Notes under the pieces: generated by a model
Told to the model about the DNA's origin: nothing
What the model saw: the letters and a program-made list of their open reading frames with translations, nothing else
Databases searched by the model: none
Translations under genes and position numbers: made by a program
Assembly (NCBI RefSeq): GCF_034675905.1
Contig: NZ_JAUCCV010000007.1
Span: forward strand, 86,677-150,676
Direction of reading: 5' to 3'
Length of the DNA: 64,000 bases
Source of the DNA: Castellaniella sp.
GTDB taxonomy: Bacteria > Pseudomonadota > Gammaproteobacteria > Burkholderiales > Burkholderiaceae_B
Shown: one piece after another, positions 1-64,000 of the stretch
Numbering within the stretch: position 1 is the stretch's first letter
Layout of the letters: each line of letters opens with the position of its first letter

Positions 1-682
1 TGCCGGCAAAGACCGTATTGACATCCAACGTGCCTTCGGCCTGCAGGATCAGATAGCCGACGCCGGCGGCGGACCCCAAATACTCACCCACCACGGCGCC
101 GACAAACGCCAGGCCCACGGAGGTGTGCAGACTGGAAAACACCCAGCTGGTCGCCGAGGGAATGTACACGTGGCGCAGCAATTGACGCTGGGAGGCGCCC
201 AGCATGCGGGCATTGTCCAATAGCGTGGGCGAGACTTCGCGCACGCCCCGATAAACGTTGAAAAAGACGATAAAGAACACCAACGTGACCGCCAGAGCGA
301 CCTTGGACCAGATCCCCAGGCCGAACCACATGCCGAAGATCGGCGCCAGAATGACGCGCGGCATGGAATTGGCGGCGGTGACGTAAGGTTCCAGCAAGGC
401 GCTGGCCGTGCGCGACAACCCCAGCCACAGACCAAAGCCCAGGCCGCCGATCGTGCCGATGAAAAATGCCAGCACGGTCTCGGACAAGGTGATCCACAGA
501 TGGCGGTAGATGCTGGCGTCGGTGACGAACCAGACCCAGATGGCCTGGGCGACCTCGATGGGCCGGCCAAAGAAAAAAGCGACGTTGCGATTCTGCGAAG
601 CCCAATGCCAGATAAGCAGGATGAGCACCAGCAAGGTGATCTGCAGCAATCGCAGGACAGGTCTGGGCAGTTCGGAATTCAT
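1..682 (-). CDS. ABC transporter permease, NitT/TauT family (runs off left edge)
   Basis: Frame not in the ORF track, read manually from ATG at 682: MNSELPRPVLRLLQITLLVLILLIWHW...LEPYVTAANSMPRVILAPIFGMWFGLGIWSKV...EYLGSAAGVGYLILQAEG. Hydrophobic, SsuC/TauC-like, downstream of the ATPase. Confidence 0.9.
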   Translation of the reverse strand, partial: MNSELPRPVLRLLQITLLVLILLIWHWASQNRNVAFFFGRPIEVAQAIWVWFVTDASIYRHLWITLSETVLAFFIGTIGGLGFGLWLGLSRTASALLEPYVTAANSMPRVILAPIFGMWFGLGIWSKVALAVTLVFFIVFFNVYRGVREVSPTLLDNARMLGASQRQLLRHVYIPSATSWVFSSLHTSVGLAFVGAVVGEYLGSAAGVGYLILQAEGTLDVNTVFAG

Positions 683-748
683 GATGAGAGCAAGCTCCTG
701 TTCAAGCCCTGGGCGGATGCGCCTGCAGGGCCGAGGAAATCGATGGGG

Positions 749-1586
749 TCAGGCCTTTTTCTGCCGTTCGTAGCCCTTCAGGACTTCATCGCGCAGCACC
801 GCCCAGATACCCTGATGCAGCTCGATGAAGCGAGGGTCCATGCGGACTTCAGCGACATCACGGGGGCGAGGAATGTCGATGATGAATTCCCCGATCGGGT
901 GCGTATCAGGCCCTGCGGACAGCACCACGACCCGATCACTCATGGCGATGGCTTCATCCAGATCATGGGTGATGAACAGCACCGCTTTGCGACGCGCCAT
1001 CCACAGATCCAGGACCTCGTTTTCCATCAACTGGCGCGTCTGGATATCCAGCGCCGAAAAGGGCTCATCCATCAAGATGATGTCCGGGTCACGGATCAGG
1101 GTCTGGGCCAGCATGGTGCGTTTGCGCATGCCCCCGGACATCTGGTGAGGATAGCGGTTCTCGAAACCGCCCAGCCCCACGCGGCGCATCCAGTCACGGC
1201 CCTGCGCAGTGGCGTCTGCGCCGGACACGCCGGCGAATTCCAGCCCCGCCGTGACGTTGGCCAGCGCACTGCGCCAAGGCATCAGTGCATCGCCCTGGAA
1301 CATGTAGCCGGCACGGTGATTGATGCCCTGCAGCGGTTCGCCAAAGACGCTGACTGAACCGGACGTCGGATGCAACAGGCCGGCCGCCATGTTCAAGAGA
1401 GTGGATTTGCCGCAACCCGTGGGTCCGACGACCGAGACGAACTCGCCAGGCGCCACTGCCAAGGTGGCATCCCGCATGGCCGTATAGGCCGAACCGTCAG
1501 GAGACGTGAAAGTACAGGTCACCCGGTCGAGCAGCAAAGCGGGCGGCTGCCCGGCCGGCACGGTCTTGTTCTGCGAATCAGCCATG
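749..1586 (-). CDS. ABC transporter ATP-binding protein, NitT/TauT family
   Basis: Walker A GPTGCGKS, signature MSGGMRKR, Walker B ILMDEPF, HDLDEA. Likely start MADSQNK at 1586. Confidence 0.93.
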
Positions 1587-2624
1587 CGGATATTTCTGGT
1601 CGGCCTTGATGGCGAACTGGTTGGTCCAGATGCGGGAGATATCGATCTTGGTGCGATCGAAATTCGGCACGAATTCAGCCAAGGCATTCAAAGCCGTCTG
1701 CGGGCCGTCTTCGGGCACCAGACCATCGGGTGACAAGGCTTCCCGGTTGCCTTTCAGGGCCAGCTTGTAGAGTTCAGGATCCCCCAGCAGGTAGGATTCC
1801 GGCACCAGCTTGGCAATGTCATCAGGCGTGGCTGCCTGAATCCATTTGTCGGCCCGCACCATGGCATTGGCCAAAGCCTGAGTGGTGTTGGGATTGGCAT
1901 CGATGAAGGCCTGCGAGGTGTACAGGCAGCCGGACGGCATGTTGCCGCCGAAAATCTGCCGGGCGTCTTTCAGCGTGCGCGTATCGGCTACGACCTGGAG
2001 CGCGTCTTCTTTCACCAGGGTGCTGATGACGGGATCCAGGTTGGCGATGGCATCGATCTGCCCGGTGCGCAGCGCCGTCACCGCCCCTGCGCCGGCGCCC
2101 ACACCGATATAGGCGACGTCGGTCGGCTTGAGCCCATGCTGCGCCAGAAAGAAGCTGGCCATCATATTGGTCGAGGACCCCGGCGCCGTCACGCCGATTT
2201 TCTTGCCTTTCAGATCGGCGGGCGATTTGTAATCGGGCATGGTCTTTTTGGAGACCCCCAGCACGATCATCGGCGCTCTGCCCTGCAGAACGAAGCAACG
2301 GTAGAACTGACCCTTGGACTGCAGATTGATGGTGTGCTCAAAGGCGCCGGACACGACGTCCGCGCTGCCGCCGACCACCGCCTGCAGCGCCTTGGACCCG
2401 CCGGCGAAATCGGCGATCGTGGCGTCCAGGCCTTCTTCCTTGAAGTAGCCCTTCAGGTGCGCGACTGACAGCGGCAGGTAATAGATCAGGGGCTGGCCGC
2501 CCACCGCGATGGTCAATGATGATTTTTCCAAGGCGGCCGCCTGCGCACGCGCCAGGCCGGGTATGGCACCCAGCAAACCTGCCGCACCAGCGGTTTTCAG
2601 CAATTCACGACGAGAAATCGACAT
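1578..2624 (-). CDS. ABC transporter substrate-binding protein, NMT1/SsuA-like, with Tat-type signal
   Basis: N-terminal SRRELLK...ARA signal; KGKKIGVTAPGSST motif; first gene of the transporter operon. Confidence 0.88.
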   Translation of the reverse strand: MSISRRELLKTAGAAGLLGAIPGLARAQAAALEKSSLTIAVGGQPLIYYLPLSVAHLKGYFKEEGLDATIADFAGGSKALQAVVGGSADVVSGAFEHTINLQSKGQFYRCFVLQGRAPMIVLGVSKKTMPDYKSPADLKGKKIGVTAPGSSTNMMASFFLAQHGLKPTDVAYIGVGAGAGAVTALRTGQIDAIANLDPVISTLVKEDALQVVADTRTLKDARQIFGGNMPSGCLYTSQAFIDANPNTTQALANAMVRADKWIQAATPDDIAKLVPESYLLGDPELYKLALKGNREALSPDGLVPEDGPQTALNALAEFVPNFDRTKIDISRIWTNQFAIKADQKYPHG

Positions 2625-2739
2625 GGTCCTGTCTCCGTTATTTGTATTGACGCTGAGTCAGCATGATAACGCGGATAAGACCGGATACAGAGACGGCGGC
2701 ACACCGCAATGCAATCTGCAGCCTGAGGCAGGCCGCCGC

Positions 2740-3342
2740 TTAGCGGCGCTCCATCAAGGCCCAGGCAATCGTGCCGGCATCGACGTATTCCAATTCGCCG
2801 CCGCTGGGCACGCCTCGGGCCAGCCGTGTCACCGTCAAGCCTCGGTCGCGCAGCATATCCGACAGGTAATACGCCGTGGTTTCCCCTTCGGCGGTGAAAT
2901 TGGTCGCCAGGATGACTTCGCGCACCTGTCCGTCGGTGGCGCGCGCCAGCAGGCGGGCGAACTGCACCTGGTCCGGGCCGACGCCTTCCAGCGGCGCCAG
3001 CCGCCCCATCAGGACGTAATACAGGCCCTGGTAGCCATGGCTGGCCTCGATCATGTTCTGATCGGCAGGCGTTTCGACCACGCACAGCAGCGAGGCGTCA
3101 CGATCTGCATTCTGGCAGGTGACGCACAAGGGGGTCTGCGTAAAGGAATTGCAACGTTCGCAATGACACAGGCCGTTCACTGCATCACATAAGGCCCCGC
3201 CCAGCTTCAGTGCCCCGTCGGGGTCATTCTGCAGCAGGTGGTAGGCCATGCGCCGCGCCGTACGCACACCCACGCCCGGCAAGCCGCGCAGCGCATCGAT
3301 CAATGCCTGCAGGGGTTCGGGCTCGGGCAGACCCGCTGCCAT
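2740..3342 (-). CDS. recR: recombination mediator RecR
   Basis: [18 protein letters not shown]4 zinc finger CERCNSF...CVTC, Toprim CVVE and [11 protein letters not shown]. Confidence 0.97.
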
Positions 3343-3343
3343 C

Positions 3344-3670
3344 TCAGAACGGCAGTTTCATGCCGGCCGGCAGGGACATGCCCGCCGTGACCGCCGACAT
3401 CTTTTCCTGGGCGGTGGCTTCGGCCCTGCGCTGGGCATCATTGAAGGCGGCCGCCACCAGATCTTCGATCATGTCGCGATCATCGTCGAACAGCGAGGGA
3501 TCAATGACCACGCGCTTGACGTCGTACTTGCAGCTCATGGTGACTTTCACCAGGCCGCCGCCCGCCGCGCCTTCCACGATCAATTCGGCCAGAGCGTCCT
3601 GGGCCTTTTTCATGTTTTCCTGCATTTGCTGGGCCTGACGCATCAAACCGGCAATCTGACCTTTCATCAT
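3344..3670 (-). CDS. ybaB: YbaB/EbfC nucleoid-associated protein
   Basis: [24 protein letters not shown]...[10 protein letters not shown]...[11 protein letters not shown]; sits between dnaX and recR. Confidence 0.95.
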
Positions 3671-3713
3671 GGCGATGTCCTGATTGGGTAAAGAGGGGAA
3701 AAGAAAACAGGGA

Positions 3714-5639
3714 CTATACCGCAGGCGGACGAACCGACCCGGGGACGACCCGGGCGGCAAACTGCCCGACCAGCGTCTGCACCAGATCATCGCTGTCCGC
3801 CGCCTGTTCGGCAGCCTGCTGACGTTGGGCGCGGGTGGCCTGATCCACTGCAGCGGCCGTATCGTCACCCGTATCGCCGTACTCGATATCCAGACGCAGC
3901 ACCCGGCCGAAGTATTCCGACAACACCGTACGCAAGCGATCATGGGCGCCGCCTTCGATCAGAGTATGGATCGCCACCCGCAGGCGCACCCGATGCTCGT
4001 CGCCGCTCAGCCATTCACTATTCAGGGCCAAGGCCCGAGCCGCGCCTGTGACAGGCAGATCCGCCGCCAATGCGGGCCAATCCGACGCCGCCAGACGGTC
4101 GGGATCGGGGATGGAGACGGCGTCAGGCGCGACAGCAGCGCCTGGCAGATCCGCCAGCCGCACGGGCAGGTCTTCGTCCTCTAGCACCAGAGCATCATCT
4201 GCCGGCGCCCCGTCGAAATCATCGGGTACATCCGCCGTCCAGTCCTGGCTGGCAGACGCTGCGTCGTCCGCATCCAAAGGGATGTCCGTATCGGCGGCAT
4301 GCGTGTCGGGCGCTGCCGGTGGCGGGACCGGTGCACCAGCCTGTACCGCCACTGGCGCAGACGGTTCCACTGGCGCGGCATCCGGCGGCGGCGCTGGAGA
4401 GTCCGGTGTGATGGCCTCCCAGGCCGGCGGTTCATCGGCCGGGGGCGCAACGACGACGGCCTGCGCGCGGGGAGCCGCCTGGGCATCGGTGCGGACCGGT
4501 TCAATCACCGGTTCAGGTGCTGAGACAGGCGGATCCAGGCGCACCGGAGGGACGCGATCCGGCGGCAGCAGCGCCAGCATGCGCAAGCAGGCCATGACAA
4601 ACCCGGCGTACTCGTCCGGCGCCAGCGCCAGTTCCTGGCGGCTATGGACGGCGACGGCATAGAACAATTGCAGATCGTCCGGCCCCAAGCTGGCCGCCAA
4701 GGCCTGGACATCATCGGCCAGGGGGTCGTCCGCCTGGGCATGCCCCAGGCGCTGGGCGATGGCCACCCGCGACAGCAGCACGGCCAGATCCGCCAGCGCG
4801 GCCTGGAACGACAGGCCGCGAGAGGCCAATTCATCCGCCACGGCCAGCACGCCCGCTGCATCGACCGCCGCCAAAGCCCGCAGCAACGCCACCAGGTGAT
4901 GCTGATCCAGCGTCCCCAGCATCTCGCCGACAGCCGCAGCCGTCAGATTGCCCGCCGCATAGGAAATGGCCTGATCCGTCAGGGACAGGGCATCGCGCAT
5001 GGAACCCGCCGCCGCCTGGGCGATCAGGCGCAGGCCCTGGGCTTCAGCCGGGATGGATTCCTGGACCAGGATATGCTGCAGATGTTCGACGATGGCCGGC
5101 ACGGTCATCTGCTTGAGATTGAACTGCAGGCAGCGCGACAGCACCGTGACCGGGATCTTTTGCGGATCGGTGGTCGCCAGGATGAACTTGACGTGTTCCG
5201 GGGGTTCTTCCAGGGTCTTCAGCATGGCGTTGAAGGCATGCCCCGTCAGCATGTGGACTTCGTCGATCATGTAGACCTTGTAGCGGCCGGACGACGGGGC
5301 ATACACCGCCTGTTCCAGCAGCTGGGTCATTTCGTCCACGCCCCGGTTCGAGGCCGCATCGAGTTCAATGTAATCGACGTAACGCCCGGCATCGATTTCC
5401 GTGCAGGCCTGGCAATGGCCGCAAGGGGTGGCCGTAATGCCATCGGCGCAATTCAGGGATTTCGCCAGGATGCGCGACAAGGTGGTCTTGCCCACCCCCC
5501 GGGTACCGGTGAACAGCCAGGCATGATGCAGGCGGCCGGATGACAGGGCATTGCTGAGCGCCCGGACCACGTGGTCCTGACCGATCAAGGTGTCGAAGGA
5601 ACGGGGGCGCCATTTGCGCGCCAGAACGAGATAGCTCAT
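3714..5639 (-). CDS. dnaX: DNA polymerase III subunit gamma/tau
   Basis: [45 protein letters not shown]; Pro/Ala-rich linker. Confidence 0.97.
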
Positions 5640-5673
5640 GAGTCGGCCGCCGCCCGGAAGAGACAAAAGGAAA

Positions 5674-5768
5674 GGCGAGCCTGACTTCGGCACTGGTTCT
5701 GCACGGCTGTGGCTGCTTCGTTCCCGACCTGACCAGGTTCACCGCCGAACCATGCGAAGGGGCCCGCC
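5674..5768 (-). ncRNA. ffs: signal recognition particle 4.5S RNA
   Basis: Minus strand GGCGGGCCCC...CCTGGTCAGGTCGGGAACGAAGCAGCC...GGCTCGCC: conserved SRP domain IV, paired ends, directly upstream of dnaX as is typical. Confidence 0.93.
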
Positions 5769-5787
5769 TTGTGAATTCTAACAGACC

Positions 5788-6975
5788 TCAGGCGCTTCGC
5801 GCCTGCAAGGCTGCCACGGCAGGCAGCGTCTTGCCTTCCAGGAATTCCAGGAAGGCTCCGCCACCGGTGGAAATGTAGCCGATGCGGTCCGCAATGCCAT
5901 ATTTGGCGATGGCCGCCAGCGTATCGCCGCCGCCTGCAATAGAAAAGCCATCCGATTCGGCGATCGCCTGGGACACGACCTGCGTGCCGTGGGCAAAGGC
6001 ATCGAATTCGAACACGCCGACCGGGCCATTCCAGACGATCGTGCCGGCCTGACGCAGTTGCTGCGCCAGCTGCGCCGCCGTCTGCGGGCCGATATCCAGG
6101 ATCAGATCGTCGGGCGCCACGTCGGCAGCGGCCTTGACGGTGGCGGGCGCATCCGCAGCGAACGTCTTTGCCACCACCACGTCCACCGGAATCGGCACCT
6201 GCACGCCCCGCGCCTGCATGGATTTCATGACGGCAGCGGCCTGATCCGCCTGATCGGGTTCAGCCAGGGACTTGCCGATGGGCAGGCCGGCGGCCAACAT
6301 GAAGGTATTGGCGATACCGCCGCCCACGATCAGTTGATCGACTTTGTCGGCCAAGGCCTGCAGGATGGACAGTTTGGTAGAGACTTTCGATCCGCCCACA
6401 ATCGCCACCATCGGGCGGCGCGGCGCTTCCAGGGCACGGCCCAGGGCGTCCAGCTCGGCGGCCAGCAAGGGGCCGGCGCACGCCACCGGGGCGAAACGCG
6501 CCATGCCTTCGGTCGTAGCCTCGGCGCGGTGCGCCGTGCCAAAGGCGTCGTTGACGTATACGTCGCACAAGGCCGCCATGCGGCGGGCCAGATCCGGGTC
6601 GTTTTTCTTTTCGCCGGGATTGCAGCGACAGTTTTCCAGCAGCACGACTTCGCCCGCCGCCAGATCGACGCCGTCCACCCAGTCGCGCACCAGCCGCACC
6701 GGGCGGCCCAGCAATTCAGCCAGACGGTCCGCCACCGGCTGCAAGGTATCGTCTGGGCCGACGACGCCTTCTTTGGGACGCCCCAGGTGAGACGTCACCA
6801 TGACGGACGCCCCGGCATCCAGCGCCAGGCGGATGGCCGGCGCCGAAGCCCGCACGCGGGTGTCTTCGGTGATTTTCCCCTGATCCAGGGGCACATTCAG
6901 ATCGGAACGGATGAACACGCGCTTGCCCGCCAGGGCGCCAGCCTGCGCCAGGCCGGAAAGAGTCTGTATCGACAT
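5788..6975 (-). CDS. pgk: phosphoglycerate kinase
   Basis: [46 protein letters not shown]. Confidence 0.98.
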
Positions 6976-7051
6976 GGAGATGCCTTGTGCAATGCGGGAC
7001 CCCTTTGCGCGGCCTTCAAGCCCGGTGCAGCAGAAACCCCTGAAACGAATG

Positions 7052-7073
7052 AAAAGGGCGGGTCGCCCCGCCC
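7052..7073 (-). terminator. hairpin plus U-tract between gap and pgk
   Basis: GGGCGGG-tcgc-CCCGCCC (7056-7073); A4 at 7052-7055 gives a short U-tract on the minus strand. Confidence 0.5.
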
Positions 7074-7136
7074 TGCCGTTCCATCCGGGTCAGCCTGAAC
7101 ACGCTGTCGGACGGAACACACCTGGAACCACCGGGT

Positions 7137-8147
7137 TTACTTGGCCGCCATCAGCGCCACGGTGGTATCGAGCATGCGGTTCGAGAACCCCCACTCGTTG
7201 TCATACCAGGACGAGACCTTAACCAGCGAGCCGGAGACCTTGGTCAATGCCGCATCCACAGTGCTGGACAGCGGGCTGTGATTGAAGTCGACCGACACCA
7301 GCGGTTCGGTGGTGTAGGCCAGAATGCCCTTCAGGGGGCCTTCGGCAGCGGCCTTGAGGATGCCGTTGACTTCGTCCACCGTGGTGGCACGGGCGGACAC
7401 GAAGGACAGATCGACGATGGACACATTGATCGTCGGGACGCGGATCGAATAGCCATCGAGCTTGCCGTTCAGTTCGGGCAGCACCAGGCCGACCGCAGAC
7501 GCCGCACCGGTCTTGGTGGGAATCATGCTGTGCGTGGCCGAACGCGCGCGGCGCAGATCGGAGTGATAGACGTCGGTCAGGACCTGGTCATTGGTATAGG
7601 CATGCACCGTGGTCATCAGACCGTTGAGCACACCCAGTTGCTGATGCAGGGGGTACACCAGCGGCGCCAGGCAGTTGGTGGTGCACGAGGCGTTGGAGAT
7701 CACCGTGTCAGATGCCTTCAGCACCTGGTGATTGACGCCGTACACGATGGTCGCGTCCACGTCCTTGCCGCCGGGGGCGGAGATGATGACCTTTTTCGCG
7801 CCGCCCTTCAGGTGGGCGGATGCTTTTTCCTTGCTGGTGAAAAAGCCCGTGCATTCCAGCACCACGTCTACGCCCAGTTCACCCCAGGGCAGCTTGGCGG
7901 GGTCGCGGTCGGCCAGCACACGGATACGATCGCCATTGATCACCATGAAATCGCCATCGACCTCGACCGTGCCGGGGAAACGGCCATGCGCCGTGTCATA
8001 GCGGGTCAGGTGGGCATTGGTGTCGGGGTTGCCCAGGTCATTGACGGCGACGATCTGGATATCGTGTTTTTTCCCGTCTTCGTAGTGGGCACGCAGAATA
8101 TTGCGGCCAATACGACCGTAACCATTGATTGCAACACGGATGGTCAT
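7137..8147 (-). CDS. gap: type I glyceraldehyde-3-phosphate dehydrogenase
   Basis: INGYGRIGR, catalytic [19 protein letters not shown]. Confidence 0.98.
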
Positions 8148-8159
8148 GAAGGATCTCCT

Positions 8160-10205
8160 TTACAAAAGCTGCTCGACCGTGGCCGCCACATGATCGGCCG
8201 TGAGGTTGAAATGTTTGAACAACACACCGGCCGGAGCCGATTCCCCAAAAGTGTCGATGCCGACAACAGACCCGGTCGTACCGACGTATTTGTACCAAGT
8301 GGCCGTCCCGCCCGCCTCGACGGCGACGCGCGGCAGGCCGGCGGGCAACACAGCGCCGCGCCAATCCGCATCCTGCGCATCGAACACCTGCGTGCAGGGC
8401 ATGGACACCACCCGGGTGGCGATGCCGCGGGCGGCCAGGCTGTCCTGGGCCTGCAAGGCCAGTTCGACCTCGGACCCGGTGGCGATGATGACGGCGCAAG
8501 CGCCCACCATGTCACGCAACACATAACCGCCGCGCGCAATCGCATCCGTGGTGGCCGCATCGCGAGCGACAAAGGGCAGATTCTGGCGCGACAACAGCAG
8601 CGCCGACGGCCCGCCGTCATGCACGGCCATGCCGATGCTGGCCGGACGCGCCAGCGCAGCCTGCCAGGCCACGGCGGTTTCCGTCGTATCGCAAGGCCGC
8701 CAGACATGCAGATTGGGGATCAGGCGCAGACTGCCGGCATGTTCGACGGACTGGTGCGTAGGACCGTCTTCGCCCAGACCGATGGAGTCGTGCGTGAACA
8801 CGTGCACCACGCGCTGTTTCATCAGTGCAGCCATGCGCAAGGCATTGCGCGAATAGTCGGAGAACGTCAGGAAGGTGCCGCCAAACGGCAGGTAGCCGCC
8901 GTGCAGCGCCATGCCGTTCATGACGGCCGCCATGCCGAATTCGCGCACACCATAATTGATGTGACGCCCGCCCTGCAGGCCGTTGGCGCTGGGGCGCACC
9001 GGTGTGACGCCCTTCCAGTCGGTGAAGTTCGACCCGGTCAGGTCGGCCGAGCCGCCCAACAGTTCAGGCAGGATGTCGGCAAAAGCGGCAATGGCCTGCT
9101 GCGATGCCTTGCGCGAAGCGATGGATTCAGCCTTGTCCTGTGTGGATTGCACATAGGCGCGCGCGCGTTCGGTGAAATCGACCGGCAATTCACCGGCCAT
9201 GCGGCGGCACAATTGCGCGGCCAGTTCCGGGTAGGTCTCGGCATAGTGATCGAAGCGCACCTGCCAATCGGATTGCTGCTGGGCGCCGCGTTCACGGCCA
9301 TTCCAGTAAGCGTAGACTTCGCGCGGAATATCAAAAGGCGGGTGATTCCAGCCCATGGCTTTGCGGGCGGCGGCGATTTCATCGGCGCCCAACGGCGCGC
9401 CGTGGACTTTTTCGCTGCCGGCCTTGGTGGGCGCGCCGCGCCCGATCACCGTGCGGCAGCAGATCAGGGTAGGACCGCGCCCGGCGGCGGCATGGGCGCG
9501 CGCCTGGACGATGGCCGCATCCAGAGCATTCATGTCATGGCCATCGACGCCGCGCAGCACGTTCCAGCCGTAGGCCTCGAAACGGGCCGGGGTGTCGTCG
9601 GCGAACCAGTTCTGTACCTGGCCGTCGATGGAAATGCCGTTGTCGTCGTAGAACACGATCAGGCGCGACAGGCCCAGCGTGCCCGCCAGCGAGCAGGCTT
9701 CGTGCGAGATGCCTTCCATCAGGCACCCGTCGCCCGCAAACACATAGGTGTCGTGGTCGATGATGTCGTGGCCGGGGCGATTGAATTCCTGCGCCAGCAG
9801 CGCCTGGGCCAAGGCCATGCCGACCCCGTTGGCCAAGCCCTGGCCCAGCGGCCCGGTCGTGGTTTCCACCCCCGGCGTGATGCCGACTTCGGGGTGACCC
9901 GGCGTGCGCGAATGCAGCTGGCGGAAATTGCGCAATTCGTCGATGGGCAGGTCGTAGCCGCTGAGATGCAGCAGCGCATAGAGCAGCATCGAGCCATGCC
10001 CATTGGACAGCACAAAGCGGTCGCGATCGATCCAGGCCGGATCGGACGGGTTGTGGCGCAGGTGGCGCGTCCACAGCACATGGGCGATATCGGCCATGCC
10101 CATGGGGGCCCCGGGGTGTCCGGAATTGGCTTGTTGGACGGCGTCCATGGCCAGCACGCGGATCGCGTTGGCCATGGCAGGGTCGGGGGCGGGCAAAGCG
10201 CTCAT
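8160..10205 (-). CDS. tkt: transketolase
   Basis: [31 protein letters not shown] motif, [15 protein letters not shown]. Confidence 0.98.
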
Positions 10206-10340
10206 AGGGTCTTGGGGGCGAACCAGGCAGCCACTGCTGCACGCTTCGCCTTTTTCAGGATGACAAAGCTATGAATTTTACCACCCTGCCCACTCCGGTT
10301 TATAGTCCGTGCATTCACGCAGCAGGGATATGCCTCGCTT

Positions 10341-11063
10341 ATGCCGACCGCCCGTTTCTTCTGTCCGACACCGCTGCAGGCCGATTGCCGGATGACTTTG
10401 CCCGAATCCCTGGCGCACCACGCCCTGCGGGTGCTGCGTCTGCCCGCAGGGACTGCCGTCACACTGTTCGACGGACAAGGCGGCCAATACCCCGCCGTGC
10501 TGCAAATCCAGGGACGCACGGCGTTGGCCGACGTCGGCCGCCACGAAGCCGTCGAATCCGAGCTACGCGGCCATCTGACCCTGATACAGGGCATCGCCTC
10601 GGGCGACAAAATGGACTGGGTGGTGGAAAAGGCGGTGGAACTGGGCGTCAGCACCCTGATCCCCATCGCTGCCGAGCGCAGCGTTCTGCGCCTGAGCGGC
10701 CCGCGCCTGGAAAAGCGCCTGGCGCACTGGCGGGCGATCGTGCAGGCGGCCAGCGAACAAAGCGGGCGTAACCGCCTGATGCAGGTGCTGGACCCGGCGC
10801 CTTTACGGGATTACCTAGAAAAACTGACCGGCCTCAGCCTGTTCTGCCATCCCGACGGCGAAGCAGATTTTGCGCAGGCCCTGCACCACACGAGCGACCG
10901 CCTGAATGTGCTGGTGGGCCCGGAAGGCGGCTGGACTCCCGATGAACTGGACCTGGCCAGCCGCCACGGACTGCAAGGCGTGCGCTTCGGACCACGGATA
11001 TTGCGCACGGAAACGGCCGGGCTGGCCATGGCGGCAGCAGCAACCGCCTTGCTGGGCTGGTAA
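10341..11063 (+). CDS. rsmE: 16S rRNA m3U1498 methyltransferase
   Basis: HHALRVLRL, KMDWVVEKAVELGV, VGPEGG, LRTETAG. Confidence 0.96.
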   Translation: MPTARFFCPTPLQADCRMTLPESLAHHALRVLRLPAGTAVTLFDGQGGQYPAVLQIQGRTALADVGRHEAVESELRGHLTLIQGIASGDKMDWVVEKAVELGVSTLIPIAAERSVLRLSGPRLEKRLAHWRAIVQAASEQSGRNRLMQVLDPAPLRDYLEKLTGLSLFCHPDGEADFAQALHHTSDRLNVLVGPEGGWTPDELDLASRHGLQGVRFGPRILRTETAGLAMAAAATALLGW

Positions 11064-11082
11064 AAGCCGCCCAGCACCCAGT

Positions 11083-11544
11083 TCAGTTGTCTTCGCGCCC
11101 AGAATACGGGGTCGGATCCACACCGGGTTCGGGGGCCGGATGCGCCCCGGCATGCTGGATGGCATAGGCGAACAGGCGTTCGTTGTTCTGGCCGTATTCC
11201 ACCACGTCGTTGCACACGGCGCCGATGGCCTGGGCATCATCGGCCAAGGCCGGGTCGCCGGAGTGCAGATGACGGAACCACAGGAACAAGCCGGTCTTCT
11301 GGTCACCCAGCGTATCGCACAGGCAATCGTACAAAGCATCCAGATTGCCGCCGAAGAACTCGGGATAATCGATGGCCTTGACCACCGCCCGCAACACAGC
11401 GGAACGGCTACGCGCCCGGTCGCAGTCCACCACAAAAGCCGCCAGGCCAGCCTCGGCGGCGGCCGTCAGCGCATCCTGTTCGGACACGGCCTGGGCGTCT
11501 ACGACACCCTGGGCGAACATTTTGCTTATCTGGGCCAGACTCAT
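11083..11544 (-). CDS. barstar family protein
   Basis: IDYPEFFGGNLDALYDCLCD barstar motif; ATG overlaps the patatin stop (ATGA at 11541-11544). Confidence 0.85.
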   Translation of the reverse strand: MSLAQISKMFAQGVVDAQAVSEQDALTAAAEAGLAAFVVDCDRARSRSAVLRAVVKAIDYPEFFGGNLDALYDCLCDTLGDQKTGLFLWFRHLHSGDPALADDAQAIGAVCNDVVEYGQNNERLFAYAIQHAGAHPAPEPGVDPTPYSGREDN

Positions 11545-12755
11545 GCGGGCCACTCCTTGAAAAAAGCGATGATTTCATCAGCACGATTCATGCTGTCTGC
11601 CCTGCCCAATGCGATCAGGTCCTTGGTATAGCCTGCTTCGAACAATAAATAGGATGCCAGCGCCCCGCCTGCCGCCTCGGGTTTGCGCGGCGACACCCCC
11701 AACACCCTGAACAAGGTCTGCACGGCGCGCGGCAATTCGTGCAGGTGTTCCAGCGCCATTTCGTCCAGAGAGCGACTGGGAGCGATCATCAGGGTATGGA
11801 TGGGCCGCAATGACTCGCTTTTTAATCCATTTGCAGGGATTCGCGCAAGCAGCCCATTGATTCGCTCCATGCGCTCCATGTCGACCGAAATGCCGTCCAG
11901 GAAAATATTGGACAAGGTATGGCCGGCAATCTGCGCCAGACTGGGGTATGCGGGGCTGAGTTCGCGGATGCCAGGCTGTGTTTCGTCCTGGTAGTTGGTG
12001 CTGATGACGAAGACCCGTTCGGCGCCCAGGTGAATGGCCGGGCTGATGGGCGCCAGCTGGCGCATCGAACCATCGCCACACCACAGGGTCCGGTCGCCCA
12101 CCAGGATCGCCCGCGCAGGAAACACGAAAGGAATGGCGCTGGACGCCAGCAGATGATCCACCCCGATGGAACAGGACACAGCCCGGCGCAGGGTGCGCGT
12201 CCAGGGCAGGATGCTGCCTTCGCCCGCCTGATAGAACGTCAGGTGTTCGCCAGTCGTATACGCGGCGGCGGTGATGGCCAGGGCTTTCAGGTGCCCGCGA
12301 TCCAGATTGGTCCGCAGCCGGGGAAAGCTGAGCGTCCTGCTCAGCAGGCCTGACAGCGGCTCGTTGTCCAGCAGGGAATGCGGCGCGTAGCGGGACAGCT
12401 GCGGGCGAATCCATCCCAGGGTGAGCATGCCCAGCCACTGCAGGCCGGTGCGCACCAGGCGGGGGGCGTCTGAATAATAAACGTCGCGCGTATGCAAGGA
12501 CTGCCACAGCGCGCACAGATGATCGATGGCTCGGTGCGGCTGATGAGCGCGACACGCCAGGGCGGCGGCATTGATGGCCCCGGCCGAGGTGCCGCAGACG
12601 ATGTCGAAAGGATTACGGAACCCAGGGGCGCCATCCGGATCCAGCACCTGCAGGATGCCGGCCAGCACACCTGCCTGGTAGGCGGCGCGGGCGCCGCCCC
12701 CAGTCAGGACCAGACCGATCTGAGGCCGATCAGGATCGCCGTGGCTTATTGGCAT
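11541..12755 (-). CDS. patatin-like phospholipase
   Basis: GGGARAAY oxyanion motif, GTSAG nucleophile, DGS motif (CGDGSMRQ). Confidence 0.9.
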   Translation of the reverse strand: MPISHGDPDRPQIGLVLTGGGARAAYQAGVLAGILQVLDPDGAPGFRNPFDIVCGTSAGAINAAALACRAHQPHRAIDHLCALWQSLHTRDVYYSDAPRLVRTGLQWLGMLTLGWIRPQLSRYAPHSLLDNEPLSGLLSRTLSFPRLRTNLDRGHLKALAITAAAYTTGEHLTFYQAGEGSILPWTRTLRRAVSCSIGVDHLLASSAIPFVFPARAILVGDRTLWCGDGSMRQLAPISPAIHLGAERVFVISTNYQDETQPGIRELSPAYPSLAQIAGHTLSNIFLDGISVDMERMERINGLLARIPANGLKSESLRPIHTLMIAPSRSLDEMALEHLHELPRAVQTLFRVLGVSPRKPEAAGGALASYLLFEAGYTKDLIALGRADSMNRADEIIAFFKEWPA

Positions 12756-15024
12756 CGACCACCGTCAAGGCCGCCATATTGACGATCCGGCGCACCGTCG
12801 AGCTGGATGTCAGGATGTGGACCGGCGCATTGGCGCCCAGCAGGAACGGCCCGACCGCCACATTGCCGCCAGCGGCGGTCTTGAGCAGGTTGTAGGCGAT
12901 ATTGCCGGCATCCACGCTGGGGCAGATCAGCAGATTGGCTTCACCCTTCAAGGTGGTCGACGGCAGGATGCGCTGCCGCAAGGCCGGATCCAGCGCGCAA
13001 TCGCCGTGCATTTCACCGTCGATTTCCAGGCCAGGGTCGCGTTCGCGCACCAGATCCAGCGCCGCACGCATCTTTTCGCCGGAAGACGAACTGCCCGTCC
13101 CGAAGTTCGAACGCGACAGCAAGGCGACTTTGGGTTCGATGTTCAGGCGGCGCATTTCTTCGGCGGCCATCAGGGTGATGTCCGCAATCTGCGTGGCATC
13201 CGGATTGTCGTTGACGTGCGTATCGGCCAGCGCGATGGTGCGCTCATCCAACAGCAGGATGTTCATGGCCGCATAGGTCTGCGCTCCCGGCTGCAAGCCC
13301 AGGACTTCGTCGATGAAGCGTAGATGATTGGCATACGATCCGACCGTGCCGCAGATCATGCCGTCGGCGTCGCCCACACGCACCATCATGGCGCCGATCA
13401 GGGTCAGGCGGCGGCGCATTTCCACCCGCGCCATTTCCTTGGTGATGCCGCGCCGGCACATCATTTCCCAGTACATGGTCCAGTAATGATGGAAGCGTTC
13501 ATCGTGTTCGGGATTGGTAACCTCGACGTCCTCGCCCAGACGGATGCGCAGGCCGTATTTTTCGATACGGGCCGCCAACACCGCCGGCCGGCCGATCAAG
13601 ATCGGTTTGGCCAGGCGTTCGTCGACCACGATCTGCACGGCGCGCAGCACGCGTTCGTCTTCGCCCTCGGCAAAAACGATGCGGGATTTTCCGCCCTCGC
13701 GCACCATGGCGCGCGCCGCCGAGAACAAGGGCTTCATGAAGGCGCCGGAATGGTAGACGAACTGTTCCAGCTGGCCGGCGTAGCTGTCCAGATCGGCCAG
13801 CGGGCGCGTCGCCACGCCATCGTCCATGGCCGCCTTGGCGACGGCGGGGGAAATGCGTACGATCAGGCGCGGATCAAAGGGCTTGGGAATGAAGTAATTG
13901 GCGCCGAAAGACACGTCGTACAGGCCATAGGCGGCCGCCACGACGTCGTTTTGCTCTTCGCGGGCCAGCTTGCAGATCGCCATGACGGCGGCTTTTTCCA
14001 TGCCGCGCGTGATGGTGGTCGCCCCCACGTCCAGCGCACCCCGGAAAATATACGGGAAGCACAAGACATTATTGACCTGGTTGGGGAAATCGGACCGGCC
14101 GGTGGCGATCACGACATCGTCGCGCACCGCCAGGGCGTCGGCCGGCAGGATTTCCGGATTGGGATTGGCCAGCGCCAGCACCAGCGGGCGGGCCGCCATT
14201 TTCTTGACCATCTCGGGCTTGAGCACGCCGCCCGCCGACAAGCCCAGGAACACATCGGCGTCGCCGATGATGTCGCCCAGCGTGCGGGCGTCGGTCTTTT
14301 GCGCAAAACGGGCCTTTTTGGGATCCATCAAGACCGTGCGGCCTTCGTAGACCACGCCCTCGATGTCGGACACCCAGATGTGTTCCAGCGGCAGGCCCAT
14401 GTCCATCATGAGTTCCAGGCAGCCCAGAGCAGCCGCCCCGGCGCCGGACACCACGACCTTGACCTTGGCGATGTCCTTGCCGACGACTTCCAGGCCGTTG
14501 ATGAATGCCGCCGTCACGCAGATGGCCGTGCCGTGCTGGTCATCATGGAAGACCGGAATCTTCATGCGTTCGCGCAGTTTGCGCTCGACCTCGAAACATT
14601 CAGGCGCCTTGATGTCTTCCAGGTTGATGCCGCCGAATGTGGGTTCCAGCCCGGCGATGATATCCACCAGCTTGTCGGGGTCCTGTTCGTTGATCTCGAT
14701 GTCGAAAACATCCAGGCCGGAGAATTTTTTGAACAGCACGGCCTTGCCTTCCATGACGGGCTTGGAGGCCAGCGCCCCGATATTGCCCAGGCCCAGCACC
14801 GCCGTCCCGTTGGTGATCACCCCCACCAGGTTGCCGCGCGCGGTGTAGCGAAAAGCATTATGGGCATCGTCGACGATGGCCTCGCAGGCCGCCGCTACCC
14901 CGGGGGAATAGGCCAGCGCCAGATCCCGCTGGTTGGACAGCTGCTTGGTGGGTGTCACCGAGATTTTGCCGGGACGGCCATGTTCGTGATATTCGAGCGC
15001 CGCCGCGCGCAGGGATTCGTCCAT
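12730..15024 (-). CDS. maeB: NADP-dependent malic enzyme with PTA-like C-terminal domain
   Basis: [36 protein letters not shown]-terminal [14 protein letters not shown] and EIDGEMHGD. Confidence 0.96.
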
Positions 15025-15111
15025 CGTGGTGCCTTGTCTAGTGTTATATGAGGGGTGATGCCATTCTAGCTGCTTGCATCGATCAGGGGTATGGCCCGCA
15101 GTGCATGCCGT

Positions 15112-16023
15112 TCATGTGTCGACGCCATGCAGATCCTGGCCCTGCGCCGGAAACAGCCCGTCGGGGTCGAACAAGGCCCGCACGGCCCGGTCCGTCTCCC
15201 GCTGCGCCGCACCGGGTCCCGGGCGATTGCCATAGCGGGATTCATAGGGCCGTTCGGCTGGCGCGCCCAGCCGCTCGTCAAATACCAGCCATTCGACCCA
15301 GCCCAATTCCCCGCCGTGTCCCAACAGCAGATGGGCCAGATTGACCGTCCGCCCTGCAAGCGGACTGAGCGCATCAAGCCGGTAGCGGGCATCCCAGTAC
15401 GAATCCTCGGCGCCCTGCAGGTTGGCGCTCAATTCAAACAGACGCGGGATCATGCCCTGCACACGCAGATTGTCCAAGGGCTTGCGATTGTCCACGCCGA
15501 ACGCCCCCAGATTGGCCTGAGTGCCATCGGCCAGCAGCAGCAAGGCATGCGTCAGGCCGCTATCCGCCGTCTGGCCGCAGGCCCAATCGCAACTGCGCCG
15601 ATCCGCCAGCCAGGCGGCCACAGTCAGGTGCGCCGGCTGATCGCGAAACTGGGGCAGGCCGGCGGATTCCAGATCGCCCACCAGGCAGCCCGGCTGCACG
15701 AACCAGCGCGGATCCTCCGGCCCCAGGCGTTCGCAGCGGGCCATGGCCGAGCCTGGTTCCAGCCATAGGACCGGCGCATCATCCAGGGAACTGGCGCAAG
15801 GCACGCCATCAAGCGCCATCGTGATGCCGTATTCGCGGCACAGGGCGCGCGCCTGATAGACATCCTGCATATGACCGGGCACCAGCCGGGCGCTGCCGGC
15901 AGATGTGGAAAAGTCATATACCTGCCCCTGAGCGACCCGACGCAGGCGGGACAGAAAGGCGTCCCACGGGGATTGCTCGGCACGGCGGCCAACCAGAAAG
16001 GCGCGGCGCGACGGTGACTGCAT
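15112..16023 (-). CDS. hypothetical protein, degenerate FAD-linked oxidase-like fold
   Basis: WFVQPGCLVGDL and RYRLDAL...NLAHLLLGHGGELG resemble the FAD-binding half of FAD-linked oxidases; only 303 aa. Confidence 0.55.
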   Translation of the reverse strand: MQSPSRRAFLVGRRAEQSPWDAFLSRLRRVAQGQVYDFSTSAGSARLVPGHMQDVYQARALCREYGITMALDGVPCASSLDDAPVLWLEPGSAMARCERLGPEDPRWFVQPGCLVGDLESAGLPQFRDQPAHLTVAAWLADRRSCDWACGQTADSGLTHALLLLADGTQANLGAFGVDNRKPLDNLRVQGMIPRLFELSANLQGAEDSYWDARYRLDALSPLAGRTVNLAHLLLGHGGELGWVEWLVFDERLGAPAERPYESRYGNRPGPGAAQRETDRAVRALFDPDGLFPAQGQDLHGVDT

Positions 16024-16081
16024 AGAAGGCTCCTGGCCAAGGCTACAATTGGTCTTTTAGACAATGCGGTAGAGATACGTC

Positions 16082-17284
16082 ATGGTCCGACTGGCCGACA
16101 GAACCCAACGCACAGTGCCATTTTACGCTGTGGAAGTCCTGAAACAGGCGCAGGCGCTGGCCGCCCAAGGCCGCGACATCGTCAGCCTGGGCATCGGCGA
16201 GCCCGATTTCACCGCCCCGCCCCGTGTCCTGGAAACCCTGAACCGGGCAGCCGATGCCGGGCTCAGCGGCTACACGGCCCCGGTCGGCATCCCGGCCCTG
16301 CGCGAGGCCATCTCCCACTATTACGACACGCATTTCGGCGCCCGGGTCGACCCATCCCGCATCCTGATCACCGCAGGGGCGTCCGGCGCGCTGCTGCTGG
16401 CCACGCTGGCCCTGATCAATCCCGGCGACGAGGTCCTGATGCCCGACCCGTCCTACCCCGCCAACCAGAACTTCATCACGGCGGCCGGCGGGACCGCGCG
16501 GCTGATCCCCACCAGCGCCGAACACCGCTTCCAGCTGCGAGCCGAAGACATAGATGCTCATTGGGGGCCGGCCACCCGGGGCGTGCTGATCGCCTCGCCC
16601 AGCAACCCGACGGGCACGTCCATGCCCCGCGAGGCCCTGCGGGCGCTGATCGCTGCCGTACGCGCCCGCGGGGGGTTTGTCATCATGGACGAAATCTACC
16701 TGGGCCTGTACTACGACGGCGTCCCGCAAAGCGCCCTGACGCTGGACGATGACCTGGTGGTCATCAACAGCTTTTCAAAATACTTTCACATGACGGGGTG
16801 GCGTCTGGGGTGGCTGATGGCCCCGGCCGCCCTGATGCCGGCCATCGAACGGCTGGCCGCCAGTCTGGCGATCTGCGCCCCGGCGCTGGCCCAGCACGCC
16901 GCGCTTAGCTGCTTCGAACCCGAGGTCATGCAGATCTACGAACGCCGGCGTTTGTCCTTCAAGGAACGGCGCGACTATCTGCTGCCGGAATTCGCACGGC
17001 TCGGCCTGGATGTCCCCGCCGCGCCGGATGGGGCTTTTTATATTTTTGCCGACATCCATGCCTTTGGCCTGGATAGCGCCGAATTCTGCCGCCGCCTGCT
17101 GAACGAAGCCGGGGTTGCGTCCGTCCCCGGGCTGGATTTCGGCCAGGCCCATGCCGCCCGGACGGTACGCTTTTCCTATGCGACCGGGCTGGATCGCTTG
17201 CGCGAAGCGATTACGCGGATGGAAGTGTTTTTAGACGCCTTGCGATCCCCTGCCGCTTCGGCGGCGCAGACACACCGCGCATAA
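16082..17284 (+). CDS. PLP-dependent class I/II aminotransferase
   Basis: LGIGEPDF, SPSNPTG, DEIY, SFSKYFHMTGWRLGW with the PLP lysine. Confidence 0.93.
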   Translation: MVRLADRTQRTVPFYAVEVLKQAQALAAQGRDIVSLGIGEPDFTAPPRVLETLNRAADAGLSGYTAPVGIPALREAISHYYDTHFGARVDPSRILITAGASGALLLATLALINPGDEVLMPDPSYPANQNFITAAGGTARLIPTSAEHRFQLRAEDIDAHWGPATRGVLIASPSNPTGTSMPREALRALIAAVRARGGFVIMDEIYLGLYYDGVPQSALTLDDDLVVINSFSKYFHMTGWRLGWLMAPAALMPAIERLAASLAICAPALAQHAALSCFEPEVMQIYERRRLSFKERRDYLLPEFARLGLDVPAAPDGAFYIFADIHAFGLDSAEFCRRLLNEAGVASVPGLDFGQAHAARTVRFSYATGLDRLREAITRMEVFLDALRSPAASAAQTHRA

Positions 17285-17318
17285 GGGATTGGGGCCGTCA
17301 TCAGCCCTGCGACGCGTG

Positions 17319-18167
17319 TCAGTTCTTGCCCAGCGGTATACCGGATGCCAAGGCAATGCGGCGGCGTTCGGCCAGGACCTTGGCCCCATAGCCGCCATCG
17401 CTGGGGCCGGACGCCCCGACATAACAAGACAGGCCGCCCTCGACCGAGCCGCGCCGGCGGATGCAATCCGCCAGGATCTGGGCCCCGATGCGGATGTTGA
17501 CCACCGGATTGAAAATCGCCGATGGTCCGCCATGCACCCGCAGCTTGTCGCGGTGCACGCTGCTCATGACCTGCATCAGGCCTTGCGCCCCGACCGAGCT
17601 TTCCACAAAGGGGTTGTAGCGGGACTCAATAGCGATGACGGCCAGCAGCAATTGGGGATCTACCCGGCGTTCTTTCCCGACCGCAAAGGCCGTGCGCACC
17701 AAGGCCCCCGACACGCTGGAAGCGATCCGGTATTTACGTGACAGATAGCTGCGCAGCCCCTGGGCCTGGGCGGTGGTCACGCCAGGGATGGCTTGGTCGC
17801 GCATGCTGGCGGACAAGGCCTGCATGAAATCCGCTGGGCCTGAAGGCGCTGCCGCCGCCGGCGCCTGATCGCCGGAGGCCGGCGGCTGATCCGGCGCCGC
17901 CGTGTCGTCCGCCGTATCCGCCGGCGCCGTGCCATTCGATCCCTGCACCTGATCCGTCGGCGGCGTCCAGGCATAATCGGCATCGCCGCCGCCATAGACC
18001 GTACCATCCGCCTGGAACATGGCCAGGACCACCTGATGCAGTTGCTGGGACTGCTGGCGCATCGAAGGCAGGACCAGGCTCAAGCCCAGCGTCGTCAATA
18101 CGGCCAGCCCCAGGTAAATGGCGCTGACATGGATGAATTCATTGACGGGAGAGAGCACGGCGCGCAT
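17319..18167 (-). CDS. lytic transglycosylase (SLT domain), N-terminal membrane anchor; start uncertain
   Basis: LLAVIAIESRYNP, GAQGLMQVM, NIRIGAQIL. Confidence 0.88.
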   Translation of the reverse strand: MRAVLSPVNEFIHVSAIYLGLAVLTTLGLSLVLPSMRQQSQQLHQVVLAMFQADGTVYGGGDADYAWTPPTDQVQGSNGTAPADTADDTAAPDQPPASGDQAPAAAAPSGPADFMQALSASMRDQAIPGVTTAQAQGLRSYLSRKYRIASSVSGALVRTAFAVGKERRVDPQLLLAVIAIESRYNPFVESSVGAQGLMQVMSSVHRDKLRVHGGPSAIFNPVVNIRIGAQILADCIRRRGSVEGGLSCYVGASGPSDGGYGAKVLAERRRIALASGIPLGKN

Positions 18168-18286
18168 GCCGTGCTGCAGGCGCTCAGCCAGCAACCTTGC
18201 GACCATGGGCGCCTCCGGCAGCCGTTCGGGCGGGGGGAATGGTAATCTTTGGCACGTCGACACTGTAACCTGATTGAGCACACTCT

Positions 18287-19834
18287 GTGAAATACCGCGA
18301 CCTTCGGGACTTCATCGCCCAACTCGAGCGCCAGGGCCAGCTCAAACGCATCCGCCACCCGGTCTCCACCACGCTGGAAATGACGGAAATCAGCGACCGC
18401 GTGCTGCGCGCCGGCGGCCCCGCCCTGCTGTTCGAACAGGCGCAGCATGCGGGCCGGACCAGCCCCATTCCCGTGTTGACGAACCTGTTCGGCACCCCGC
18501 AGCGCGTGGCCTGGGGCATGGGCGCCGAAGACGTCTCGGCCTTGCGCGACACGGGCGAACTGCTGGCCTCGCTGCGTGAACCGACGCCGCCCCACGGCAT
18601 GCGCGACGCCCTGTCGAAAGTCGCGATGCTGAAAGCGGCGCTGTGGGACATGAACCCGCGCCAGGTGCGTTCCGCTCCCTGCCAGGAAGTCGTCATCGAA
18701 GCTGATCAGGTCGACTTGCACGACCTGCCGCTGCAAAGCTGCTGGCCGGGCGACGTGGCGCCGCTATTGACCTGGGGGCTGGTCATTACGCGCGGCCCGA
18801 ATGCACGGCGTCAGAACCTGGGCATCTACCGCCAGCAACTGATCGGCCGCAACAAACTGATCATGCGCTGGCTGTCGCATCGCGGCGGCGCACTGGATTT
18901 CCGCGATCACTGCCTGGCCCACCCCGGCCAGCCTTTTCCCATCGCCGTGGCGCTGGGCACTGATCCGGCCACCCTGCTGGCCGCCGTCACCCCGATTCCC
19001 GACAGCCTGTCCGAATATCAGTTCGCCGGCCTGCTGCGAGGTTCCCGCACCGAACTGGCCGCCGCCCTGGGCAGCGGCCTGCAAGTGCCCGCCCAGGCGG
19101 AAATCGTCCTGGAAGGCCATATCCTGCCCTCCTCCGACCCCAGAGCCATCGCTCCCACGGTCCCCGACGGGGTATCCCCGCCAGCCGGCGCCGACTATGA
19201 AATGGCGCTGGAAGGCCCGTATGGGGATCACACGGGCTACTACAACGAACAGGACTGGTTCCCGGTCTTGACGGTCGAGCGCATCACCCACCGGCGCCAG
19301 CCGATCTATCACAGCACCTACACCGGCAAGCCGCCTGACGAACCGGCGGTGCTGGGCGTGGCGCTGAACGAAGTGTTCGTGCCGCTGCTCAAGCGCCAGT
19401 TTCCCGAAATCACCGATTTCTACCTGCCCCCGGAAGGCTGCAGCTACCGGCTGGCGGTGGTCTCGATCCGCAAGCAGTACCCGGGCCACGCCAAACGTAT
19501 CCTGTTCGGCCTATGGAGCGTGCTGCGCCAGTTCATGTACACCAAGTTCATCATCGTGGTGGACGAGGACATCGATGTACGCAACTGGTCCGAGGTCATC
19601 TGGGCCATGACGACCCGCATGGACCCGGTGCGCGACACCCTGCTGGTGGAAAACACACCCATCGATTATCTGGATTTCGCCTCGCCGGTGTCGGGTCTGG
19701 GCGGCAAGATGGGGCTGGACGCCACCAACAAATGGCCGGGCGAGACCCAGCGCGAATGGGGACGACCGATCACCATGTCCGCCGACGTCAAGCAGCGGGT
19801 GGACGCCATGTGGGATCAGCTCGGCCTGGCCTGA
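18287..19834 (+). CDS. ubiD: 4-hydroxy-3-polyprenylbenzoate decarboxylase
   Basis: [59 protein letters not shown]. Confidence 0.96.
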
Positions 19835-19840
19835 CAGGGA

Positions 19841-20194
19841 TCAGGCGTTCTCGTCCTGAGAGCCGTTGCGCTTGCCCAGCCAGACCAGCCCGGCGATCAG
19901 CGCGGTTTTCAGGATGATCCTGCGCCGGCCGGTCTTGCCCAGAGCGGACCCCAGCAAAGACCCCATCATCGGATAGCGCCGCAACAGCCGCCAGCCGACA
20001 CTTAACCAGCCCAGGCCGGAAGCCTGCAGATGGTCGCTGGCCTGCGCCGCCAGCGCGCGGGGCTGTACGGCGCCCGCCAGGCGGCAGGCGCTCTGGCGCA
20101 AGGCCAGACGCTCGTAGCCCGCCTGCAGGCGTAGCAGTTCAATACGCAAGCGACGGTCTCGGGCGCTGGAGGTACGCACTACAGGCTGATTCAT
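19841..20194 (-). CDS. YqjK-like protein
   Basis: Third gene of an elaB/yqjD-yqjE-yqjK-type operon; 4-bp overlap with the upstream gene. Confidence 0.6.
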   Translation of the reverse strand: MNQPVVRTSSARDRRLRIELLRLQAGYERLALRQSACRLAGAVQPRALAAQASDHLQASGLGWLSVGWRLLRRYPMMGSLLGSALGKTGRRRIILKTALIAGLVWLGKRNGSQDENA

Positions 20195-20631
20195 GGCATC
20201 CCCCGGGAATCCGGATCGTCAGCGGCGCGATCCGCCGGCTCACCCGGCGACGCCGGCCGCGCCAGCCCCAAGGATCGGGCATCCTGACGCAACACATCCG
20301 CCGTCACGGCAAAGGGAGCCGGGTCGTGCCGCAGCCGGCGCAGCACAGCCACCACCAAGCCCGCCCCCGCCACTGCATAGGCCAAGGCCAGCAGCCCCAG
20401 CGCCAGGAAGCGATATTCAGTCGGCCAGAAATACAGGGCCACGGCCAAGGTGGCGACCAGCAGCGCCAGCCCCAGGCAGAGGGCGGCCGCCAACAGCAGC
20501 GCCAACTGGCCCAACAAGCGGTCACGCGCCTCTTGGGCTTCCAGGCTGAGCAATTCCAGGCGGGTGCTGATCAGCGCGGCGCCATTTGCTGCCAGATCTG
20601 CCAATGCGCGGCTGAACGCCCCCATGAGCAT
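20191..20631 (-). CDS. YqjE / phage-holin-3_6-like membrane protein
   Basis: TRLELLSLEAQEARDR followed by two TM segments. Confidence 0.8.
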   Translation of the reverse strand: MLMGAFSRALADLAANGAALISTRLELLSLEAQEARDRLLGQLALLLAAALCLGLALLVATLAVALYFWPTEYRFLALGLLALAYAVAGAGLVVAVLRRLRHDPAPFAVTADVLRQDARSLGLARPASPGEPADRAADDPDSRGMP

Positions 20632-20954
20632 CAGCGCCGCGACAACAAAGCGCCCAGCAGTAAACCGGCGACACCCGCCATCCCCACGGCCTTCCAGGGA
20701 TTGGCCTGGACATATTCATCGGTATCCTGTACGACTTTGCGGCCCTGTTCGAGCAGATCGGCCTGCGTCTCGGACAAGACGGCACGGCCTTGATCCAGCG
20801 CCTGCAAGGCCTTGGTGCGCAGATCGACGGCCTTGTCGCCCGTGGTCTCAGCGGCCTCGCGCAGCAGTTTTTCCGCCTGATCCAGGCTGGATTTCAGATC
20901 CTCGATCAGTGCGTCGCCGGCAGACTGGGTGGCAATGCGCTTGCGTGTAGCCAT
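20631..20954 (-). CDS. DUF883 family (ElaB/YqjD) tail-anchored protein
   Basis: DEYVQANPWKAVGMAGVAGLLLGALLSRR. Confidence 0.9.
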   Translation of the reverse strand: MATRKRIATQSAGDALIEDLKSSLDQAEKLLREAAETTGDKAVDLRTKALQALDQGRAVLSETQADLLEQGRKVVQDTDEYVQANPWKAVGMAGVAGLLLGALLSRR

Positions 20955-21065
20955 GAGAAACTCCTTGAATCGGGCTGAAGAATTTCTATCCTACCCGATC
21001 AAGCGGCATCCATGTGTCAAGAACTGTGTGGGCCTGCGCCAGATCAACGTGCGCAAACACGCGGC

Positions 21066-21704
21066 CTATTCGGTCTTTTGCCGCGTACCGAAAATACGGT
21101 CGCCCGCATCCCCAAGGCCTGGAATGATGTAGCCATCCTCGTTCAGATGACTATCGATGGAAGCCGTATAGATGTGTACATCCGGATGAGCGCGTTCGAC
21201 GGCGGCGATGCCCTCGGGCGCTGCCACCAGCACCAGCGCACGCACATTGCGGCTGCCGGCCTGCTTCAGCATATCGATGGCAGCCACCATCGAACCGCCC
21301 GTCGCCAGCATGGGGTCGACGATCAGCGCCAAGCGTTGGTCCAGCTGGCCGACCAGTTTTTCCAAATAGGGCTGCGCCTGCAGGGTTTCCTCGTTGCGGG
21401 CAATGCCCACGGCGCTGACCTTGGCCCCTGGGATCAGGCTGAGCACGCCGTCCAGCATGCCGATGCCGGCGCGCAGAATGGGCACGACCGTCACTTTTTT
21501 CCCGGCCAGTTTTTCCACGTCCAGTTCACCCGCCCAGCCGGTGATGCGAGCCGGTTCCAGGGGCAGATCCTTGGTGGCCTCGTAGGTCAGCAAAGCGCCG
21601 ATTTCCTGCGCCATTTCACGGAAATTCTTGGTGCTGAGATCGGCGCGGCGCATCAGGCCCAGTTTGTGGCGGATCAGAGGATGGTGGATTTGATGGATGG
21701 GCAT
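21066..21704 (-). CDS. upp: uracil phosphoribosyltransferase
   Basis: [44 protein letters not shown]. Confidence 0.97.
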
Positions 21705-21777
21705 GGCGGCTCAGTCGGCAAAGAGGTGTCGGCCTGCAGTGTACCCCCACTGCAAACCGCCACGCACCGTCGCGCAT

Positions 21778-22170
21778 TCAATCCGGAATCACCGCCGTAA
21801 CCTCGATCTCGACCTTGGCCCGGTCCTCGATCAGAGCGGCGACCTGCACCGCCGTCATGGCGGCATTGAAACTGCCGATCAGCTCGCGAAAGGCCTTGCC
21901 GATTTCGGGATAGGCGGCCACATATTCCTGTTTGTCCGTCACGTACCAGGTCATGCGCACGATGTGTTCGGGTTTGGCGCCGCCCTCGGCCAGCACCTCG
22001 ACGATATTCTGCAGCGCCTGGCGCACCTGACCGGCCACATCATCCGTATGAAACACCCCGTGGGCATCCCAGCCTATCATGCCGGCCACGAAAATCTGGC
22101 GACCGCGCACGGACACGCCATTGGCATATCCCTTGGGCCGGGGCCAATCCGGGGGAAGTAGAACTTGCAT
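21778..22170 (-). CDS. RidA/YjgF family protein (abm cluster)
   Basis: MQVLLPPDWPRPKGYANG...AKVEIEVTAVIP. Confidence 0.9.
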   Translation of the reverse strand: MQVLLPPDWPRPKGYANGVSVRGRQIFVAGMIGWDAHGVFHTDDVAGQVRQALQNIVEVLAEGGAKPEHIVRMTWYVTDKQEYVAAYPEIGKAFRELIGSFNAAMTAVQVAALIEDRAKVEIEVTAVIPD

Positions 22171-22209
22171 GAGAACTCCTTGATTCAAGAAACCATGAGA
22201 AGGGACGGA

Positions 22210-23820
22210 TCAGGCGGGCTCGTGCAGCTTGAAGCGCTGCAGCTTGCCGGTCTGAGTGCGCGGCAAAGCGTCCACGAAATCCAGAGCGCGCGGATATTTG
22301 TAGGGGGCGATGCTGGCCTTGACGAAATCCTGCAGGGTTTTCTTCATGTCTTCCCCCGCCGTCTGCCCGGGCCGCAACACGACGAATGCCTTGACCAGTT
22401 GGCCGCGGTCGTGATCGGGCACGCCGATGACCGCGCACTCGGCCACCGCCGGGTGCTGCATCAGCGCGTCTTCGACGTCAGGCGCGGCGATGTTGTAGCC
22501 CGACGAGATGATCATGTCGTCGGTGCGCGCCTGATAGCAGAAATAGCCGTCGGCATCCATCACATAGGCGTCGCCCGTCAGATTCCAGCCGTTCTGCACA
22601 TACTTGCGCTGCCGCTCGTCATTCAGATAGCGGCAGCCCGTCGGCCCCCGCACCGCCAGACGTCCGATGGCGCCGGGCGGCACTTCCTGGCCTGACTCAT
22701 CCACGATTTTGGCTTGATAGCCGGGTACCGGCGTGCCGGTCGCACCGGGGCGCGCATGGGCCTCGTCATGGGAAATGAAGATGTGCAGCATTTCGGTGGA
22801 GCCGATGCCATCGATCAGCTCGATGCCGGTGGCTTCTTTCCAGGCAGCCCGGGTCGACGCCGGCAGGGCTTCGCCCGCCGATACGCATTTGCGCAAGGCC
22901 GAGCGGCGCAATTCCGTGCCGCGCACCGCCAGGGTCCGATACGAGGTCGGCGCCGTGAACAACACCGTCGCGCCGAACGTCTGGATGGCTTCCAGCAATT
23001 GCGGCGGGCTGGCCTTTTCCAGCAGGACGGTCGATGCGCCGACAGACAGGGGAAACAGCAGCAGCCCGCCCAACCCGAAGGTGAATGCCAACGGCGGGCT
23101 GCCCATGAAGACATCGTCTGCAACGGGGTGCAGCACATGCCGGGGCCAGCACAGGCAGATCGCCATGACGTCCCGGTGGTAGTGCATGGTCGCCTTGGGC
23201 ACACCGGTCGTGCCCGACGTAAACCCCAGGATGCAGGTGTCGTCCGCCGCCGTCGCTACATTGTCGAAATCGGGGGAGGCGCGCTGCATCAGGGCTTCCA
23301 GACCGTCAGGCCCGGTATGGTTGAAGTGCCGGATCTGCCGCAGAACCGGCTGCTCCTGGGCCGCCAACGCCATTTCCTCGAATAGGGCGGCATCGCACAA
23401 GGCATGCGAGACCTGCCCGATGTCGATGATGGCTTTCAGTTCCTTGGCCCGCAGCAGCGGCATGGTGGCCACGGCGATGCCGCCCGCCTTGATGACGGCA
23501 AACCAGCAGGCCGCCAGCATGGGATTGTTGGGCGCCCGCAGCAGCACACGGTTGCCCGGCGCCAGCCCCATGTCATGCACCAGCACATTGGCGATCCGGT
23601 TGGCCTTGTCCTGCAGGTCGGCATAGGTCCAACTGAGACCGGGCGCGCGGATGCACAGGCGGTCCCCCCGGCCTTCGCGCACGTGCCGGTCCAGCAACTC
23701 AGTGGCGCAGTTCAGCTGCTCGGGGAACTGCAGTTCGGGAAGATCGAAAAGAAATTCAGGTTGTTGATCCACGGGCGGCAGATGGTCGCGCGCGAAGGTA
23801 TCCTGGTGGGCACTGCTCAT
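22210..23820 (-). CDS. aromatic acid-CoA ligase (2-aminobenzoate/benzoate-CoA ligase family)
   Basis: FTSGTTGVPKATMH AMP-binding motif, DGIGSTEMLHIF, KYPRALDFVDALPRTQTGKLQRFKL. Confidence 0.88.
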   Translation of the reverse strand: MSSAHQDTFARDHLPPVDQQPEFLFDLPELQFPEQLNCATELLDRHVREGRGDRLCIRAPGLSWTYADLQDKANRIANVLVHDMGLAPGNRVLLRAPNNPMLAACWFAVIKAGGIAVATMPLLRAKELKAIIDIGQVSHALCDAALFEEMALAAQEQPVLRQIRHFNHTGPDGLEALMQRASPDFDNVATAADDTCILGFTSGTTGVPKATMHYHRDVMAICLCWPRHVLHPVADDVFMGSPPLAFTFGLGGLLLFPLSVGASTVLLEKASPPQLLEAIQTFGATVLFTAPTSYRTLAVRGTELRRSALRKCVSAGEALPASTRAAWKEATGIELIDGIGSTEMLHIFISHDEAHARPGATGTPVPGYQAKIVDESGQEVPPGAIGRLAVRGPTGCRYLNDERQRKYVQNGWNLTGDAYVMDADGYFCYQARTDDMIISSGYNIAAPDVEDALMQHPAVAECAVIGVPDHDRGQLVKAFVVLRPGQTAGEDMKKTLQDFVKASIAPYKYPRALDFVDALPRTQTGKLQRFKLHEPA

Positions 23821-23901
23821 GGTCTTGTCTCCTGATGACGGCTTATCTCTTGTGCTTGCCGGGGCCTTGGAGCCCTCTTGCGGCGTTTCCAGGCGGGCGT
23901 C

Positions 23902-25077
23902 TTATCCAGGCGGCGTCTGCACGGTTTTCAACAGTTCGCGGGCGATGATCAGCTGCTGCACCTCGGTGGCCCCTTCGTAGATTCGCAAGGCACGGATCTC
24001 CCGGTACAGGCGTTCGACCGGCTGATCACTGACCACACCCAGGCCGCCGAACAGCTGCACGGCGGCGTCGATGACCTGCTGGGCGTTTTCCGTGGCCGTC
24101 ATCTTGGCCATGGCGGCTTCGCGCGTCACCGTGCGCCCCTGATCGCGCAACCAGGCGGCGCGGTAAGTCAGCAGCGCCGCGCTGTCGATGGCGGTGGCCA
24201 TCTGCGCCAGTTTGGCCTGGCTGAGCTGAAAGTCGGCCAGCACGCCCTGAAACATGCGCCGCGTGACAGCCCGGTTCAGCGCTTCGTCCAGCGCCCGACG
24301 GGCAAAGCCCAGGGCCGCCGCCGCCACGGACGTGCGGAACACATCCAGGGTGCGCATCGCCAGCTTGAAGCCCTGGCCCGCCGCGCCCAGGCGCTGACTG
24401 GCCGGGATGCGGCAATCGGTGAAGCGCAGCCGGGCCAGCGGATGCGGGGCGATGATCTCGATGCGTTCGGCGATCTCAAAACCCGGCGTCCCGGCATCCA
24501 CGATAAAGGCGGAAATCCCCCGGGCGCCGGGGGCTTCGCCGGTACGAGCGAAGAGCACATAGAAATCCGCAATGCCGCCGTTGGAAATCCAGGTCTTTTC
24601 CCCGTTCAGCACATAATGATCGCCCTCTGCCCGCGCCGTGCAGGACAGGGCGGCCACATCCGAACCGGCATCCGGCTCGGACAAGGCAAAGGCGGCGATC
24701 GCTGCTCCCTGCACCACGCGCGGCAGGTAGCGCCGACGCTGCTCGGGCGTGCCTTCCAGGGAAATCGCCCCCGAACCCAGCCCCTGCATGGCAAAGGCAA
24801 AGTCCGCCAGACCGGAATGACGCGCCAAGGTTTCACGGATCAGGCAGATGGCCCGGGTATCGATGGCATCGCCTGCGCCGCCGTCCGCCGTGCCGGCCAC
24901 GGCATGCCGCAGCCAGCCGGCGGCGCCCAAGGCCTGCACCAGATCGCGGCAAGCCTGATCCACCGCGCGGCTGTGCACGGGTGCGATGTGCTGCGCCGCC
25001 CAGGCATCCAGCGCCAGCGCCAGATCACGATGGCGCGGCTCGAAAAAAGGCCAATCCAGATAGGCGTTGTCGGCCAT
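23902..25077 (-). CDS. acyl-CoA dehydrogenase family
   Basis: [12 protein letters not shown]; [31 protein letters not shown]. Confidence 0.92.
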
Positions 25078-25079
25078 GA

Positions 25080-25934
25080 TCAATCCCCCTGGAATCGAGG
25101 TTTCTGCTTGTCCACGAAGGCGTGGTAGGCGCGGGAAAAATCCTGCGTCAGCATGCAGATCGCCTGGGCCTGGGCTTCGGCCTCGATCGCCTGCTCGATG
25201 GTCATGGCCCATTCCTGATGCAGCATGGTCTTGGTGATGCCGTTGGCGAAACTGGGACCTTGCGCCAGCTGCGCTGCCAGCGCCTGGGCATCCGCCAACA
25301 GGGCATCGGGCTCGCACAGGCGATTGAAAAAGCCCCAGCGCTCGCCCTCCTCGCCGCCCAGGCTGCGGCCCGTATACAGCAATTCGCTGGCCCGCCCCTG
25401 TCCCACGATGCGCGGCAGCATGGCGCACGCCCCCATGTCGCAGCCCGCCAGGCCGACCCGATTGAACAGGAAGGCGGTCTTGCTGCGGACCGTGCCCAGG
25501 CGCAGATCGGACGCCATCGTCAGGATGGCCCCGGCGCCCGCGCAGACCCCGTCCACCGCCGCCACGATAGGCTGCGGACACGTCCGCATGGCCTTGACGA
25601 GGTCGCCGGTCATGCGGGTGAACATCAACAATTCCGGCGCTTTCAGGCGGACCAGCGGCCCGATGATTTCATGGACGTCGCCGCCGGAACAGAAATTGTC
25701 CCCCGCCCCGACCAGCACGACCGTGCGTACATCATCGGCCCACTGCAGTTGATGGAACAGGTCCCGCAATTCGGCATAGCTGTCGAAGGTCAGCGGGTTC
25801 TTGCGTTCCGGGCGGTTCAAGGTAATGGTGGCGACGCCGTCTTGCACATCCCACAGAAAATGACGCGCCTGGTAGGATGCCAGCGGCCGGCGGTTGCCGG
25901 CCAGCAGGCCAGGGTCGATCGTGGATTCAGTCAT
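25080..25934 (-). CDS. enoyl-CoA hydratase/isomerase family
   Basis: [29 protein letters not shown]. Confidence 0.92.
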
Positions 25935-26517
25935 GAGCTTTCCTTCGCGCCGGTCGGGCGGTCTTTTTGGCCGTGGCGGCAGCCGCCTCCAGTTCGGGCT
26001 GTCGCCGGGCCAGATGCACACGCAGCTGACCCAACAAGGCGTACAGGGTTTCCTTGCTCTCGAGCGGCAAGCCCCGGAACATTTCCGTCAGCCATTTTTC
26101 ATGCTCCACCGCCATGACGGCGAATTGCTCGCGCCCCTGCGGGGTCAGGCTGACGAAAAAAGAACGACGGTCCTCGGGGTCTTCCACGCGCTGCACCAAA
26201 CCGTCTTTGACCAGTTCGTCGGTCAGGCCGGTGACATTGCCGCCCGTCACCATCAGATAGCCCGACAGCACTTTCATGCGCAGGCCTTCCGGATGGCGGT
26301 CGAGCTGGGCCATATAGTCGAAACGCCGCAGACTGGTCGCGATGCGCGTGCGCAGCAATTTGCGGATCTGCTGTTCGATCTGGTTGGAGCAGGCCAGCAG
26401 CCGCAGCCAGATCCGGGTATCCAGATGATCGTCGGCCTGTACGCGGGCCTCCAGACCGATATGCTCGTCGCCCAGGGACTGCATCATCTGCTGATGCTGT
26501 TTAGCCAGAGTATTCAC
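25927..26517 (-). CDS. MarR family transcriptional regulator
   Basis: [41 protein letters not shown] winged helix. Confidence 0.92.
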
Positions 26518-26530
26518 GGATCATGCTCCT

Positions 26531-27295
26531 TTACATCACTTCGCCGCCGCTGACCGAGATCGTCTGCCCGGTCACGGCTGCCGCCCCTGCGCTGCACAGC
26601 CAGGCCACGGCATCCGCCACCTCGGCGGGATCGACCAGCCGCCCCTGGGGATTGGATTTGACGAGTGCGGCGCGGGCGTCGGATTCACTACGGCCCGTGC
26701 GCGCCACAATGCGGGCGATGCTGTCGCGCACGATATCGGTATCGGTATAGCCGGGGCACACTGCATTGACCGTCACGCCGGTGGCAGCCAGTTCGCGCGC
26801 CAGCGACCGGGTCAGGCCGATGACGCCATGCTTGGCCGCGCAATAGGCCGACACATAGGCATAGCCTGTCTGCCCCGCCGTGCTGGCCACATTGACGACG
26901 CGGCCCCAGCCGGCCTGCAGCATATCGGGCAGCACCGCCTGGGCGCACAACATCGTGCCCGTCAGATTGACGTCCAGCATGCGCTGCCACAAGGCCATGT
27001 CCATCTTCAGAAATGCGGCGCTTTCCGCCTGACCGGCGTTATTCACCAGCAAATGGATCGGGCCAAACCGGGCCCTGGCCTGAGCCAGCGCCTGTTCCAG
27101 TTGCGTGCTGTCGGACACATCCGCCGTCACGGCGCAGATGCCATCCGGGTCCTGCGCCGCCAACGCCTGGCCCGACGCGGCGCTGCGGCTCAGGACGGTG
27201 ACCCGGCAACCTTGCGCCCGCAAGCGCTGCGTGATGGCGGCCCCGATGCCCCGCGCCCCGCCGGTCACCAGCGCATGCTGATCGTTCATGTTCAT
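26531..27295 (-). CDS. short-chain dehydrogenase/reductase
   Basis: [21 protein letters not shown]; start overlaps the upstream stop (ATGA at 27292-27295). Confidence 0.92.
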
Positions 27296-29652
27296 AGCGA
27301 GGCCTTGCCGGCAGCGTGGCGCAAGGCCTGTTCCTGGGCGGCATGTTCGCGCTGGAACAGGCTTTCCATCTGGCGTTTGCCCTGGAAGTACTGGCGCGGC
27401 CAAGCCAGATCGGTGTAGCCGATCTTGGCTGCCTCGGTCAGCGTCCAGGCCGGATTGGCCAGATGCGGGCGGGCGATGGCGCACAGATCGGCGCGGCCCG
27501 CCGCCAGGATGCTGTTGACGTGATCGGCTTCGCTGATGGCGCCCACCGCAATCGTCGCCACCCCGGCTTCCTGGCGGATGCGGTCGGCCAAGGGAGTCTG
27601 GTACATGCGGCCGAACACCGGTTGCTCCTGTTTGCTGACCTGACCGGAAGAACAGTCGATCAGATCCGCGCCGGCATCCTTGAAAGCTTTGGCGATATCC
27701 ACTGCATCTTGCGCCGTGGTGCCGCCGTCCACCCAATCCGTGGCGGAAATGCGTACCGACATGGGTTTGTCCTGTGGCCAGATGGCCCGCATCACCGTGA
27801 AGATTTCCAGGGGATAGCGCAGCCGCTTGGCCAGCGTCCCGCCGTACTCGTCGGCCCGATGGTTGGTCAGCGGCGAAATAAAGGCCGACAGCAGATAACC
27901 GTGGGCGCAGTGCAGTTCCAGCCAATCGGCGCCGATCTCGATGGCGGCGCGGGTCGACGCCAGGAACTGATCCCGGACGGTATCCATGTCCTGGCGCGTC
28001 ATTTCGCGGGCGATCTGGCTGACGCCTTCCAGATACTGCTGCGGCGACGCCGACAGAATGGGCCAATTGCCTGCGGGCAAGGGCAGATCGGTGCCTTCCC
28101 AGGCCCGGCGTGTCGAGGCCTTGGGTCCCGCATGCCCGATCTGCAGGCCGAAGCAGGCGTCGGTATTGGCGTGTATCCAGTCGGCAATGCGCTTGAACGC
28201 CGCCGTATGATCGGGCCGGTACAGCCCCGGGCAGCCCGGCGTAATACGGCCTTCGGCGCTGACGCAGGCCATCTCGGCAAACACCAGCCCCGCGCCGCCC
28301 AGGGCGCGTGCGCCCAAGTGCACCAGATGAAAGTCGCCCACTAGGCCGTCTTCGGCGGAATATTGCGCCATGGGCGAGACCACCACGCGATTCTTCAGGC
28401 GCAGACCGCGCACGGCATACGGCGTGAACATGGGCGGCGGCGGGGTCTGGTCATCGGACACCGCCACGCCATCGCGCCGCGCAAACCAGCGCTCGTAGCC
28501 TTCCAGCCAGCGCTGATCGCGCAGCCGCAGATTTTCATGACTGATGCGCTGGCTGCGCGTCAGCATGGAATACATGAATTGTTCCGGTTCCAGCTGGTCG
28601 CAGTAGCGCTGGCCGCAGACCTCGAACCATTCCATGGCATTCCAGGCGGCATTCTGCAGCCGCAGGGTTTCGATCCGGCGAGCTTCCTGGTAGGCCTCCA
28701 GCACCTGGGGAATATGCGCGGGGGTGTCGCCCAGCAAGGTGAACTGGCGGGTGAGTTCGATGGCGTCTTCAATCGCCAGCTTGGTCCCCGAACCGATGGC
28801 AAAGTGCGCCGTATGCACGGCATCGCCCATCAGCACGACATGACTGCCGTGTTCGTTGCGCAGCCACCAGTGTTCGCACACCACCCGCTGGAAATTCAGC
28901 CAGGCCGAACCGCGCAGGTGCCGCGCATTGGAAATCAGCGGCGCGCCCTGCAGGTTATCGGCAAACAGCTGTTCGCAGAATGCGATGGACTGGTTCTGGT
29001 CTGCCTGGTCCAGGCCATGCGCCTGCCAGGTGTCTTCCGTGGTTTCGACAATGAAGGTGGACGTGCTGTCGTCGAACTTATAGATGTGCGCCTGGAACCA
29101 GCCATGTTCGGTGCGCTGGAAATCAAAGGTGAAGGCGTCGTACTGGCGATGCGTTCCCAGCCAGATATAGCGATTGGGCCGGGTGACGATATCCGGCTGA
29201 AAGACGGATTCGTATTGCTTGCGGATGCGGGAATTGACCCCGTCGGCGGCAATGATCAGATCGGCGTCGGGATAGTCGGTATCGGACTGGACATCGGTTT
29301 CGAATACCAGCTGGACCCCCAGCCGTTCACAGCGGGCCTGCAGGATGTTCAGCAGTTTTTTGCGGCCGATTCCCACGAAACCGTGCCCGCCCGAGCGGAT
29401 GCTGCGTCCTTTGAACAACAGCTCGATATCGTCCCAGTGATTGAAGGCGGCCTGGATTTCATCGGCGGTTTCGGTATCCCACTGGCGCATATTATCCATG
29501 GTGGTGTCCGAAAACACCACGCCCCAGCCAAAGGTGTCGTAGGCGCGATTGCGCTCGACCACCGTCACGTCATGGGCCGGATCCAGCTTTTTCATCAGCA
29601 GCGCCAGATACAGGCCTGCCGGTCCGCCGCCGATACACACGATCTTCATCAT
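27292..29652 (-). CDS. bifunctional 2-aminobenzoyl-CoA monooxygenase/reductase (salicylyl-CoA 5-hydroxylase type)
   Basis: N-terminal FAD monooxygenase ([36 protein letters not shown]) fused to an Old Yellow Enzyme domain ([18 protein letters not shown]). Confidence 0.88.
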
Positions 29653-29703
29653 CCGTCTCCTGGTGCCCGACACGCCGATGGGAGATCCCGCCCGGCATAT
29701 CGA

Positions 29704-29745
29704 AATTAATTTAGTTTCCGTTAATTTAAAAGTAAACTAATTTTG
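29704..29745. promoter_or_regulatory. AT-rich promoter with inverted repeat upstream of the abm-type operon (candidate MarR operator)
   Basis: TTAGTTT (29711-29717) and AAACTAA (29734-29740) in a very AT-rich patch about 60 bp upstream of the first gene. Confidence 0.45.
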
Positions 29746-29867
29746 TGTCAATTGCATCGTCATCAAAAGACAGCCGCGCACGCCAAAGCGCCCTGCTCGC
29801 AGAGCAGGGCGCAGGGCCTACACACAACAGGGAAACCAGGGGTGCGCGGGTCATCCCCGCACACGGT

Positions 29868-31379
29868 TCAGCGGCTGGCCAGCCAGCGCACCACCGCGTC
29901 GTCAAAGGGCCGCACGGCGGCCGCCCCCGGATGATTGACCAGGCTGACGAGGATGTAGCGCTTGCCGCTGGCGCCCCGCACATAGCCCGCCAGGGCGCGG
30001 GAATCCTTCAGGGTGCCGGTCTTCAAATGCGCCTGACCGCGCGTATCGTCGGACCGCAAACGGCGGCGCACCGTACCATCCATTCCCGAAATCGCCAGCG
30101 AAGACACGAATTCCGGCATCAGGGGTGAACGCCAGGCCACATCCAGCATCTGCGCCAGCCCTCGCGCCGTCACCCGCCCTTGGCGCGACAGGCCCGAGCC
30201 ATTGTCCAGCACCCAACCACTGGTATCGACCTGCTGGTTTTTCAGGACCTGCTGCACGGCGCGGCCTGCCGATTCGGGTGTGGCGCCCGGGCCGTTCATG
30301 TCCGCTCCCAGCGTCAGCAAGGTCATGCGGGCCATGACGTTGTTGCTGTGCTTGTTGATCTGGCGAATGACGTCGGACAGCATGGGGGAGTCATGCCAAG
30401 CCAGCACGTCGGCCTGCGCGGGTACGCGGCCCTGCGTAAACCCGCGTCCCAGAGTGCCACCCAATTCGCGCCACAGCATCCTGAACAGCGCCTCGAAATG
30501 ATCCGTCTGCGAACCGGCCAGGCGGTACAGACTGAATTCACCGCAGCTGCCCCAGGCTTTGCCCGTCAGGCGAATCGTCGTCGCCTGCCCCTGCACCAGG
30601 GCATCGGCGGCGAAATTGCTGGCGGGCCGACACTGCCCGTCCTGCCATTCCAGACGCCCCTCGACGCGCACGCCGGGGGTCGGCGGATCAATGATGGGGA
30701 CCCATTGGCGGTTGGCCCCGTCCGGCTGGAACAGGATGCGGGTCGCACCAAAGCCGACCATCATGGCATCGGGGCTGGCGTTGTACGGACGATCGGGCGA
30801 ATCGTCGAAATCCCCCGGATCGATGCCGACCTGACCAAACAGGCTGCGGTCCACGACCACATCCGTCAGGTTCTTGATGCCGCGCAGACGCAGCTCGCGC
30901 AGCACGTTCCACAGGTCTTCGACCGTGAACCAGGGGTCGCCCGCCGCCTTGATGTACAAAGGCCCTTGCAAAGTGCCCTGCGCATCGACCCGGGCGCCGG
31001 CGCCTGCCAGGAACTGGGTCCGCCAGACATAGTCGGGTCCCAGCACCGACAGCGCGGACCAGGTGGTGACCGTTTTCATGACCGATGCCGGATTGCGCGG
31101 CACATCGGCCTGGATGCGGCTGATCACCGGACCGCCCGCCTCACGGATTTCCAGCGACAAAGCGGAGTCCGGCAATTTGGTGGCCTTCCAGGCTTTCTGC
31201 AATTCGGGCGGCAGGGCCTGGGCCGACACGCTGGCGGCCGCACCGGCCAACAGCCCGGCGGCCAGCAAGGCGTGCACCAGGCGCGCCCCGCCGTGCTTTG
31301 CGCGGGCCAAGCGGCGGCCCAATGGAAGGAACCGTCTGTAATCCTGTTGCTGTGCCTGACCCATGCCGCCACCCGACAA
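29868..31379 (-). CDS. dacB: D-Ala-D-Ala carboxypeptidase/endopeptidase PBP4 (start uncertain)
   Basis: NPASVMK (SxxK), HSNN (SxN), LKTGTL (KTG), DNGSGLSR. Confidence 0.93.
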   Translation of the reverse strand: MSGGGMGQAQQQDYRRFLPLGRRLARAKHGGARLVHALLAAGLLAGAAASVSAQALPPELQKAWKATKLPDSALSLEIREAGGPVISRIQADVPRNPASVMKTVTTWSALSVLGPDYVWRTQFLAGAGARVDAQGTLQGPLYIKAAGDPWFTVEDLWNVLRELRLRGIKNLTDVVVDRSLFGQVGIDPGDFDDSPDRPYNASPDAMMVGFGATRILFQPDGANRQWVPIIDPPTPGVRVEGRLEWQDGQCRPASNFAADALVQGQATTIRLTGKAWGSCGEFSLYRLAGSQTDHFEALFRMLWRELGGTLGRGFTQGRVPAQADVLAWHDSPMLSDVIRQINKHSNNVMARMTLLTLGADMNGPGATPESAGRAVQQVLKNQQVDTSGWVLDNGSGLSRQGRVTARGLAQMLDVAWRSPLMPEFVSSLAISGMDGTVRRRLRSDDTRGQAHLKTGTLKDSRALAGYVRGASGKRYILVSLVNHPGAAAVRPFDDAVVRWLASR

Positions 31380-31461
31380 AAAGCGTCAGCATAATCCAAA
31401 GAGGGATGGGACTAAAATACGGGCCAATTTTCCTTTCCTCCTGTAAGCGCCTGATACATTC

Positions 31462-33638
<2,177 letters not shown>

Positions 33639-33732
33639 AGACGCCGCACAGGGCGACCCATATCTCGCTACAATCAAGAGTTAATCTTATATCCAAACCC
33701 CTCATCCAACCCCTGATTTCCCAGGAGCCCCC

Positions 33733-34077
33733 ATGTCCCTCGTTGACACCCTGACCCTGATCCCGGCCCAAGCCGCCGGCGGCGAACCCAATGCGCTGAT
33801 GAGCATGCTGCCCATCATCCTGATGTTCGTCATCCTGTATTTCCTGATGATCCGTCCGCAGATGAAGCGCCAAAAGGATCACAAGAAAATGGTGGCGGCT
33901 CTGGCCAAGGGCGACGAGGTCATCCTGTCGGGCGGCCTGCTGGGCAAGCTGAGCAAGGTCAGCGACAACTACCTGACGGTCGAAATCGCCCAAGCCGGCG
34001 ACAAGGCAGTCGAGACCATCGTGCAGCGCAGCGCCGTGACGTCCGTCCTGCCCAAGGGCACGATCAAGTCTCTCTGA
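33733..34077 (+). CDS. yajC: preprotein translocase subunit YajC
   Basis: YFLMIRPQMKRQK, LAKGDEV. Confidence 0.95.
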   Translation: MSLVDTLTLIPAQAAGGEPNALMSMLPIILMFVILYFLMIRPQMKRQKDHKKMVAALAKGDEVILSGGLLGKLSKVSDNYLTVEIAQAGDKAVETIVQRSAVTSVLPKGTIKSL

Positions 34078-34091
34078 TCCAGGTCCCATCC

Positions 34092-34121
34092 GGCGCCGCC
34101 CATCGGCGGCGCCCGGTCTTT
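34092..34121 (+). terminator. hairpin between yajC and secD (terminator/attenuator-like)
   Basis: GGCGCCGCC-catc-GGCGGCGCC followed by cggtctttt. Confidence 0.5.
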
Positions 34122-34144
34122 TCAGCCTTCCCTCCCGACCGACC

Positions 34145-36016
34145 ATGAATCGCTATCCTCTCTGGAAGTACCTCATCGTGCTGGCCGCCGTCCTGATCGG
34201 CGTGCTCTACACCTTGCCTAATCTTTATGGCGAATCGCCAGCCGTCCAGATCGCAGGGGCGAAAACATCGGTCAAGATCGATCAGAACACGCTGGAAAAA
34301 GCGAACCAGGTTCTGCAGCAAGCCAATATCCAGCCCACGGCCAGCTCCTTCGAGATGAATGGTCCGGTGGGTTCGGTGCGGCTGCGGTTCGAATCCACCG
34401 ACACGCAGCTGCAGGCCAAGGACGCGCTGGAAAAAGCGCTGAATACCGACCCGGGCAATCCGGACTATACGGTCGCGCTGAACCTGATGTCGGCATCGCC
34501 CAACTGGCTGACCGCCCTGGGCGCCCACCCCATGTATCTGGGCCTGGATCTGCGCGGCGGCGTGCACTTCCTGCTGCAGGTAGACATGCAAGGCGCCCTG
34601 ACCAGCCGCTATGACTCCATGGCCGGCGAGGCCCGCACCACCCTGCGCGACGCCAAACTCAAATTCGAAGACGTAGAACGCAACCAGCAATCCGTGCGGG
34701 CGACCTTCGCCACCCAGGACGAACGTGACGCCGCCGCCGACGCCTTGCGCCGCGCCATCCCGGAAATGCTTTTTGCGACCAGCCAATCCGGCGGCGCCTG
34801 GCTGCTGGACGGCACGCTCAGCCCGACCGCCATCACCCAGGTGCAGAACAGCGCCCTGAAGCAGAACATCCAGACCCTGCACAACCGGATCAACGAACTG
34901 GGCGTGGCCGAACCCGTCATCCAGCAACAGGGGGGCGATCGCATCGTGGTCCAGCTGCCCGGGGTGCAGGACGTCGCCAAGGCCAAGGACATCCTGGGCC
35001 GCACCGCCACGCTGGAAATCCACATGGTGGATGATTCCCCGTCGTCCATGGCTGCCCTGCAGTCGGGTCGCGTGCCCTTCGGTCTGGTGCGTTACACCGA
35101 CCGCGACGGCCGCCCGCTGCTGCTGCGCCGCCAGGTCATCCTGACCGGCGAAAACCTGCAGGACGCCCAGCCTGGGCGCGACCAGCAGACCCAGGAACCC
35201 ACCGTCAACCTGACCCTGGATTCCAAGGGAGCGCGCATTTTCCGCGACATCACCCGCGACAACATCGGCAAACGCATGGCCATCGTGCTGTTTGAAAACG
35301 GCAAGGGCGAAGTCGTGACCGCGCCGGTGATCCGATCCGAAATCCCCGGCGGCCAGGTGCAGATTTCCGGCAGCATGACCGCCCAGGAAGCCGCCGACGT
35401 GTCCCTGCTGCTGCGCGCCGGCTCTCTGGCTGCGCCGATGCACATCATCGAAGAACGCACCATCGGCCCCAGCCTGGGCGCCGCCAACATCAAGCAGGGC
35501 TTTGATTCGACGCTGTACGGCTTTACCGCCATCGCGATCTTCATCATCGCCTACTACCATCTGTTCGGCATGTTCTCGACGCTGGGCTTGTCCTTCAACG
35601 TGCTGCTGCTGCTGTCCGTGCTGTCCATGCTGCAGGCCACGCTGACCTTGCCCGGCATCGCCGCCATTGCGCTCACGCTGGGCATGGCCATCGACGCCAA
35701 CGTGCTGATCAACGAACGGATCCGCGAAGAACTGCGAGCGGGCCTGCCGCCCCAGCAGGCCATACACCTGGGGTTTGATCGCGCCTGGGCGACGATTTTC
35801 GACTCCAACCTGACCAGCCTGATTGTCGGGGTCGCACTGCTGGCCTTCGGCACCGGCCCGGTACGCGGTTTTGCCGTTGTTCACTGCATCGGCATCCTGA
35901 CCTCGATGTTCTCGTCGGTGGTGGGGGTGCGCGCCTTGGCCAATCTGTACTACGGCCGCAAGCGCAAGCTGAAGACCGTGTCGATCGGTCAGATCTGGAA
36001 ACCCAAGCAAGATTAA
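34145..36016 (+). CDS. secD: protein translocase subunit SecD
   Basis: LGLDLRGGVHF, RINELGVAEP, ERTIGPSLG, GMAIDANVLINERIREE. Confidence 0.98.
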   Translation: MNRYPLWKYLIVLAAVLIGVLYTLPNLYGESPAVQIAGAKTSVKIDQNTLEKANQVLQQANIQPTASSFEMNGPVGSVRLRFESTDTQLQAKDALEKALNTDPGNPDYTVALNLMSASPNWLTALGAHPMYLGLDLRGGVHFLLQVDMQGALTSRYDSMAGEARTTLRDAKLKFEDVERNQQSVRATFATQDERDAAADALRRAIPEMLFATSQSGGAWLLDGTLSPTAITQVQNSALKQNIQTLHNRINELGVAEPVIQQQGGDRIVVQLPGVQDVAKAKDILGRTATLEIHMVDDSPSSMAALQSGRVPFGLVRYTDRDGRPLLLRRQVILTGENLQDAQPGRDQQTQEPTVNLTLDSKGARIFRDITRDNIGKRMAIVLFENGKGEVVTAPVIRSEIPGGQVQISGSMTAQEAADVSLLLRAGSLAAPMHIIEERTIGPSLGAANIKQGFDSTLYGFTAIAIFIIAYYHLFGMFSTLGLSFNVLLLLSVLSMLQATLTLPGIAAIALTLGMAIDANVLINERIREELRAGLPPQQAIHLGFDRAWATIFDSNLTSLIVGVALLAFGTGPVRGFAVVHCIGILTSMFSSVVGVRALANLYYGRKRKLKTVSIGQIWKPKQD

Positions 36017-36028
36017 TCAGGATTCATC

Positions 36029-36964
36029 ATGGAATTTTTCCGCATCCATCGCACCATCCCGTTCATGCGGCATGCGCTGATCCTGAACATCATCAGCCTG
36101 CTGACATTCCTGGCCGCCGTTTTCTTCATCGCTTCACGCGGCTTTCACCTGTCGATCGAATTCACCGGCGGCACGGTGATGGAAGTCCACTATGCCCAGA
36201 CGGCGCCCGTGGGCGACATCCGCACCGCCATCGATGCGCTGGGCTACAAGGACTTCCAGGTGCAGAACTTCGGCACCTCACAGGACGTGATGATCCGCCT
36301 GCCGATCCGTCCCAACGAAGACACCGCCACGCAAAGCCGCACGGTGCTGTCCGCCCTGCAGGCCCAGCACGCCGAGGTGCAGCTGCGCCGAGTCGAATTC
36401 GTCGGCCCGCAGGTGGGCCAGGAACTGCTGCACAACGGCCTGATGGCGCTGCTGTTCGTGGTGGTGGGCATCATGGCGTACCTGGCCGTGCGTTTCGAAT
36501 GGAAGCTGGCCGCCTCGTGCGCCATCGCCAACCTGCACGACGTGGTGATCATCCTGGGATTTTTCGCCTTCTTCCAGTGGGAATTCTCGCTGTCGGTGCT
36601 GGCCGGGGTGCTGGCCGTGCTGGGCTACTCGGTGAACGAATCTGTGGTGGTGATGGACCGGATCCGTGAAAATTTCCGCAAGATGCGCAAGGCCTCGGTG
36701 CGGGAAATCATCAACCTGTCCATCACGCAGAACATTTCCCGGACGATCATCACGCACGGTTCGACCCAGATGATGGTGCTGTCGATGTTCTTCTTCGGCG
36801 GCCCCACCCTGCACAACTTTTCCCTGGCCCTGACCATCGGGATCTGGTTCGGGATCTATTCGTCCGTGTTCGTCGCCGCCGCCCTGGCGATGTGGATGGG
36901 CATCCGCCGCGAAGACCTGGTCAAACACGTCAAAAAAGAAGGCACAGAAGTGGAATTGGGATAA
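36029..36964 (+). CDS. secF: protein translocase subunit SecF
   Basis: LSIEFTGG, VEFVGPQVG, GYSVNESVVVMDRIRE. Confidence 0.97.
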   Translation: MEFFRIHRTIPFMRHALILNIISLLTFLAAVFFIASRGFHLSIEFTGGTVMEVHYAQTAPVGDIRTAIDALGYKDFQVQNFGTSQDVMIRLPIRPNEDTATQSRTVLSALQAQHAEVQLRRVEFVGPQVGQELLHNGLMALLFVVVGIMAYLAVRFEWKLAASCAIANLHDVVIILGFFAFFQWEFSLSVLAGVLAVLGYSVNESVVVMDRIRENFRKMRKASVREIINLSITQNISRTIITHGSTQMMVLSMFFFGGPTLHNFSLALTIGIWFGIYSSVFVAAALAMWMGIRREDLVKHVKKEGTEVELG

Positions 36965-36969
36965 GCCAG

Positions 36970-37003
36970 GACGCGGACAGGTCCCTGCGGACCTGTCCGC
37001 GTC
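36970..37003. terminator. perfect 15-bp hairpin between convergent secF and CopC-like genes
   Basis: GACGCGGACAGGTCC-ctgc-GGACCTGTCCGCGTC. Confidence 0.65.
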
Positions 37004-37032
37004 TGTCTTATCGGAGCGGCCTGCAGAGGGCC

Positions 37033-37665
37033 TTACCTCTCAGTCGCCCGCCGCCCCAACGCCGCCACTCCCAGCACCGCCGCTGCCCCGGCGCACAGCG
37101 CCGGCAGCCCCCATTCCCCGCCTAAGCCCCACAACGCCATCACGCGATCCAGCTGGTAGCCGGTCGCCATCAGGCCTGCGCCGGTCAGCCCCAAGGTCGC
37201 CGATACGGCCTGTGGCCGAAACAAGAGCAGGGACACCACGCCGGCCGTCAAGACGATGATCGCCAGCCATAGCACGGCGTCGCGCAAGGGCACGGGAGAC
37301 GAAGGCCACAGGCGATCCAGGATGCCGGGCTCCTTCACTTGATACCCCAGCGTGCCGGATACCGCGACGCCGGCCAGGGATTCCACCTGCCAGTTCAGCG
37401 CATAGATGCCGTACGCCGCCTCGGGAGGCACGGGCACACGGAATTCTGCGCCGGCATCACGAATCGCATACAAAGGTTGCGCCAGCCCCTGCGGATCGAC
37501 CAGATCGATCCGCGCCATCCTGACGGCTTCACTGAACACCAGGGATATTTCTGCTGGCGGTTGAGCCAGGGTGCTGCCCGACGGCAAGGACGTCGCAACC
37601 AGTGCGGGGCCTCCCCAGGCAATCTGTGACCAGAGCAGCAGGCAGGCGGCAAGAAATGACTTCAC
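37033..37665 (-). CDS. CopC-like periplasmic domain plus C-terminal TM segments
   Basis: Signal peptide (GTG start, MKSFLAACLLLWSQIAWG), then LVATSLPSGSTLAQPPAEISLVFSEAV...GIYALNWQVES, then hydrophobic helices. Confidence 0.65.
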   Translation of the reverse strand: MKSFLAACLLLWSQIAWGGPALVATSLPSGSTLAQPPAEISLVFSEAVRMARIDLVDPQGLAQPLYAIRDAGAEFRVPVPPEAAYGIYALNWQVESLAGVAVSGTLGYQVKEPGILDRLWPSSPVPLRDAVLWLAIIVLTAGVVSLLLFRPQAVSATLGLTGAGLMATGYQLDRVMALWGLGGEWGLPALCAGAAAVLGVAALGRRATER

Positions 37666-37861
37666 GACATCGACGGGGCTGAATAACGTGCGCCAGTATA
37701 GGTCCTTTCCAGACCTTGGCCGCAGGCCACAAGGCCCTGTTCCCGGCGCCCTCCGCCCAAACCCGGATGACACGCCCATCCGGATACCCGGCCTGCAGTA
37801 AAATAGAAGATTACCCATCCTTTACCGCCCCCGGGATATAAACCCGCCCCGGCGATCCGAC

Positions 37862-39349
37862 ATGCAAGAAACCCCTGCACGCCGCCCAGGCGTCATCCCC
37901 GCTTCCCGTGAATCCGCAGACCACCTGAAAGACCAGGCCTGGCGCATGGCCCAGGATGAAACCCTGGCCAGCCTGCTGCAGCCCATGGAACCCGGCCAGC
38001 ACAAAAAATTGTTCATCCGCACCTTCGGCTGCCAGATGAACGAATACGATTCCGAAAAAATGGTCGACATCCTGCGCGCGAGCAAAGGTGTCGAACTGAC
38101 CGACACCCCGGATGACGCGGACATCATCCTGTTCAACACCTGTTCGGTGCGCGAAAAGGCGCAGGAAAAGGTCTTTTCCGACCTGGGCCGAGTCCAGCAT
38201 CTGAAGCAGGCCAAACCGCACCTGGTGATCGGCGTGGGCGGCTGTGTCGCCAGCCAGGAAGGCGAGGCCATCGTGCGCCGCGCCCCGTATGTCGATGTGG
38301 TGTTCGGCCCGCAGACCCTGCATCGCCTGCCCGAACTGATCGACCGCCGCCGTGCGACCGGAAAATCCCAGGTGGATATTTCCTTTCCGCTGATCGAGAA
38401 ATTCGACGCCCTGCCGCCTGCCCGCATGGAAGGGCCCACCGCTTTTGTCTCCATCATGGAAGGCTGCAGCAAATACTGCAGTTTCTGCGTGGTGCCCTAC
38501 ACCCGGGGGGCGGAAGTCTCGCGCCCCTTTGATGACGTGCTGACCGAAGTCGCCGATCTGGCCGACCAAGGAGTGCGCGAAGTCACGCTGCTGGGCCAGA
38601 ACGTCAATGCCTATCGCGGCCCCGTCGGAGACGCCGGAGACATTGCCGACTTCGCCATGCTGCTGGACTACGTCCACGATATTCCCGGCATCGAGCGCAT
38701 CCGCTACACCACGTCTCACCCGAAAGAAATGACCGCCCGCCTGATCGAGGCGCATGGGCGCTTGCCCAAGCTGGTGCCCTTTCTGCACCTGCCGGTGCAG
38801 GCAGGCAGCGACCGCGTGCTGGCCGCCATGAAACGCGGCTACACCGCCCTGGAATACAAATCCATCATCCGGCGCCTGAAAGCCGCACGGCCCGACATCA
38901 CGCTCTCCTCGGATTTCATCATCGGCTTTCCCGGTGAAACCGAAGAAGACTTCCAGAAAACGCTGGATCTGGTGCGTCATGTAGGTTTTGACCAGTCCTT
39001 TTCGTTTGTGTATTCCAAACGCCCCGGCACGCCGGCAGCCGATCTGGACGACCCCGTCCCCCAGGCCGACAAGCTGGACCGTCTGCACCGGCTGCAGACT
39101 CTGATCAATGAGCAGGCCGCCGCCTACAGCCAGGCCATGGTCGGCAGCATCCAGCGCCTGCTGGTCGAAGGCCCCTCCAAAAAGGACCCGCAGGACATGA
39201 AAGGCCGCACGGAAAACAACCGCATCGTCAACTTTGCCGGTCAGCCACGCCTGATCGGCCAGATCGTGGACGTGCGCATCACCCAGGCCCTGACCAATAC
39301 GCTGCGCGGCGAAATCGTCACCACCGAAACCGATCGGACGGGCGCATGA
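37862..39349 (+). CDS. miaB: tRNA-2-methylthio-N6-dimethylallyladenosine synthase (start uncertain)
   Basis: [28 protein letters not shown] radical SAM motif, C-terminal TRAM domain. Confidence 0.97.
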
Positions 39350-40365
39350 GCGATACCCGCACCAAACCCGCCGGCAACCGCCCCCTGTCGCTTCAATTGG
39401 CGGGCGACAACACACAACTGGCCAATCTGTGCGGCCCGCTGGACGAAAATCTGCGCCAGATCGCACAGGCCTATGACATCACCATCAGCCGGCGCGGCAA
39501 CCGCTTCAGCGTGCGCGGCAGCCGGGCCCGCGAGGCCGGCCGGGCGCTGCGCTGGTTTCACGAACGGTCGGCGCACACGCCGTTGTCGCTGGACGCCCTG
39601 CAGCTGGGTCTGGTTGAACTGAGCAGCCGCGGCACGGTTCCCGTTCGGGACGCAGCCCCGCGCCCCGACCTGCCCGAGCTGCCGCCCGTGGACGAAGACG
39701 GCATCAGCCTGCGCACCCGCAAATCCGATCTGCGGCCTCGCACCCCGCGCCAGCGCGATTATCTGAACGCCATCCTCAAGCACGACATCACCTTCGGCGT
39801 CGGCCCCGCCGGCACCGGCAAGACCTGGCTGGCCGTGGCCTGCGCCATCGATGCCCTGGAACGCGAATCCGTTTCCAGGCTGGTGCTGACCCGCCCCGCC
39901 GTGGAAGCCGGCGAACGCCTGGGCTTTCTGCCCGGCGACCTGGTGCAGAAAGTCGACCCCTATCTGCGTCCCCTGTACGACGCGCTGTACGACCTGCTGG
40001 GTTTTGAAAAAACCCAGCGCTTCTTTGAAAAACAGACCATCGAGATCGCGCCGCTGGCCTACATGCGCGGGCGCACGCTGAACCACGCCTTCATCATCCT
40101 GGACGAAGCCCAGAACACGACCCCGGAACAGATGAAGATGTTTCTGACGCGCATCGGCTTCGGCAGCAAGGCCGTGATCAACGGCGACCCTTCCCAGGTG
40201 GACCTGCCCAAGGGCCAGCAAAGCGGCCTGCTGCATGCCCTGGACGTGCTGGACGGCGTCTCCGGCATCGCCCAGACGCGCTTTACCAGCCGCGACGTCG
40301 TGCGCCACCCGCTGGTCGCCCGCATCGTGGATGCCTACGAACAGGCAGGGGACCATGTATCCTGA
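39346..40365 (+). CDS. PhoH family ATPase (YbeZ)
   Basis: [35 protein letters not shown]. Confidence 0.95.
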
Positions 40366-40840
40366 TTTTTCCCTTGGCGTGCAATATGCCATCGCCGCCC
40401 CGATGCTGCCGCGCTGGCGTCTACGGCGCTGGGTGGGCCGCGCTCTGGCACAGGCCCTGGCCGCCCCGGACCCCCGCGCCGGCCAGCCCGTCGCTCTGAC
40501 CCTGCGCCTGGTCGATGCCGAAGAAGGCCGCAGCCTGAACGCCGCCTGGCGGCAACGCGACTATGCGACCAATGTGCTGACGTTTGAATATGGGGCGGAC
40601 CCGTCCGGCCTGATCAGCGGCGACATCGTGCTATGCCTGCCGGTACTGGAGCGCGAAGCCGCCGAACAGGGCAAGATCTTGCTGCACCATGCGGCCCATC
40701 TGACCACTCACGGGGTGCTGCATGCCCTGGGTTACGATCATATTCAGGCCGACGAGGCCGAGCGCATGGAGGCCCTGGAAACCGCCATTCTGGCCGCCCA
40801 AGGCATTCCTGATCCCTACCGCCAGACGGACGGCGCCTAA
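40355..40840 (+). CDS. ybeY: rRNA maturation RNase YbeY
   Basis: [20 protein letters not shown]. Confidence 0.95.
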
Positions 40841-40893
40841 GCGCGCCGTGTTATCGGTTATGCTACAGAATCCCTAGACTCGTCCTTCGGACA

Positions 40894-41781
40894 ATGCCAG
40901 ACCCTCACTCTTCAGACTCAGAACCCCGACCAACGCCGTCGGCCAATCCTTCCCTGTTCTCCCGACTCAAGGCTCTGCTGCGGCCATCGCCGCCTGCTGA
41001 CCGCGAGAGTATCCGGGCAGTCCTGGAAGCCGCACACGACCATTCCATCCTGGACGGCGAATCCTATGCCATGATCTCCGGCGCGCTCGAAGTCGCCGAC
41101 AAGACCGTGGCCGACATCATGGTGTCGCGTTCGCGCATGGATCTGCTGGACGTATCCCGGCCGCTGACCGAGCTGATGCCGGTGATCACCGAAACCGGGC
41201 ATTCCCGCTTTCCGGTCTACGAGGGCGATCGTGACAACATCATCGGGGTGCTGCTGGCCAAAGACCTGCTGCTGACCCTATCGGATCACGCGCTGGACCT
41301 GCGCGCCCTGATCCGCCCGCCGGTATTCATCCCCGAATCCAAGCGCCTGAACGAGCTGCTGCATGAATTCCGCATGAGCCGCAACCACCTGGCCATCGTC
41401 ATCGATGAACACGGCGGCATCGGCGGCCTGGTGACGATGGAAGACGTGCTGGAACAGATCGTGGGCGACATCGAAGACGAATTCGACGACGAAGACGACA
41501 AGACCATTTTCCGCACCGGGGACAATAGCTGGCGCGCCATGGGCACCACCGAAATCGAAGACTTCAACGAAGCCTTCGATGTCCACCTGCCCGACGAGGA
41601 CTACGACACCCTGAACGGCTGGCTGGCAGCTGAATTGGGCCACATCCCCCGGCGCGGCGAACGCTTCGAGGGTCAGGGCCTGGCCTTTACCGTGGTCGGC
41701 GCCGACGGCAAACGCGCCCGCTGGCTGCACGTCCAGCGCCTGAATGGCGCGCCGGACACCGCCCAGGCGCCGGATGCCTGA
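40894..41781 (+). CDS. corC: HlyC/CorC family CBS-domain Mg/Co efflux protein
   Basis: HSRFPV, GVLLAKDLL, DEHGGIGGLVTMEDVLEQIVGDIEDEFD. Confidence 0.92.
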   Translation: MPDPHSSDSEPRPTPSANPSLFSRLKALLRPSPPADRESIRAVLEAAHDHSILDGESYAMISGALEVADKTVADIMVSRSRMDLLDVSRPLTELMPVITETGHSRFPVYEGDRDNIIGVLLAKDLLLTLSDHALDLRALIRPPVFIPESKRLNELLHEFRMSRNHLAIVIDEHGGIGGLVTMEDVLEQIVGDIEDEFDDEDDKTIFRTGDNSWRAMGTTEIEDFNEAFDVHLPDEDYDTLNGWLAAELGHIPRRGERFEGQGLAFTVVGADGKRARWLHVQRLNGAPDTAQAPDA

Positions 41782-41805
41782 TCCCACCTTCCGCGGCCCG
41801 CTGTC

Positions 41806-43479
41806 ATGACGTCCAGCCCCGCGCTTTCCGCATCCCTGGCGCCTGCCAGTCAGGCCGCCGCCGCACATCGGCACGGCTGGCGCAACCAGCTCTGGGTGCT
41901 GCTGGCCGGAGCCATACAGGCGCTTTGCTTCGCCCCCGGCCCCCTGCCCGCCTGGAGTCTGCCTTTCGTGCAGATCGCCAGCCTGGCCATTCTGGCCGCC
42001 CATGTCTGGGGGGCCTCGGGACCGCGGCAGGCAGCTGCTTACGGCTGGCTGTTCGGACTGGCGCAGTTCACCATCGGGGTGTACTGGCTGACCATCAGCA
42101 TGCATCAATTCGGCGGGCTGGCCCTGCCCCTGGCCATCGGCGCGCTGCTGCTGTTCGCCGCCGCCATGGCGCTCTATGCGGCCGGCGCCTGCGCCCTGAG
42201 CGCGTGGCTGTGCGCCGCCCATAAAAATCCGGAACAAACCGCACTGCGGCAAATCCTGAACGCCGCGACCTGGGCCTGCGCCTGGGCGCTGTTCGAATGG
42301 CTGCGCGGGACCTTGTTCACCGGTTTCACCTGGCTGAACGTCGGCTACGCCCATGCCGAAGGCATGTTCGCCGCCTGGGCGCCCTTTATCGGCGTCTATG
42401 GCGTGGCCTGGCTGTCTGCCTTCGCCGCTGGGTCCATCGCCCTGATGGCCCGCGCCAAGGACACCTCGTATGATCGCAGCGCGGCCGCCACGATCGCCCT
42501 GACGCTGCTGACCGGCCTGCTGGGCATTGCCTGGACCCACATCGACTGGTCACAGACGCATGGCCAGCCTCTGTTGATCCGCTTGGTGCAACCCGCTACG
42601 CCGCAATCGGAAAAATTCGACCCTGCCAGCTTTCCCGCCACACAGGCCCGCGCCCGCCAACTGGCAGGCCTGACGGCCAAGACGGCGCAGGACCGCCCTG
42701 CGCTGATCATCCTGCCCGAAACCGTCATGCCGATCTTCCAGGATCAGGCGCCGCTGGCCATCTGGCAGCCCTGGCTGGACCTGGCCCGACAGATGGACGC
42801 CAGCTTGGTCCTGGGGCTCCCCCTGCACGAGCGCACCGCCACGGGTGATCGCTATACCAATGGCGCAACCGTCATCCACCCCGACGACTCTGCCCCTCCT
42901 CTGAGTCCCGGACAATGGCGCTACGACAAACACCATCTGGTCCCTTTCGGCGAATTCATCCCCCCGGGGTTCCGCTGGTTCGTCCAGGCCCTGCAAATTC
43001 CGCTGGGGGATTTCGACCGGGGGGCGCTGCGCCAGCCGCCGCTATCGCTGGCGGGCCAGTCCCTGGCGGTGAATATCTGCTACGAAGATGCCTTCGGCGA
43101 AGAAATTGCCAGGGCGGTCGCCCCAGGCGAAGACGGCGCACCCGGCGCCAACATTCTGGTCAATCTGAGCAATCTGGCCTGGTTCGGCGATACCTGGGCC
43201 TTGCGCCAGCACCTGTGGATCGCCCGGATGCGGGCGCTGGAAACCGCCCGGCCGGTCATCCGCGCCACCAATACCGGCATGACTGCCGCCATCGACCCTA
43301 ATGGTCAGGTGCGCGGCCAGCTGGATCCAGCCATTCCCGGAGTGCTGGACGTGGAGATCCAGGGCGCCCAAGGCCTGACCCCCTACGTGCGGTGGGGCAA
43401 CCTGCCGATCCTGATCTGGGTACTGCTGGGGCTGTTCTTGGCCTGGCGCTACCGGCGGCCCGCCCGCACCGACGCCTGA
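41806..43479 (+). CDS. lnt: apolipoprotein N-acyltransferase
   Basis: ILPET, YDKHHLVPFGE, ICYED catalytic triad motifs. Confidence 0.96.
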   Translation: MTSSPALSASLAPASQAAAAHRHGWRNQLWVLLAGAIQALCFAPGPLPAWSLPFVQIASLAILAAHVWGASGPRQAAAYGWLFGLAQFTIGVYWLTISMHQFGGLALPLAIGALLLFAAAMALYAAGACALSAWLCAAHKNPEQTALRQILNAATWACAWALFEWLRGTLFTGFTWLNVGYAHAEGMFAAWAPFIGVYGVAWLSAFAAGSIALMARAKDTSYDRSAAATIALTLLTGLLGIAWTHIDWSQTHGQPLLIRLVQPATPQSEKFDPASFPATQARARQLAGLTAKTAQDRPALIILPETVMPIFQDQAPLAIWQPWLDLARQMDASLVLGLPLHERTATGDRYTNGATVIHPDDSAPPLSPGQWRYDKHHLVPFGEFIPPGFRWFVQALQIPLGDFDRGALRQPPLSLAGQSLAVNICYEDAFGEEIARAVAPGEDGAPGANILVNLSNLAWFGDTWALRQHLWIARMRALETARPVIRATNTGMTAAIDPNGQVRGQLDPAIPGVLDVEIQGAQGLTPYVRWGNLPILIWVLLGLFLAWRYRRPARTDA

Positions 43480-43480
43480 T

Positions 43481-46385
43481 TCAAGCGTGCGGCGCTCTGG
43501 CGTCGCGCAAACGCTGCTCGAAGCTGTCCTGATCCAGCGGCTCGCCCAGCCAGAATCCCTGCCCGGCGTCGCAACCCATATCGCGCAATAGCTTGTACTG
43601 CGCCTGGCTGGCGATGCCTTCGGCAATGACCCGCATGCCCAGGCGATGCGCCAGGGCCACGACGGATTCGCAGACCAGCCGGGCGGCTTCGTTATCGGAT
43701 ACCTGTTCCGTGACTTCGCGTTCCAGCTTCAGCGTCTCGAACAGCAGATCGCGGGAGGCCAGCAACGCGGGCATGCCGACAGATACCGCCCCCACGCTGA
43801 AACGCATGCCCAGATGATGCAGATAATGCAAGCGATCCCGCATCAGAGGGCCCAGATTCATCAGCAGATGTTCATTGAATTCCAGGGACAGGCAGTCCGG
43901 CGGCAGCCCCTGGGCGTCCAACAGACCGAGCACGGCTTCCAGGCCGGCTTGGGCCAGGCTGAACTGGCCGGGCGATACATTCACGGTCAGACGCAGATCG
44001 GGCGCCATGTCCTGGCGCCACACCCCCAATTGCTGGATGGCTTCACGGAACACCCAATCGCCCAGCGGCTGCATGAGCTGGCGCTCTTCGGCAAACGGAA
44101 TGAAATCCATAGGGGCGATGACACCAAAGGCAGGGTGACGCCACCGCAGCAAGGCCTCGGCCTTGATGATTTGCCCGGTCCGGAAGGAATAGATCGGCTG
44201 ATACAGCAGGAAGAACTGGCCCGCCTCGATGGCCTCGGGCAGCGCCACCAGCAGGTCATGCTGCATGCTGGCCCGGTCTCGCATGGACTGGTCGAAATAC
44301 TGATAGCCATTGCGGCCGGCTGCCTTGGCTTGATACATGGCCATATCGACATGGCGCATCAGCATTTCAGCATTGTCCGCATCAGCCGGATACAAGGCGA
44401 CCCCCAGGCTGGCGGATATCTGGATCATATTGCCTGCCAGCGAATAGGGCTCGGTGATGCCATCCAGCAAGCGCCGGCACAAGGCATCCAGCTGCAGCTT
44501 GTCCAGCCGCGGTCCGTCTGATTTTTCAGCCACCAGGATGACGAACTCATCCCCGCCCAGGCGGGCGATGAAGTGAAGATCATCCGTGCAACTGCGCAGA
44601 CGCTTGGCGACCTCGCTCAGCAGATGATCGCCCATCTCATGCCCCATGGAATCATTGACCTCTTTGAACAGGTCCAGATCCAGAAACAACAGGGCTATGG
44701 ATTGCGTCTGGCGGTCGGCCTCGTCCACCGATACTTTCAGGTGCTCGTTGAAATACTGGCGGTTGGGCAAGCCAGTCAGGGGATCATGGTGCGCCTGATT
44801 CCAGATGGCTGTCTCTACCTGTTTTTTCTGTGTCACATCGCTGAGCATCACCACCCGGCAATTGACCGAGCCATCGTGATTCCAGGCGGTATCCAGCACC
44901 ACGCGCTGGGCATATTCCTCGCCGGATTTGCGCTGCAGCCAGTATTCGCCTTCCCAGCGGCCTTTGGTATTGATGGCATGCCACATCTGGTCGTAGAAAT
45001 CCCGGTTATGGCGACCTGGCCGCAGCAGCACCAGCAATTCACCGGCGACTTCATCGGGCCAATAACCCGTCATGCGGGAATAGGCAGGATTGACGTCGAT
45101 GATGACGCCGGTGGCGTCGGTAATGGCGATGGCCTCGCTGCTGTTTTCATAAGCAATCGCAGCCAACTGGGCGGAGGATTCCGCCTGCTTGCTTTCAGTA
45201 ATGTCCTGCACCAGCCCGATGAGGGCGGCGTCATCGCCTGTCCCCACCAGCGTGATAAAGATCTCGATGTCGAACAATGAGCCGTCTTTGCGACGGCCAT
45301 GACGCTCGAACCGCAGTGTCGAAATCTTCTGATTGCGGCCGGATTTCAAGGCCTCGTCAACCAGATAGCGTTCCCGGGGGGCAATGATGGACAACAGCGT
45401 CAGGTGTCCGATCATCTCGTCAGGCATATAGCCGAAAATATCAGCCATTTTTTGGCTGACGAAACTGAAACGGTCACGGGCGATCAGGAAAATCCCCACC
45501 AAGGCATTGGACGCCAAGCCCTGAAAGATAATTTCAGACCGCTGCAACCCTTCCTGGTCTTCGCGCATCTGGGTCAGCAGTTCGTGAATCTGCTGCGCGC
45601 CCGCATTGTAGGCGTGGGCGATTTCAGTGATCTCGCCCACGCCCGCAGGCGCCACCCGAGTCGTGTAATCGCCCTGCAAGAGATCCCGAGCAGCGAGATT
45701 CAAGGTTCGCAGCGGCAGCAAGACGCCACGGCGCACCAACAGAAACACCCCCACCAATAGACCGAGATCCAGCAAAATCAGAGCAATCAACCAGTTCAGC
45801 GCCTGGCTCTTGGCGCCGTGCAAGATGGGCATCAACGCGTCCGACGCCGCATTGAGCGTACCCAGCAAAGTACCGGCATCGTCCGCGATCCACTGGCGCT
45901 GCACCGCATGCGGCAAATCCCGCTTTTCAGCCGCGGCATCCCCCCAGGAATAGGAGTCCAGCATGACCGCCTGCAGGCGCCCGCGCAACACCACCCAATC
46001 GCGCTGTATCTTGGGCAGCAGCAGACGAACCGGCGCCTGTCGCAATGCGGAAATCTCGCGGTCCCCTACGACCCCCCCCCTGATCCAGGGCCCGCAGGGC
46101 CAGATCCATGGCATCGATTTCCTTGCTGATCTGCCCGGTCTGCAGCAAGCCGCCATCGGCCAGCCGCATCGCCCGCACCGCCAGTTGCTGACTGAGCGTG
46201 CGCATGCTGCCCAGCGTCGCCGACTGATCCAGCGCGGCGTCATAGCGCGACATGAGCGAATACACCAAAGCCGCATTGCCCAGCACAAAGGCCAGCATCA
46301 CACCATAAAAGACAGCCGATATTGACCTGAGCCCGAACAAGATGCGGGCGGCAGGCCCTGCTGGTTTCGAAAATCGTGGGCGCAT
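43481..46385 (-). pseudogene. membrane sensor-HAMP-PAS-PAS-GGDEF-EAL protein, frameshifted at a G9 tract
   Basis: N-terminal part in ORF 45927-46385 (TM plus NarX/PilJ-like), remainder in ORF 43481-46288. Frames switch at the C9 run 46072-46080 (G9 on the coding strand); G8 gives LDQGGVVGDREIS. GGDEF intact; EAL present but DDFGTG replaced by GAVSVG. Confidence 0.85.
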
Positions 46386-46610
46386 GCGATCCTGATGGTT
46401 AAGGAATGGCGGTTATCAGCCGCCGCCAGGGATGTTCCCCTGTTGCCACCAAGCATGTTACCGGATATGCCAACAAAGACAATCCGACAAAAGCCCGATT
46501 CCTGGCGGGAAATCAAGCTTTTGCCAGGAAGATATGAAAAAGCGCTGCAATGGCCGACGCAACGTACGCCGGCACTACCGCCTCACTACCGGTAAAAAGG
46601 CGGAAAAAGT

Positions 46611-46731
46611 GGAATTTTGGAATGTGGTTTGGAAGTTTGGAAGGAAATTCGAGGCGAAAAAAAGCACCTACATGATGTAGATGCTTGATTTCACTGAATT
46701 ATTTGGCGGAGCGCAGCGTTTCAATTCCAAA
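46611..46731. other. att-like junction: arm-like repeats around a tRNA 3'-end remnant
   Basis: TTTGGAA x3 (46616-46642); TGGCGGAG at 46704-46711 reads CTCCGCCA on the minus strand (tRNA-Ser-like 3' end); inverted TTCCAAA at 46725-46731. Marks the switch from host to phage genes. Confidence 0.6.
46657..46686 (-). terminator. intrinsic terminator downstream of the tRNA 3'-end remnant
   Basis: Minus strand AAGCATCTAC-atcat-GTAGGTGCTT-TTTTT, with one G-U pair consistent with this orientation. Confidence 0.65.
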
Positions 46732-46744
46732 AAAATGATGTAAA

Positions 46745-46800
46745 TTAGCGGTAGCTAATTAGCGTTGGCTATTGACTTAACCTTAGTCATGGCTAATAAT
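46745..46800 (+). promoter_or_regulatory. O_L/P_L-like operator-promoter
   Basis: TTAG-N6-CTAA at 46745-46758 and 46783-46796, one-mismatch copy at 46759-46772; TTGACT (46772-46777) with AATAAT (46795-46800). Confidence 0.8.
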
Positions 46801-46833
46801 CCTCTCGAAGCCACAGCTATTTGAGAGGAAAAA

Positions 46834-47043
46834 ATGACCATCGCCACCACCTCTACAGCCGCCGATCTGTTCGTGTCGTCTGTTGCCCGTATTCAAGATC
46901 AACTGGCCCGCCTGCGGGCCGCTGCCGACAACCACTTCGATGCCGATCCCTCCCGGATCAACTGGGGGCACGTTGGCGACCTCGGTCGCATCGAGGCCGC
47001 CCTGAAAAACGCCTGTGCTGTCGCCTTTAACGAGGCCGAGTGA
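46834..47043 (+). CDS. small phage hypothetical protein (DNHFDADPSRINWGHVGDL)
   Basis: 69 aa, RBS GAGAGG, first gene after P_L. Confidence 0.75.
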   Translation: MTIATTSTAADLFVSSVARIQDQLARLRAAADNHFDADPSRINWGHVGDLGRIEAALKNACAVAFNEAE

Positions 47044-47134
47044 CCCCACACCCTGCCCCTGCCCGCGCGGAGGCATGAGCGGGGTCATTCGGCCCTTCCT
47101 GCAGCGTCAGTCAACCATCTATAGGAGTTTCTCC

Positions 47135-48113
47135 ATGACCATTATCGGCATCGCTCTTGGCAAGCACTACGACAAGAAGTGGAAGCGCATCGACGAAGAC
47201 GGCAGCGTCCTGTCGCCCGCACAGCACTATTTCGACGATCACCCGATCTTTTCTCGGCCTGGCCGATGAGGAAATCAACGGCCAGGCCATGGTTCGTGTC
47301 CCGGCGTTCTACTACCGTAATGGCGTCATCACGGATGGCGACCTGGCGGGCAAGAAGGCGTTATGGATCAGCCCGACCCCAGCCGACGGCTTTACGCGTC
47401 ACCCCGCCTTCATGCACCACGGTGCGCCTATCGATCAGTTCTGGATCGGCAAGTACCAGGCGACGGCTGACGGCCCCCTTATGGGTTCCTGCGCTGGTGC
47501 GATGCCGCTGGCTAGCATAGATTTTCCGACGATGAAAGACCGCGCTGCCCAGCGCGGCGATGACTGGATGCTCTGGAGCGTCTATCAGCTCGCTGCGGTT
47601 CAGATCCTCGCCTTGATCGAACATGGCACGCCCGATCTGGCCTCTGTTGTTGGTGCTGGATACGTGGATGGCGACGGCGTTCGGCCGGTTGATGATGAGC
47701 TGGTCGCCCAGGCTGCGTATCGCGGCATCACCGGCCTGTGGGGCAACGTGTGGCAGATGCTCCAGGGCCTGGGGACGAACGGCGAGCGCGAATGGCGGAT
47801 CTGGGATATGGCAGGCCGTCAAGAGCTGATCGATACCGGCATCGCCGCGCCCGAGAACAACTGGTTTCACCGACGGCAGCGCAAGGCTGGCGCGGATTTC
47901 GACCTGGGTGCTGTTTTCCTGCCCAAGAAGACGCGCGATGCGCAGGGAGATTCCGGCTTCGGTGATTACATCTGGGCCTGGTCAGATGGCGAGGTCGCGT
48001 ACCACGGCGGTCTTTGGTACGGCGGTGCGCTCGACGGGCTGTTCTGCTTGGTCGTCATCAACGCCGCGTCGCACTCCAATGCGTACATCGGCGGCCGCCT
48101 CGCAAAGGTGTGA
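47135..48113 (+). CDS. C-type-lectin/FGE-fold protein with a DGR-type variable region; frameshift at T4 47249-47252
   Basis: RBS AGGAG and MTIIGIALGKHYDKKWKRIDEDG...HPIF join LGLADEEINGQAMVRVPAFYY if one T is removed. FWIGKYQA, GLWGNVWQM; C-terminus GGLWYGGALDGLFCLVVINAASHSNAYIGGRLAKV. Confidence 0.75.
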
Positions 48114-48145
48114 TGGGTCACGTCTTAAGTGTCATGCAAACGGGC

Positions 48146-48167
48146 GAGCCCGCCGAGCGGGCCGCTC
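48146..48167 (+). other. GC-rich hairpin downstream of the VR-like end (DGR homing cruciform candidate)
   Basis: GCCCGC-cga-GCGGGC (48148-48162), about 35 bp after the stop codon. Confidence 0.5.
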
Positions 48168-48184
48168 ACTGAACTGGAGCTGCT

Positions 48185-48319
48185 ATGTCTGCTACCCCCA
48201 TCATTCCCGGCCGCCTGTACCGCGTTCGTGGTCAGGGTTTCGACGTCACAGTGATTGCCACCGATGCTGCGGCCGCAATCATCATCATGCTTCCGAGGGT
48301 CATGCCATGCGAAGCCTAA
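48185..48319 (+). CDS. 44-aa phage hypothetical protein
   Basis: MSATPIIPGRLYRVRGQGFDVTVIATDAAAAIIIMLPRVMPCEA; RBS GGAG; below the ORF-track cutoff. Confidence 0.6.
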   Translation: MSATPIIPGRLYRVRGQGFDVTVIATDAAAAIIIMLPRVMPCEA

Positions 48320-48414
48320 TGATTCGTACCTGCGTGGCATTCCGACTGCGCCGCGACCCCGCCCTGCGCCTGTCGTGGCGATCAAGCTGGCGCATCGCAG
48401 GAGAGATGCAGTGA
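48319..48414 (+). CDS. 31-aa phage hypothetical protein
   Basis: MIRTCVAFRLRRDPALRLSWRSSWRIAGEMQ; coupled by TAATG and GTGA overlaps to its neighbours. Confidence 0.5.
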   Translation: MIRTCVAFRLRRDPALRLSWRSSWRIAGEMQ

Positions 48415-48650
48415 GTCCCGCTCGAGGCATGGCGCATGTCGAGGTTTTCCTGGGCGATGATGAGCTGATCGCCGTGAACGCCCTGCTGGAAAAACTGATC
48501 GTTGCGAACTACGGCCCGCATCCCGACCTCTTTCTGTCGCTGGCCGACGGCGACCAGGTGATGGCGGCGGACATGCTGTCGGGCGCCTGCATATTCCACA
48601 TGGCGGCCCGGCGCGTCATGCGGGTGCGCAATATGCCGGAGGCCGCATGA
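48411..48650 (+). CDS. phage hypothetical protein
   Basis: GTG start overlapping the previous stop; ends with the ATGA overlap typical of phage operons. Confidence 0.6.
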   Translation: MSPARGMAHVEVFLGDDELIAVNALLEKLIVANYGPHPDLFLSLADGDQVMAADMLSGACIFHMAARRVMRVRNMPEAA

Positions 48651-48925
48651 AGAAAGACGCTACCGCGCCGCCCGCCACCACCGTGCAGCTCAAGCAGGCC
48701 CTGGCCGCCGCGCGTCTGAATATATCGCTCGAAGACGCACTGCGCTCACCAGCCCTGACACGCTGCCTCGAAATCACCGCAGAGGTCATGGTATCTGACC
48801 CGGATCTCTGCGGCGCCCGGACAGATCATCGTGCATCGCGCGAGCCGCTGCCCGTCCTCGCGCACGAAGTCGCAGCGCCACGCATGGACGTGAAACGTGC
48901 CGCCGCTGGTGACACGGACGATTGA
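48647..48925 (+). CDS. phage hypothetical protein
   Basis: 92 aa, translationally coupled to the upstream gene. Confidence 0.65.
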   Translation: MKKDATAPPATTVQLKQALAAARLNISLEDALRSPALTRCLEITAEVMVSDPDLCGARTDHRASREPLPVLAHEVAAPRMDVKRAAAGDTDD

Positions 48926-48927
48926 CC

Positions 48928-49338
48928 ATGAAAAAGAAGCGCCGCATACCCCGCACGATACGCATCCCGGTCACTCGCGCCCTGCGAGATGAGTTCGCAA
49001 TGCTGCTGTACACGTCGCTCTGGAGCCTTGAGCACGCCCCAGGAGCCGATCCGTTTGACAACCTAGCGGGCGTTTTCAACGTGGTGCAGCTTGCGCTCGA
49101 GCACGACGCCGCGCACCGCCATGAGGCGCGTCTTATCACTGGCGGTGCCGCTGCCCTGAATCAGGCGATGAACCGGATCATTTCCGGCAAGCCGCCCGCC
49201 GATCACGAAATCGCGCCCATTCGCGTGAGCGTGGAAACCATAGACAGGCTGCTGGGCCGTTTGGACGTGTCAGTCCTATACGCCGCCATGCAGCGCCTGC
49301 GCGATCTACGCGCAGCACCCGAAAAAAGAGAGTTGTGA
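48928..49338 (+). CDS. phage hypothetical protein
   Basis: MKKKRRIPRTIRIPVT..., helical, in the same operon. Confidence 0.7.
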   Translation: MKKKRRIPRTIRIPVTRALRDEFAMLLYTSLWSLEHAPGADPFDNLAGVFNVVQLALEHDAAHRHEARLITGGAAALNQAMNRIISGKPPADHEIAPIRVSVETIDRLLGRLDVSVLYAAMQRLRDLRAAPEKREL

Positions 49339-49628
49339 CTATAAAGGAGAAACCTATGTCACTAGAGGATTTGATCGATACAGATTCCCGGCCTGCCAGC
49401 AGGCTGCATGCAACCATGGAGTCCCGCCGCCGACTGGAATTGTGCAGCGAGCAGATGGCTGAAGGCGCCCGCCTTGTCATCGATGTTCTGGATGAACTCA
49501 TTGCAGAGCATGGAGACCTGCCGATTAGCGATACCCTGGCTGATCGGCTGATAGAGCGCATCGGGCTGCTCGACCGCGCCCAGGCGGCTTTATCGGACGC
49601 AATGCAGGGGAGGCATCGCCATGCTTGA
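49335..49628 (+). CDS. phage hypothetical protein
   Basis: 97 aa, overlaps both neighbours. Confidence 0.6.
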   Translation: MTIKEKPMSLEDLIDTDSRPASRLHATMESRRRLELCSEQMAEGARLVIDVLDELIAEHGDLPISDTLADRLIERIGLLDRAQAALSDAMQGRHRHA

Positions 49629-49854
49629 AACTGGCATTCTGCTGACCCGTGCACAGCTTGAGGAGCTAACGGGCATGAAACAGCCTGCGCGGATGGTGGC
49701 ATGGCTCGAGCAGCGGCATTGGGTGTACGAACCCGCCGCGCGTCGAGGCGGAATCCCCAGGGTATCGCGGCAGCATTTCGAGGCCCGTATGTCGGGCAAG
49801 TCGAACGCGCGGCGCCGTAACGGGCCACGGCTCGACTTCTTCGCAGCACAATGA
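49621..49854 (+). CDS. excisionase-like protein (DUF4224 type)
   Basis: LTRAQLEELTGMKQPARMVAWL...GGIPRVSR; ATGA-coupled to the integrase. Confidence 0.8.
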   Translation: MLETGILLTRAQLEELTGMKQPARMVAWLEQRHWVYEPAARRGGIPRVSRQHFEARMSGKSNARRRNGPRLDFFAAQ

Positions 49855-50957
49855 GCCGACAGCGCACCCGTCAGGATGGCCTGCCTTATCGTGTCTACGA
49901 GCGCAGGGGCACTATTACCTATTCAATCGGGTACAAGCTCCCTGATGGCCGGTGGGCGTTTCGCCTGAAGTGCCCCGTCAAGGATCGCGCCAAGATGGCA
50001 GAGATCCGTGCCGAGGCGATTCGTCGGGCAGGCGAGATCGGCTTGGGTCGACCGGCTGACGATTCCGTTGATGCGTTGATTACGGTGTGGCTGGAGTGGC
50101 AGGAATCTCTACCGCTTAACAGCCCGAAACGACGCGCTGACTCGACGCTGGCCGAGAACAAGCGCGAGATCGTCCGGCTGCGTAAGGCGTTCGGCCACAT
50201 GGCGGTGCGCGACCTCACGAAGACGGACGCCTACGCCTACCTGGATGCGTGCGTTAAGGCGAGCCGCGCCGCCAAGGGGAACAAGGAAATATCGCTGATG
50301 CGCCGCATTTTGGAATATGGCGTGCGCCTAGGCCTGCTAACAGTCAACTCGTTTGACGGTGTCGAGAAGAACGAAACCGCCGAGTATGACCGCCTGGTGA
50401 CCGATGAAGAAATTGCCCTGGCCGAACGCGTGGGCCGGAAGATGGGCGGCCCGCAGTTGATCGTGGCGCTGGCACTGAAAACAGCCTGGCTGTGCCTGAA
50501 ACGTTCCGTGGAGGTGCGAGCGTTGACACACCCACAAATCACCGATGCTGGCATTGAGTGGGTGGCGGCCAAACGGCGGCGGGGTGCCATTCCAAGGGTC
50601 GGGATTATCGAGTGGAGTCCAGAGCTGCGAGCGACGATTGATGATGCCCTGGCGATCAAGCGTTATGACCTCGCGGGCGACTGGTATGTGTTTGGAAATT
50701 TGCGCGGCGAGCGGTACACAAAAGGTGGCTGGAAGAGCACGCTATCGCGGCTCATGAACGAATGCGTGGAGGTGGCCACCAAGGAAAGCATCCCGTTTAA
50801 GCCATTCAGCCTGCAGGACTGCCGCCCTAAGGGTGTGTCAGACAAACTCCAGCGTGGGGACAAAGACGTCATGGAAGCGACGCTGCACACGTCGGAGCGG
50901 ATGATCCGCAAAACCTACGACAGGCGCCGTGTGCGCCATGCGAAGCCCGCAGAGTAG
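49851..50957 (+). CDS. int: tyrosine recombinase / phage integrase
   Basis: LCLKRSVEVR (catalytic R), LQDCRPKG (HxxR variant), LHTSERMIRKTYDRRR (catalytic Tyr); intact 368 aa. Confidence 0.9.
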   Translation: MSRQRTRQDGLPYRVYERRGTITYSIGYKLPDGRWAFRLKCPVKDRAKMAEIRAEAIRRAGEIGLGRPADDSVDALITVWLEWQESLPLNSPKRRADSTLAENKREIVRLRKAFGHMAVRDLTKTDAYAYLDACVKASRAAKGNKEISLMRRILEYGVRLGLLTVNSFDGVEKNETAEYDRLVTDEEIALAERVGRKMGGPQLIVALALKTAWLCLKRSVEVRALTHPQITDAGIEWVAAKRRRGAIPRVGIIEWSPELRATIDDALAIKRYDLAGDWYVFGNLRGERYTKGGWKSTLSRLMNECVEVATKESIPFKPFSLQDCRPKGVSDKLQRGDKDVMEATLHTSERMIRKTYDRRRVRHAKPAE

Positions 50958-50961
50958 GGAA

Positions 50962-51345
50962 TTATCCGTCGTGGCCCATGCCCACAATAAAGCCCGATAC
51001 GACTCTGTCGAGGGCTTTTTTCTCGGCTGTCGATAGCTTGCTGTACGACTCATAGGACGTCGAGAAAGGCCAGCCGTTCGCGCGGTTCTGGATGTGTGGC
51101 TGGTGGTTGTCCACCTCTCCCTCTTTCAGGTACTTCGGCCCTTCACCTGTCGCAATCCACCATGTGTGGACGCGAAAGAAGGCCGCTGCGCGGATGGCGT
51201 TTGAGGCCTCCATCTGCTTGGTCTTTCCGGACAGCCAGCCGTTCACGGACGGTTGCTTCACGCCGCAGGCGCGGGCGAGATCGACGGGCCTGGCCTCGGG
51301 GCGCTCGGCAAAGAGTTCAGAGAATCGTTCTGTAAGTGTGGACAT
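50962..51345 (-). CDS. CI-like XRE HTH repressor without an S24 peptidase domain
   Basis: VDLARACGVKQPSVNGWLSGKTK HTH; divergent from cro; 127 aa. Confidence 0.85.
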   Translation of the reverse strand: MSTLTERFSELFAERPEARPVDLARACGVKQPSVNGWLSGKTKQMEASNAIRAAAFFRVHTWWIATGEGPKYLKEGEVDNHQPHIQNRANGWPFSTSYESYSKLSTAEKKALDRVVSGFIVGMGHDG

Positions 51346-51346
51346 A

Positions 51347-51423
51347 TTAGCTAATCCTAAATGTTTTTCACATAGGTGTGGCTTGCTTTTTATCCTTAGG
51401 TATGGCTAAATATGCACTGCTAA
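51347..51423. promoter_or_regulatory. O_R/P_R operator-promoter region
   Basis: TTAG-N6-CTAA at 51347-51360 and 51396-51409; CCTTAG-nn-ATGGCTAA is shared (14/16) with 46781-46796. Confidence 0.8.
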
Positions 51424-51440
51424 GGATTTGGAGACCAACC

Positions 51441-51659
51441 ATGAAACGCATCGCCGAGCATCCGGATGCCGCTGTCATTGAACGCCTCGGGGGGACGTCA
51501 GCCGTCGCTCGCATGTGCAAGATCGAGGCCCCGTCTGTTACGAAGTGGAAGAAAACCGGGATACCCCAGGCACGCAGCATGTACCTGCGCGTACTGCACC
51601 CCGAGGCATTCCTGTCCGCTTCGCCCGACACGGCCAGCTCGCATCCAGCGGGGCAATGA
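51441..51659 (+). CDS. Cro-like (YdaS-type) HTH protein
   Basis: IERLGGTSAVARMCKIEAPSVTKWKKTGIP; RBS GGAG. Confidence 0.85.
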   Translation: MKRIAEHPDAAVIERLGGTSAVARMCKIEAPSVTKWKKTGIPQARSMYLRVLHPEAFLSASPDTASSHPAGQ

Positions 51660-51731
51660 TGATGAGCGCCCCATACTCCGCCCTTCCTTTTTCAATGTGG
51701 CCTCATTGTGCGACTTCGAAGGAGGACAGTC

Positions 51732-52300
51732 ATGCGTAGCATGTCGCAAACCACGATCACCATCCTGCGCGATGAGATTACCGAGTATCGGCGGGGCAAG
51801 CGCTTGTCGCGTGAGACTGTCGCCGCTGGCATCGTCGACGCGCACGAACGCCTGGGCGCCGACGTGGTGACAGGCATCCGCTTCGAGCCCAAGACGGTTG
51901 ATGCGTTCGAGCGCACCAAAGTGAACGCCGACCGAATCTTTCGATGGTTGGACGATGTCACCAAGGACGGCGTGTTTGTTGCCTGCGAACTTTCTGGTTT
52001 CTGTGCTGGCTGGTCTGCCCGAGGATGTTCGTCGTCGCGTTCTGGATCGGATGCTGCTGCCGCTCGGGTTCGCTGTCCGATCCCTTGGCGACAACCAGAG
52101 CGCTGCGGCCGTGTCTGCCAGCATGGTCGCCACGCTGGTCCGGGAGCAAAGCGAGGCAGCAGCAGCGACCACCAACCTGCTGGGAACCGCCGACCGCGCA
52201 GCCCTGCTAGACGCCAGACGCGAGATGGCCGAGGCCGTCGACGTCGGCGCAGAACCTGCTCGCGCATCTGGATGCGCAGATCTCGGAGGGCCAGGAACGC
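51732..52300 (+). pseudogene. CII-like (YdaT-type) regulator, frameshifted; end approximate
   Basis: MRSMSQTTITILRDEI...RIFRWLDDVTKDGV continues as LLPANFLVSVLAGLP only if one T of 51975-51977 is removed; follows cro. Confidence 0.6.
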
Positions 52301-52455
52301 ATGAAGCCAGCCCCGAAACCCGTACCGCGCCGCCCGCGCTCTGTGCAGCAACGCGCGGATCGCAAGGCGCAACAGACGCAATCACACAACCGCCCACCCG
52401 GGACCCATGCCGTCTGCCGTACGGCCGTCTGGTCGTCGGCCCAAGGGGGCGTCTG

Positions 52456-52647
52456 ATGGCGCACGAATTCGACCGCGCCAGCGAGCGCGAACAGGAGGCC
52501 CGCGACGCCGCGCTGGCCGCCACCCGCCGGGCCGCTGCGGCGATGCCGAAGGGTGAGCCGGGCGAGTGCGACCGCTGCGGCGAGTACTTCGTCCGCTTGG
52601 TCGGCGGCCTATGCGGCTTCTGCCGCGACGGTAGGTCGCGCCCATGA
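52456..52647 (+). CDS. TraR/DksA-like C4 zinc-finger protein
   Basis: MAHEFDRASEREQEARDAALAA...GECDRCGE...LCGFC. Confidence 0.75.
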   Translation: MAHEFDRASEREQEARDAALAATRRAAAAMPKGEPGECDRCGEYFVRLVGGLCGFCRDGRSRP

Positions 52648-52891
52648 TGCAGCCGGTTGCCCGCCTGCTTTTTTTCACGCCCGCGTTGAGTGGGGTAATC
52701 CCCGTTCCCCCAGGGAGAGCAGCAGGCCGCGTGGTTGCGTTGCGGGATGGGTTGCGCCTCGGTCGGCTCTGTTGCTTTTTTGCAACCAAGGTGGGGACCC
52801 TGGCGGATTCCTGGTCTTGCGGGGGCGCGCACCCGCGAAATATCGCTAGGCTGCGGGCCTGCAACATAGGCAACTGTCTGGGGGCCGCCGT

Positions 52892-55358
52892 ATGAGCTGG
52901 AAGAACTACGACGACGTGCTCTCCCAGCTTCGGGCCGCTGGCCTGGATGTCGATACGGAACGTTCGACGTCGGCACGTCGCGGCCTATTCGGTGCCGGGA
53001 GTACAACGGCGACCGCGAAAAGCGCGGCTGGTATTGGCTGAACGAGATCTGGCTCGACGAATACGACGACGCGGGCAAGCCCACAAAGGGCTGCTACATC
53101 GTCGGCAGCTACGGGGTCTATCGCGGTAAAGAGTCGGGCAAGCAGAAGATTCGGCTGTCGCGCAACGGCGCCACCATGAGCGCACAGCAGGCCGCTGCCA
53201 TGAAGGCCCGGCACGCCGAGAACGTGCGCCGCGCCAAGGCTATACGCGCCGCCGAGCAGGAGCGTGCCGCGCAGGCCGCCGCACGCGGCTGGGCCAAATA
53301 TCAGCCGGTGAGCGCCACGCCGTCCGAATACCTGGCCCGTAAGGGCGTGGGTGGCCACGGCGTGCGTTACTCGCCGTCGGGTAACGGCACCATCGCCATC
53401 CCGATCTGCGACGACACCGGCAAAGTCTGGGGCTTGCAGATCGTGCGAGGCCGCGACGGTGGTAAGCGCCTGGAAAAGCAGTACTGGCCCGCTGGCATGA
53501 ACAAGGCGGCGCACTACCACATGCTGGGCGCACCTGGCGCCGTGATTCTGCTGGCCGAGGGCTACGCCACCGCCGCGACGTTGTTCGAGGCGACCGGGTT
53601 GTGCGTCGTGGCGTTCGATGCCGATAATCTGATGCCGGTCGCCCAGGCGCTGCACAAGTCCTACCCCAAGGCGTACATCCTGGCGTGCGCCGATGACGAT
53701 TACCTCACAAAAGACCCCCACGGCAACCCGTGGAACCCCGGCGTCGAGGCCGCCCAGGCCGCGGCGACTGCCGTGCGCGGCGGATGGGTGGAGCCCGAGT
53801 TTCCCGGCGACCGCGAAGGCAAGAAGCTGACGGACTTTAACGACCTGCAGCACTTCCCTTTGGGTGGCCAGGCGTTGGTACGCGCCCAGATCGAGATGGC
53901 CCTTGCTGCTGCCGGGCATGATGCGGCAGCGGTCGGGCGGCCCGGCTTGCGGACTGGTGGCTTCGGCAGGCCGGGAACCCAGCCAGGGGGAAGGGGAAGG
54001 CGGAAAACGTCGCGCCGAAGCTGTCATGCCTCTGGATGATCTGGTGGAGCGCTTCGTGCCGGTTGATGATGGTACGGGCGACACGGTCTTTGATCTATGG
54101 ACGAACCGCATTGCGCGGCGGGCGCAGATGGTCGCGTTGCTGCCCGCTGGCGTACGCGCCGACGACATCAAGCGTCATCCGTTGTGGGTCGAGCGCGGCG
54201 CCTACTTCATCGATCAGATCGGCTTCGACCCGGCTGGCAAAGACGATGCGGTGGCACTCAACACCTGGCGCGGCTGGCCGATGGCCCCGCGCGACGGCTC
54301 ATGCCGCGAGCTGCTCGACCTGTTGCGCTACTTGTGCGAAGGCGAGAGCAATGCCGATGAGGTGTACGAGTGGATGTTGTGCTGGATGGCGTACCCGCTG
54401 CAGAACCCAGGCGCGAAGATGTCAAGCGCCATCATCATGCACGGCCCGCAGGGCACGGGCAAATCCACGATCTTTCAGACGCTGGCGAAAATCTACGGCG
54501 ATTACGCCACGGTGCTGAACCAGCGCGGCCTGGAGGATCGGTTCAACAGCGACTGGGTCGATAGCAAGCTGTTTCTGCTGGCCGAGGAAGTGGTAACCCG
54601 TGCGGAAATGTGGCATATCAAAAACGAGTTGAAAGAGCTTGTCACGGGCGAATGGATACGGGTGAACCCGAAGAACCTGGCCGCCTACCGTCAGCGCAAC
54701 CACGTCAACATCGTTTATCTGTCGAACGAGGGCCAGCCGCTGCCCATCGATAACGACGACCGCCGTCACCTGGTCATCTACACGCCACCCGCCCTGGCAG
54801 AGGACTTCTACGACGCGGTCAACATCGAGCTCGAGCACGGTGGGGTCGAGGCGTTCTACTACTTCCTGATGCACGTCGACCTGGCCGACTTCCATCCCAA
54901 AAGCGCCCGCCAATGACCGAGTCAAAGCAAAAGCTGATCGACCTATCGCTGCCCTCCGAGGCGGTGTTCGTGCGCGAGTGGCAGGCGGGCCAGCTTGAAA
55001 TCGACGAGGGCAAAGGTCCCATGCCGTTCTGCCCATGTCTGGGCGGGCACCTGTACACCACCTACAAGAAATGGTGCGCCCTGACGGGCGTCGTGCGGCC
55101 TCGCGATGAAACGCAGTTCATCGGATACGTGGGCCGCTTGCCCGAGTGGCAGGCTGGCAAGCCCGTGTCCACCCTGGAGAGCCTGAACAGCACAGCCTAT
55201 AAGAGCCGCAAGATGGTGATCCCCAGCCCTACCGCCGTCGCCGATGCACAGGCTGCGGGCGCGACGACCATTAGTGATGGCGACGGATCGAAAACAGGGG
55301 CCGTTGGCTGACTGAATGTTTTTTCGCGTTCAACAATGCGATGGGAGGCGGCCTGTGA
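52892..55358 (+). pseudogene. primase-helicase (Toprim plus SF3/D5-like ATPase plus C-terminal domain), about 4 frameshifts
   Basis: MSWKNYDDVLSQLRAAGL; Toprim LAEGYATA and ACADDD; Walker A GPQGTGKS; LAEEV; DRR. Pieces in ORFs 53176-54039, 53864-54916 and 54913-55311; one more A in the A4 run at 54899-54902 gives PKKRPPMT. Confidence 0.85.
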
Positions 55359-55368
55359 TAGTACGCCG

Positions 55369-55585
55369 TATTACGCCACTTATTACCGAAAAACACGCGG
55401 CAGGCGGGGATATGACTTGTATTACGCCTATGACCCCGTTCGCCCGCCCGCGTGACGTGAAAACATCTAACGTGCATGTTTACCCCTCACATGAGGCGCG
55501 TAACCCCGTCACAGGCGTAATACAAGTAATAGTCTCGCTTAAAAAGGTTCTAGGGGTAATAAAGTGAGTAATAAATGGGGTAATA
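55369..55585. repeat. convergent hexamer arrays, candidate phage replication origin
   Basis: TATTAC at 55369, 55381 and 55420, then its complement GTAATA at 55517, 55526, 55556, 55568 and 55580; AT-rich; directly after the primase. Confidence 0.65.
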
Positions 55586-55620
55586 AGGTTTGAGGCAGTC
55601 GATTTCGGTGGGGCTTCGTC

Positions 55621-56257
55621 ATGATCCTGGAATCGAAAGCCGCTTTCTCGTCGCCTGGGCGTCAATAAATCCACGATCACCCGCGCCGCACAGGCTGGTC
55701 GCCTGGTCATGCAGGGCGATCAGGTCAATGTCGAGGCCAGCCTGGCCCGCTGGCGCGCCGCAAAGGGGCCGCACCGATGTCGCGGAACGCTTCGCGGCGC
55801 AGCGCGGGCAGTCCATCCCCGACGTATCAACCCCTTACCCCCCCGAAGAAAACCCCACAGCGGGCGATTCTGGCCCGTTGCCGGAGCGGGGTTGCGGGCG
55901 GGTTGGTGCGCAACCTTTCACGCGACGGGCCGACACCGGCAGCGCCGGTCACTCCCCTGCAAACCGCGGCCTGACCCTCAGTTCGAGAACGAAACCATCA
56001 AGCTGGAGATGGCGCTGCGCCGTCACATGCGCTACCCCGCTGCCGTTCTCGTGCGGCGGGAAGCCTACGGCCTGGGCCTGGCCCTGCGGGCGTCCGTCGA
56101 GCGCATGGTGGTCAAACCGCGCCGCGCCTGGCCGCTGCCCCGACGCCAGAGCGCCGTGCGCTGCTGGTAGCTGAATGCGCCGCGCTGTCGCGTGCCATTG
56201 CCTACCGAGTTCGTCCGCGCCCTGCGCCGTCTGCGTGCCTCGGAGAAAAAATCATGA
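55621..56257 (+). pseudogene. terminase small subunit-like protein, several frameshifts
   Basis: Reconstructed MILESKAAF.RRLGVNKSTITRAAQAGRLVM...VNVEASLARW (HTH) and ENETIKLEMALRR...RALRRLRASEKKS. Confidence 0.6.
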
Positions 56258-56419
56258 TGATCCGCGAACTTTCGATTTTCCACCCTCCGGGCTTATAATG
56301 GCCGTGCGCTGGTAGACAACCGGCGCACGGGGTTCGCAGCCCGGAATACCAAGGCGCGCAGCCGCCTGGAAACCGTTCACGCGGCTTTTTCACTCTCTGC
56401 GCGCAGCATGGCACTCCTC

Positions 56420-56496
56420 TGGGCGGGCATGCGGGGGAGGGCTTCGGCCCTGCCGGTTCCTGGTTCCAGGTCTGCTAACCCGCATGTGTCCGCCCA
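56420..56496 (+). ncRNA. C4-type antisense RNA (P1 c4 / P4 CI-like cloverleaf)
   Basis: TGGGCGG/CCGCCCA and CATGCGGG/CCCGCATG stems, AGGGC-TTCG-GCCCT and CCTGG-tt-CCAGG hairpins, TGCTAACC tract; upstream near-complement GGGTTCGC at 56330-56337; TATAAT at 56294. Confidence 0.7.
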
Positions 56497-56582
56497 CCTC
56501 GTTTCAGGAGGCGGCGGCTCTCGACCGCGTCCAAGGAGTCACGCCATCAGCTGGTAAATCGTGGTGCGCACCCGCGCACGTC

Positions 56583-56847
56583 ATGCCACCCGGAAGCATC
56601 CCGGGCCACCACCACCCAAGAAACACCCATCTGCCTGGCCGATGCCAGCGGCTATTCGCTGTTCGCCGTGCGTGATGGCGTCCGCGCCGACACCGCGTTG
56701 GCGCAGGCGGCCAGCATGCTTCGCACTGCCCACGGCCTGCTGGTCAATTCCAGCGAGATGGGCGACGACGATCAGTACGCCGCCGGCCTGTTCCTGCTCG
56801 AGGGCGCCAGCGCCCTGATCGATTCCATCAACGGGGGCCAGCCATGA
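56583..56847 (+). CDS. DUF3077-like small protein (5' end frameshifted)
   Basis: LFAVRDGVRADTALAQAASMLRTAHGLL...GLFLLEGASALIDSI; stop overlaps the BRO start (ATGA). Confidence 0.5.
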
Positions 56848-57750
56848 ACAGCCTGGGATCCCCTTCGACTTCGACCAGCACTCCGTGCGTGCCGTGGCCG
56901 ACGAAGATGGCCGCGCCTGGTTTGTTGGCTCGGACGTCGCCGAAGCCCTGGGGTACGCGGAACCCGCGGCTATCCGGCAGCATTGCGAGGGGGGGCGAAA
57001 CACACCCCCTTCCGACCGCTGGCGGCATCCAGGACGTCCGCCTGATTTCCAGCCGGATCTGTACCGTCTGGTGGTGGGCAGTCGCCTCCGCCGCCGAGCG
57101 CTTCGAGCGCTGGGTGTGGACGTCCTGCCCACGATCCGGCGCACCGGCAGCTACTTCGCCCAGCCAGCCGCTGCCGACATGCGCGGCGTGAACACCGCCT
57201 TCTGGCTGATCCCCCACCTGCCGTACGGGCGGCACGCAGCCTGGGCCTGCAGCGTGAGGCCGCAATCGTCGCCGCCAATCGCACCGTCGCCAGCCTGACC
57301 GGCGTGGATGCCATGCAATTGCTGGACATCAAGGCACCCGCTGCCGCTGCGCTTCCAGGGGCCCGAGCAGAGGCCGAGTTCCTGCTTGCATGGCAGCAGG
57401 GCACTGTGGTGCTGGTCGATGACGCCGACCCGCTGCCCTTTGTGCCCTGCACCGGGCGGCAACTGCACGCGGCTTACCTGCATTGGTTCCGCCGCGAACA
57501 GCGCCCAGGCTGGCCGCAGGCTGAAACGCGGTTCGTGGGCTTCGTCGGCCGTCAGCCCGGCTGGGTGGCTGGCCGCCCGCAGCAGACCTACCGCGACCGC
57601 ACCGGCGCGAGGTGGCTGTCTCGCAAGATGGTTATTCCCGCCAACCTCATGTCGCCCATGAGCCAGACCCGCACGGAATGGCTCACCGAGGGCTATTTCA
57701 CCTTCCAGGCCGCGCTGGATGCGGCGCAATCCATCGGAGACCAAGAATGA
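56844..57750 (+). pseudogene. BRO-N antirepressor fused to a primase-C-terminal-like domain, multiple frameshifts
   Basis: Reconstructed PFDFDQHSVRAVADEDGRAWFVGSDVAEALGY...EPDLYRLV...AERFERWV..VLPTIRRTGSY. ARSLGLQREAAIVAANRTVASLTGVDAMQLL is in frame with ORF 57304-57750. Confidence 0.75.
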
Positions 57751-58123
57751 ACGGAACAGAAATCTCATACGCCCTGGCAAAGCAGTTGACCAGCGCTACC
57801 ACCATCGAGAGCAACTATGGCTCCATCGATCTGGACGCTGAACTGCGCCGCGCCGTCGACGCTGCTGTACGGCCCATTCTTGAGCGACGCATGGCCGCTT
57901 TTGAGCGAGGCAGCACCAATCCTGAAAACCTCATCGAGGGCATTCAGCGGCAATGCGCAGGGTACGCGAAGATGTGTTGCCGGAATATGACGCGATCCCT
58001 ACCGGCGCTTTCGCCGCGAGACTGATGCGCCAGTCGATCCGCGCCGCCGAAGCCGCCATCGCTTCCGGCGACGTCGTGGCGATGGTGTCCGCGTATGGCG
58101 ACCTGGAGGGCTATCAGGTATGA
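57747..58123 (+). CDS. phage hypothetical protein(s), frameshifted near 57960
   Basis: [12 protein letters not shown]... and a second frame [44 protein letters not shown]; ends in an ATGA overlap with ASCH. Confidence 0.5.
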
Positions 58124-58511
58124 AGACCCTGTCCGTTCGCCAGCCCTGGGCGTGGCTCATCGTCAACGGCTACAGCCCATCGAGAACCGTGACTGGCCTA
58201 CGCACCAGCGTGGCCCGATTCTGATCCACGCATCCAAGGGCATGACACGTGATGAGTACGGACGTTGCGGGATTAGCCCAATCTCTCGGCATCGCCATCC
58301 CAGCATTCGACGAGTTAGAGCGCGGCGGCATCGTTGGTCGAGCCGTGATCACCGGGTGTGTCACGGATCACGCATCCCCGTGGTTCTTTGGTAGGTATGG
58401 GTTTGTGCTGGCCGACGCCAGGCCTATGCCGTTTCAGCCGTTGCGCGGGCGGCTGGGTTCTTCGATGCTGCGTCTCCGGTTGAGCAATTGGCTACATCGC
58501 GTGGAGATTGA
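58120..58511 (+). pseudogene. ASCH domain protein, frameshifted
   Basis: [39 protein letters not shown]...[13 protein letters not shown]...[17 protein letters not shown]. Confidence 0.8.
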
Positions 58512-58515
58512 TGGC

Positions 58516-59025
58516 GTGTCTGATTCTGGAAAACGTGTGCTTGACCCGTGCTGCGGCAGCAGGATGTTCTGGTTCGACCGGCAGCACCCCGACGTCGTGT
58601 TCGGCGACCGCCGTCACGAAACCATCAGCGTCACGGACAGATCGCACGGCCGCGCCGATGGCGTGCGCACGCTGCGCATTGAGCCGGATGTACTGATGGA
58701 TTTCCGAGCGCTGCCGTACCCAGACGGCGCCTTCAGGCTCGTTTCCTTTGATCCCCCGCACCTGGTGCGCGCTGGCAAGAATTCCTGGCTGGCGGCGAAG
58801 TACGGAAAGCTCGGCCCAGACTGGCGCGAGGATCTGCGCCAGGGGTTTGCCGAGTGTTTCCGCGTGCTTGCCCCCGACGGCGTGCTGATTTTCAAGTGGA
58901 ACGAAACCCAAGTTAAGGTCGCGGACGTCCTGGCGTTGACCGCTGTGCCGCCGTTGTTCGGCCATCCGACTGGACACAAGGGGCTGACGCACTGGATCGT
59001 GTTCATGAAACCACGCGAGGCCGCC
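58516..59025 (+). CDS. phage class I SAM-dependent methyltransferase (reads through into the next gene)
   Basis: VLDPCCGSRMFWFD, DFRALPY, FDPPHL, FRVLAPDGVLIFKWNE, THWIVFMK. Confidence 0.8.
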
Positions 59026-60393
59026 ATGCAGATTGAAGTCCTGCCGCTCGACCGACTTGTCCCGTATGCCCGCAACAGTCGCACGCACAGCGATGCGCAG
59101 GTGGCCCAAATCGCCGCGTCGATACGGGAGTTCGGCTTCACCAACCCGGTACTGATCGATTCCGACGGCGGCGTCATCGCGGGCCACGGGCGCATCCTCG
59201 GCGCCGCGCGTCTGGGCATGACCGAGGTGCCGTGCTTGCGCTTGGGGCACCTGACCGAAGCCCAGAAACGTGCCTATGAGATCGCAGACAACAAGCTGGC
59301 GCTGAACGCTGGCTGGGATGAAGCGCTGCTGGCTGCGGAGCTGCGCGATCTGGCCGACATGGACTATGACATGGCCCTGACCGGCTTCGCCGATGATGAG
59401 ATCAAGGTGCTGCTGGCCGGGCTGGACGCCGCACCCACCGGCGCCACCGATCCGGATGCCGCGCCGCCTGTGCCCGATGTCCCGGTCAGCTTCCGGCCAG
59501 GCGACGTTTCGTTGCTGGGTCGCCACCGCGTCATGTGTGGCTCAAGCGCCGACCCCACCGCCTGGGCCAGGCTCATGCGCGATGATCGCGCGGATATTTG
59601 CGTCACAGATCCACCGTACAACGTGGCCTACGAGGGCAAGACCAAGGGTCGCATGACGATCCAGAACGACAGCATGTCGGCAGGCGGACTTCCGCCAGTT
59701 CCTGCTCGAGTTCTACCGGGCCGTGTTCGATGTGATGCAGCCTGGCGCCCCGATCTATGTCTATCACGCCGACACAGAGGGCCTGAACTTCCGCAGCGCT
59801 TTTATCGAAGCGGGCTTCAAGCTGTCCGGATGCCTCATCTGGCGCAAGAACACCATGGTGCTGGGCCGCTCCGACTATCAGTGGATACATGAGCCGATCC
59901 TGTACGGCTGGAAGCCCGGCGCCGCGCACCGCTGGTACGGCGGCCGCAAGCTCACCACGATCATCGAACACGGCGAGGGCGGCGCGGTACGCCGCTTGGA
60001 CGATGGCCGATGGGCCGTCCAGGCGGGCGATGACCTGCTGATCGTCGACGCGAACGCCACGCTTGAGGAACACCTGGGGTCGGTCATCTACCACGACAAG
60101 CCAGCCCGCAATGGTCAGCACCCGACGATGAAGCCTGTCAGCCTGATCGAGCGCAACCTGCGGGCATCCTCGCGTGCAGGCGACATCGTGATCGACGGCT
60201 TCGGCGGATCTGGCAGCACGCTCATGGCAGCGGATCGCCTCGGGCAGGCTGCTCGTCTGATGGAGTTGGATTGCGGCTACGTCGACGTGATCGTGCGCCG
60301 GTGGCAAGAGTACAGCGGGGGGGGGCATGTCTGGACGGGGATGGGGCTTCTTTCGACGAAATCATGGCGGCGCGTGCCGCCGCGACGGCGTGA
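59026..60393 (+). pseudogene. ParB/Srx N-terminal domain plus N6/N4 DNA methyltransferase, two frameshifts
   Basis: LVPYARNSRTHSDAQVAQIAASIREFGF, IADNKLALNAGWD, TDPPYNVAY, HPTMKPV, DGFGGSGST; shifts near 59690 and at the G9 run 60317-60325. Confidence 0.85.
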
Positions 60394-60403
60394 GGCTGCA
60401 CTG

Positions 60404-62554
60404 ATGGCGACCTTATCCGACCTGCAGACCGAGCGCGCAAAGCTGCGCGCCCTGGACGCAAAGTCGACCTATAAGTCGGCGCTGGCCGATACCACCAGCC
60501 ACAAGGATGTGGTGGCCGCTGCCGCCGCCATGCGTTCCGCCCTGGATGCCGCCATGCGAGGCATGCCTCGCGTGTTGGCAATGGCCATCGACGGTGAAGC
60601 CGACGAGACCCGCGTCCACTATCTGCTTTCGGATGCCATACATACGGCCCTCACAGGCATCGGCGCCGATGTCGAACATGCCTGCACGGTGCTGCCACCC
60701 GTTGGCGAACAGTTCAAGCGCGGCGCCCAGCCCCGCGATCTGCTGACCGTCAGCCAGTGGGCCGACCGCCATCGTTGGCTGCGCTCTGGAACGAATGCGC
60801 CAGGGCGCTGGAACACTGCACTGACTCCGTACCTGCGCGAGATCATGGATGCGCTCTCGGAGCACAGCCCCGTGCGAACCGTCGTGTTCCAGAAATCCTC
60901 GGGCGTCGGTGGTTCCGAGGTCATGATGAACTGGACTGGCTACGTGATGCATCATTTGCAGAATAAAGACATGCTGGTTGTCATGCCTACGCTGGAGTTG
61001 CGCGACCGGTCATTCAACCCGCGCATGGCAAAGATGGTGGAGGAGACCGAAGCACTGGCGGGACTGATCTCCCGCAATGCCCGCGACAAAACGAATCGCG
61101 CCGACGTTGTCGAGTACGGCGCCCACGCCCGCATCATCCGCAGTGGCGCCAACAGCCCCGATTCCCTGCGCTCCGATCACCTGCCTTATGTGATCTGCGA
61201 CGAGGTCAGCGCATTCCCCTGGGATGTCGGTGGCGAGGGCGACCCCATGACGCTGATCGAAAACCGGCAGCGCACATACAGCCGTGCGAAGTCGTATTTC
61301 ATCAGCACCCCCACCATTGCGGGCCGGTGTCGGATCAGCCTGCAGTACTCGCGCAGCGACCAGCGGCGCTATCACGTACCGTGCCCGAGCTGCGGCACGC
61401 TGCAGCACCTGGAGTTCGACCGCAGCGGCGTAGCCGACCACGGCCTGAAATGGCGCACCGCGCCGCCGGTCGATGCAGAAACCGGCGAAGTCCTGCGTCC
61501 GCGCGTACTGTCGGCTTGGTATGTCTGCAAAAACTGCCACGCCGAGATCCCTGAATCCAGCAAGACCGACATGCTGGCCCATGGAAAGTGGATCGCTGCG
61601 CGTCCCAGCGTCAAGCGCACGCGAGGCTATCACATCAATGCCCTGTATGCCCCGGTTGGCCTGGGCGTGTCGTGGCGTGACGTCGCGCAGAAGTGGCTGG
61701 ACTGCCAGGGCGATACCTCCGAGATGAAGGCGTTTGTCAATACATACCTGGGCGAGGCCTGGGCCGAGCAGGGCGACAGCATTGAGGATCTCTCGCTGAT
61801 ATCACGGCTGGAGGATTACGACCCCACCACGCTGCTGTTCCGTCTGATCACGGCGGGCGTTGACGTCCAGAAAAACCGCCTCGAAGTGAGCTATGTCGGC
61901 TGGGGCGAAAAAAGAGGAGGCCTGGCTGATCGATCATGTGATCCTGCCGGGAGATACGGCCCAGCCGGAAGTGTGGACGGCCCTGGGTGAGTCGCTAGTC
62001 GAACACAAGGTGCGCCAGGCCGTGGTCGACGCCGGGTACAACACCAGCATGGTTCACGCGTTTTGCGCACCGCGCCGCTGGGCAGCGCCGGGCAAAGGCA
62101 TTCCCGGCACCGCCCGCCCGCTGGTTGAAGACGAAAAGCGCCGGATCGCCCGCTTGCGTCGGCGAGTCAAGCATCAGCCAAACGCCGTCGAGCCGATTGG
62201 CGTCGACCAGGGCAAGGCCTTGATCTATGCACGCCTCAAGATGGAAAAGCCAGGCCCCGGCTACATTCATCTCCCGCGCGAGGCCTCGTTTGACGACGAA
62301 TACTTCGCACAGCTCAGGGGCAGAGAAACTTGTCACGAAGGTGCGGGGGCAGGCCAGGCCGTTTTCAGGTATGGGTGGAGATCCGTGCCCGTGATGAGGC
62401 TCTGGATTGCCTGGTTTACGCCACTGCCACTATGCGGCTGTTTCGCGTGGGTCTCGCCCTGCCACCTGCACCCCCCAGGCCCCAACAAAAAAGCCTGCCG
62501 CAGCGCCCGTCCGGCGCCGAACGCGCCGTCAGTCGCGCCCTGTCACCTCGATAA
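60404..62554 (+). pseudogene. terminase large subunit, lambda gpA family, two frameshifts
   Basis: LTVSQWADRHR, TPYLREIMD, QKSSGVGGSE, DEVSAFP, STPT, YHVPCPSCG, AGVDVQKNRLE; shifts at A6 61908-61913 and near 62315. Confidence 0.9.
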
Positions 62555-62575
62555 CCAGACCAGAAGGATACAACC

Positions 62576-63090
62576 ATGAACAACAAACTCGCCGCCAGTC
62601 AGAAAAACACAGTCTTGGACGATATCGCGGCCGAGATCGAGATGCGTGCCACCATCCTGCTCGCGGCCTGGTGGGGCGGCCGCAACATCGTTGTGCCCGA
62701 CACCCGGCCAGAGCACAGCGTCATTGCCAAGGTGATCGGCGAGGAAGCTGCTCGGCGGTTGAGCGCCGTGTGGCCCGGCGCCCAGATCTTCGTGCGCTGC
62801 GCCTGAACTGGTTTGAAGAGATCCGCAAGGCCCGCCAAGTCCACAACCTGCGCGCCCGTGGGCTGGGCTGGAACGAGATCGCCCAGGTCATGGTGATGAC
62901 CCGCCGCGAGGTCGAGGAGATGGGCGAAATCGGCCGATTTGCCACCGAAGCTATCGCACAGGAAAAGACCGGCCGCAGCGTGAACCCACTCTTTGAGCTG
63001 GAACGTCCACAGGTTCGTGGCGGCCGTGGCGGGCAGACCAAAAAAAGCGGTGTGCATGGTGCCAAAACCGCCCAGAAAACAGAGGCGTGA
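62576..63090 (+). pseudogene. Mor-like transcriptional activator, frameshift near 62795
   Basis: LDDIAAEIEMRATILLAAWWGGRNIVVP...VIGEEAARRL, continuing as LRLNWFEEIRKARQVHNLRARGLGWNEIAQ (HTH). Confidence 0.6.
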
Positions 63091-63091
63091 T

Positions 63092-63403
63092 ATGAATGCG
63101 AAATCTGGAGACATACTGACGACGGACGAGGTCAATGCGATCATCAAGGATTGCGAGGCCACCGTTGCTACCTACAACCAATTTGCACGCGACATTGAGG
63201 CGGCGGTTCTGGAGAAGCTGCGCAGCCACGATATCGAGGGCCTCATCGACCGGGCCTATCTCGAGTTCGACGCCATGCGCAGCGGCACAGGTGAATTCCG
63301 GGGGCAATCCTGGGATGAGTGCGATGCCTTCAAGGCACACATGCGCCGCTTCGCGTATGCCCGCTATCATGAACTGATCGGCCAGGTGCTGCGGGCGCAG
63401 TAA
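63092..63403 (+). CDS. phage hypothetical protein
   Basis: 103 aa, starts 2 bp after the previous stop. Confidence 0.6.
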   Translation: MNAKSGDILTTDEVNAIIKDCEATVATYNQFARDIEAAVLEKLRSHDIEGLIDRAYLEFDAMRSGTGEFRGQSWDECDAFKAHMRRFAYARYHELIGQVLRAQ

Positions 63404-63505
63404 GGGTAACGGCGGATAAACCATCCCCGCACGGCGGGATTTCAGCGTAATTTCATAAAATCCGTCAGGCTTCCTTGATAGGTAACATATAAAAGGAAGT
63501 GGATA

Positions 63506-63739
63506 ATGAATGTTTCAAACACCCGTGAAGTTTCGTTCCTGGGCTGCGGCCTGTCGGATCACCTGCTTGCCGTTCGGGCGGGCGTCCCTCGGGACATAGC
63601 TTTGCACTGCGCCGCCGATTTTTTGGTGACCACGCGCGACCTGCTGCTGGTAGCTGAAGAAATCGACAGTTCGGCGGTGCGTGCTGCCGCCATCCTGCTG
63701 GTCGAGGCGGCTGGAGCGGTTCTCAACGCCGCCGATTGA
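63506..63739 (+). CDS. DUF3077-like small protein
   Basis: LLAVRAGVPRDIALHCAADFL...AAAILLVEAAGAVLNA; RBS AAGGAAG; AT-rich upstream region. Confidence 0.55.
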   Translation: MNVSNTREVSFLGCGLSDHLLAVRAGVPRDIALHCAADFLVTTRDLLLVAEEIDSSAVRAAAILLVEAAGAVLNAAD

Positions 63740-63818
63740 TCGTCGGCATGTGATGCTATCATCGGTCGGTGAGTTTTTGTAACTTCTACCGACTGATGAT
63801 TAAAAAGGAAAACGCACG

Positions 63819-64000
63819 ATGACCATGGCGCTTGTAATCTTCCTGCTGACTTTTGCGTGCCTGGTGCTGTGGCTATTTGGCCTGGTCAAGCCGACGAAAG
63901 TATTTCTTGGCGCGGCCAGCACGCGCAGCAAGGTGACCAAGGTCTACGGCCTGGGGTTCGTTGCCTTGCTTTTCGCGTTCGTCATTGTCGCCGCATCCAG
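63819..64000 (+). CDS. membrane protein, partial (moron-like)
   Basis: MTMALVIFLLTFACLVLWLFGLVKP...VYGLGFVALLFAFVIVAAS; two TM helices; RBS AAGGA; extended -10 TGcTATCAT at 63754-63762. Confidence 0.65.
   Translation, partial: MTMALVIFLLTFACLVLWLFGLVKPTKVFLGAASTRSKVTKVYGLGFVALLFAFVIVAAS

Follow-up and report, generated by a model that had tools for sequence, protein, structure and literature searches.

A predicted CI-controlled early operon that starts beside attP and converges on cI is very probably native to a clade of tRNA-Asp prophages in Castellaniella and other Alcaligenaceae

Introduction

In the coliphages 186 and P2 the logic of the switch includes head-on transcription between the lysogenic and the lytic unit, whose promoters lie face to face and close together at the switch. 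In lambda the segment concerned is ordered attP, int, xis, further genes, PL and cI. Variants of this order are on record: in the Stx phage Phi24B int is inverted relative to lambda, and this is a stable native feature with regulatory consequences (Fogg et al., PMC3064807).

Here we describe a prophage region in a 64,000-nucleotide stretch of a Castellaniella sp. contig (the window; coordinates count from its first letter), in which some 10 bp separate the att arm from a predicted CI-controlled promoter, and the co-directional operon under this promoter abuts cI tail-to-tail. A preliminary description of the same DNA had left three options for this arrangement, namely a past inversion, an invertible lysogeny switch and a distinct native architecture. 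In the literature that we searched, neither these prophages nor their layout were described.

Results

Two operator clusters at two early promoters

With the operator consensus counted as TTAG-N6-CTAA by exact matching, TTAGNNNNNNCTAA has four matches in the 64-kb window, at 46745, 46783, 51347 and 51396, none of them outside two clusters; 100 shuffles gave 0 exact sites (0 expected, against 4 in the window). The clusters and the elements around the left one are as follows.

46745-46796, no strand assigned: OL, with operator sites 46745-58 (exact), 46759-72 (one mismatch) and 46783-96 (exact)
46772-46800, + strand: PL-like promoter, TTGACT-17-AATAAT, score 10/12, hexamers kept in relatives
46800-46829, + strand: 5' UTR hairpin, in which UCCUCUC pairs with the Shine-Dalgarno sequence GAGAGGA of the first operon gene
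51347-51409, no strand assigned: OR, with sites 51347-60 (exact), 51372-85 (degenerate) and 51396-409 (exact)

The preliminary description had counted three copies of the consensus on the left and two on the right. The two clusters stand, but the left one does not hold three exact copies, as the site at 46759, TTAGCGTTGGCTAT, has one mismatch. The degenerate third right operator (51372-51385) reads ATAGGTGTGGCTTG, and the version in the relatives is nearer the consensus; the OL layout is kept in L004, L005, L009, L006 and L044. The third OL operator sits between the -35 and -10 hexamers of PL. On the cro side, PR-like hexamers can be read off the sequence (TTGCTT at 51383-88, TAAATA at 51407-12), and the context of the operator at 51396 is closely similar to the left one (CCTTAGTCATGGCTAATAAT versus CCTTAGGTATGGCTAAATAT). 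The same palindromic operator is thus found at two separate early promoters, each cluster overlapping promoter hexamers, and this is conserved in relatives. As the operator is shared and confined to the two clusters, we agree that these are most probably OL and OR of one immunity system. The 5' UTR hairpin is kept in all four of the relatives that possess the first gene (orf69), with no double compensatory change. Here and below, promoter activity, CI binding and read-through are predicted from sequence alone.

An operon running tail-to-tail into cI

Between the two clusters, and just beyond OR, we recognised the following genes.

46834-47043, + strand: orf69, first operon gene, phrog_14596, a PHROG family without a function
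47135-48113, + strand: gene of the diversity-generating retroelement (DGR) target type, phrog_5302 tail protein, 6e-35
48185-48319, 48429-48650, 48647-48925, 48928-49338 and 49356-49628, + strand: five small conserved ORFs with no function assigned, homologues in relatives in the same order
49621-49854, + strand: xis, excisionase, DUF4224, PHROG excisionase, 4-nt overlap with the start of int
49851-50957, + strand: int, tyrosine integrase, phrog_1, 6.4e-24, residues 7-360
50958-50961, no strand assigned: int/cI gap, 4 nt between the converging stops (int 50955-57, cI 50962-64)
50962-51345, - strand: cI-type repressor, 127 aa, HTH only, PHROG repressor match
51441-51659, + strand: cro-like gene, whose homologue in G001 (C. 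denitrificans CCUG 39541) matches P22_Cro at 1.9e-5, under the Pfam cut-off

The catalytic set of Int (R...R...H...Y: R218, R325, H346 and Y356) is invariant in 7 homologues; sequence searches with Int against Pfam, NCBIfam and PDB gave no significant match. The genes cI (-) and cro (+) are divergent with 95 bp between them, and have PHROG repressor matches as well as weak HTH_3 and P22_Cro matches. Against Pfam, CI gave weak HTH matches alone, with no match to Peptidase_S24, the autocleavage domain, and nothing significant beyond weak HTH matches came from PDB, Pfam and NCBIfam together. An Rfam search of 45500-53000 gave no credible match.

The abutment of int on cI recurs among the relatives, the gap between the stops being 1-4 nt in five of them, while in a sixth the genes overlap. 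No terminator-like site was found on the + strand across 46300-52000, and the int/cI junction folds no better than shuffled sequences. A weak hairpin followed by U6 lies at about 50991-51021, within the cI coding sequence, in the window, L004 and L005, and is missing in L009 and L006; where present, it could halt part of PL transcription. The positions of the promoter (46772-46800) and of the stops are in keeping with the earlier proposal of rightward transcription from PL, through xis-int and on into the end of cI, 4 nt away, with no convincing terminator on the way.

The attachment site and its arms

To the left of OL lie the remains of an attachment site.

46605-46650, no strand assigned: P-arm-like repeats, TGGAAT/TTTGGAA, with TTTGGAA at 46616, 46628 and 46636
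46662-46686, - strand: terminator hairpin and T run, downstream of the tRNA 3' remnant
46704-46713, - strand: tRNA-Asp 3' remnant, TGGCGGAGCG, the 10 nt left of an att core of about 49 nt
46720-46735, + strand: candidate Int arm-type site of the P' arm, TTCAATTCCAAAAAAA, which includes AATTCC

The att-like site seen in the first reading is real, as TGGCGGAGCG on the - strand corresponds to the 3' end of tRNA-Asp and not to that of tRNA-Ser. In the relatives, tRNA-Asp repeats of 46-49 nt stand at both prophage ends (in G001, G002 and G003, 46-nt direct repeats 39.5-43.4 kb apart), whereas the window has 10 nt at the left end only. The arm-site TTCAATTCCAAAAAAA is invariant in a four-way alignment and occurs twice in L004, L005 and L009, as does TTCCAAAA in L044; the conserved candidate Int arm motif in the P' arm of attP is ATTCCAAAA, with AATTCC a part of it. 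The last arm unit reaches to 46735 and the operators start at 46745, a spacing of about 10 bp that is kept in relatives.

On the other side of the remnant, L009 and L006 have an equivalent of the 46662-46686 hairpin to the left of their tRNA-Asp fragment, and a similar block (ATTCCAAATTTGGAAT plus terminator) flanks the core on its left in L044, whose attP is intact, and recurs at the attR of G001. The repeats at 46605-46650 are probably a fossil P arm from an earlier integration. No second copy of the left junction was found in the Castellaniella sp. genome itself. Its tRNA-Asp at C10:3404-3480 was rejected as attR: it borders on another island, low in GC, that has an integrase of its own and possibly a mobilisation gene.

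The same order in seven relatives

Seven independent relatives from several genera, with Int 73-93% identical, share the gene order and orientation of the window, and one orientation is found in 8/8 genomes (layout seen in L004, L005, L006, L009; L016, L021; L043, L044). In all eight, int lies 3-6 kb from att, and PL abuts attP and points to cI. L044 lies on a 39,250-bp contig without host genes whose ends are adjacent in phage gene order (circularly permuted); it reads RT, attP (intact), OL/PL and onward as far as xis and int, which face an oppositely oriented cI. The prophage of G001 is complete: it spans 43.4 kb, is bounded by 46-49-nt tRNA-Asp repeats, has OL/PL starting some 115 bp from the left one, and keeps nearly all its genes on one strand.

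The free phage genome runs from tail fibre through avd, TR, RT, attP, OL/PL, accessory genes and xis to int; beyond int come cI, on the opposite strand, OR, cro, and the replication and late genes. The attP consists of a P arm with terminator, a tRNA-Asp core of about 49 nt and a P' arm with two ATTCCAAAA units. Because OL/PL follows attP in this order, integration sets the CI-controlled PL at the far left edge of the prophage, reading inward, some 10 bp from the last arm unit.

Since all seven relatives, and the unintegrated L044 among them, share the order, and no inverted repeat is conserved, it is the native architecture among the three original options that is borne out by the comparison of homologous prophages. 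To judge from these sequences, the layout is very probably native to a clade of temperate phages whose hosts are Castellaniella and other Alcaligenaceae and whose integration site is the 3' end of tRNA-Asp.

No relative with an intermediate or canonical order was found among the Int and CI homologues, and the phage collection held no close relative (one 240-bp DNA match; best Int match 28% identical). In IMG/VR, the cI query had no match and the Int query retrieved one contig. Two Hydrogenophaga Int homologues (L007, L008) were discarded as layout relatives, as they lie in unrelated IS-rich contexts without cI.

A decaying copy, and a diversity-generating retroelement

The window copy has lost about 120-140 bp of attL compared with the relatives, including most of the tRNA-Asp core and one arm unit. 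In the prophage, 11 frame switches were counted over 4303 aligned amino acids; the flanking chromosome has a single one over 10214. No homologues of the tail, avd or RT genes were found anywhere in the assembly, from which the right prophage end is missing, with a contig break inside the prophage. In principle, the excess of frameshifts might stem from a faulty assembly at this locus and not from genuine decay. By its sequence, however, the window copy is a defective, decaying prophage remnant, and neither excision nor flipping is to be expected of it, given the deleted att core, the many frameshifts and the absence of the late genes from the assembly.

The relatives also carry a DGR. In G001 its reverse transcriptase and accessory protein were recognised (RVT_1, 2.7e-20; bAvd, 3.6e-23), and its TR matches two VRs at 90-91%, the substitutions in the repeat core falling at TR adenines. 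The second gene of the CI-controlled operon, across attP from the retroelement, is its second target. In the window this gene (47135-48113) is a paralogue of the tail-fibre tip with the variable region at its 3' end and a frameshift at about 47255; the G001 homologue carries VR2, which matches TR, and the Castellaniella sp. assembly lacks TR, RT and avd altogether. A DGR-diversified paralogue of a tail-fibre tip in a repressor-controlled operon is unusual.

Discussion

Alternative explanations of the layout

The proposed flipping segment was bounded by a 6-bp inverted pair, AATTCC (46723-28) and GGAATT (50958-63), at the two junctions. The pair exists, but it lends little support to flipping: inverted matches of at least 6 bp between the junction regions arose in 348 of 500 shuffles, GGAATT stands at the int/cI junction of no relative, the longest inverted matches at the relatives' junctions are 5-6 bp long in unrelated positions, and AATTCC is accounted for by the arm-site motif. 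Neither a recent inversion bounded by this pair nor an invertible switch is supported by the comparison, in which one orientation prevails throughout. An active lysogeny switch, in which 46729-50957 would flip between the two hexamers and so toggle with the canonical layout, has the pair as its sole support; a dedicated invertase is absent, and neither inverted repeats beyond chance nor both orientations among relatives, as in Hin/Gin/Cin- or Fim-type switches, were found. We consider this tempting but unsupported idea extremely improbable. That the segment is simply misoriented in our contig is harder still to believe: the contig does break in the prophage, with many frameshifts there, but seven independent assemblies from different projects have the same order.

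An ancient inversion, fixed and inherited clade-wide, is another matter, as it concerns the origin of the layout only and is compatible with an arrangement that is native and static today. A single inversion of the attP-cI segment turns the lambda order exactly into the present one, and the Pseudomonas phage AUS531phi, which shares the gene after cro, has a canonical leftward early-left operon behind cI. Yet no member of the clade has an inverted-repeat scar at its junctions, the homologues of Int and CI supply no relative of intermediate or canonical order, and the tight, conserved packing of PL and the P' arm suggests long co-adaptation; such an origin is conceivable but rather doubtful. It might also be proposed that OL serves mainly to control recombination, with CI blocking the excisive intasome at attL or arm-bound Int repressing PL, and the close, conserved spacing between arm unit and first operator could be read in this way. 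The cluster, however, overlaps a conserved near-consensus promoter with a Shine-Dalgarno sequence and a gene behind it, the geometry being that seen at PR, so that promoter occlusion suffices. The two roles are not exclusive, but recombination as the main one seems quite unlikely.

Proposed regulation

With the layout taken as native, a mode of operation can be proposed. In the lysogen, CI on the three OL sites would occlude PL, so that xis, int and the remaining genes of the operon would stay silent. Once CI is inactivated, PL would fire. Inactivation would probably proceed through an antirepressor, given a CI without an S24 domain and the presence of a BRO-N gene. PL transcripts would then pass int into cI as antisense, with no terminator between, and PRM transcripts would in turn extend antisense into int, so that the tail-to-tail abutment of the two genes would reinforce whichever state is on.

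One might speculate further that the layout is a working regulatory device, not a neutral rearrangement, in which mutual antisense of PL and PRM is combined with a coupling of OL to the P' arm. We think this on balance unlikely. If it held, the lysogenic state would silence xis-int and the induced state cI; CI occupancy and Int arm binding would affect each other, tying immunity to the direction of recombination; and the coupling of OL to the arm would replace the sib retroregulation of lambda, which is impossible in the present layout.

Whatever its function, the layout documents a stable alternative wiring of a lambda-type switch, with a second, putatively CI-controlled promoter on the att arm and the recombination genes head-on to cI. 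Intact relatives such as the prophage of C. denitrificans CCUG 39541 offer a natural system for the study of int-cI collision and antisense, and of excision control without sib.

Comparison with known systems

The retroelement is of the Bordetella BPP-1 type, as the relatives have a tail-fibre target, bAvd, TR, an RVT_1 RT and adenine-specific differences between TR and VR. Unlike that system, a second target lies across attP, and the target in the window is without cognate TR or RT in the assembly.

The immunity region itself resembles those of lambda and P22 in its HTH repressor divergent from cro, in three palindromic operators with a shared half-site at each of two early promoters, and in one operon whose accessory genes are followed by a terminal xis and int, with a tyrosine integrase, arm-type sites and a tRNA-type core. 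It differs in that PL adjoins attP and does not lie behind cI, where lambdoid phages have it. The operon moreover points the same way as cro and the late genes and meets cI end to end across at most 4 nt, int lies 3-6 kb from attP with no room for a sib-type element downstream of it, CI lacks the S24 autocleavage domain, and no N-like antiterminator was recognised.

With 186 and P2 the locus would share head-on lysogenic and lytic transcription, except that the predicted collision would take place where a 4-kb operon and cI meet at their 3' ends. With Phi24B, a documented lambdoid variant in int orientation, it shares a departure from the lambda order, but there only int is inverted and, with a promoter of its own, escapes CI control while xis is still under PL (PMC3064807); here the whole operon, with both xis and int, is reoriented and stays behind predicted CI operators.

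Layout of the early region

The window (C7:86677-150676) lies in a 3.07-Mb genome of 10 contigs with about 62% G+C, whose nearest relatives are Castellaniella genomes. Its early region is laid out as follows.

Start about 46385, reading leftward: GGDEF-EAL gene, chromosomal
46605-46650: TGGAAT/TTTGGAA repeats
46662-46686, minus strand: terminator hairpin
46704-46713: 10-nt match to the tRNA-Asp 3' end, TGGCGGAGCG
46720-46735: motif TTCAATTCCAAAAAAA
46745, 46759 and 46783: three operator sites (left cluster, OL), overlapping the promoter
46772-46800: promoter PL, TTGACT-17-AATAAT
After PL, + strand: orf69, first in the + strand gene run
47135-48113, + strand: tail-fibre-tip-like gene, frameshifted
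Between this gene and xis, + strand: five small ORFs
49621-49854, + strand: xis
49851-50957, + strand: int
50962-51345, minus strand: HTH repressor gene (cI)
51441-51659, divergent from cI: cro-like gene

Both operator clusters overlap promoters that are built alike. The att arm is 10 bp away from the left promoter, which heads a terminator-free 4.2-kb + strand operon that ends in xis-int and abuts cI, the two stop codons being 4 nt apart. No terminator-like site was found on the + strand between PL and cro, and folds at the int/cI junction did not exceed those of shuffles (z -0.1 to -1.8). The 95-bp cI-cro interval (OR) contains two exact operators and a degenerate one. The exact operator TTAG-N6-CTAA occurs four times in the 64 kb, confined to the two clusters, and never in 100 shuffles, which supports the proposal of the preliminary description that the clusters are OL and OR of one immunity system. 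The operators, the convergence of int and cI and the absence of a terminator were likewise re-found in the sequence; the sole point to correct is the identity of the tRNA remnant, Asp and not Ser.

One gene order in eight genomes

With Int and CI as queries, we gathered homologous elements and found the module in eight genomes, the window included.

Relatives carrying the module, with integrase (Int) identity
L004, C. denitrificans CCUG 39541 (G001): 93%
L005, Castellaniella MAG: 89%
L009, Alcaligenaceae CGII-64: 85%
L006, Castellaniella sp. S9: 78%
L016, IMG/VR contig: 77%
L043, another genus (G216): 78%
L044, another genus (G302): about 75%

In all eight, xis and int share a strand, cI converges on int and cro diverges from cI; wherever the relatives' sequence extends far enough, an operator-bearing promoter heads the same operon. 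The int and cI stops are 1-4 nt apart in five relatives, the genes overlap in L006, and in L044 alone a few hundred bases are inserted between them, with unchanged orientation. This insert carries small + strand ORFs. In G001 (L011, 2901-4904) and in L043, the PL operon has a gene for a 667-aa C-5 cytosine methyltransferase, set between its orf136 and orf90 homologues, that is absent from the window. The PL leader hairpin (46800-46829), in which UCCUCUC pairs with the Shine-Dalgarno sequence GAGAGGA of orf69, is retained in L004, L005 and L009; the changes are all single-sided, and the L005 loop has a 16-nt insert.

The xis-int operon had been proposed to be flipped, or flippable, between AATTCC (46723-46728) and GGAATT (50958-50963). 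AATTCC sits within a motif that is invariant in the left-junction alignment, doubled in L004, L005 and L009 (TTCAATTCCAAAA) and present twice in a shorter form, TTCCAAAA, in L044; GGAATT is found at the int/cI junction of none of the relatives. An inverted match of at least 6 bp between the two junction regions arose in 348 of 500 shuffles, and the best inverted matches of the relatives (5-6 bp) lie at unrelated positions. The pair is a coincidence. With the pair at chance level and one orientation shared by eight genomes, neither a past inversion in this strain nor an invertible switch is supported, and the gene-order comparison lends no support to a misassembly either; it favours instead the native architecture that had been listed as a further option. 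As to how this native order arose, an ancient inversion of the segment from the phage attachment site (attP) to cI, not a current event, is a fair guess: it would turn the lambda order into the present one in a single step, but we found no mark of it.

Attachment site and free phage genome

Direct repeats of 46 nt from the 3' part of tRNA-Asp bracket the prophage in G001, G002 and G003, 43.4, 41.4 and 39.5 kb apart; the G001 repeat is 49 nt. After its left copy come some 115 bp that hold two arm units, with OL/PL immediately beyond; before its right copy stand ATTCCAAAATTGGAATTTGGAAT and a terminator, which overlap the end of the reverse transcriptase (RT) gene. In G001 (C4:101751 vs 145146) and in G003, tRNA position 17 is G in the left repeat and A in the right one (GGGGCTC vs GGGACTC), a difference that confines strand exchange to the first 16 nt from the tRNA 3' end.

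The L044 contig (L044-L046, G302:C1, from a fragmented MAG) is 39,250 bp long, lacks host genes and has ends that are neighbours in phage gene order, and is thus a circularly permuted phage genome, nearly complete and with attP intact. From the tail-fibre end it runs through avd, RT and the P arm with its terminator to the tRNA-Asp core; after two TTCCAAAA units and OL/PL come the target gene, xis and int and then, on the opposite strand, cI. This order across attP implies that both the att-adjacent promoter and the int-cI convergence are features of the phage, and we consider the contig decisive on this point.

The G001 prophage also carries a diversity-generating retroelement (DGR). Its template repeat (TR), between avd and RT at prophage coordinates 42129-42240, matches the 3' ends of an 860-aa tail fibre gene (VR1, 91%) and of the second PL-operon gene (346 aa; VR2, 90%), with differences at TR adenines inside the repeat core; Pfam searches bear out bAvd and RVT_1. 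The attP site separates the two targets, one of which is the second gene of a CI-controlled operon; the window gene at 47135-48113 is the homologue of this second target.

Probable decay of the window's copy

Compared with L004, L005 and L009, some 120-140 bp are missing from the left prophage attachment site of the window (attL, 46704-46735), from tRNA position 10 to the second arm unit. The loss takes in most of the 49-nt tRNA-Asp core and one arm unit of the two; excision is probably impossible. Against G001 proteins, the prophage part (46834-64000) changes frame 11 times over 4303 aligned residues, including four times in the primase-helicase gene and once each in BRO, in the gene that follows cro and in the DGR target. 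The flanking chromosome (12000-46400, about 34 kb) does so once in 10214, at a C9 run in the GGDEF-EAL gene (46059-46081). Contig C7 terminates within the capsid gene, and no homologues of the tail, avd or RT genes, and no TR, were found anywhere in the assembly; xis, int, cI and cro are intact. The attL loss, the excess of frame switches and the missing genes thus point to a degenerate copy, a locked-in, decaying prophage, unless local assembly faults lie behind its defects.

On the "host" side of the junction, the repeats with their terminator look like a phage P arm, and the same flank occurs in L006 and L009; its most plausible reading is a relic of a previous integration. TTTGGAA repeats and terminator stand left of the tRNA remnant (window 46605-46700; L006 4480-4590; L009 about 4800-4850). 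Further left, L009 has an integrase N-terminus fragment, 50% identical, which together with the flank looks like the relic of an element that once occupied this tRNA. At C10:1-3480, a low-GC island that runs off the contig start precedes the only intact tRNA-Asp gene of the window's genome. It encodes an integrase other than Int (430 aa) and a lysine-rich candidate mobilisation protein (368 aa).

Proposed working of the switch

In the lysogen, CI would repress both promoters, and transcripts from the cI promoter (PRM) would extend antisense into int. Upon derepression, PL transcripts would yield the accessory proteins, Xis and Int, and then run on as cI antisense. As CI has only 127 aa and no S24 domain, and a BRO-N protein (frameshifted in the window) is encoded downstream, induction probably goes through an antirepressor. 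The P-arm terminator may shield PL against late transcription in the circular genome. The position downstream of int is taken by cI, which rules out a sib element of the lambda kind.

Comparison with known systems

In its regulatory components the region is a lambda/P22-type switch, but two features that define the layout of such switches are absent, as PL does not lie behind cI and int is not next to att. The autocleavage domain of the repressor is also missing from CI. Pseudomonas phage AUS531phi has the gene after cro in common, and its operon is canonical, leftward behind cI. No described phage with exactly such a layout was found among isolates, which were searched by sequence similarity only. 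The stable xis-int/cI arrangement appears to be a variant of the lambda/P22-type switch without a described match in these searches. Stable int orientations unlike that of lambda are already known, as in the Stx phage Phi24B, where only int has the reverse orientation and is free of control by CI (PMC3064807).

Follow-up and report, generated by a model that had tools for sequence, protein, structure and literature searches.

A DGR variable-protein gene in a Castellaniella prophage, probably a frameshifted fossil, with the donor cassette of its sister prophages at their opposite end

The window analysed here, a 64-kb stretch of a Castellaniella sp. contig, carries a genuine variable-protein gene of a diversity-generating retroelement (DGR), a type of phage system by which a lectin-fold protein has its binding surface rewritten, just inside the left boundary of a prophage (Table 1). 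Taking all of the evidence below into account, we consider it probable (roughly 0.7) that, while the target is real, the copy in the window is a frameshifted fossil without a donor, left from a system that sister prophages retain intact. Its product is one of a family of ~325-aa proteins with a stand-alone CLec fold that are encoded by temperate phages of Burkholderiales, and this short DGR-target family is previously undescribed, widespread in Burkholderiales prophages, and has near-identical members in Pseudomonas. The DGR VR had been recognised from sequence alone in an initial annotation of this DNA, which described an orphan target in a repressor-controlled early operon; as shown below, such an "orphan" VR can be explained through the far end of the homologous prophage.

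Table 1. Features at the left end of the prophage, with positions given in the coordinates of the window.
Feature	Position	Strand	Remarks
attL core	46703..46713		11 nt, TTGGCGGAGCG, equal to the 3' end of tRNA-Asp; left prophage boundary
Operator-like sites, three (TTAG-N5-GCTA)	46745-57, 46759-71, 46783-95	+	Overlap the operon promoter
Putative sigma-70-like promoter (TTGACT-17-AATAAT)	46772..46800	+	10/12 consensus positions
orf69	46834..47043	+	First operon gene; phrog_14596, E 1e-18; present in C. denitrificans, absent in E. caeni
DGR variable-protein gene	47135..48113	+	Stand-alone CLec fold; split by frameshift; intact relatives ~325 aa
Frameshift site	47249..47255	+	1-nt insertion, TTTTC[T]C; first frame stops at 47267-47269
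VR	48004..48089	+	Hypervariable columns of the family; 13 adenine and 6 other differences from the sister-prophage TR
Variable codons of the VR	48012, 48018, 48021, 48030, (48033), 48051, 48057, 48060, 48072, 48078, 48081, 48084, 48087	+
IMH-like 3' end of the VR	48090..48110	+	GGCGGCCGCCTCGCAAAGGTG
GTCATG motif	48131-48136	+	Conserved; precedes the hairpin
GC-rich hairpin	48143..48166	+	10 bp, one bulge, 3-nt loop; downstream of the VR
Conserved 44-aa ORF	48185..48319	+	Comes after the target in each of the three syntenic prophages
Excisionase	49621-49854	+	DUF4224 and excisionase PHROGs
Tyrosine integrase	49851-50957	+	phrog_1; last gene of the operon
cI-like repressor gene	50962..51345	-	phrog_4 and phrog_2328; intact; convergent with int
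Operator-like sites, two	51348..51408		cI-cro intergenic region; same motif

The target ORF starts at an ATG (47135) with an AGGAG ribosome-binding site in front of it, and runs for 44 codons to the first TGA, while its +1 frame carries on to a TGA at 48111-48113, with the switch near 47254. At the DNA level, the window reads TTTTC[T]CGG against TTTTC-CGG in three intact relatives, and tblastn comparison with relatives places the change of frame at the same site. We note that the run of four T residues to which the frameshift had initially been attributed is unchanged in length in this alignment, the extra nucleotide sitting just after the run. Programmed frameshifting was also considered, and was rejected because the gene is a single continuous ORF in all relatives, with intact lengths ranging from 322 to 328 aa.

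The closest homologues are found in Alcaligenaceae, namely in Castellaniella denitrificans (80% identity), Eoetvoesiella caeni (73%) and Bordetella hinzii (61%), and both halves of the split gene match the C. denitrificans orthologue (P0003) at 80% identity. A search through whole genomes of the same taxonomic family located the protein in three further ones. Among PHROGs, it best matches phrog_5302, "tail protein" (E 6e-35, covering the C-terminal half of the profile), and a Pfam search gave no match, including none to an Mtd domain. No close relative was found by tblastn among 50,697 deposited phage genomes, where the best matches are partial and at 24-38% identity, and a pattern scan of a viral contig collection returned no matches; ORF35 of Vibrio phage VHML is an example of the distant, partial matches among deposited phages. 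Within sister prophages, the target is 47-48% identical to the last ~315 residues of tail fibres of 860 and 977 aa, and the short protein corresponds to the CLec module alone, without shaft or anchor, unlike the 860-aa fibre.

The C-terminus of the protein reads GGLWYGGALDGLFCLVVINAASHSNAYIGGRLAKV, as initially given, and the variation in the family falls on the codons that had been predicted to vary. Across 71 homologues, nine of the last 33 residue positions reach an entropy of 3.0-3.5 bits, with most of the interleaved scaffold positions of the VR being almost invariant (<0.9 bits), and the variable positions are occupied by residues to which AAC can be mutated at its adenines, with K, E, Q, M and W almost absent. 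The same concentration is seen over a much shorter distance in 15 homologues of 93-97% identity (one 90% cluster), which are near-invariant over residues 1-292 and differ at ~12 positions, all within residues 293-318. Such confinement of variation to the VR among near-identical proteins amounts to ongoing targeted diversification. This variation within the family is far stronger evidence than the count of NNC codons, although the latter (10 of 10) also has a probability of only ~2e-4 given that 43% of codons in the target gene end in C. The TGC at 48045, which had been read as a mutated AAC, is instead part of the scaffold, and is fixed in every related TR and VR.

The region downstream of the variable codons is likewise that of a DGR target. 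Every VR ends in ...GGCGGCCGCCTCGCAAAGGTG, and related TRs end in ...GCAAACGA, in the manner of IMH and IMH*. The stretch at 48090-48103 that had been described as a 14-nt G/C tract (GGCGGCCGCCTCGC) has one T inside it, such that the pure G/C run is 10 nt, and the hairpin reported at 48148-48162 does fold, and is in fact longer than was noted (Table 1). This hairpin is kept at nine related target loci, where compensatory changes affect 4 of its 11 pairs, and each VR compared is followed by the conserved GTCATG and a GC hairpin, both of which are present in the window.

Cognate donors for this target are found in relatives. In C. denitrificans CCUG 39541 (G142), P0003 lies at C4:102307-103281, at the attL end of a prophage inserted at tRNA-Asp. 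Approximately 39 kb to the right of it, and all on the + strand, are an 860-aa tail fibre with a VR, two ORFs, bAvd (PF22296, 3.6e-23), the TR and an RT (RVT_1, 2.7e-20); the repeat is ~105 nt long, the cassette is at the attR end (avd-TR-RT at C4:143335-145105), and the last 315 residues of the fibre are 47% identical to the short protein. In this prophage, the VR of the tail fibre differs from the TR at seven positions and that of the short gene at eight, and all of these differences (7/7 and 8/8, respectively) are at TR adenines. The second prophage of the same strain (on its contigs C7 and C12) gives 19 of 19 differences at adenines for the short-gene VR, counting differences within the repeat. 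A 42.6-kb contig of a Castellaniella sp. MAG has the short target at one end and the fibre VR, TR and RT at the other, and here too all differences between the short-gene VR and the TR are at adenines. In G051, a genome from the same family, 11 differences are at adenines and one is elsewhere, and, because that genome has just two copies of the repeat, one being the TR and the other the VR of the short gene, the short protein is its sole DGR target.

When compared to the C. denitrificans TR, the VR of the window shows 13 differences at adenines and 6 at other bases, the latter being expected if its own TR has diverged, as the two prophages are ~80% identical. The TR sequence that had been predicted from the window VR proved close to the actual TR of the sister prophage, and the homologous prophages with a TR and a DGR RT that were to be looked for exist, with bAvd, in relatives. 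An RT is present in all three family-level relatives that encode the target protein (G142, G042 and G051). Across a broader sample of 400 Burkholderiales genomes, six more contained the domain, mostly in long fibres, with an RT in two of the six; targets without a DGR are common rather than rare.

The predicted structure is in agreement with the proposed C-type-lectin fold. An AlphaFold2 model of the target, obtained with 71 homologues, has a pLDDT of 96 and a pTM of 0.94, and its top Foldseek match in the PDB is TaqVP (5vf4, E 4e-14, TMq 0.63-0.65), which is the only PDB match at the sequence level too. This is followed by TvpA (2y3c) and Mtd (1yu0), the match to Mtd being weak (TMq 0.36), and then by FGE, EgtB and PvdO, which are proteins of the FGE-type C-type-lectin fold.

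The source genome itself (an assembly of 3.07 Mb in 10 contigs) yielded no donor. BLAST of positions 47940-48130 against the whole assembly returned this region alone, with no second VR copy, and a scan of the whole assembly for a TR by scaffold positions scored the VR itself at 85/85 and the next best site at 50/85. Two short matches (C5:89097 and C1:126980, 19-26 nt) were considered as TR candidates and discarded, as the scaffold-only scan is against them. A PF00078/RVT_1 search of the assembly found no match where control genomes do match, and a search with the sister-prophage RT was similarly without a match in this assembly while matching in each of the three family-level relatives. Overall, neither the window nor the rest of the assembly contains a TR, RT or avd, and none of the contigs has homologues of the tail, Avd or RT genes.

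This absence has to be read together with the end of the contig. The contig (C7 of this assembly) ends at 154619, inside the major capsid gene and 21 kb into the prophage. The next contig by synteny (C10) starts in a different, AT-rich island, with a Mob relaxase and an integrase, beside the tRNA-Asp, which is intact at C10:3404-3480. Because the contig ends inside the prophage, the absence of the donor cassette is indistinguishable from an assembly gap: the DGR end of the prophage is either deleted or unassembled. Several contig ends overlap at 99.7-100% identity, which suggests a metagenome or long-read assembly.

The distance between target and cassette is a matter of prophage geometry. A host GGDEF-EAL gene lies just left of the attL core and flanks the C. 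denitrificans prophage as well, where the same tRNA is found ~40 nt after the RT stop and forms attR. Since all phage genes but cI are on one strand, the circular order is tail fibre - avd - TR - RT - attP - orf69 - short target - ... - xis - int. In the circular genome, the short target starts ~0.25 kb past the RT stop, with its VR ~2.6 kb downstream of the TR, and integration sets target and RT ~40 kb apart. The description of the target as an orphan diversified in trans is thus correct to the extent that the assembly contains no donor; in relatives, however, the cassette is in the same prophage, which here is interrupted by the end of the contig, and the appearance of an orphan arises from this geometry combined with the assembly break or a truncation. 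In the survey of Wu et al. (2018, PMC5758913), many phage-associated DGRs combine an adjacent target with a second, non-adjacent one that belongs to the same prophage and lies at a distance of less than 50 kb. This is the geometry of the intact relatives described here, although the survey remarks on neither the attP neighbourhood of such pairs nor the early-type operon of the distant target. The attP geometry may account for many of the "non-adjacent" prophage targets in DGR surveys.

Behind the promoter, the operon has the order orf69 - VR gene - small ORFs - xis - int. The TTAG-N5-GCTA motif occurs at five distinct sites in the 64 kb, all of them at this promoter or between cI and cro, compared to a chance expectation of 0.14. 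The operator layout recurs in C. denitrificans and in E. caeni, in the latter with three sites directly before the short gene. Based on this shared motif, the operon is probably under the phage repressor, in line with the initial description of a repressor-controlled operon. The accompanying designation as P_L cannot be retained in its classical sense, as the operon is convergent with cI: it starts at attL (46703) and runs toward cI, unlike a lambdoid operon, which would start beside the repressor, run away from the switch and end with int beside att. This convergence had led to rejection of a repressor-controlled early operon, and the rejection was overturned in view of the shared motif and the early-gene context elsewhere. 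Two other phage lineages have the short gene downstream of a cI-like gene, on the same strand, and before genes for a YqaJ exonuclease, SSB and a methylase. By gene context, the short gene is thus found among early genes in every case. One of the contigs considered (a 52-kb Logan contig) is of a phage type for which exact-protein matches in other records show mosaic synteny, and the DGR position in this phage type was taken from that in G051.

Taken together, these data suggest the following scheme. In the intact relatives, the late operon closes with the phage's own cassette, which runs from the tail fibre with VR1 through two ORFs to bAvd, TR and RT. By the established DGR mechanism, which we infer to operate in these relatives, the cassette would give rise to adenine-mutagenised cDNA from the TR, and this cDNA would replace each VR that has an IMH end and a downstream hairpin, namely those of the fibre tip and of its short paralogue. 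When the phage integrates at the 3' end of tRNA-Asp, the cassette comes to lie at attR, with the short target at attL. We propose that the short target is repressed in the lysogen, and would then probably be expressed on induction, because the three operator-like sites of its promoter match those of the cI-cro switch. In the present genome, without a TR, Avd or RT in the assembly, the VR would be frozen in its last state.

The state of the prophage bears directly on whether the window copy is still in use. By protein-level comparison with C. denitrificans (tblastn), at least 12 prophage genes are interrupted by a change of frame or a premature stop, among them those for the target, YdaT, primase (two), methylase/ParB, terminase, portal, protease and capsid, as well as others. 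The flanking host genes (~16 kb) show a single frame switch, such that frame breaks are ~10 times denser in the prophage, and int (93% identity to its orthologue) and cI (85%) each align in a single frame. Indel counts from DNA alignment were discarded, as they are noise at 75-80% identity, with equal counts in host and prophage. The frameshifts confined to the prophage could be unpolished assembly errors, but we favour, with moderate confidence, a decaying prophage over poor local consensus, and the target copy in the window is most likely dead. It is correspondingly unlikely, in our assessment, that the target is live, with a full prophage carrying avd-TR-RT at attR that went unassembled or unbinned, and with frameshifts that are errors of the consensus. 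The contig does break exactly upstream of the DGR position in relatives, contig ends of the assembly overlap in the way known from long-read or metagenome data, there is no damage to int, xis, cI or the IMH/hairpin, and all three family-level relatives with the protein also have a DGR RT. However, a uniform error rate would not give ~10-fold denser frame breaks in the prophage than in the flanking host, the insertion in the target is not a change in homopolymer length, no contig contains a tail, Avd or RT gene, and four of the six further Burkholderiales genomes with the domain lack an RT. That the C-terminal pattern is not due to a DGR at all, and that we are dealing with an ordinary FGE/CLec-type protein whose NNC codons result from high GC3, is highly improbable: the differences between orthologous VRs and their cognate TRs, of which relatives provide four independent ones, are essentially confined to adenines, variation among homologues of 93-97% identity is limited to the VR, and the IMH end and hairpin are conserved. 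The points in its favour are the 43% C-ending codons of the gene, the absence of a TR or RT from the assembly and the absence of a Pfam match.

We therefore retain the reading of a genuine target in a frameshifted copy, and turn to what its intact relatives may do. As a default, we assign the protein an Mtd-like role in receptor binding, at about even odds, because it shares 47% identity with the tail-fibre tip; the match to TaqVP is uninformative on function. More doubtful, although worth stating, is the possibility that the short CLec protein is not a receptor-binding protein of the virion but an early, DGR-diversified binder acting in or on the host cell (in anti-defence, exclusion or host takeover). 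In Castellaniella-type prophages, it sits behind an operator-bearing promoter and in the company of xis, int and, in relatives, a DNA methylase, while in two other lineages a cI-like gene precedes it on the same strand and the YqaJ exonuclease follows it. It furthermore consists of the CLec module alone, with no shaft or anchor, and is the only DGR target in G051. Against this stand the 47% identity to the fibre tip of the same phage, with which it has a TR in common, and the assignment to the phrog_5302 "tail protein" family. Late read-through from the RT into the operon is possible in the circular genome, and one relative has head and tail genes further along this strand. To our knowledge, all characterised phage DGRs diversify receptor-binding proteins, and Mtd of BPP-1 is a small, separate protein too. 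If the early role were nevertheless true, a retroelement would be diversifying an intracellular effector besides the receptor-binding tip or, in the G051 lineage, instead of it, and the ligands would be variable molecules of the host or of rival phages.

The system can be usefully compared with known DGRs. That of Bordetella phage BPP-1 (mtd-avd-TR-brt; Mtd, PDB 1YU0) is likewise a temperate-phage DGR with bAvd, TR and RT, in which Mtd is again a small protein with a C-terminal CLec fold and a VR on AAC-type codons, with a GC-rich IMH end and a downstream hairpin. In BPP-1, however, mtd adjoins avd-TR-brt among the tail genes, whereas here the short target heads the xis-int operon across attP, and, unlike that of BPP-1, the cassette in relatives has a second target, the long tail fibre. 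TaqVP of Thermus aquaticus (PDB 5VF4) is similarly an FGE-type CLec protein that stands alone and has its VR at the C-terminus, but is larger (~380 aa) and only 17-18% identical to the target.

A further comparison is with DGRs of phages that encode two CLec targets (Baykov et al. 2023, PMC10743442; Toutatisvirus hotspot, bioRxiv 10.1101/2024.10.15.618418), in which, as here, one TR serves two targets and the DGR lies between the tail genes and the integrase. Those phages are from gut Bacillota and Bacteroidota, with DUF6273, Ig or "tentaclin" domains, whereas those considered here are from Burkholderiales, and, unlike in the gut phages, the second target is here paralogous to the fibre tip and shares an operator-controlled operon with xis and int. 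Targets that persist without a DGR have been reported for Toutatisvirus phages (bioRxiv 10.1101/2024.10.15.618418), such that non-adjacent targets and DGR-less targets are both already described. For the question of what second targets do in phage DGRs (PMC10743442), C. denitrificans CCUG 39541, being culturable and carrying two such prophages, offers a usable test system.

The hexamer GTCATG is invariant in 9/9 of the compared target loci, in short (CLec) and long (tail-fibre) targets alike, and in each of them it separates the target-gene stop codon from the hairpin; its place at the target gene in the window is listed in the table below, together with the other features described here. Outside the VR, the short CLec proteins P0114–P0118, which belong to the cluster of P0030, are 96–97% identical, and their recorded sources are Alcaligenes nematophilus, Pseudomonas nitroreducens, P. 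aeruginosa, Burkholderia anthina, and Pseudothauera nasutitermitis. Such near-identity across these hosts points to either a prophage module of very wide spread or mislabelled assemblies.

In G051, a genome of the same family, the DGR (L043, G051:C7 11340–14126) contains a tandem pair of RVT_1 reverse-transcriptase genes that share ~45% identity, with the TR and a 132-aa ORF lying between them. No target gene adjoins this DGR, and the sole VR is on a different contig.

With respect to frame breaks in G000, the assembly that holds the window, we note that the host GGDEF-EAL gene beside attL shows a frame change near its N-terminus relative to the C. denitrificans orthologue, which is the only such break seen among the flanking host genes. 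In addition, several contig ends of G000 overlap other contigs over 1.2–1.5 kb at 99.7–100% identity. The assembly is thus redundant at its contig ends, and care is therefore needed with frame errors in variable regions.

Coordinates of the features described in the text
Feature	Location	Position or context
GTCATG motif	window 48131–48136	between target-gene stop codon and hairpin
GGDEF-EAL gene frame change	window 45927–46385 (G000:C7 about 132735–133061)	
Overlapping G000 contig ends	C2/C3, C2/C5/C6, C6/C8, C1/C9	
First G051 RVT_1 gene	11340–12404 (L043, G051:C7)	
Second G051 RVT_1 gene	13053–14126 (L043, G051:C7)	
Element without tail genes	L011 (E. caeni) 1–9665	directly left of orthologous prophage
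AT-rich island	G000:C10:1–3400 (L028)	directly adjoins tRNA-Asp

The orthologous prophages of C. denitrificans and E. caeni carry, between a 136-aa ORF and xis, a C5 DNA methylase gene (~2.1 kb, 667–685 aa) that is missing from the window prophage (window 49335–49630 vs L009 12194–14197). The neighbouring E. caeni element encodes a P4-type integrase, AlpA, capsid, protease, portal, HNH, TerS, TerL, and head-tail connectors but has no tail genes, and it appears to be a cf-PICI-like, capsid-forming phage satellite that stands in tandem with the prophage. In G000, the island on C10, the next contig by synteny, has a GC content of ~43% (vs 62% for the genome), encodes a relaxase of the Mob/Pre type together with a tyrosine integrase of its own, and occupies the place where one would expect the prophage to have its attR end; island and prophage are thus inserted in tandem at one tRNA.

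Follow-up and report, generated by a model that had tools for sequence, protein, structure and literature searches.

A paralogue of a putative origin-binding primase winged helix on Bro-N, Rha and P22_AR_N phage proteins

Few phage genes are as common as those of the Bro-N, Rha and Ant types, whose function is poorly understood and whose targets are presumably determined by the C-terminal modules. Domain shuffling among Bro-N, Rha and KilA-N proteins is said to have been described by Iyer, Koonin and Aravind in 2002. The C-terminal winged helix (WH) of P4 gp-alpha and of other D5-family members is the origin-binding domain (PMC4889955). The homologous WH of mpox E5 showed no origin role and packs on the neighbouring AAA+ subunit (PMC12137749), which counts against the shared-origin model considered below. 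ICP1 Odn (Gp88) joins the origin-binding domain of RepA from PLE, a parasite of ICP1, to a T5orf172 nuclease (PMC8263062).

We analysed 64,000 nucleotides of Castellaniella sp. DNA (contig NZ_JAUCCV010000007.1; hereinafter the window), which contain a prophage with a primase-helicase gene, iterons and a downstream BRO gene. Like P4 gp-alpha, the window primase has an EGYATA Toprim, a D5-type SF3 helicase, a C-terminal WH and gene-adjacent iterons. However, neither sequence searches nor Foldseek detect a match between its WH and the structure of the P4 origin-binding domain, and its match to TIGR01613 is partial (38.9 bits versus a cut-off of 108.7). As has been proposed for P4 Cnr, a relative of the origin-binding WH would act as a modulator of replication; Cnr is a small free protein, whereas here the second WH is a clear paralogue on a Bro-N, Rha or P22_AR_N head. 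These proteins share with the Bro-N, Rha and P22 Ant (KilA-N-like) regulators a head domain (PF02498; PF09669 or PF10547) followed by an exchangeable C-terminal module, but the module is the primase's putative origin-reading WH, which lies outside the Pfam, NCBIfam and PHROG models. As in ICP1 Odn, an initiator's origin-binding domain would be re-used beside a different partner domain with origin-directed specificity (PMC8263062); Odn, however, cleaves a hostile element, whereas here donor and recipient are in one phage, the head is regulatory and the paralogy is old. Finally, the WH follows a D5-type SF3 helicase as it does in poxvirus D5 and mpox E5, and two family members match Pox_D5 (PF03288) weakly and below threshold (E ~2e-3, 18.7-19.1 bits versus a cut-off of 21.4). 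No origin role was found for the E5 WH (PMC12137749), whereas wing residues of the present family covary with iterons.

The primase region of the window contains three features:

52892 to 55358, plus strand: P4-alpha-like primase-helicase composed of an EGYATA Toprim and a D5-like SF3 helicase (DUF5906), with a winged helix at the C-terminus
54913 to 55358, plus strand: primase C-terminal winged helix, putative origin-binding domain, with the final 20 codons shifted by a -1 indel at 55297
55366 to 55590, no strand assigned: putative origin, with iterons G(G/C)GTAATA(A/C) around a spacer

DUF5906 is detected on the window primase with E = 3.9e-23, and the EGYATA and GPQGTGKS motifs are both found. 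The reading frame of this primase is shifted at 52963, 53951, 54901 and 55297, and the last of these frameshifts severs the segment WLTECFFAF from the tail. The orthologue in G019, a genome of the same genus, is intact and has 824 aa.

The putative origin contains three minus-strand iterons (55366-55428) and five plus-strand iterons (55513-55586, partly with 12-bp spacing). It ends about 30 bp before the ATG at 55621 of the next gene, which is the first of the operon that holds the BRO gene. Seven of the ten GTAATAM sites of the window lie in it, compared with a chance expectation of about one for the whole window. The same arrangement, namely two inverted iteron sets around a spacer within a few bases 3' of the stop codon, is found behind each primase examined; across phages the iterons have a common G(G/C)CGT-type core and are variable after GT. 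Neither the surroundings of the BRO gene nor the rest of the prophage contain a second iteron cluster, and the iteron motif is restricted to the origin in 48 kb of the G019 prophage, in L017 and in the prophage part of the window. Thus, if the BRO protein shares the specificity of the primase, the origin would be its sole target. No sigma-70-like promoter was found in the origin region.

The preliminary description, made from the sequence alone, had read 56844-57750 as a BRO gene fused to a duplicate of the primase tail. The fusion is intact in relatives (see below), but the window copy consists of several frames rather than a single ORF (translation table 11, window sequence) and is composed of the following parts:

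56844 to 57140, plus strand: Bro-N domain of the fusion gene (PF02498), in frames 0 and 2, with 7 indel events
57173 to 57300, plus strand: two-helix hairpin at the junction of Bro-N and winged helix, with a +2 indel at 57211 that changes frame 2 to frame 1
57304 to 57750, plus strand: intact ORF of 148 aa with a GTG start, with the winged-helix domain at about 57367-57723, a paralogue of the primase tail

Specifically, the frame that begins at the ATG of the BRO gene reaches a stop at 57191, and a second frame, 56885-57298, contains further Bro-N pieces, so that the Bro-N half alternates between frames 0 and 2 before the gene continues in frame 1. The linker ARSLGLQREAAIVAANRTVASLTGVD and the winged-helix domain have a common open frame, in agreement with the continuity from linker into domain that had been described. 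The deposited annotation of the 57304-57750 ORF begins at the ATG at 57313, and its product is the 145-aa protein P0044.

When the window pieces are stitched across frames, the Bro-N profile PF02498 scores 65.6 bits (E = 6.5e-18, cut-off 25.6). An AF2 model of residues 1-104 matches Bro-N proteins in BFVD. Domain profile searches found neither ANT/KilAC nor P22_AR_C domains in the BRO-winged-helix proteins, and the PHROG labels on these proteins cover the head part only. The name antirepressor, used in the preliminary description, is unsupported; it is merely a label attached to the Bro-N head. The by-eye alignment of the two tails was correct. BLASTP aligns 57304-57750 of the BRO gene with 54913-55358 of the primase gene at 32% identity over about 150 residues (78 bits, E = 9e-24), and a whole-genome search shows that the source genome carries just these two copies of the winged-helix tail.

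The protein P0005, from a Castellaniella metagenome-assembled genome, is nearly identical to the product of the window's gene, indels aside, and its contig, L013, is an intact prophage with the same gene order as the window. Relative to L013, which is about 99% identical here, the frame of the BRO gene is broken by eight indel events, equal to nine gaps, between 56855 and 57211: +2 at 56855, -2/-1 at 56967-8, -1 at 56996, -1 at 57005, -1 at 57051, -2 at 57088, -4 at 57118 and +2 at 57211. All nine gaps lie within the first 368 nt of the gene and spare the winged-helix ORF (naive p = 3e-4); 57212-57753 has no indels relative to L013. On a larger scale, 49344-64000 is 96.6% identical to L013, with 417 substitutions and 66 indels, and 53.5-62 kb is about 99% identical, with 49 indels and about 70 substitutions (about 0.7 indels per substitution). 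Insertions and deletions in 53.5-62 kb are equal in number, 1-4 nt in size and tightly clustered, for example five in 24 bp (55957-55980).

Because this indel-to-substitution ratio, symmetry and clustering resemble patches of poor consensus, assembly error is the more probable origin of the indels in the window's prophage. The other reading, which concerns the window copy only, is that the frameshifts are real and that the prophage is decaying, in which case the fusion gene would be dead and at most a free WH protein of 145-148 aa would be left. We regard real decay as possible but doubtful. It would account for the restriction of the frameshifts to the prophage (about 46 kb of host DNA has just one) and for the confinement of all BRO-gene gaps to the first 368 nt with the WH ORF whole. 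It would also account for the int-cI-cro block (49344-51700), which shows a single intergenic indel against an expectation of 12 (P = 5e-5); such sparing is the pattern expected of a domesticated prophage that is decaying. However, 49 symmetric and clustered indels of 1-4 nt against about 70 substitutions are atypical of natural decay, the prophage is at a contig end (it forms the last 18.6 kb of its contig), and the truncated protein P0044 is confined to a single assembly in the protein cluster listing. Under either reading the window copy of the fusion gene is interrupted, being either mis-assembled or dead, and the biology is therefore taken from intact relatives.

Single-ORF BRO-winged-helix genes are present in G019 (304 aa) and G007 (302 aa), both of the same genus, and in the locus of P0005 (297 aa); intact fusion ORFs from Castellaniella and other Alcaligenaceae have 297-305 aa. 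Thus, the fusion is real in the family despite the broken window copy. Among 5.8 billion proteins searched, 13 Bro-N proteins carry the winged-helix tail (P0001-P0013, all with PF02498), and their sources are Castellaniella, Eoetvoesiella and metagenomes. In L013 the gene order is int, cI/cro, a YdaT-like gene, the gene of an 823-aa primase, iterons, the gene of a 211-aa HTH protein, a DUF3077 gene, BRO-WH, ASCH, ParB-methylase, GpA terminase and a Mor-like gene.

A profile search with the tail in 1.84 billion representative proteins yielded 241 matches, which are primases of about 800 aa, fusions of about 300-355 aa, short ORFs and fragments. The first group consists of Toprim and DUF5906 primases with the tail domain at the very C-terminus, directly after the D5-type SF3 helicase; the BRO copy is a paralogue out of that context. 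The short ORFs begin exactly at the methionine of a conserved 'PPMT'. The fusions have three types of head:

Bro-N head: P0050, P0053, P0099 and P0104
Phage_pRha head: P0056, P0068, P0095, P0116 and P0119
P22_AR_N head: P0059 and P0146

The same hairpin motif, ADR.FR..R..R..GL....A...AN......TG.D.L, precedes the WH in the Bro-N, Rha and P22_AR_N fusions alike, and its two helices correspond to residues 114-135 and 140-155. The three parts of the fusion protein evolve under purifying selection (dN/dS below 0.7 in Bro-N, hairpin and WH), and the hairpin is the most constrained of them (dN/dS 0.02-0.25). Because a sister BRO protein has the same hairpin and a different tail, the WH appears to occupy a slot for an exchangeable target module. 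A family-wide genome search returned no further full-length members, and a homology search with the linker alone recovered the same family only. 

Loci were taken from genomes, IMG/VR and assemblies, and each of the 15 fusion genes in them (13 together with those of L109 and L131) has a primase gene with the domain 1-7 kb upstream on the same strand. In the other direction, a fusion gene is present downstream of 10 of the 38 primases for which the sequence extends 6 kb or more beyond the gene. In the domain tree, fusion-type copies are interspersed with primase copies in at least three places, possibly up to eight, and Bro-N, Rha and P22_AR_N heads occur together in one clade. The tree thus indicates three or more entries of the winged-helix domain into the fusion class or exits from it. 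A literature search found no account of a Bro-N head with a primase WH, as the preliminary description had supposed; the case is not a single one, however, in that the family is recurrent, with three heads, and Cnr and Odn embody related ideas.

The tail domain was modelled with AF2 from a 25-sequence alignment (pLDDT 87, pTM 0.79). The model has the topology a1-b1-a2-a3-b2-b3 followed by a long C-terminal helix, which is that of a winged helix. Neither of the two copies in the window is matched by a model of Pfam, NCBIfam or PHROG, and the PDB yielded no sequence match to the tail domain in a profile search, the solved P4 origin-binding domain included. A Foldseek search of the PDB with the tail model likewise returned nothing significant; weak matches to the WH domains of ORC, Cdc6 and Cdt1 were obtained. 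The top match in BFVD is a phage helicase (E = 8e-4), and the further matches there, with non-significant E-values, include many D5/NrS-1-type primase-helicases. A tblastn search of 50,697 phage records with the tail gave no matches.

The preliminary description had raised the possibility that the primase domain is the origin-binding module. Whole-domain identity was considered as a predictor of iteron type and rejected: the tails of G019 and P0018 are about 80-86% identical and their iterons differ, and the tail of L017 is about 36% identical with the same iteron core. Column-wise analysis alone identified two covarying positions. Among the last 175 alignment columns of 20 closely related primases, a single column separates the iteron classes, namely that of the residue preceding R-K-M-V-I-P, an invariant stretch of strand b3 (hereinafter the pre-RK residue). 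It is Ser in all eight primases with GTAA(T/C)A iterons and Asn in all 12 with GTGAGA, GTGCTA, GTAGGA or GTGACA iterons. The Ser/Asn split occurs on at least three domain backgrounds (uncorrected Fisher p = 8e-6). The second position is the residue at the start of b2, which is Ala with GTGAGA (6/6) and Thr with GTGCTA (4/4). L031 and L032 have nearly the same domain, and the change of the b2 residue from Ala to Thr goes along with the change of the iteron from GTGAGA to GTGCTA. In 63 non-redundant primase-origin pairs, for which Fisher tests are uncorrected for phylogeny, b2 Pro occurs with GTA (19/19), b2 Ser occurs with GTGG (16/16), and pre-RK Asn is never found with GTAA (0/34).

Judging from the register of the hairpin, the b2 and pre-RK positions flank the invariant Arg-Lys and plausibly form a DNA-reading surface. 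Part of the covariation may reflect co-inheritance, because the origin and the domain-coding DNA adjoin; that one column alone discriminates, and does so on several backgrounds, nevertheless argues for a functional match. We read the primase winged helix as probably the origin-binding module, in line with the earlier suggestion, because its wing residues covary with the iterons 3' of every primase gene.

The BRO tail is not a recent duplicate of the primase tail, and the word duplicate in the preliminary description is unsupported; it is an old homologous paralogue. The two copies within one phage share just 33-47% identity, and in most cases other tails are closer to the BRO tail than that of the cognate primase (rank 2 to 64 of 87). 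Recent duplication and concerted evolution were both rejected on the same ranking. The BRO copies retain the wing Thr, R-K-M-V-I-P and W-AG. Their b2 residue matches that of the cognate primase in two sets of phages. It is Pro in both copies of five GTAA phages (window/L013, G019, G007, L021 and L109) and Ala in both copies of six GTGAGA phages (L020 and L022, L023, L032, L033 and L131); the match in L131 was predicted before it was looked up and then confirmed. The exceptions are L031 (Ser in BRO, Thr in the primase) and L017 (Ser and Pro, respectively). The pre-RK residue of the BRO copies does not track that of the primase, being Ser, Ala or Thr in GTAA phages and Thr, Asn, Pro or Gly in GTGAGA phages. 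The idea that the BRO copy binds the iterons is therefore favoured by the invariant wing and by one specificity position that follows the cognate and is not favoured by the other. Binding of the BRO protein to the origin iterons is plausible from these comparisons.

We propose the following model, in which we place about even confidence: BRO-WH is a phage regulator tethered to the origin iterons. The intact gene product would be a three-part regulator composed of the Bro-N head, the two-helix hairpin and the WH domain. In the primase, the WH would read the origin iterons, which directly follow the primase gene, and the reading surface would be the beta-hairpin wing, with its invariant Thr and Arg-Lys flanked by the two variable residues. 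BRO-WH would be drawn to the same iterons, which directly precede its operon and lie about 1.3 kb before its own gene; they are its most likely location because the wing is retained. From there it would modulate loading of the primase-helicase, transcription leaving the origin, or both. The data show the homology, the fold, the recurrence of the fusion, its synteny with the primase, the purifying selection and the wing-iteron covariation; DNA binding by either copy, a common target and the regulatory outcome are inferred from them. Two fusion lineages with degenerate wings (L052/53/55 and L090) count against the model, as do the pre-RK residues of the BRO copies, the ranks of the cognate primase domain, the Foldseek search of the PDB without a significant match, the sub-threshold Pox_D5 matches and the lack of a sigma-70-like site in the origin region.

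Three other readings of the fusion protein were weighed against tethering to the iterons. The BRO WH may act through protein contacts, docking on the primase-helicase hexamer at the place taken by the primase's own WH, or heterodimerising with the primase WH, as is proposed for P4 Cnr and the origin-binding domain of alpha, and in either case tuning or blocking helicase loading. The packing of the mpox E5 WH against the adjacent AAA+ subunit, with no origin role found, offers a parallel (PMC12137749), and Yeo et al. 2002, a reference of both PMC4889955 and PMC12137749, has regulation via homo- and heterodimerisation of WH proteins in its title. The constant synteny of the fusion with the primase, the many invariant residues common to phages with differing iterons, and the independence of the BRO pre-RK position from iteron type would all fit such contacts. 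However, docking hardly explains the covariation of the primase wing with the iterons, the BRO b2 residue follows iteron type, and phages with widely differing BRO tails have helicase cores that share at least 90% identity. Action by protein contacts is unlikely in our judgement. It is still less probable that the protein is an ordinary Bro-N 'antirepressor-like' protein, the tail of which is one of many interchangeable modules, for dimerisation or for binding unrelated DNA, has no functional link with replication and resembles the primase for historical reasons only. The age of the paralogues (33-47% identity), the sister BRO protein with the same hairpin and a different tail, and the PHROG labels confined to the head are consistent with a generic module, and shuffling of this kind is reportedly familiar among Bro-N, Rha and KilA-N proteins. 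Against it stand the co-occurrence of all 15 fusion genes with a domain-bearing primase, the entry or exit of the domain at least three times, the b2 residue that tracks the cognate iteron class, and the maintenance of the invariant wing residues under purifying selection.

The least probable reading, to which we give very little weight, is that the protein is a weapon or exclusion factor against competing phages or satellites, with their origins or primases as its targets. ICP1 Odn, in which an origin-binding domain is refitted to another effector domain, is a precedent for that logic (PMC8263062), and the BRO tail often resembles the primase tail of another phage more than that of its own phage. 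However, the protein has no nuclease or other effector domain, its b2 residue fits the iteron class of its own phage and not a foreign one, and its gene lies within the phage's own early/middle operon with conserved synteny.

Returning to tethering at the origin iterons, we tentatively suggest, at somewhat lower confidence than the model itself, that Bro-N, Rha and P22_AR_N proteins with this tail may constitute an undescribed class of origin-tethered regulators. Such proteins would read the iterons of the phage's primase-helicase by means of a paralogous wing with a simple and partly decodable residue-to-base code and would couple the lytic circuit to origin firing or to the transcription that leaves the origin.

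Taken together, the sequence comparisons suggest that the family consists of domain-shuffled Bro/Rha/Ant regulators with a concrete predicted target, the origin iterons. The tail derives from a domain whose DNA target, the iterons about 1 kb away, can be predicted, and this turns the function of this group of proteins into a hypothesis that can be tested at the bench. The covariation of wing and iterons provides a starting code for the prediction of origin specificity in the widespread P4-alpha-like primase-helicases of prophages and satellites of beta- and gammaproteobacteria, and it has a bearing on whether WH domains of the D5 type bind origins.

Two inverted iteron sets with a spacer between them lie directly 3' of every family primase in the loci examined, namely the window and the related phage and prophage loci L011, L013, L015, L017, L022-L027, L031-L114 and L131, where the iteron region was taken as the 300-400 bp past the primase stop. 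The iterons of these P4-alpha-like primases share a (G/C)CGT core. In the window, the origin and the gene behind it are placed as follows:

55366-55590: iteron region of the putative origin, right after the primase gene
55621-56260: homologue of a 211-aa HTH protein (MTLESKAAFARRLGVNKSTITRAAQAGRL...), next gene past the origin

When primases are compared with their origins, the bases following GT in the iterons are predicted by two wing residues of the C-terminal winged-helix (WH) domain, at the start of β2 and immediately before the invariant RK. Specifically, Pro at β2 accompanies GTA iterons, Ser at β2 accompanies GTGG iterons, and GTAA iterons are never paired with Asn before RK. In the Toprim region, some family primases (L015, P0029; L017) carry CxxC...CxxC zinc-ribbon-like inserts (alignment columns about 95-115 and 330-350), which are absent from the window primase.

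No other part of the prophage is as heavily frameshifted as the gene of the HTH protein homologue, which is probably a small terminase or a regulator. Against L013, the nearest relative, window 49344-64000 carries 66 small indels, unevenly spread: the 55.6-56.65 kb interval holds 26 of them, the 60.3-61.9 kb interval is free of them, and the int-cI-cro block has a single, intergenic one. Indel-rich patches also show raised substitutions. A DNA methylase gene of about 2 kb in L013 (positions 484 to 2496) is missing from the window.

Two other loci carry regulator genes of note:

L121 (G184:C18), 1417-2256, minus strand: BRO protein with a different C-terminal domain
L112, 2818-5004: a pair of Phage_pRha genes, coding for 430 and 288 aa, directly abutting the primase on its upstream side

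The L121 protein shares its Bro-N head and its hairpin linker with the BRO fusion (55% identity over residues 3-161) but ends in another tail (...YTPTELGKML..SARKVNLLLAEAGLQ...); thus, the BRO tail slot is exchangeable. L112, one related phage, provides a further regulator-primase neighbourhood, and neither of its Phage_pRha proteins has the WH tail.

The WH domain alone also makes up many proteins of 130-155 aa:

P0046, P0057, P0063, P0064, P0074, P0077, P0081, P0085, P0092, P0098, P0103, P0143: WH-only proteins

Their first residue is precisely the Met within 'PPMT(E/S)(A/S)K', a conserved motif that precedes the WH domain when the primase is complete. Split genes or frameshift products could account for these proteins, or they could hint at an internal start that frees a separate putative origin-binding domain.
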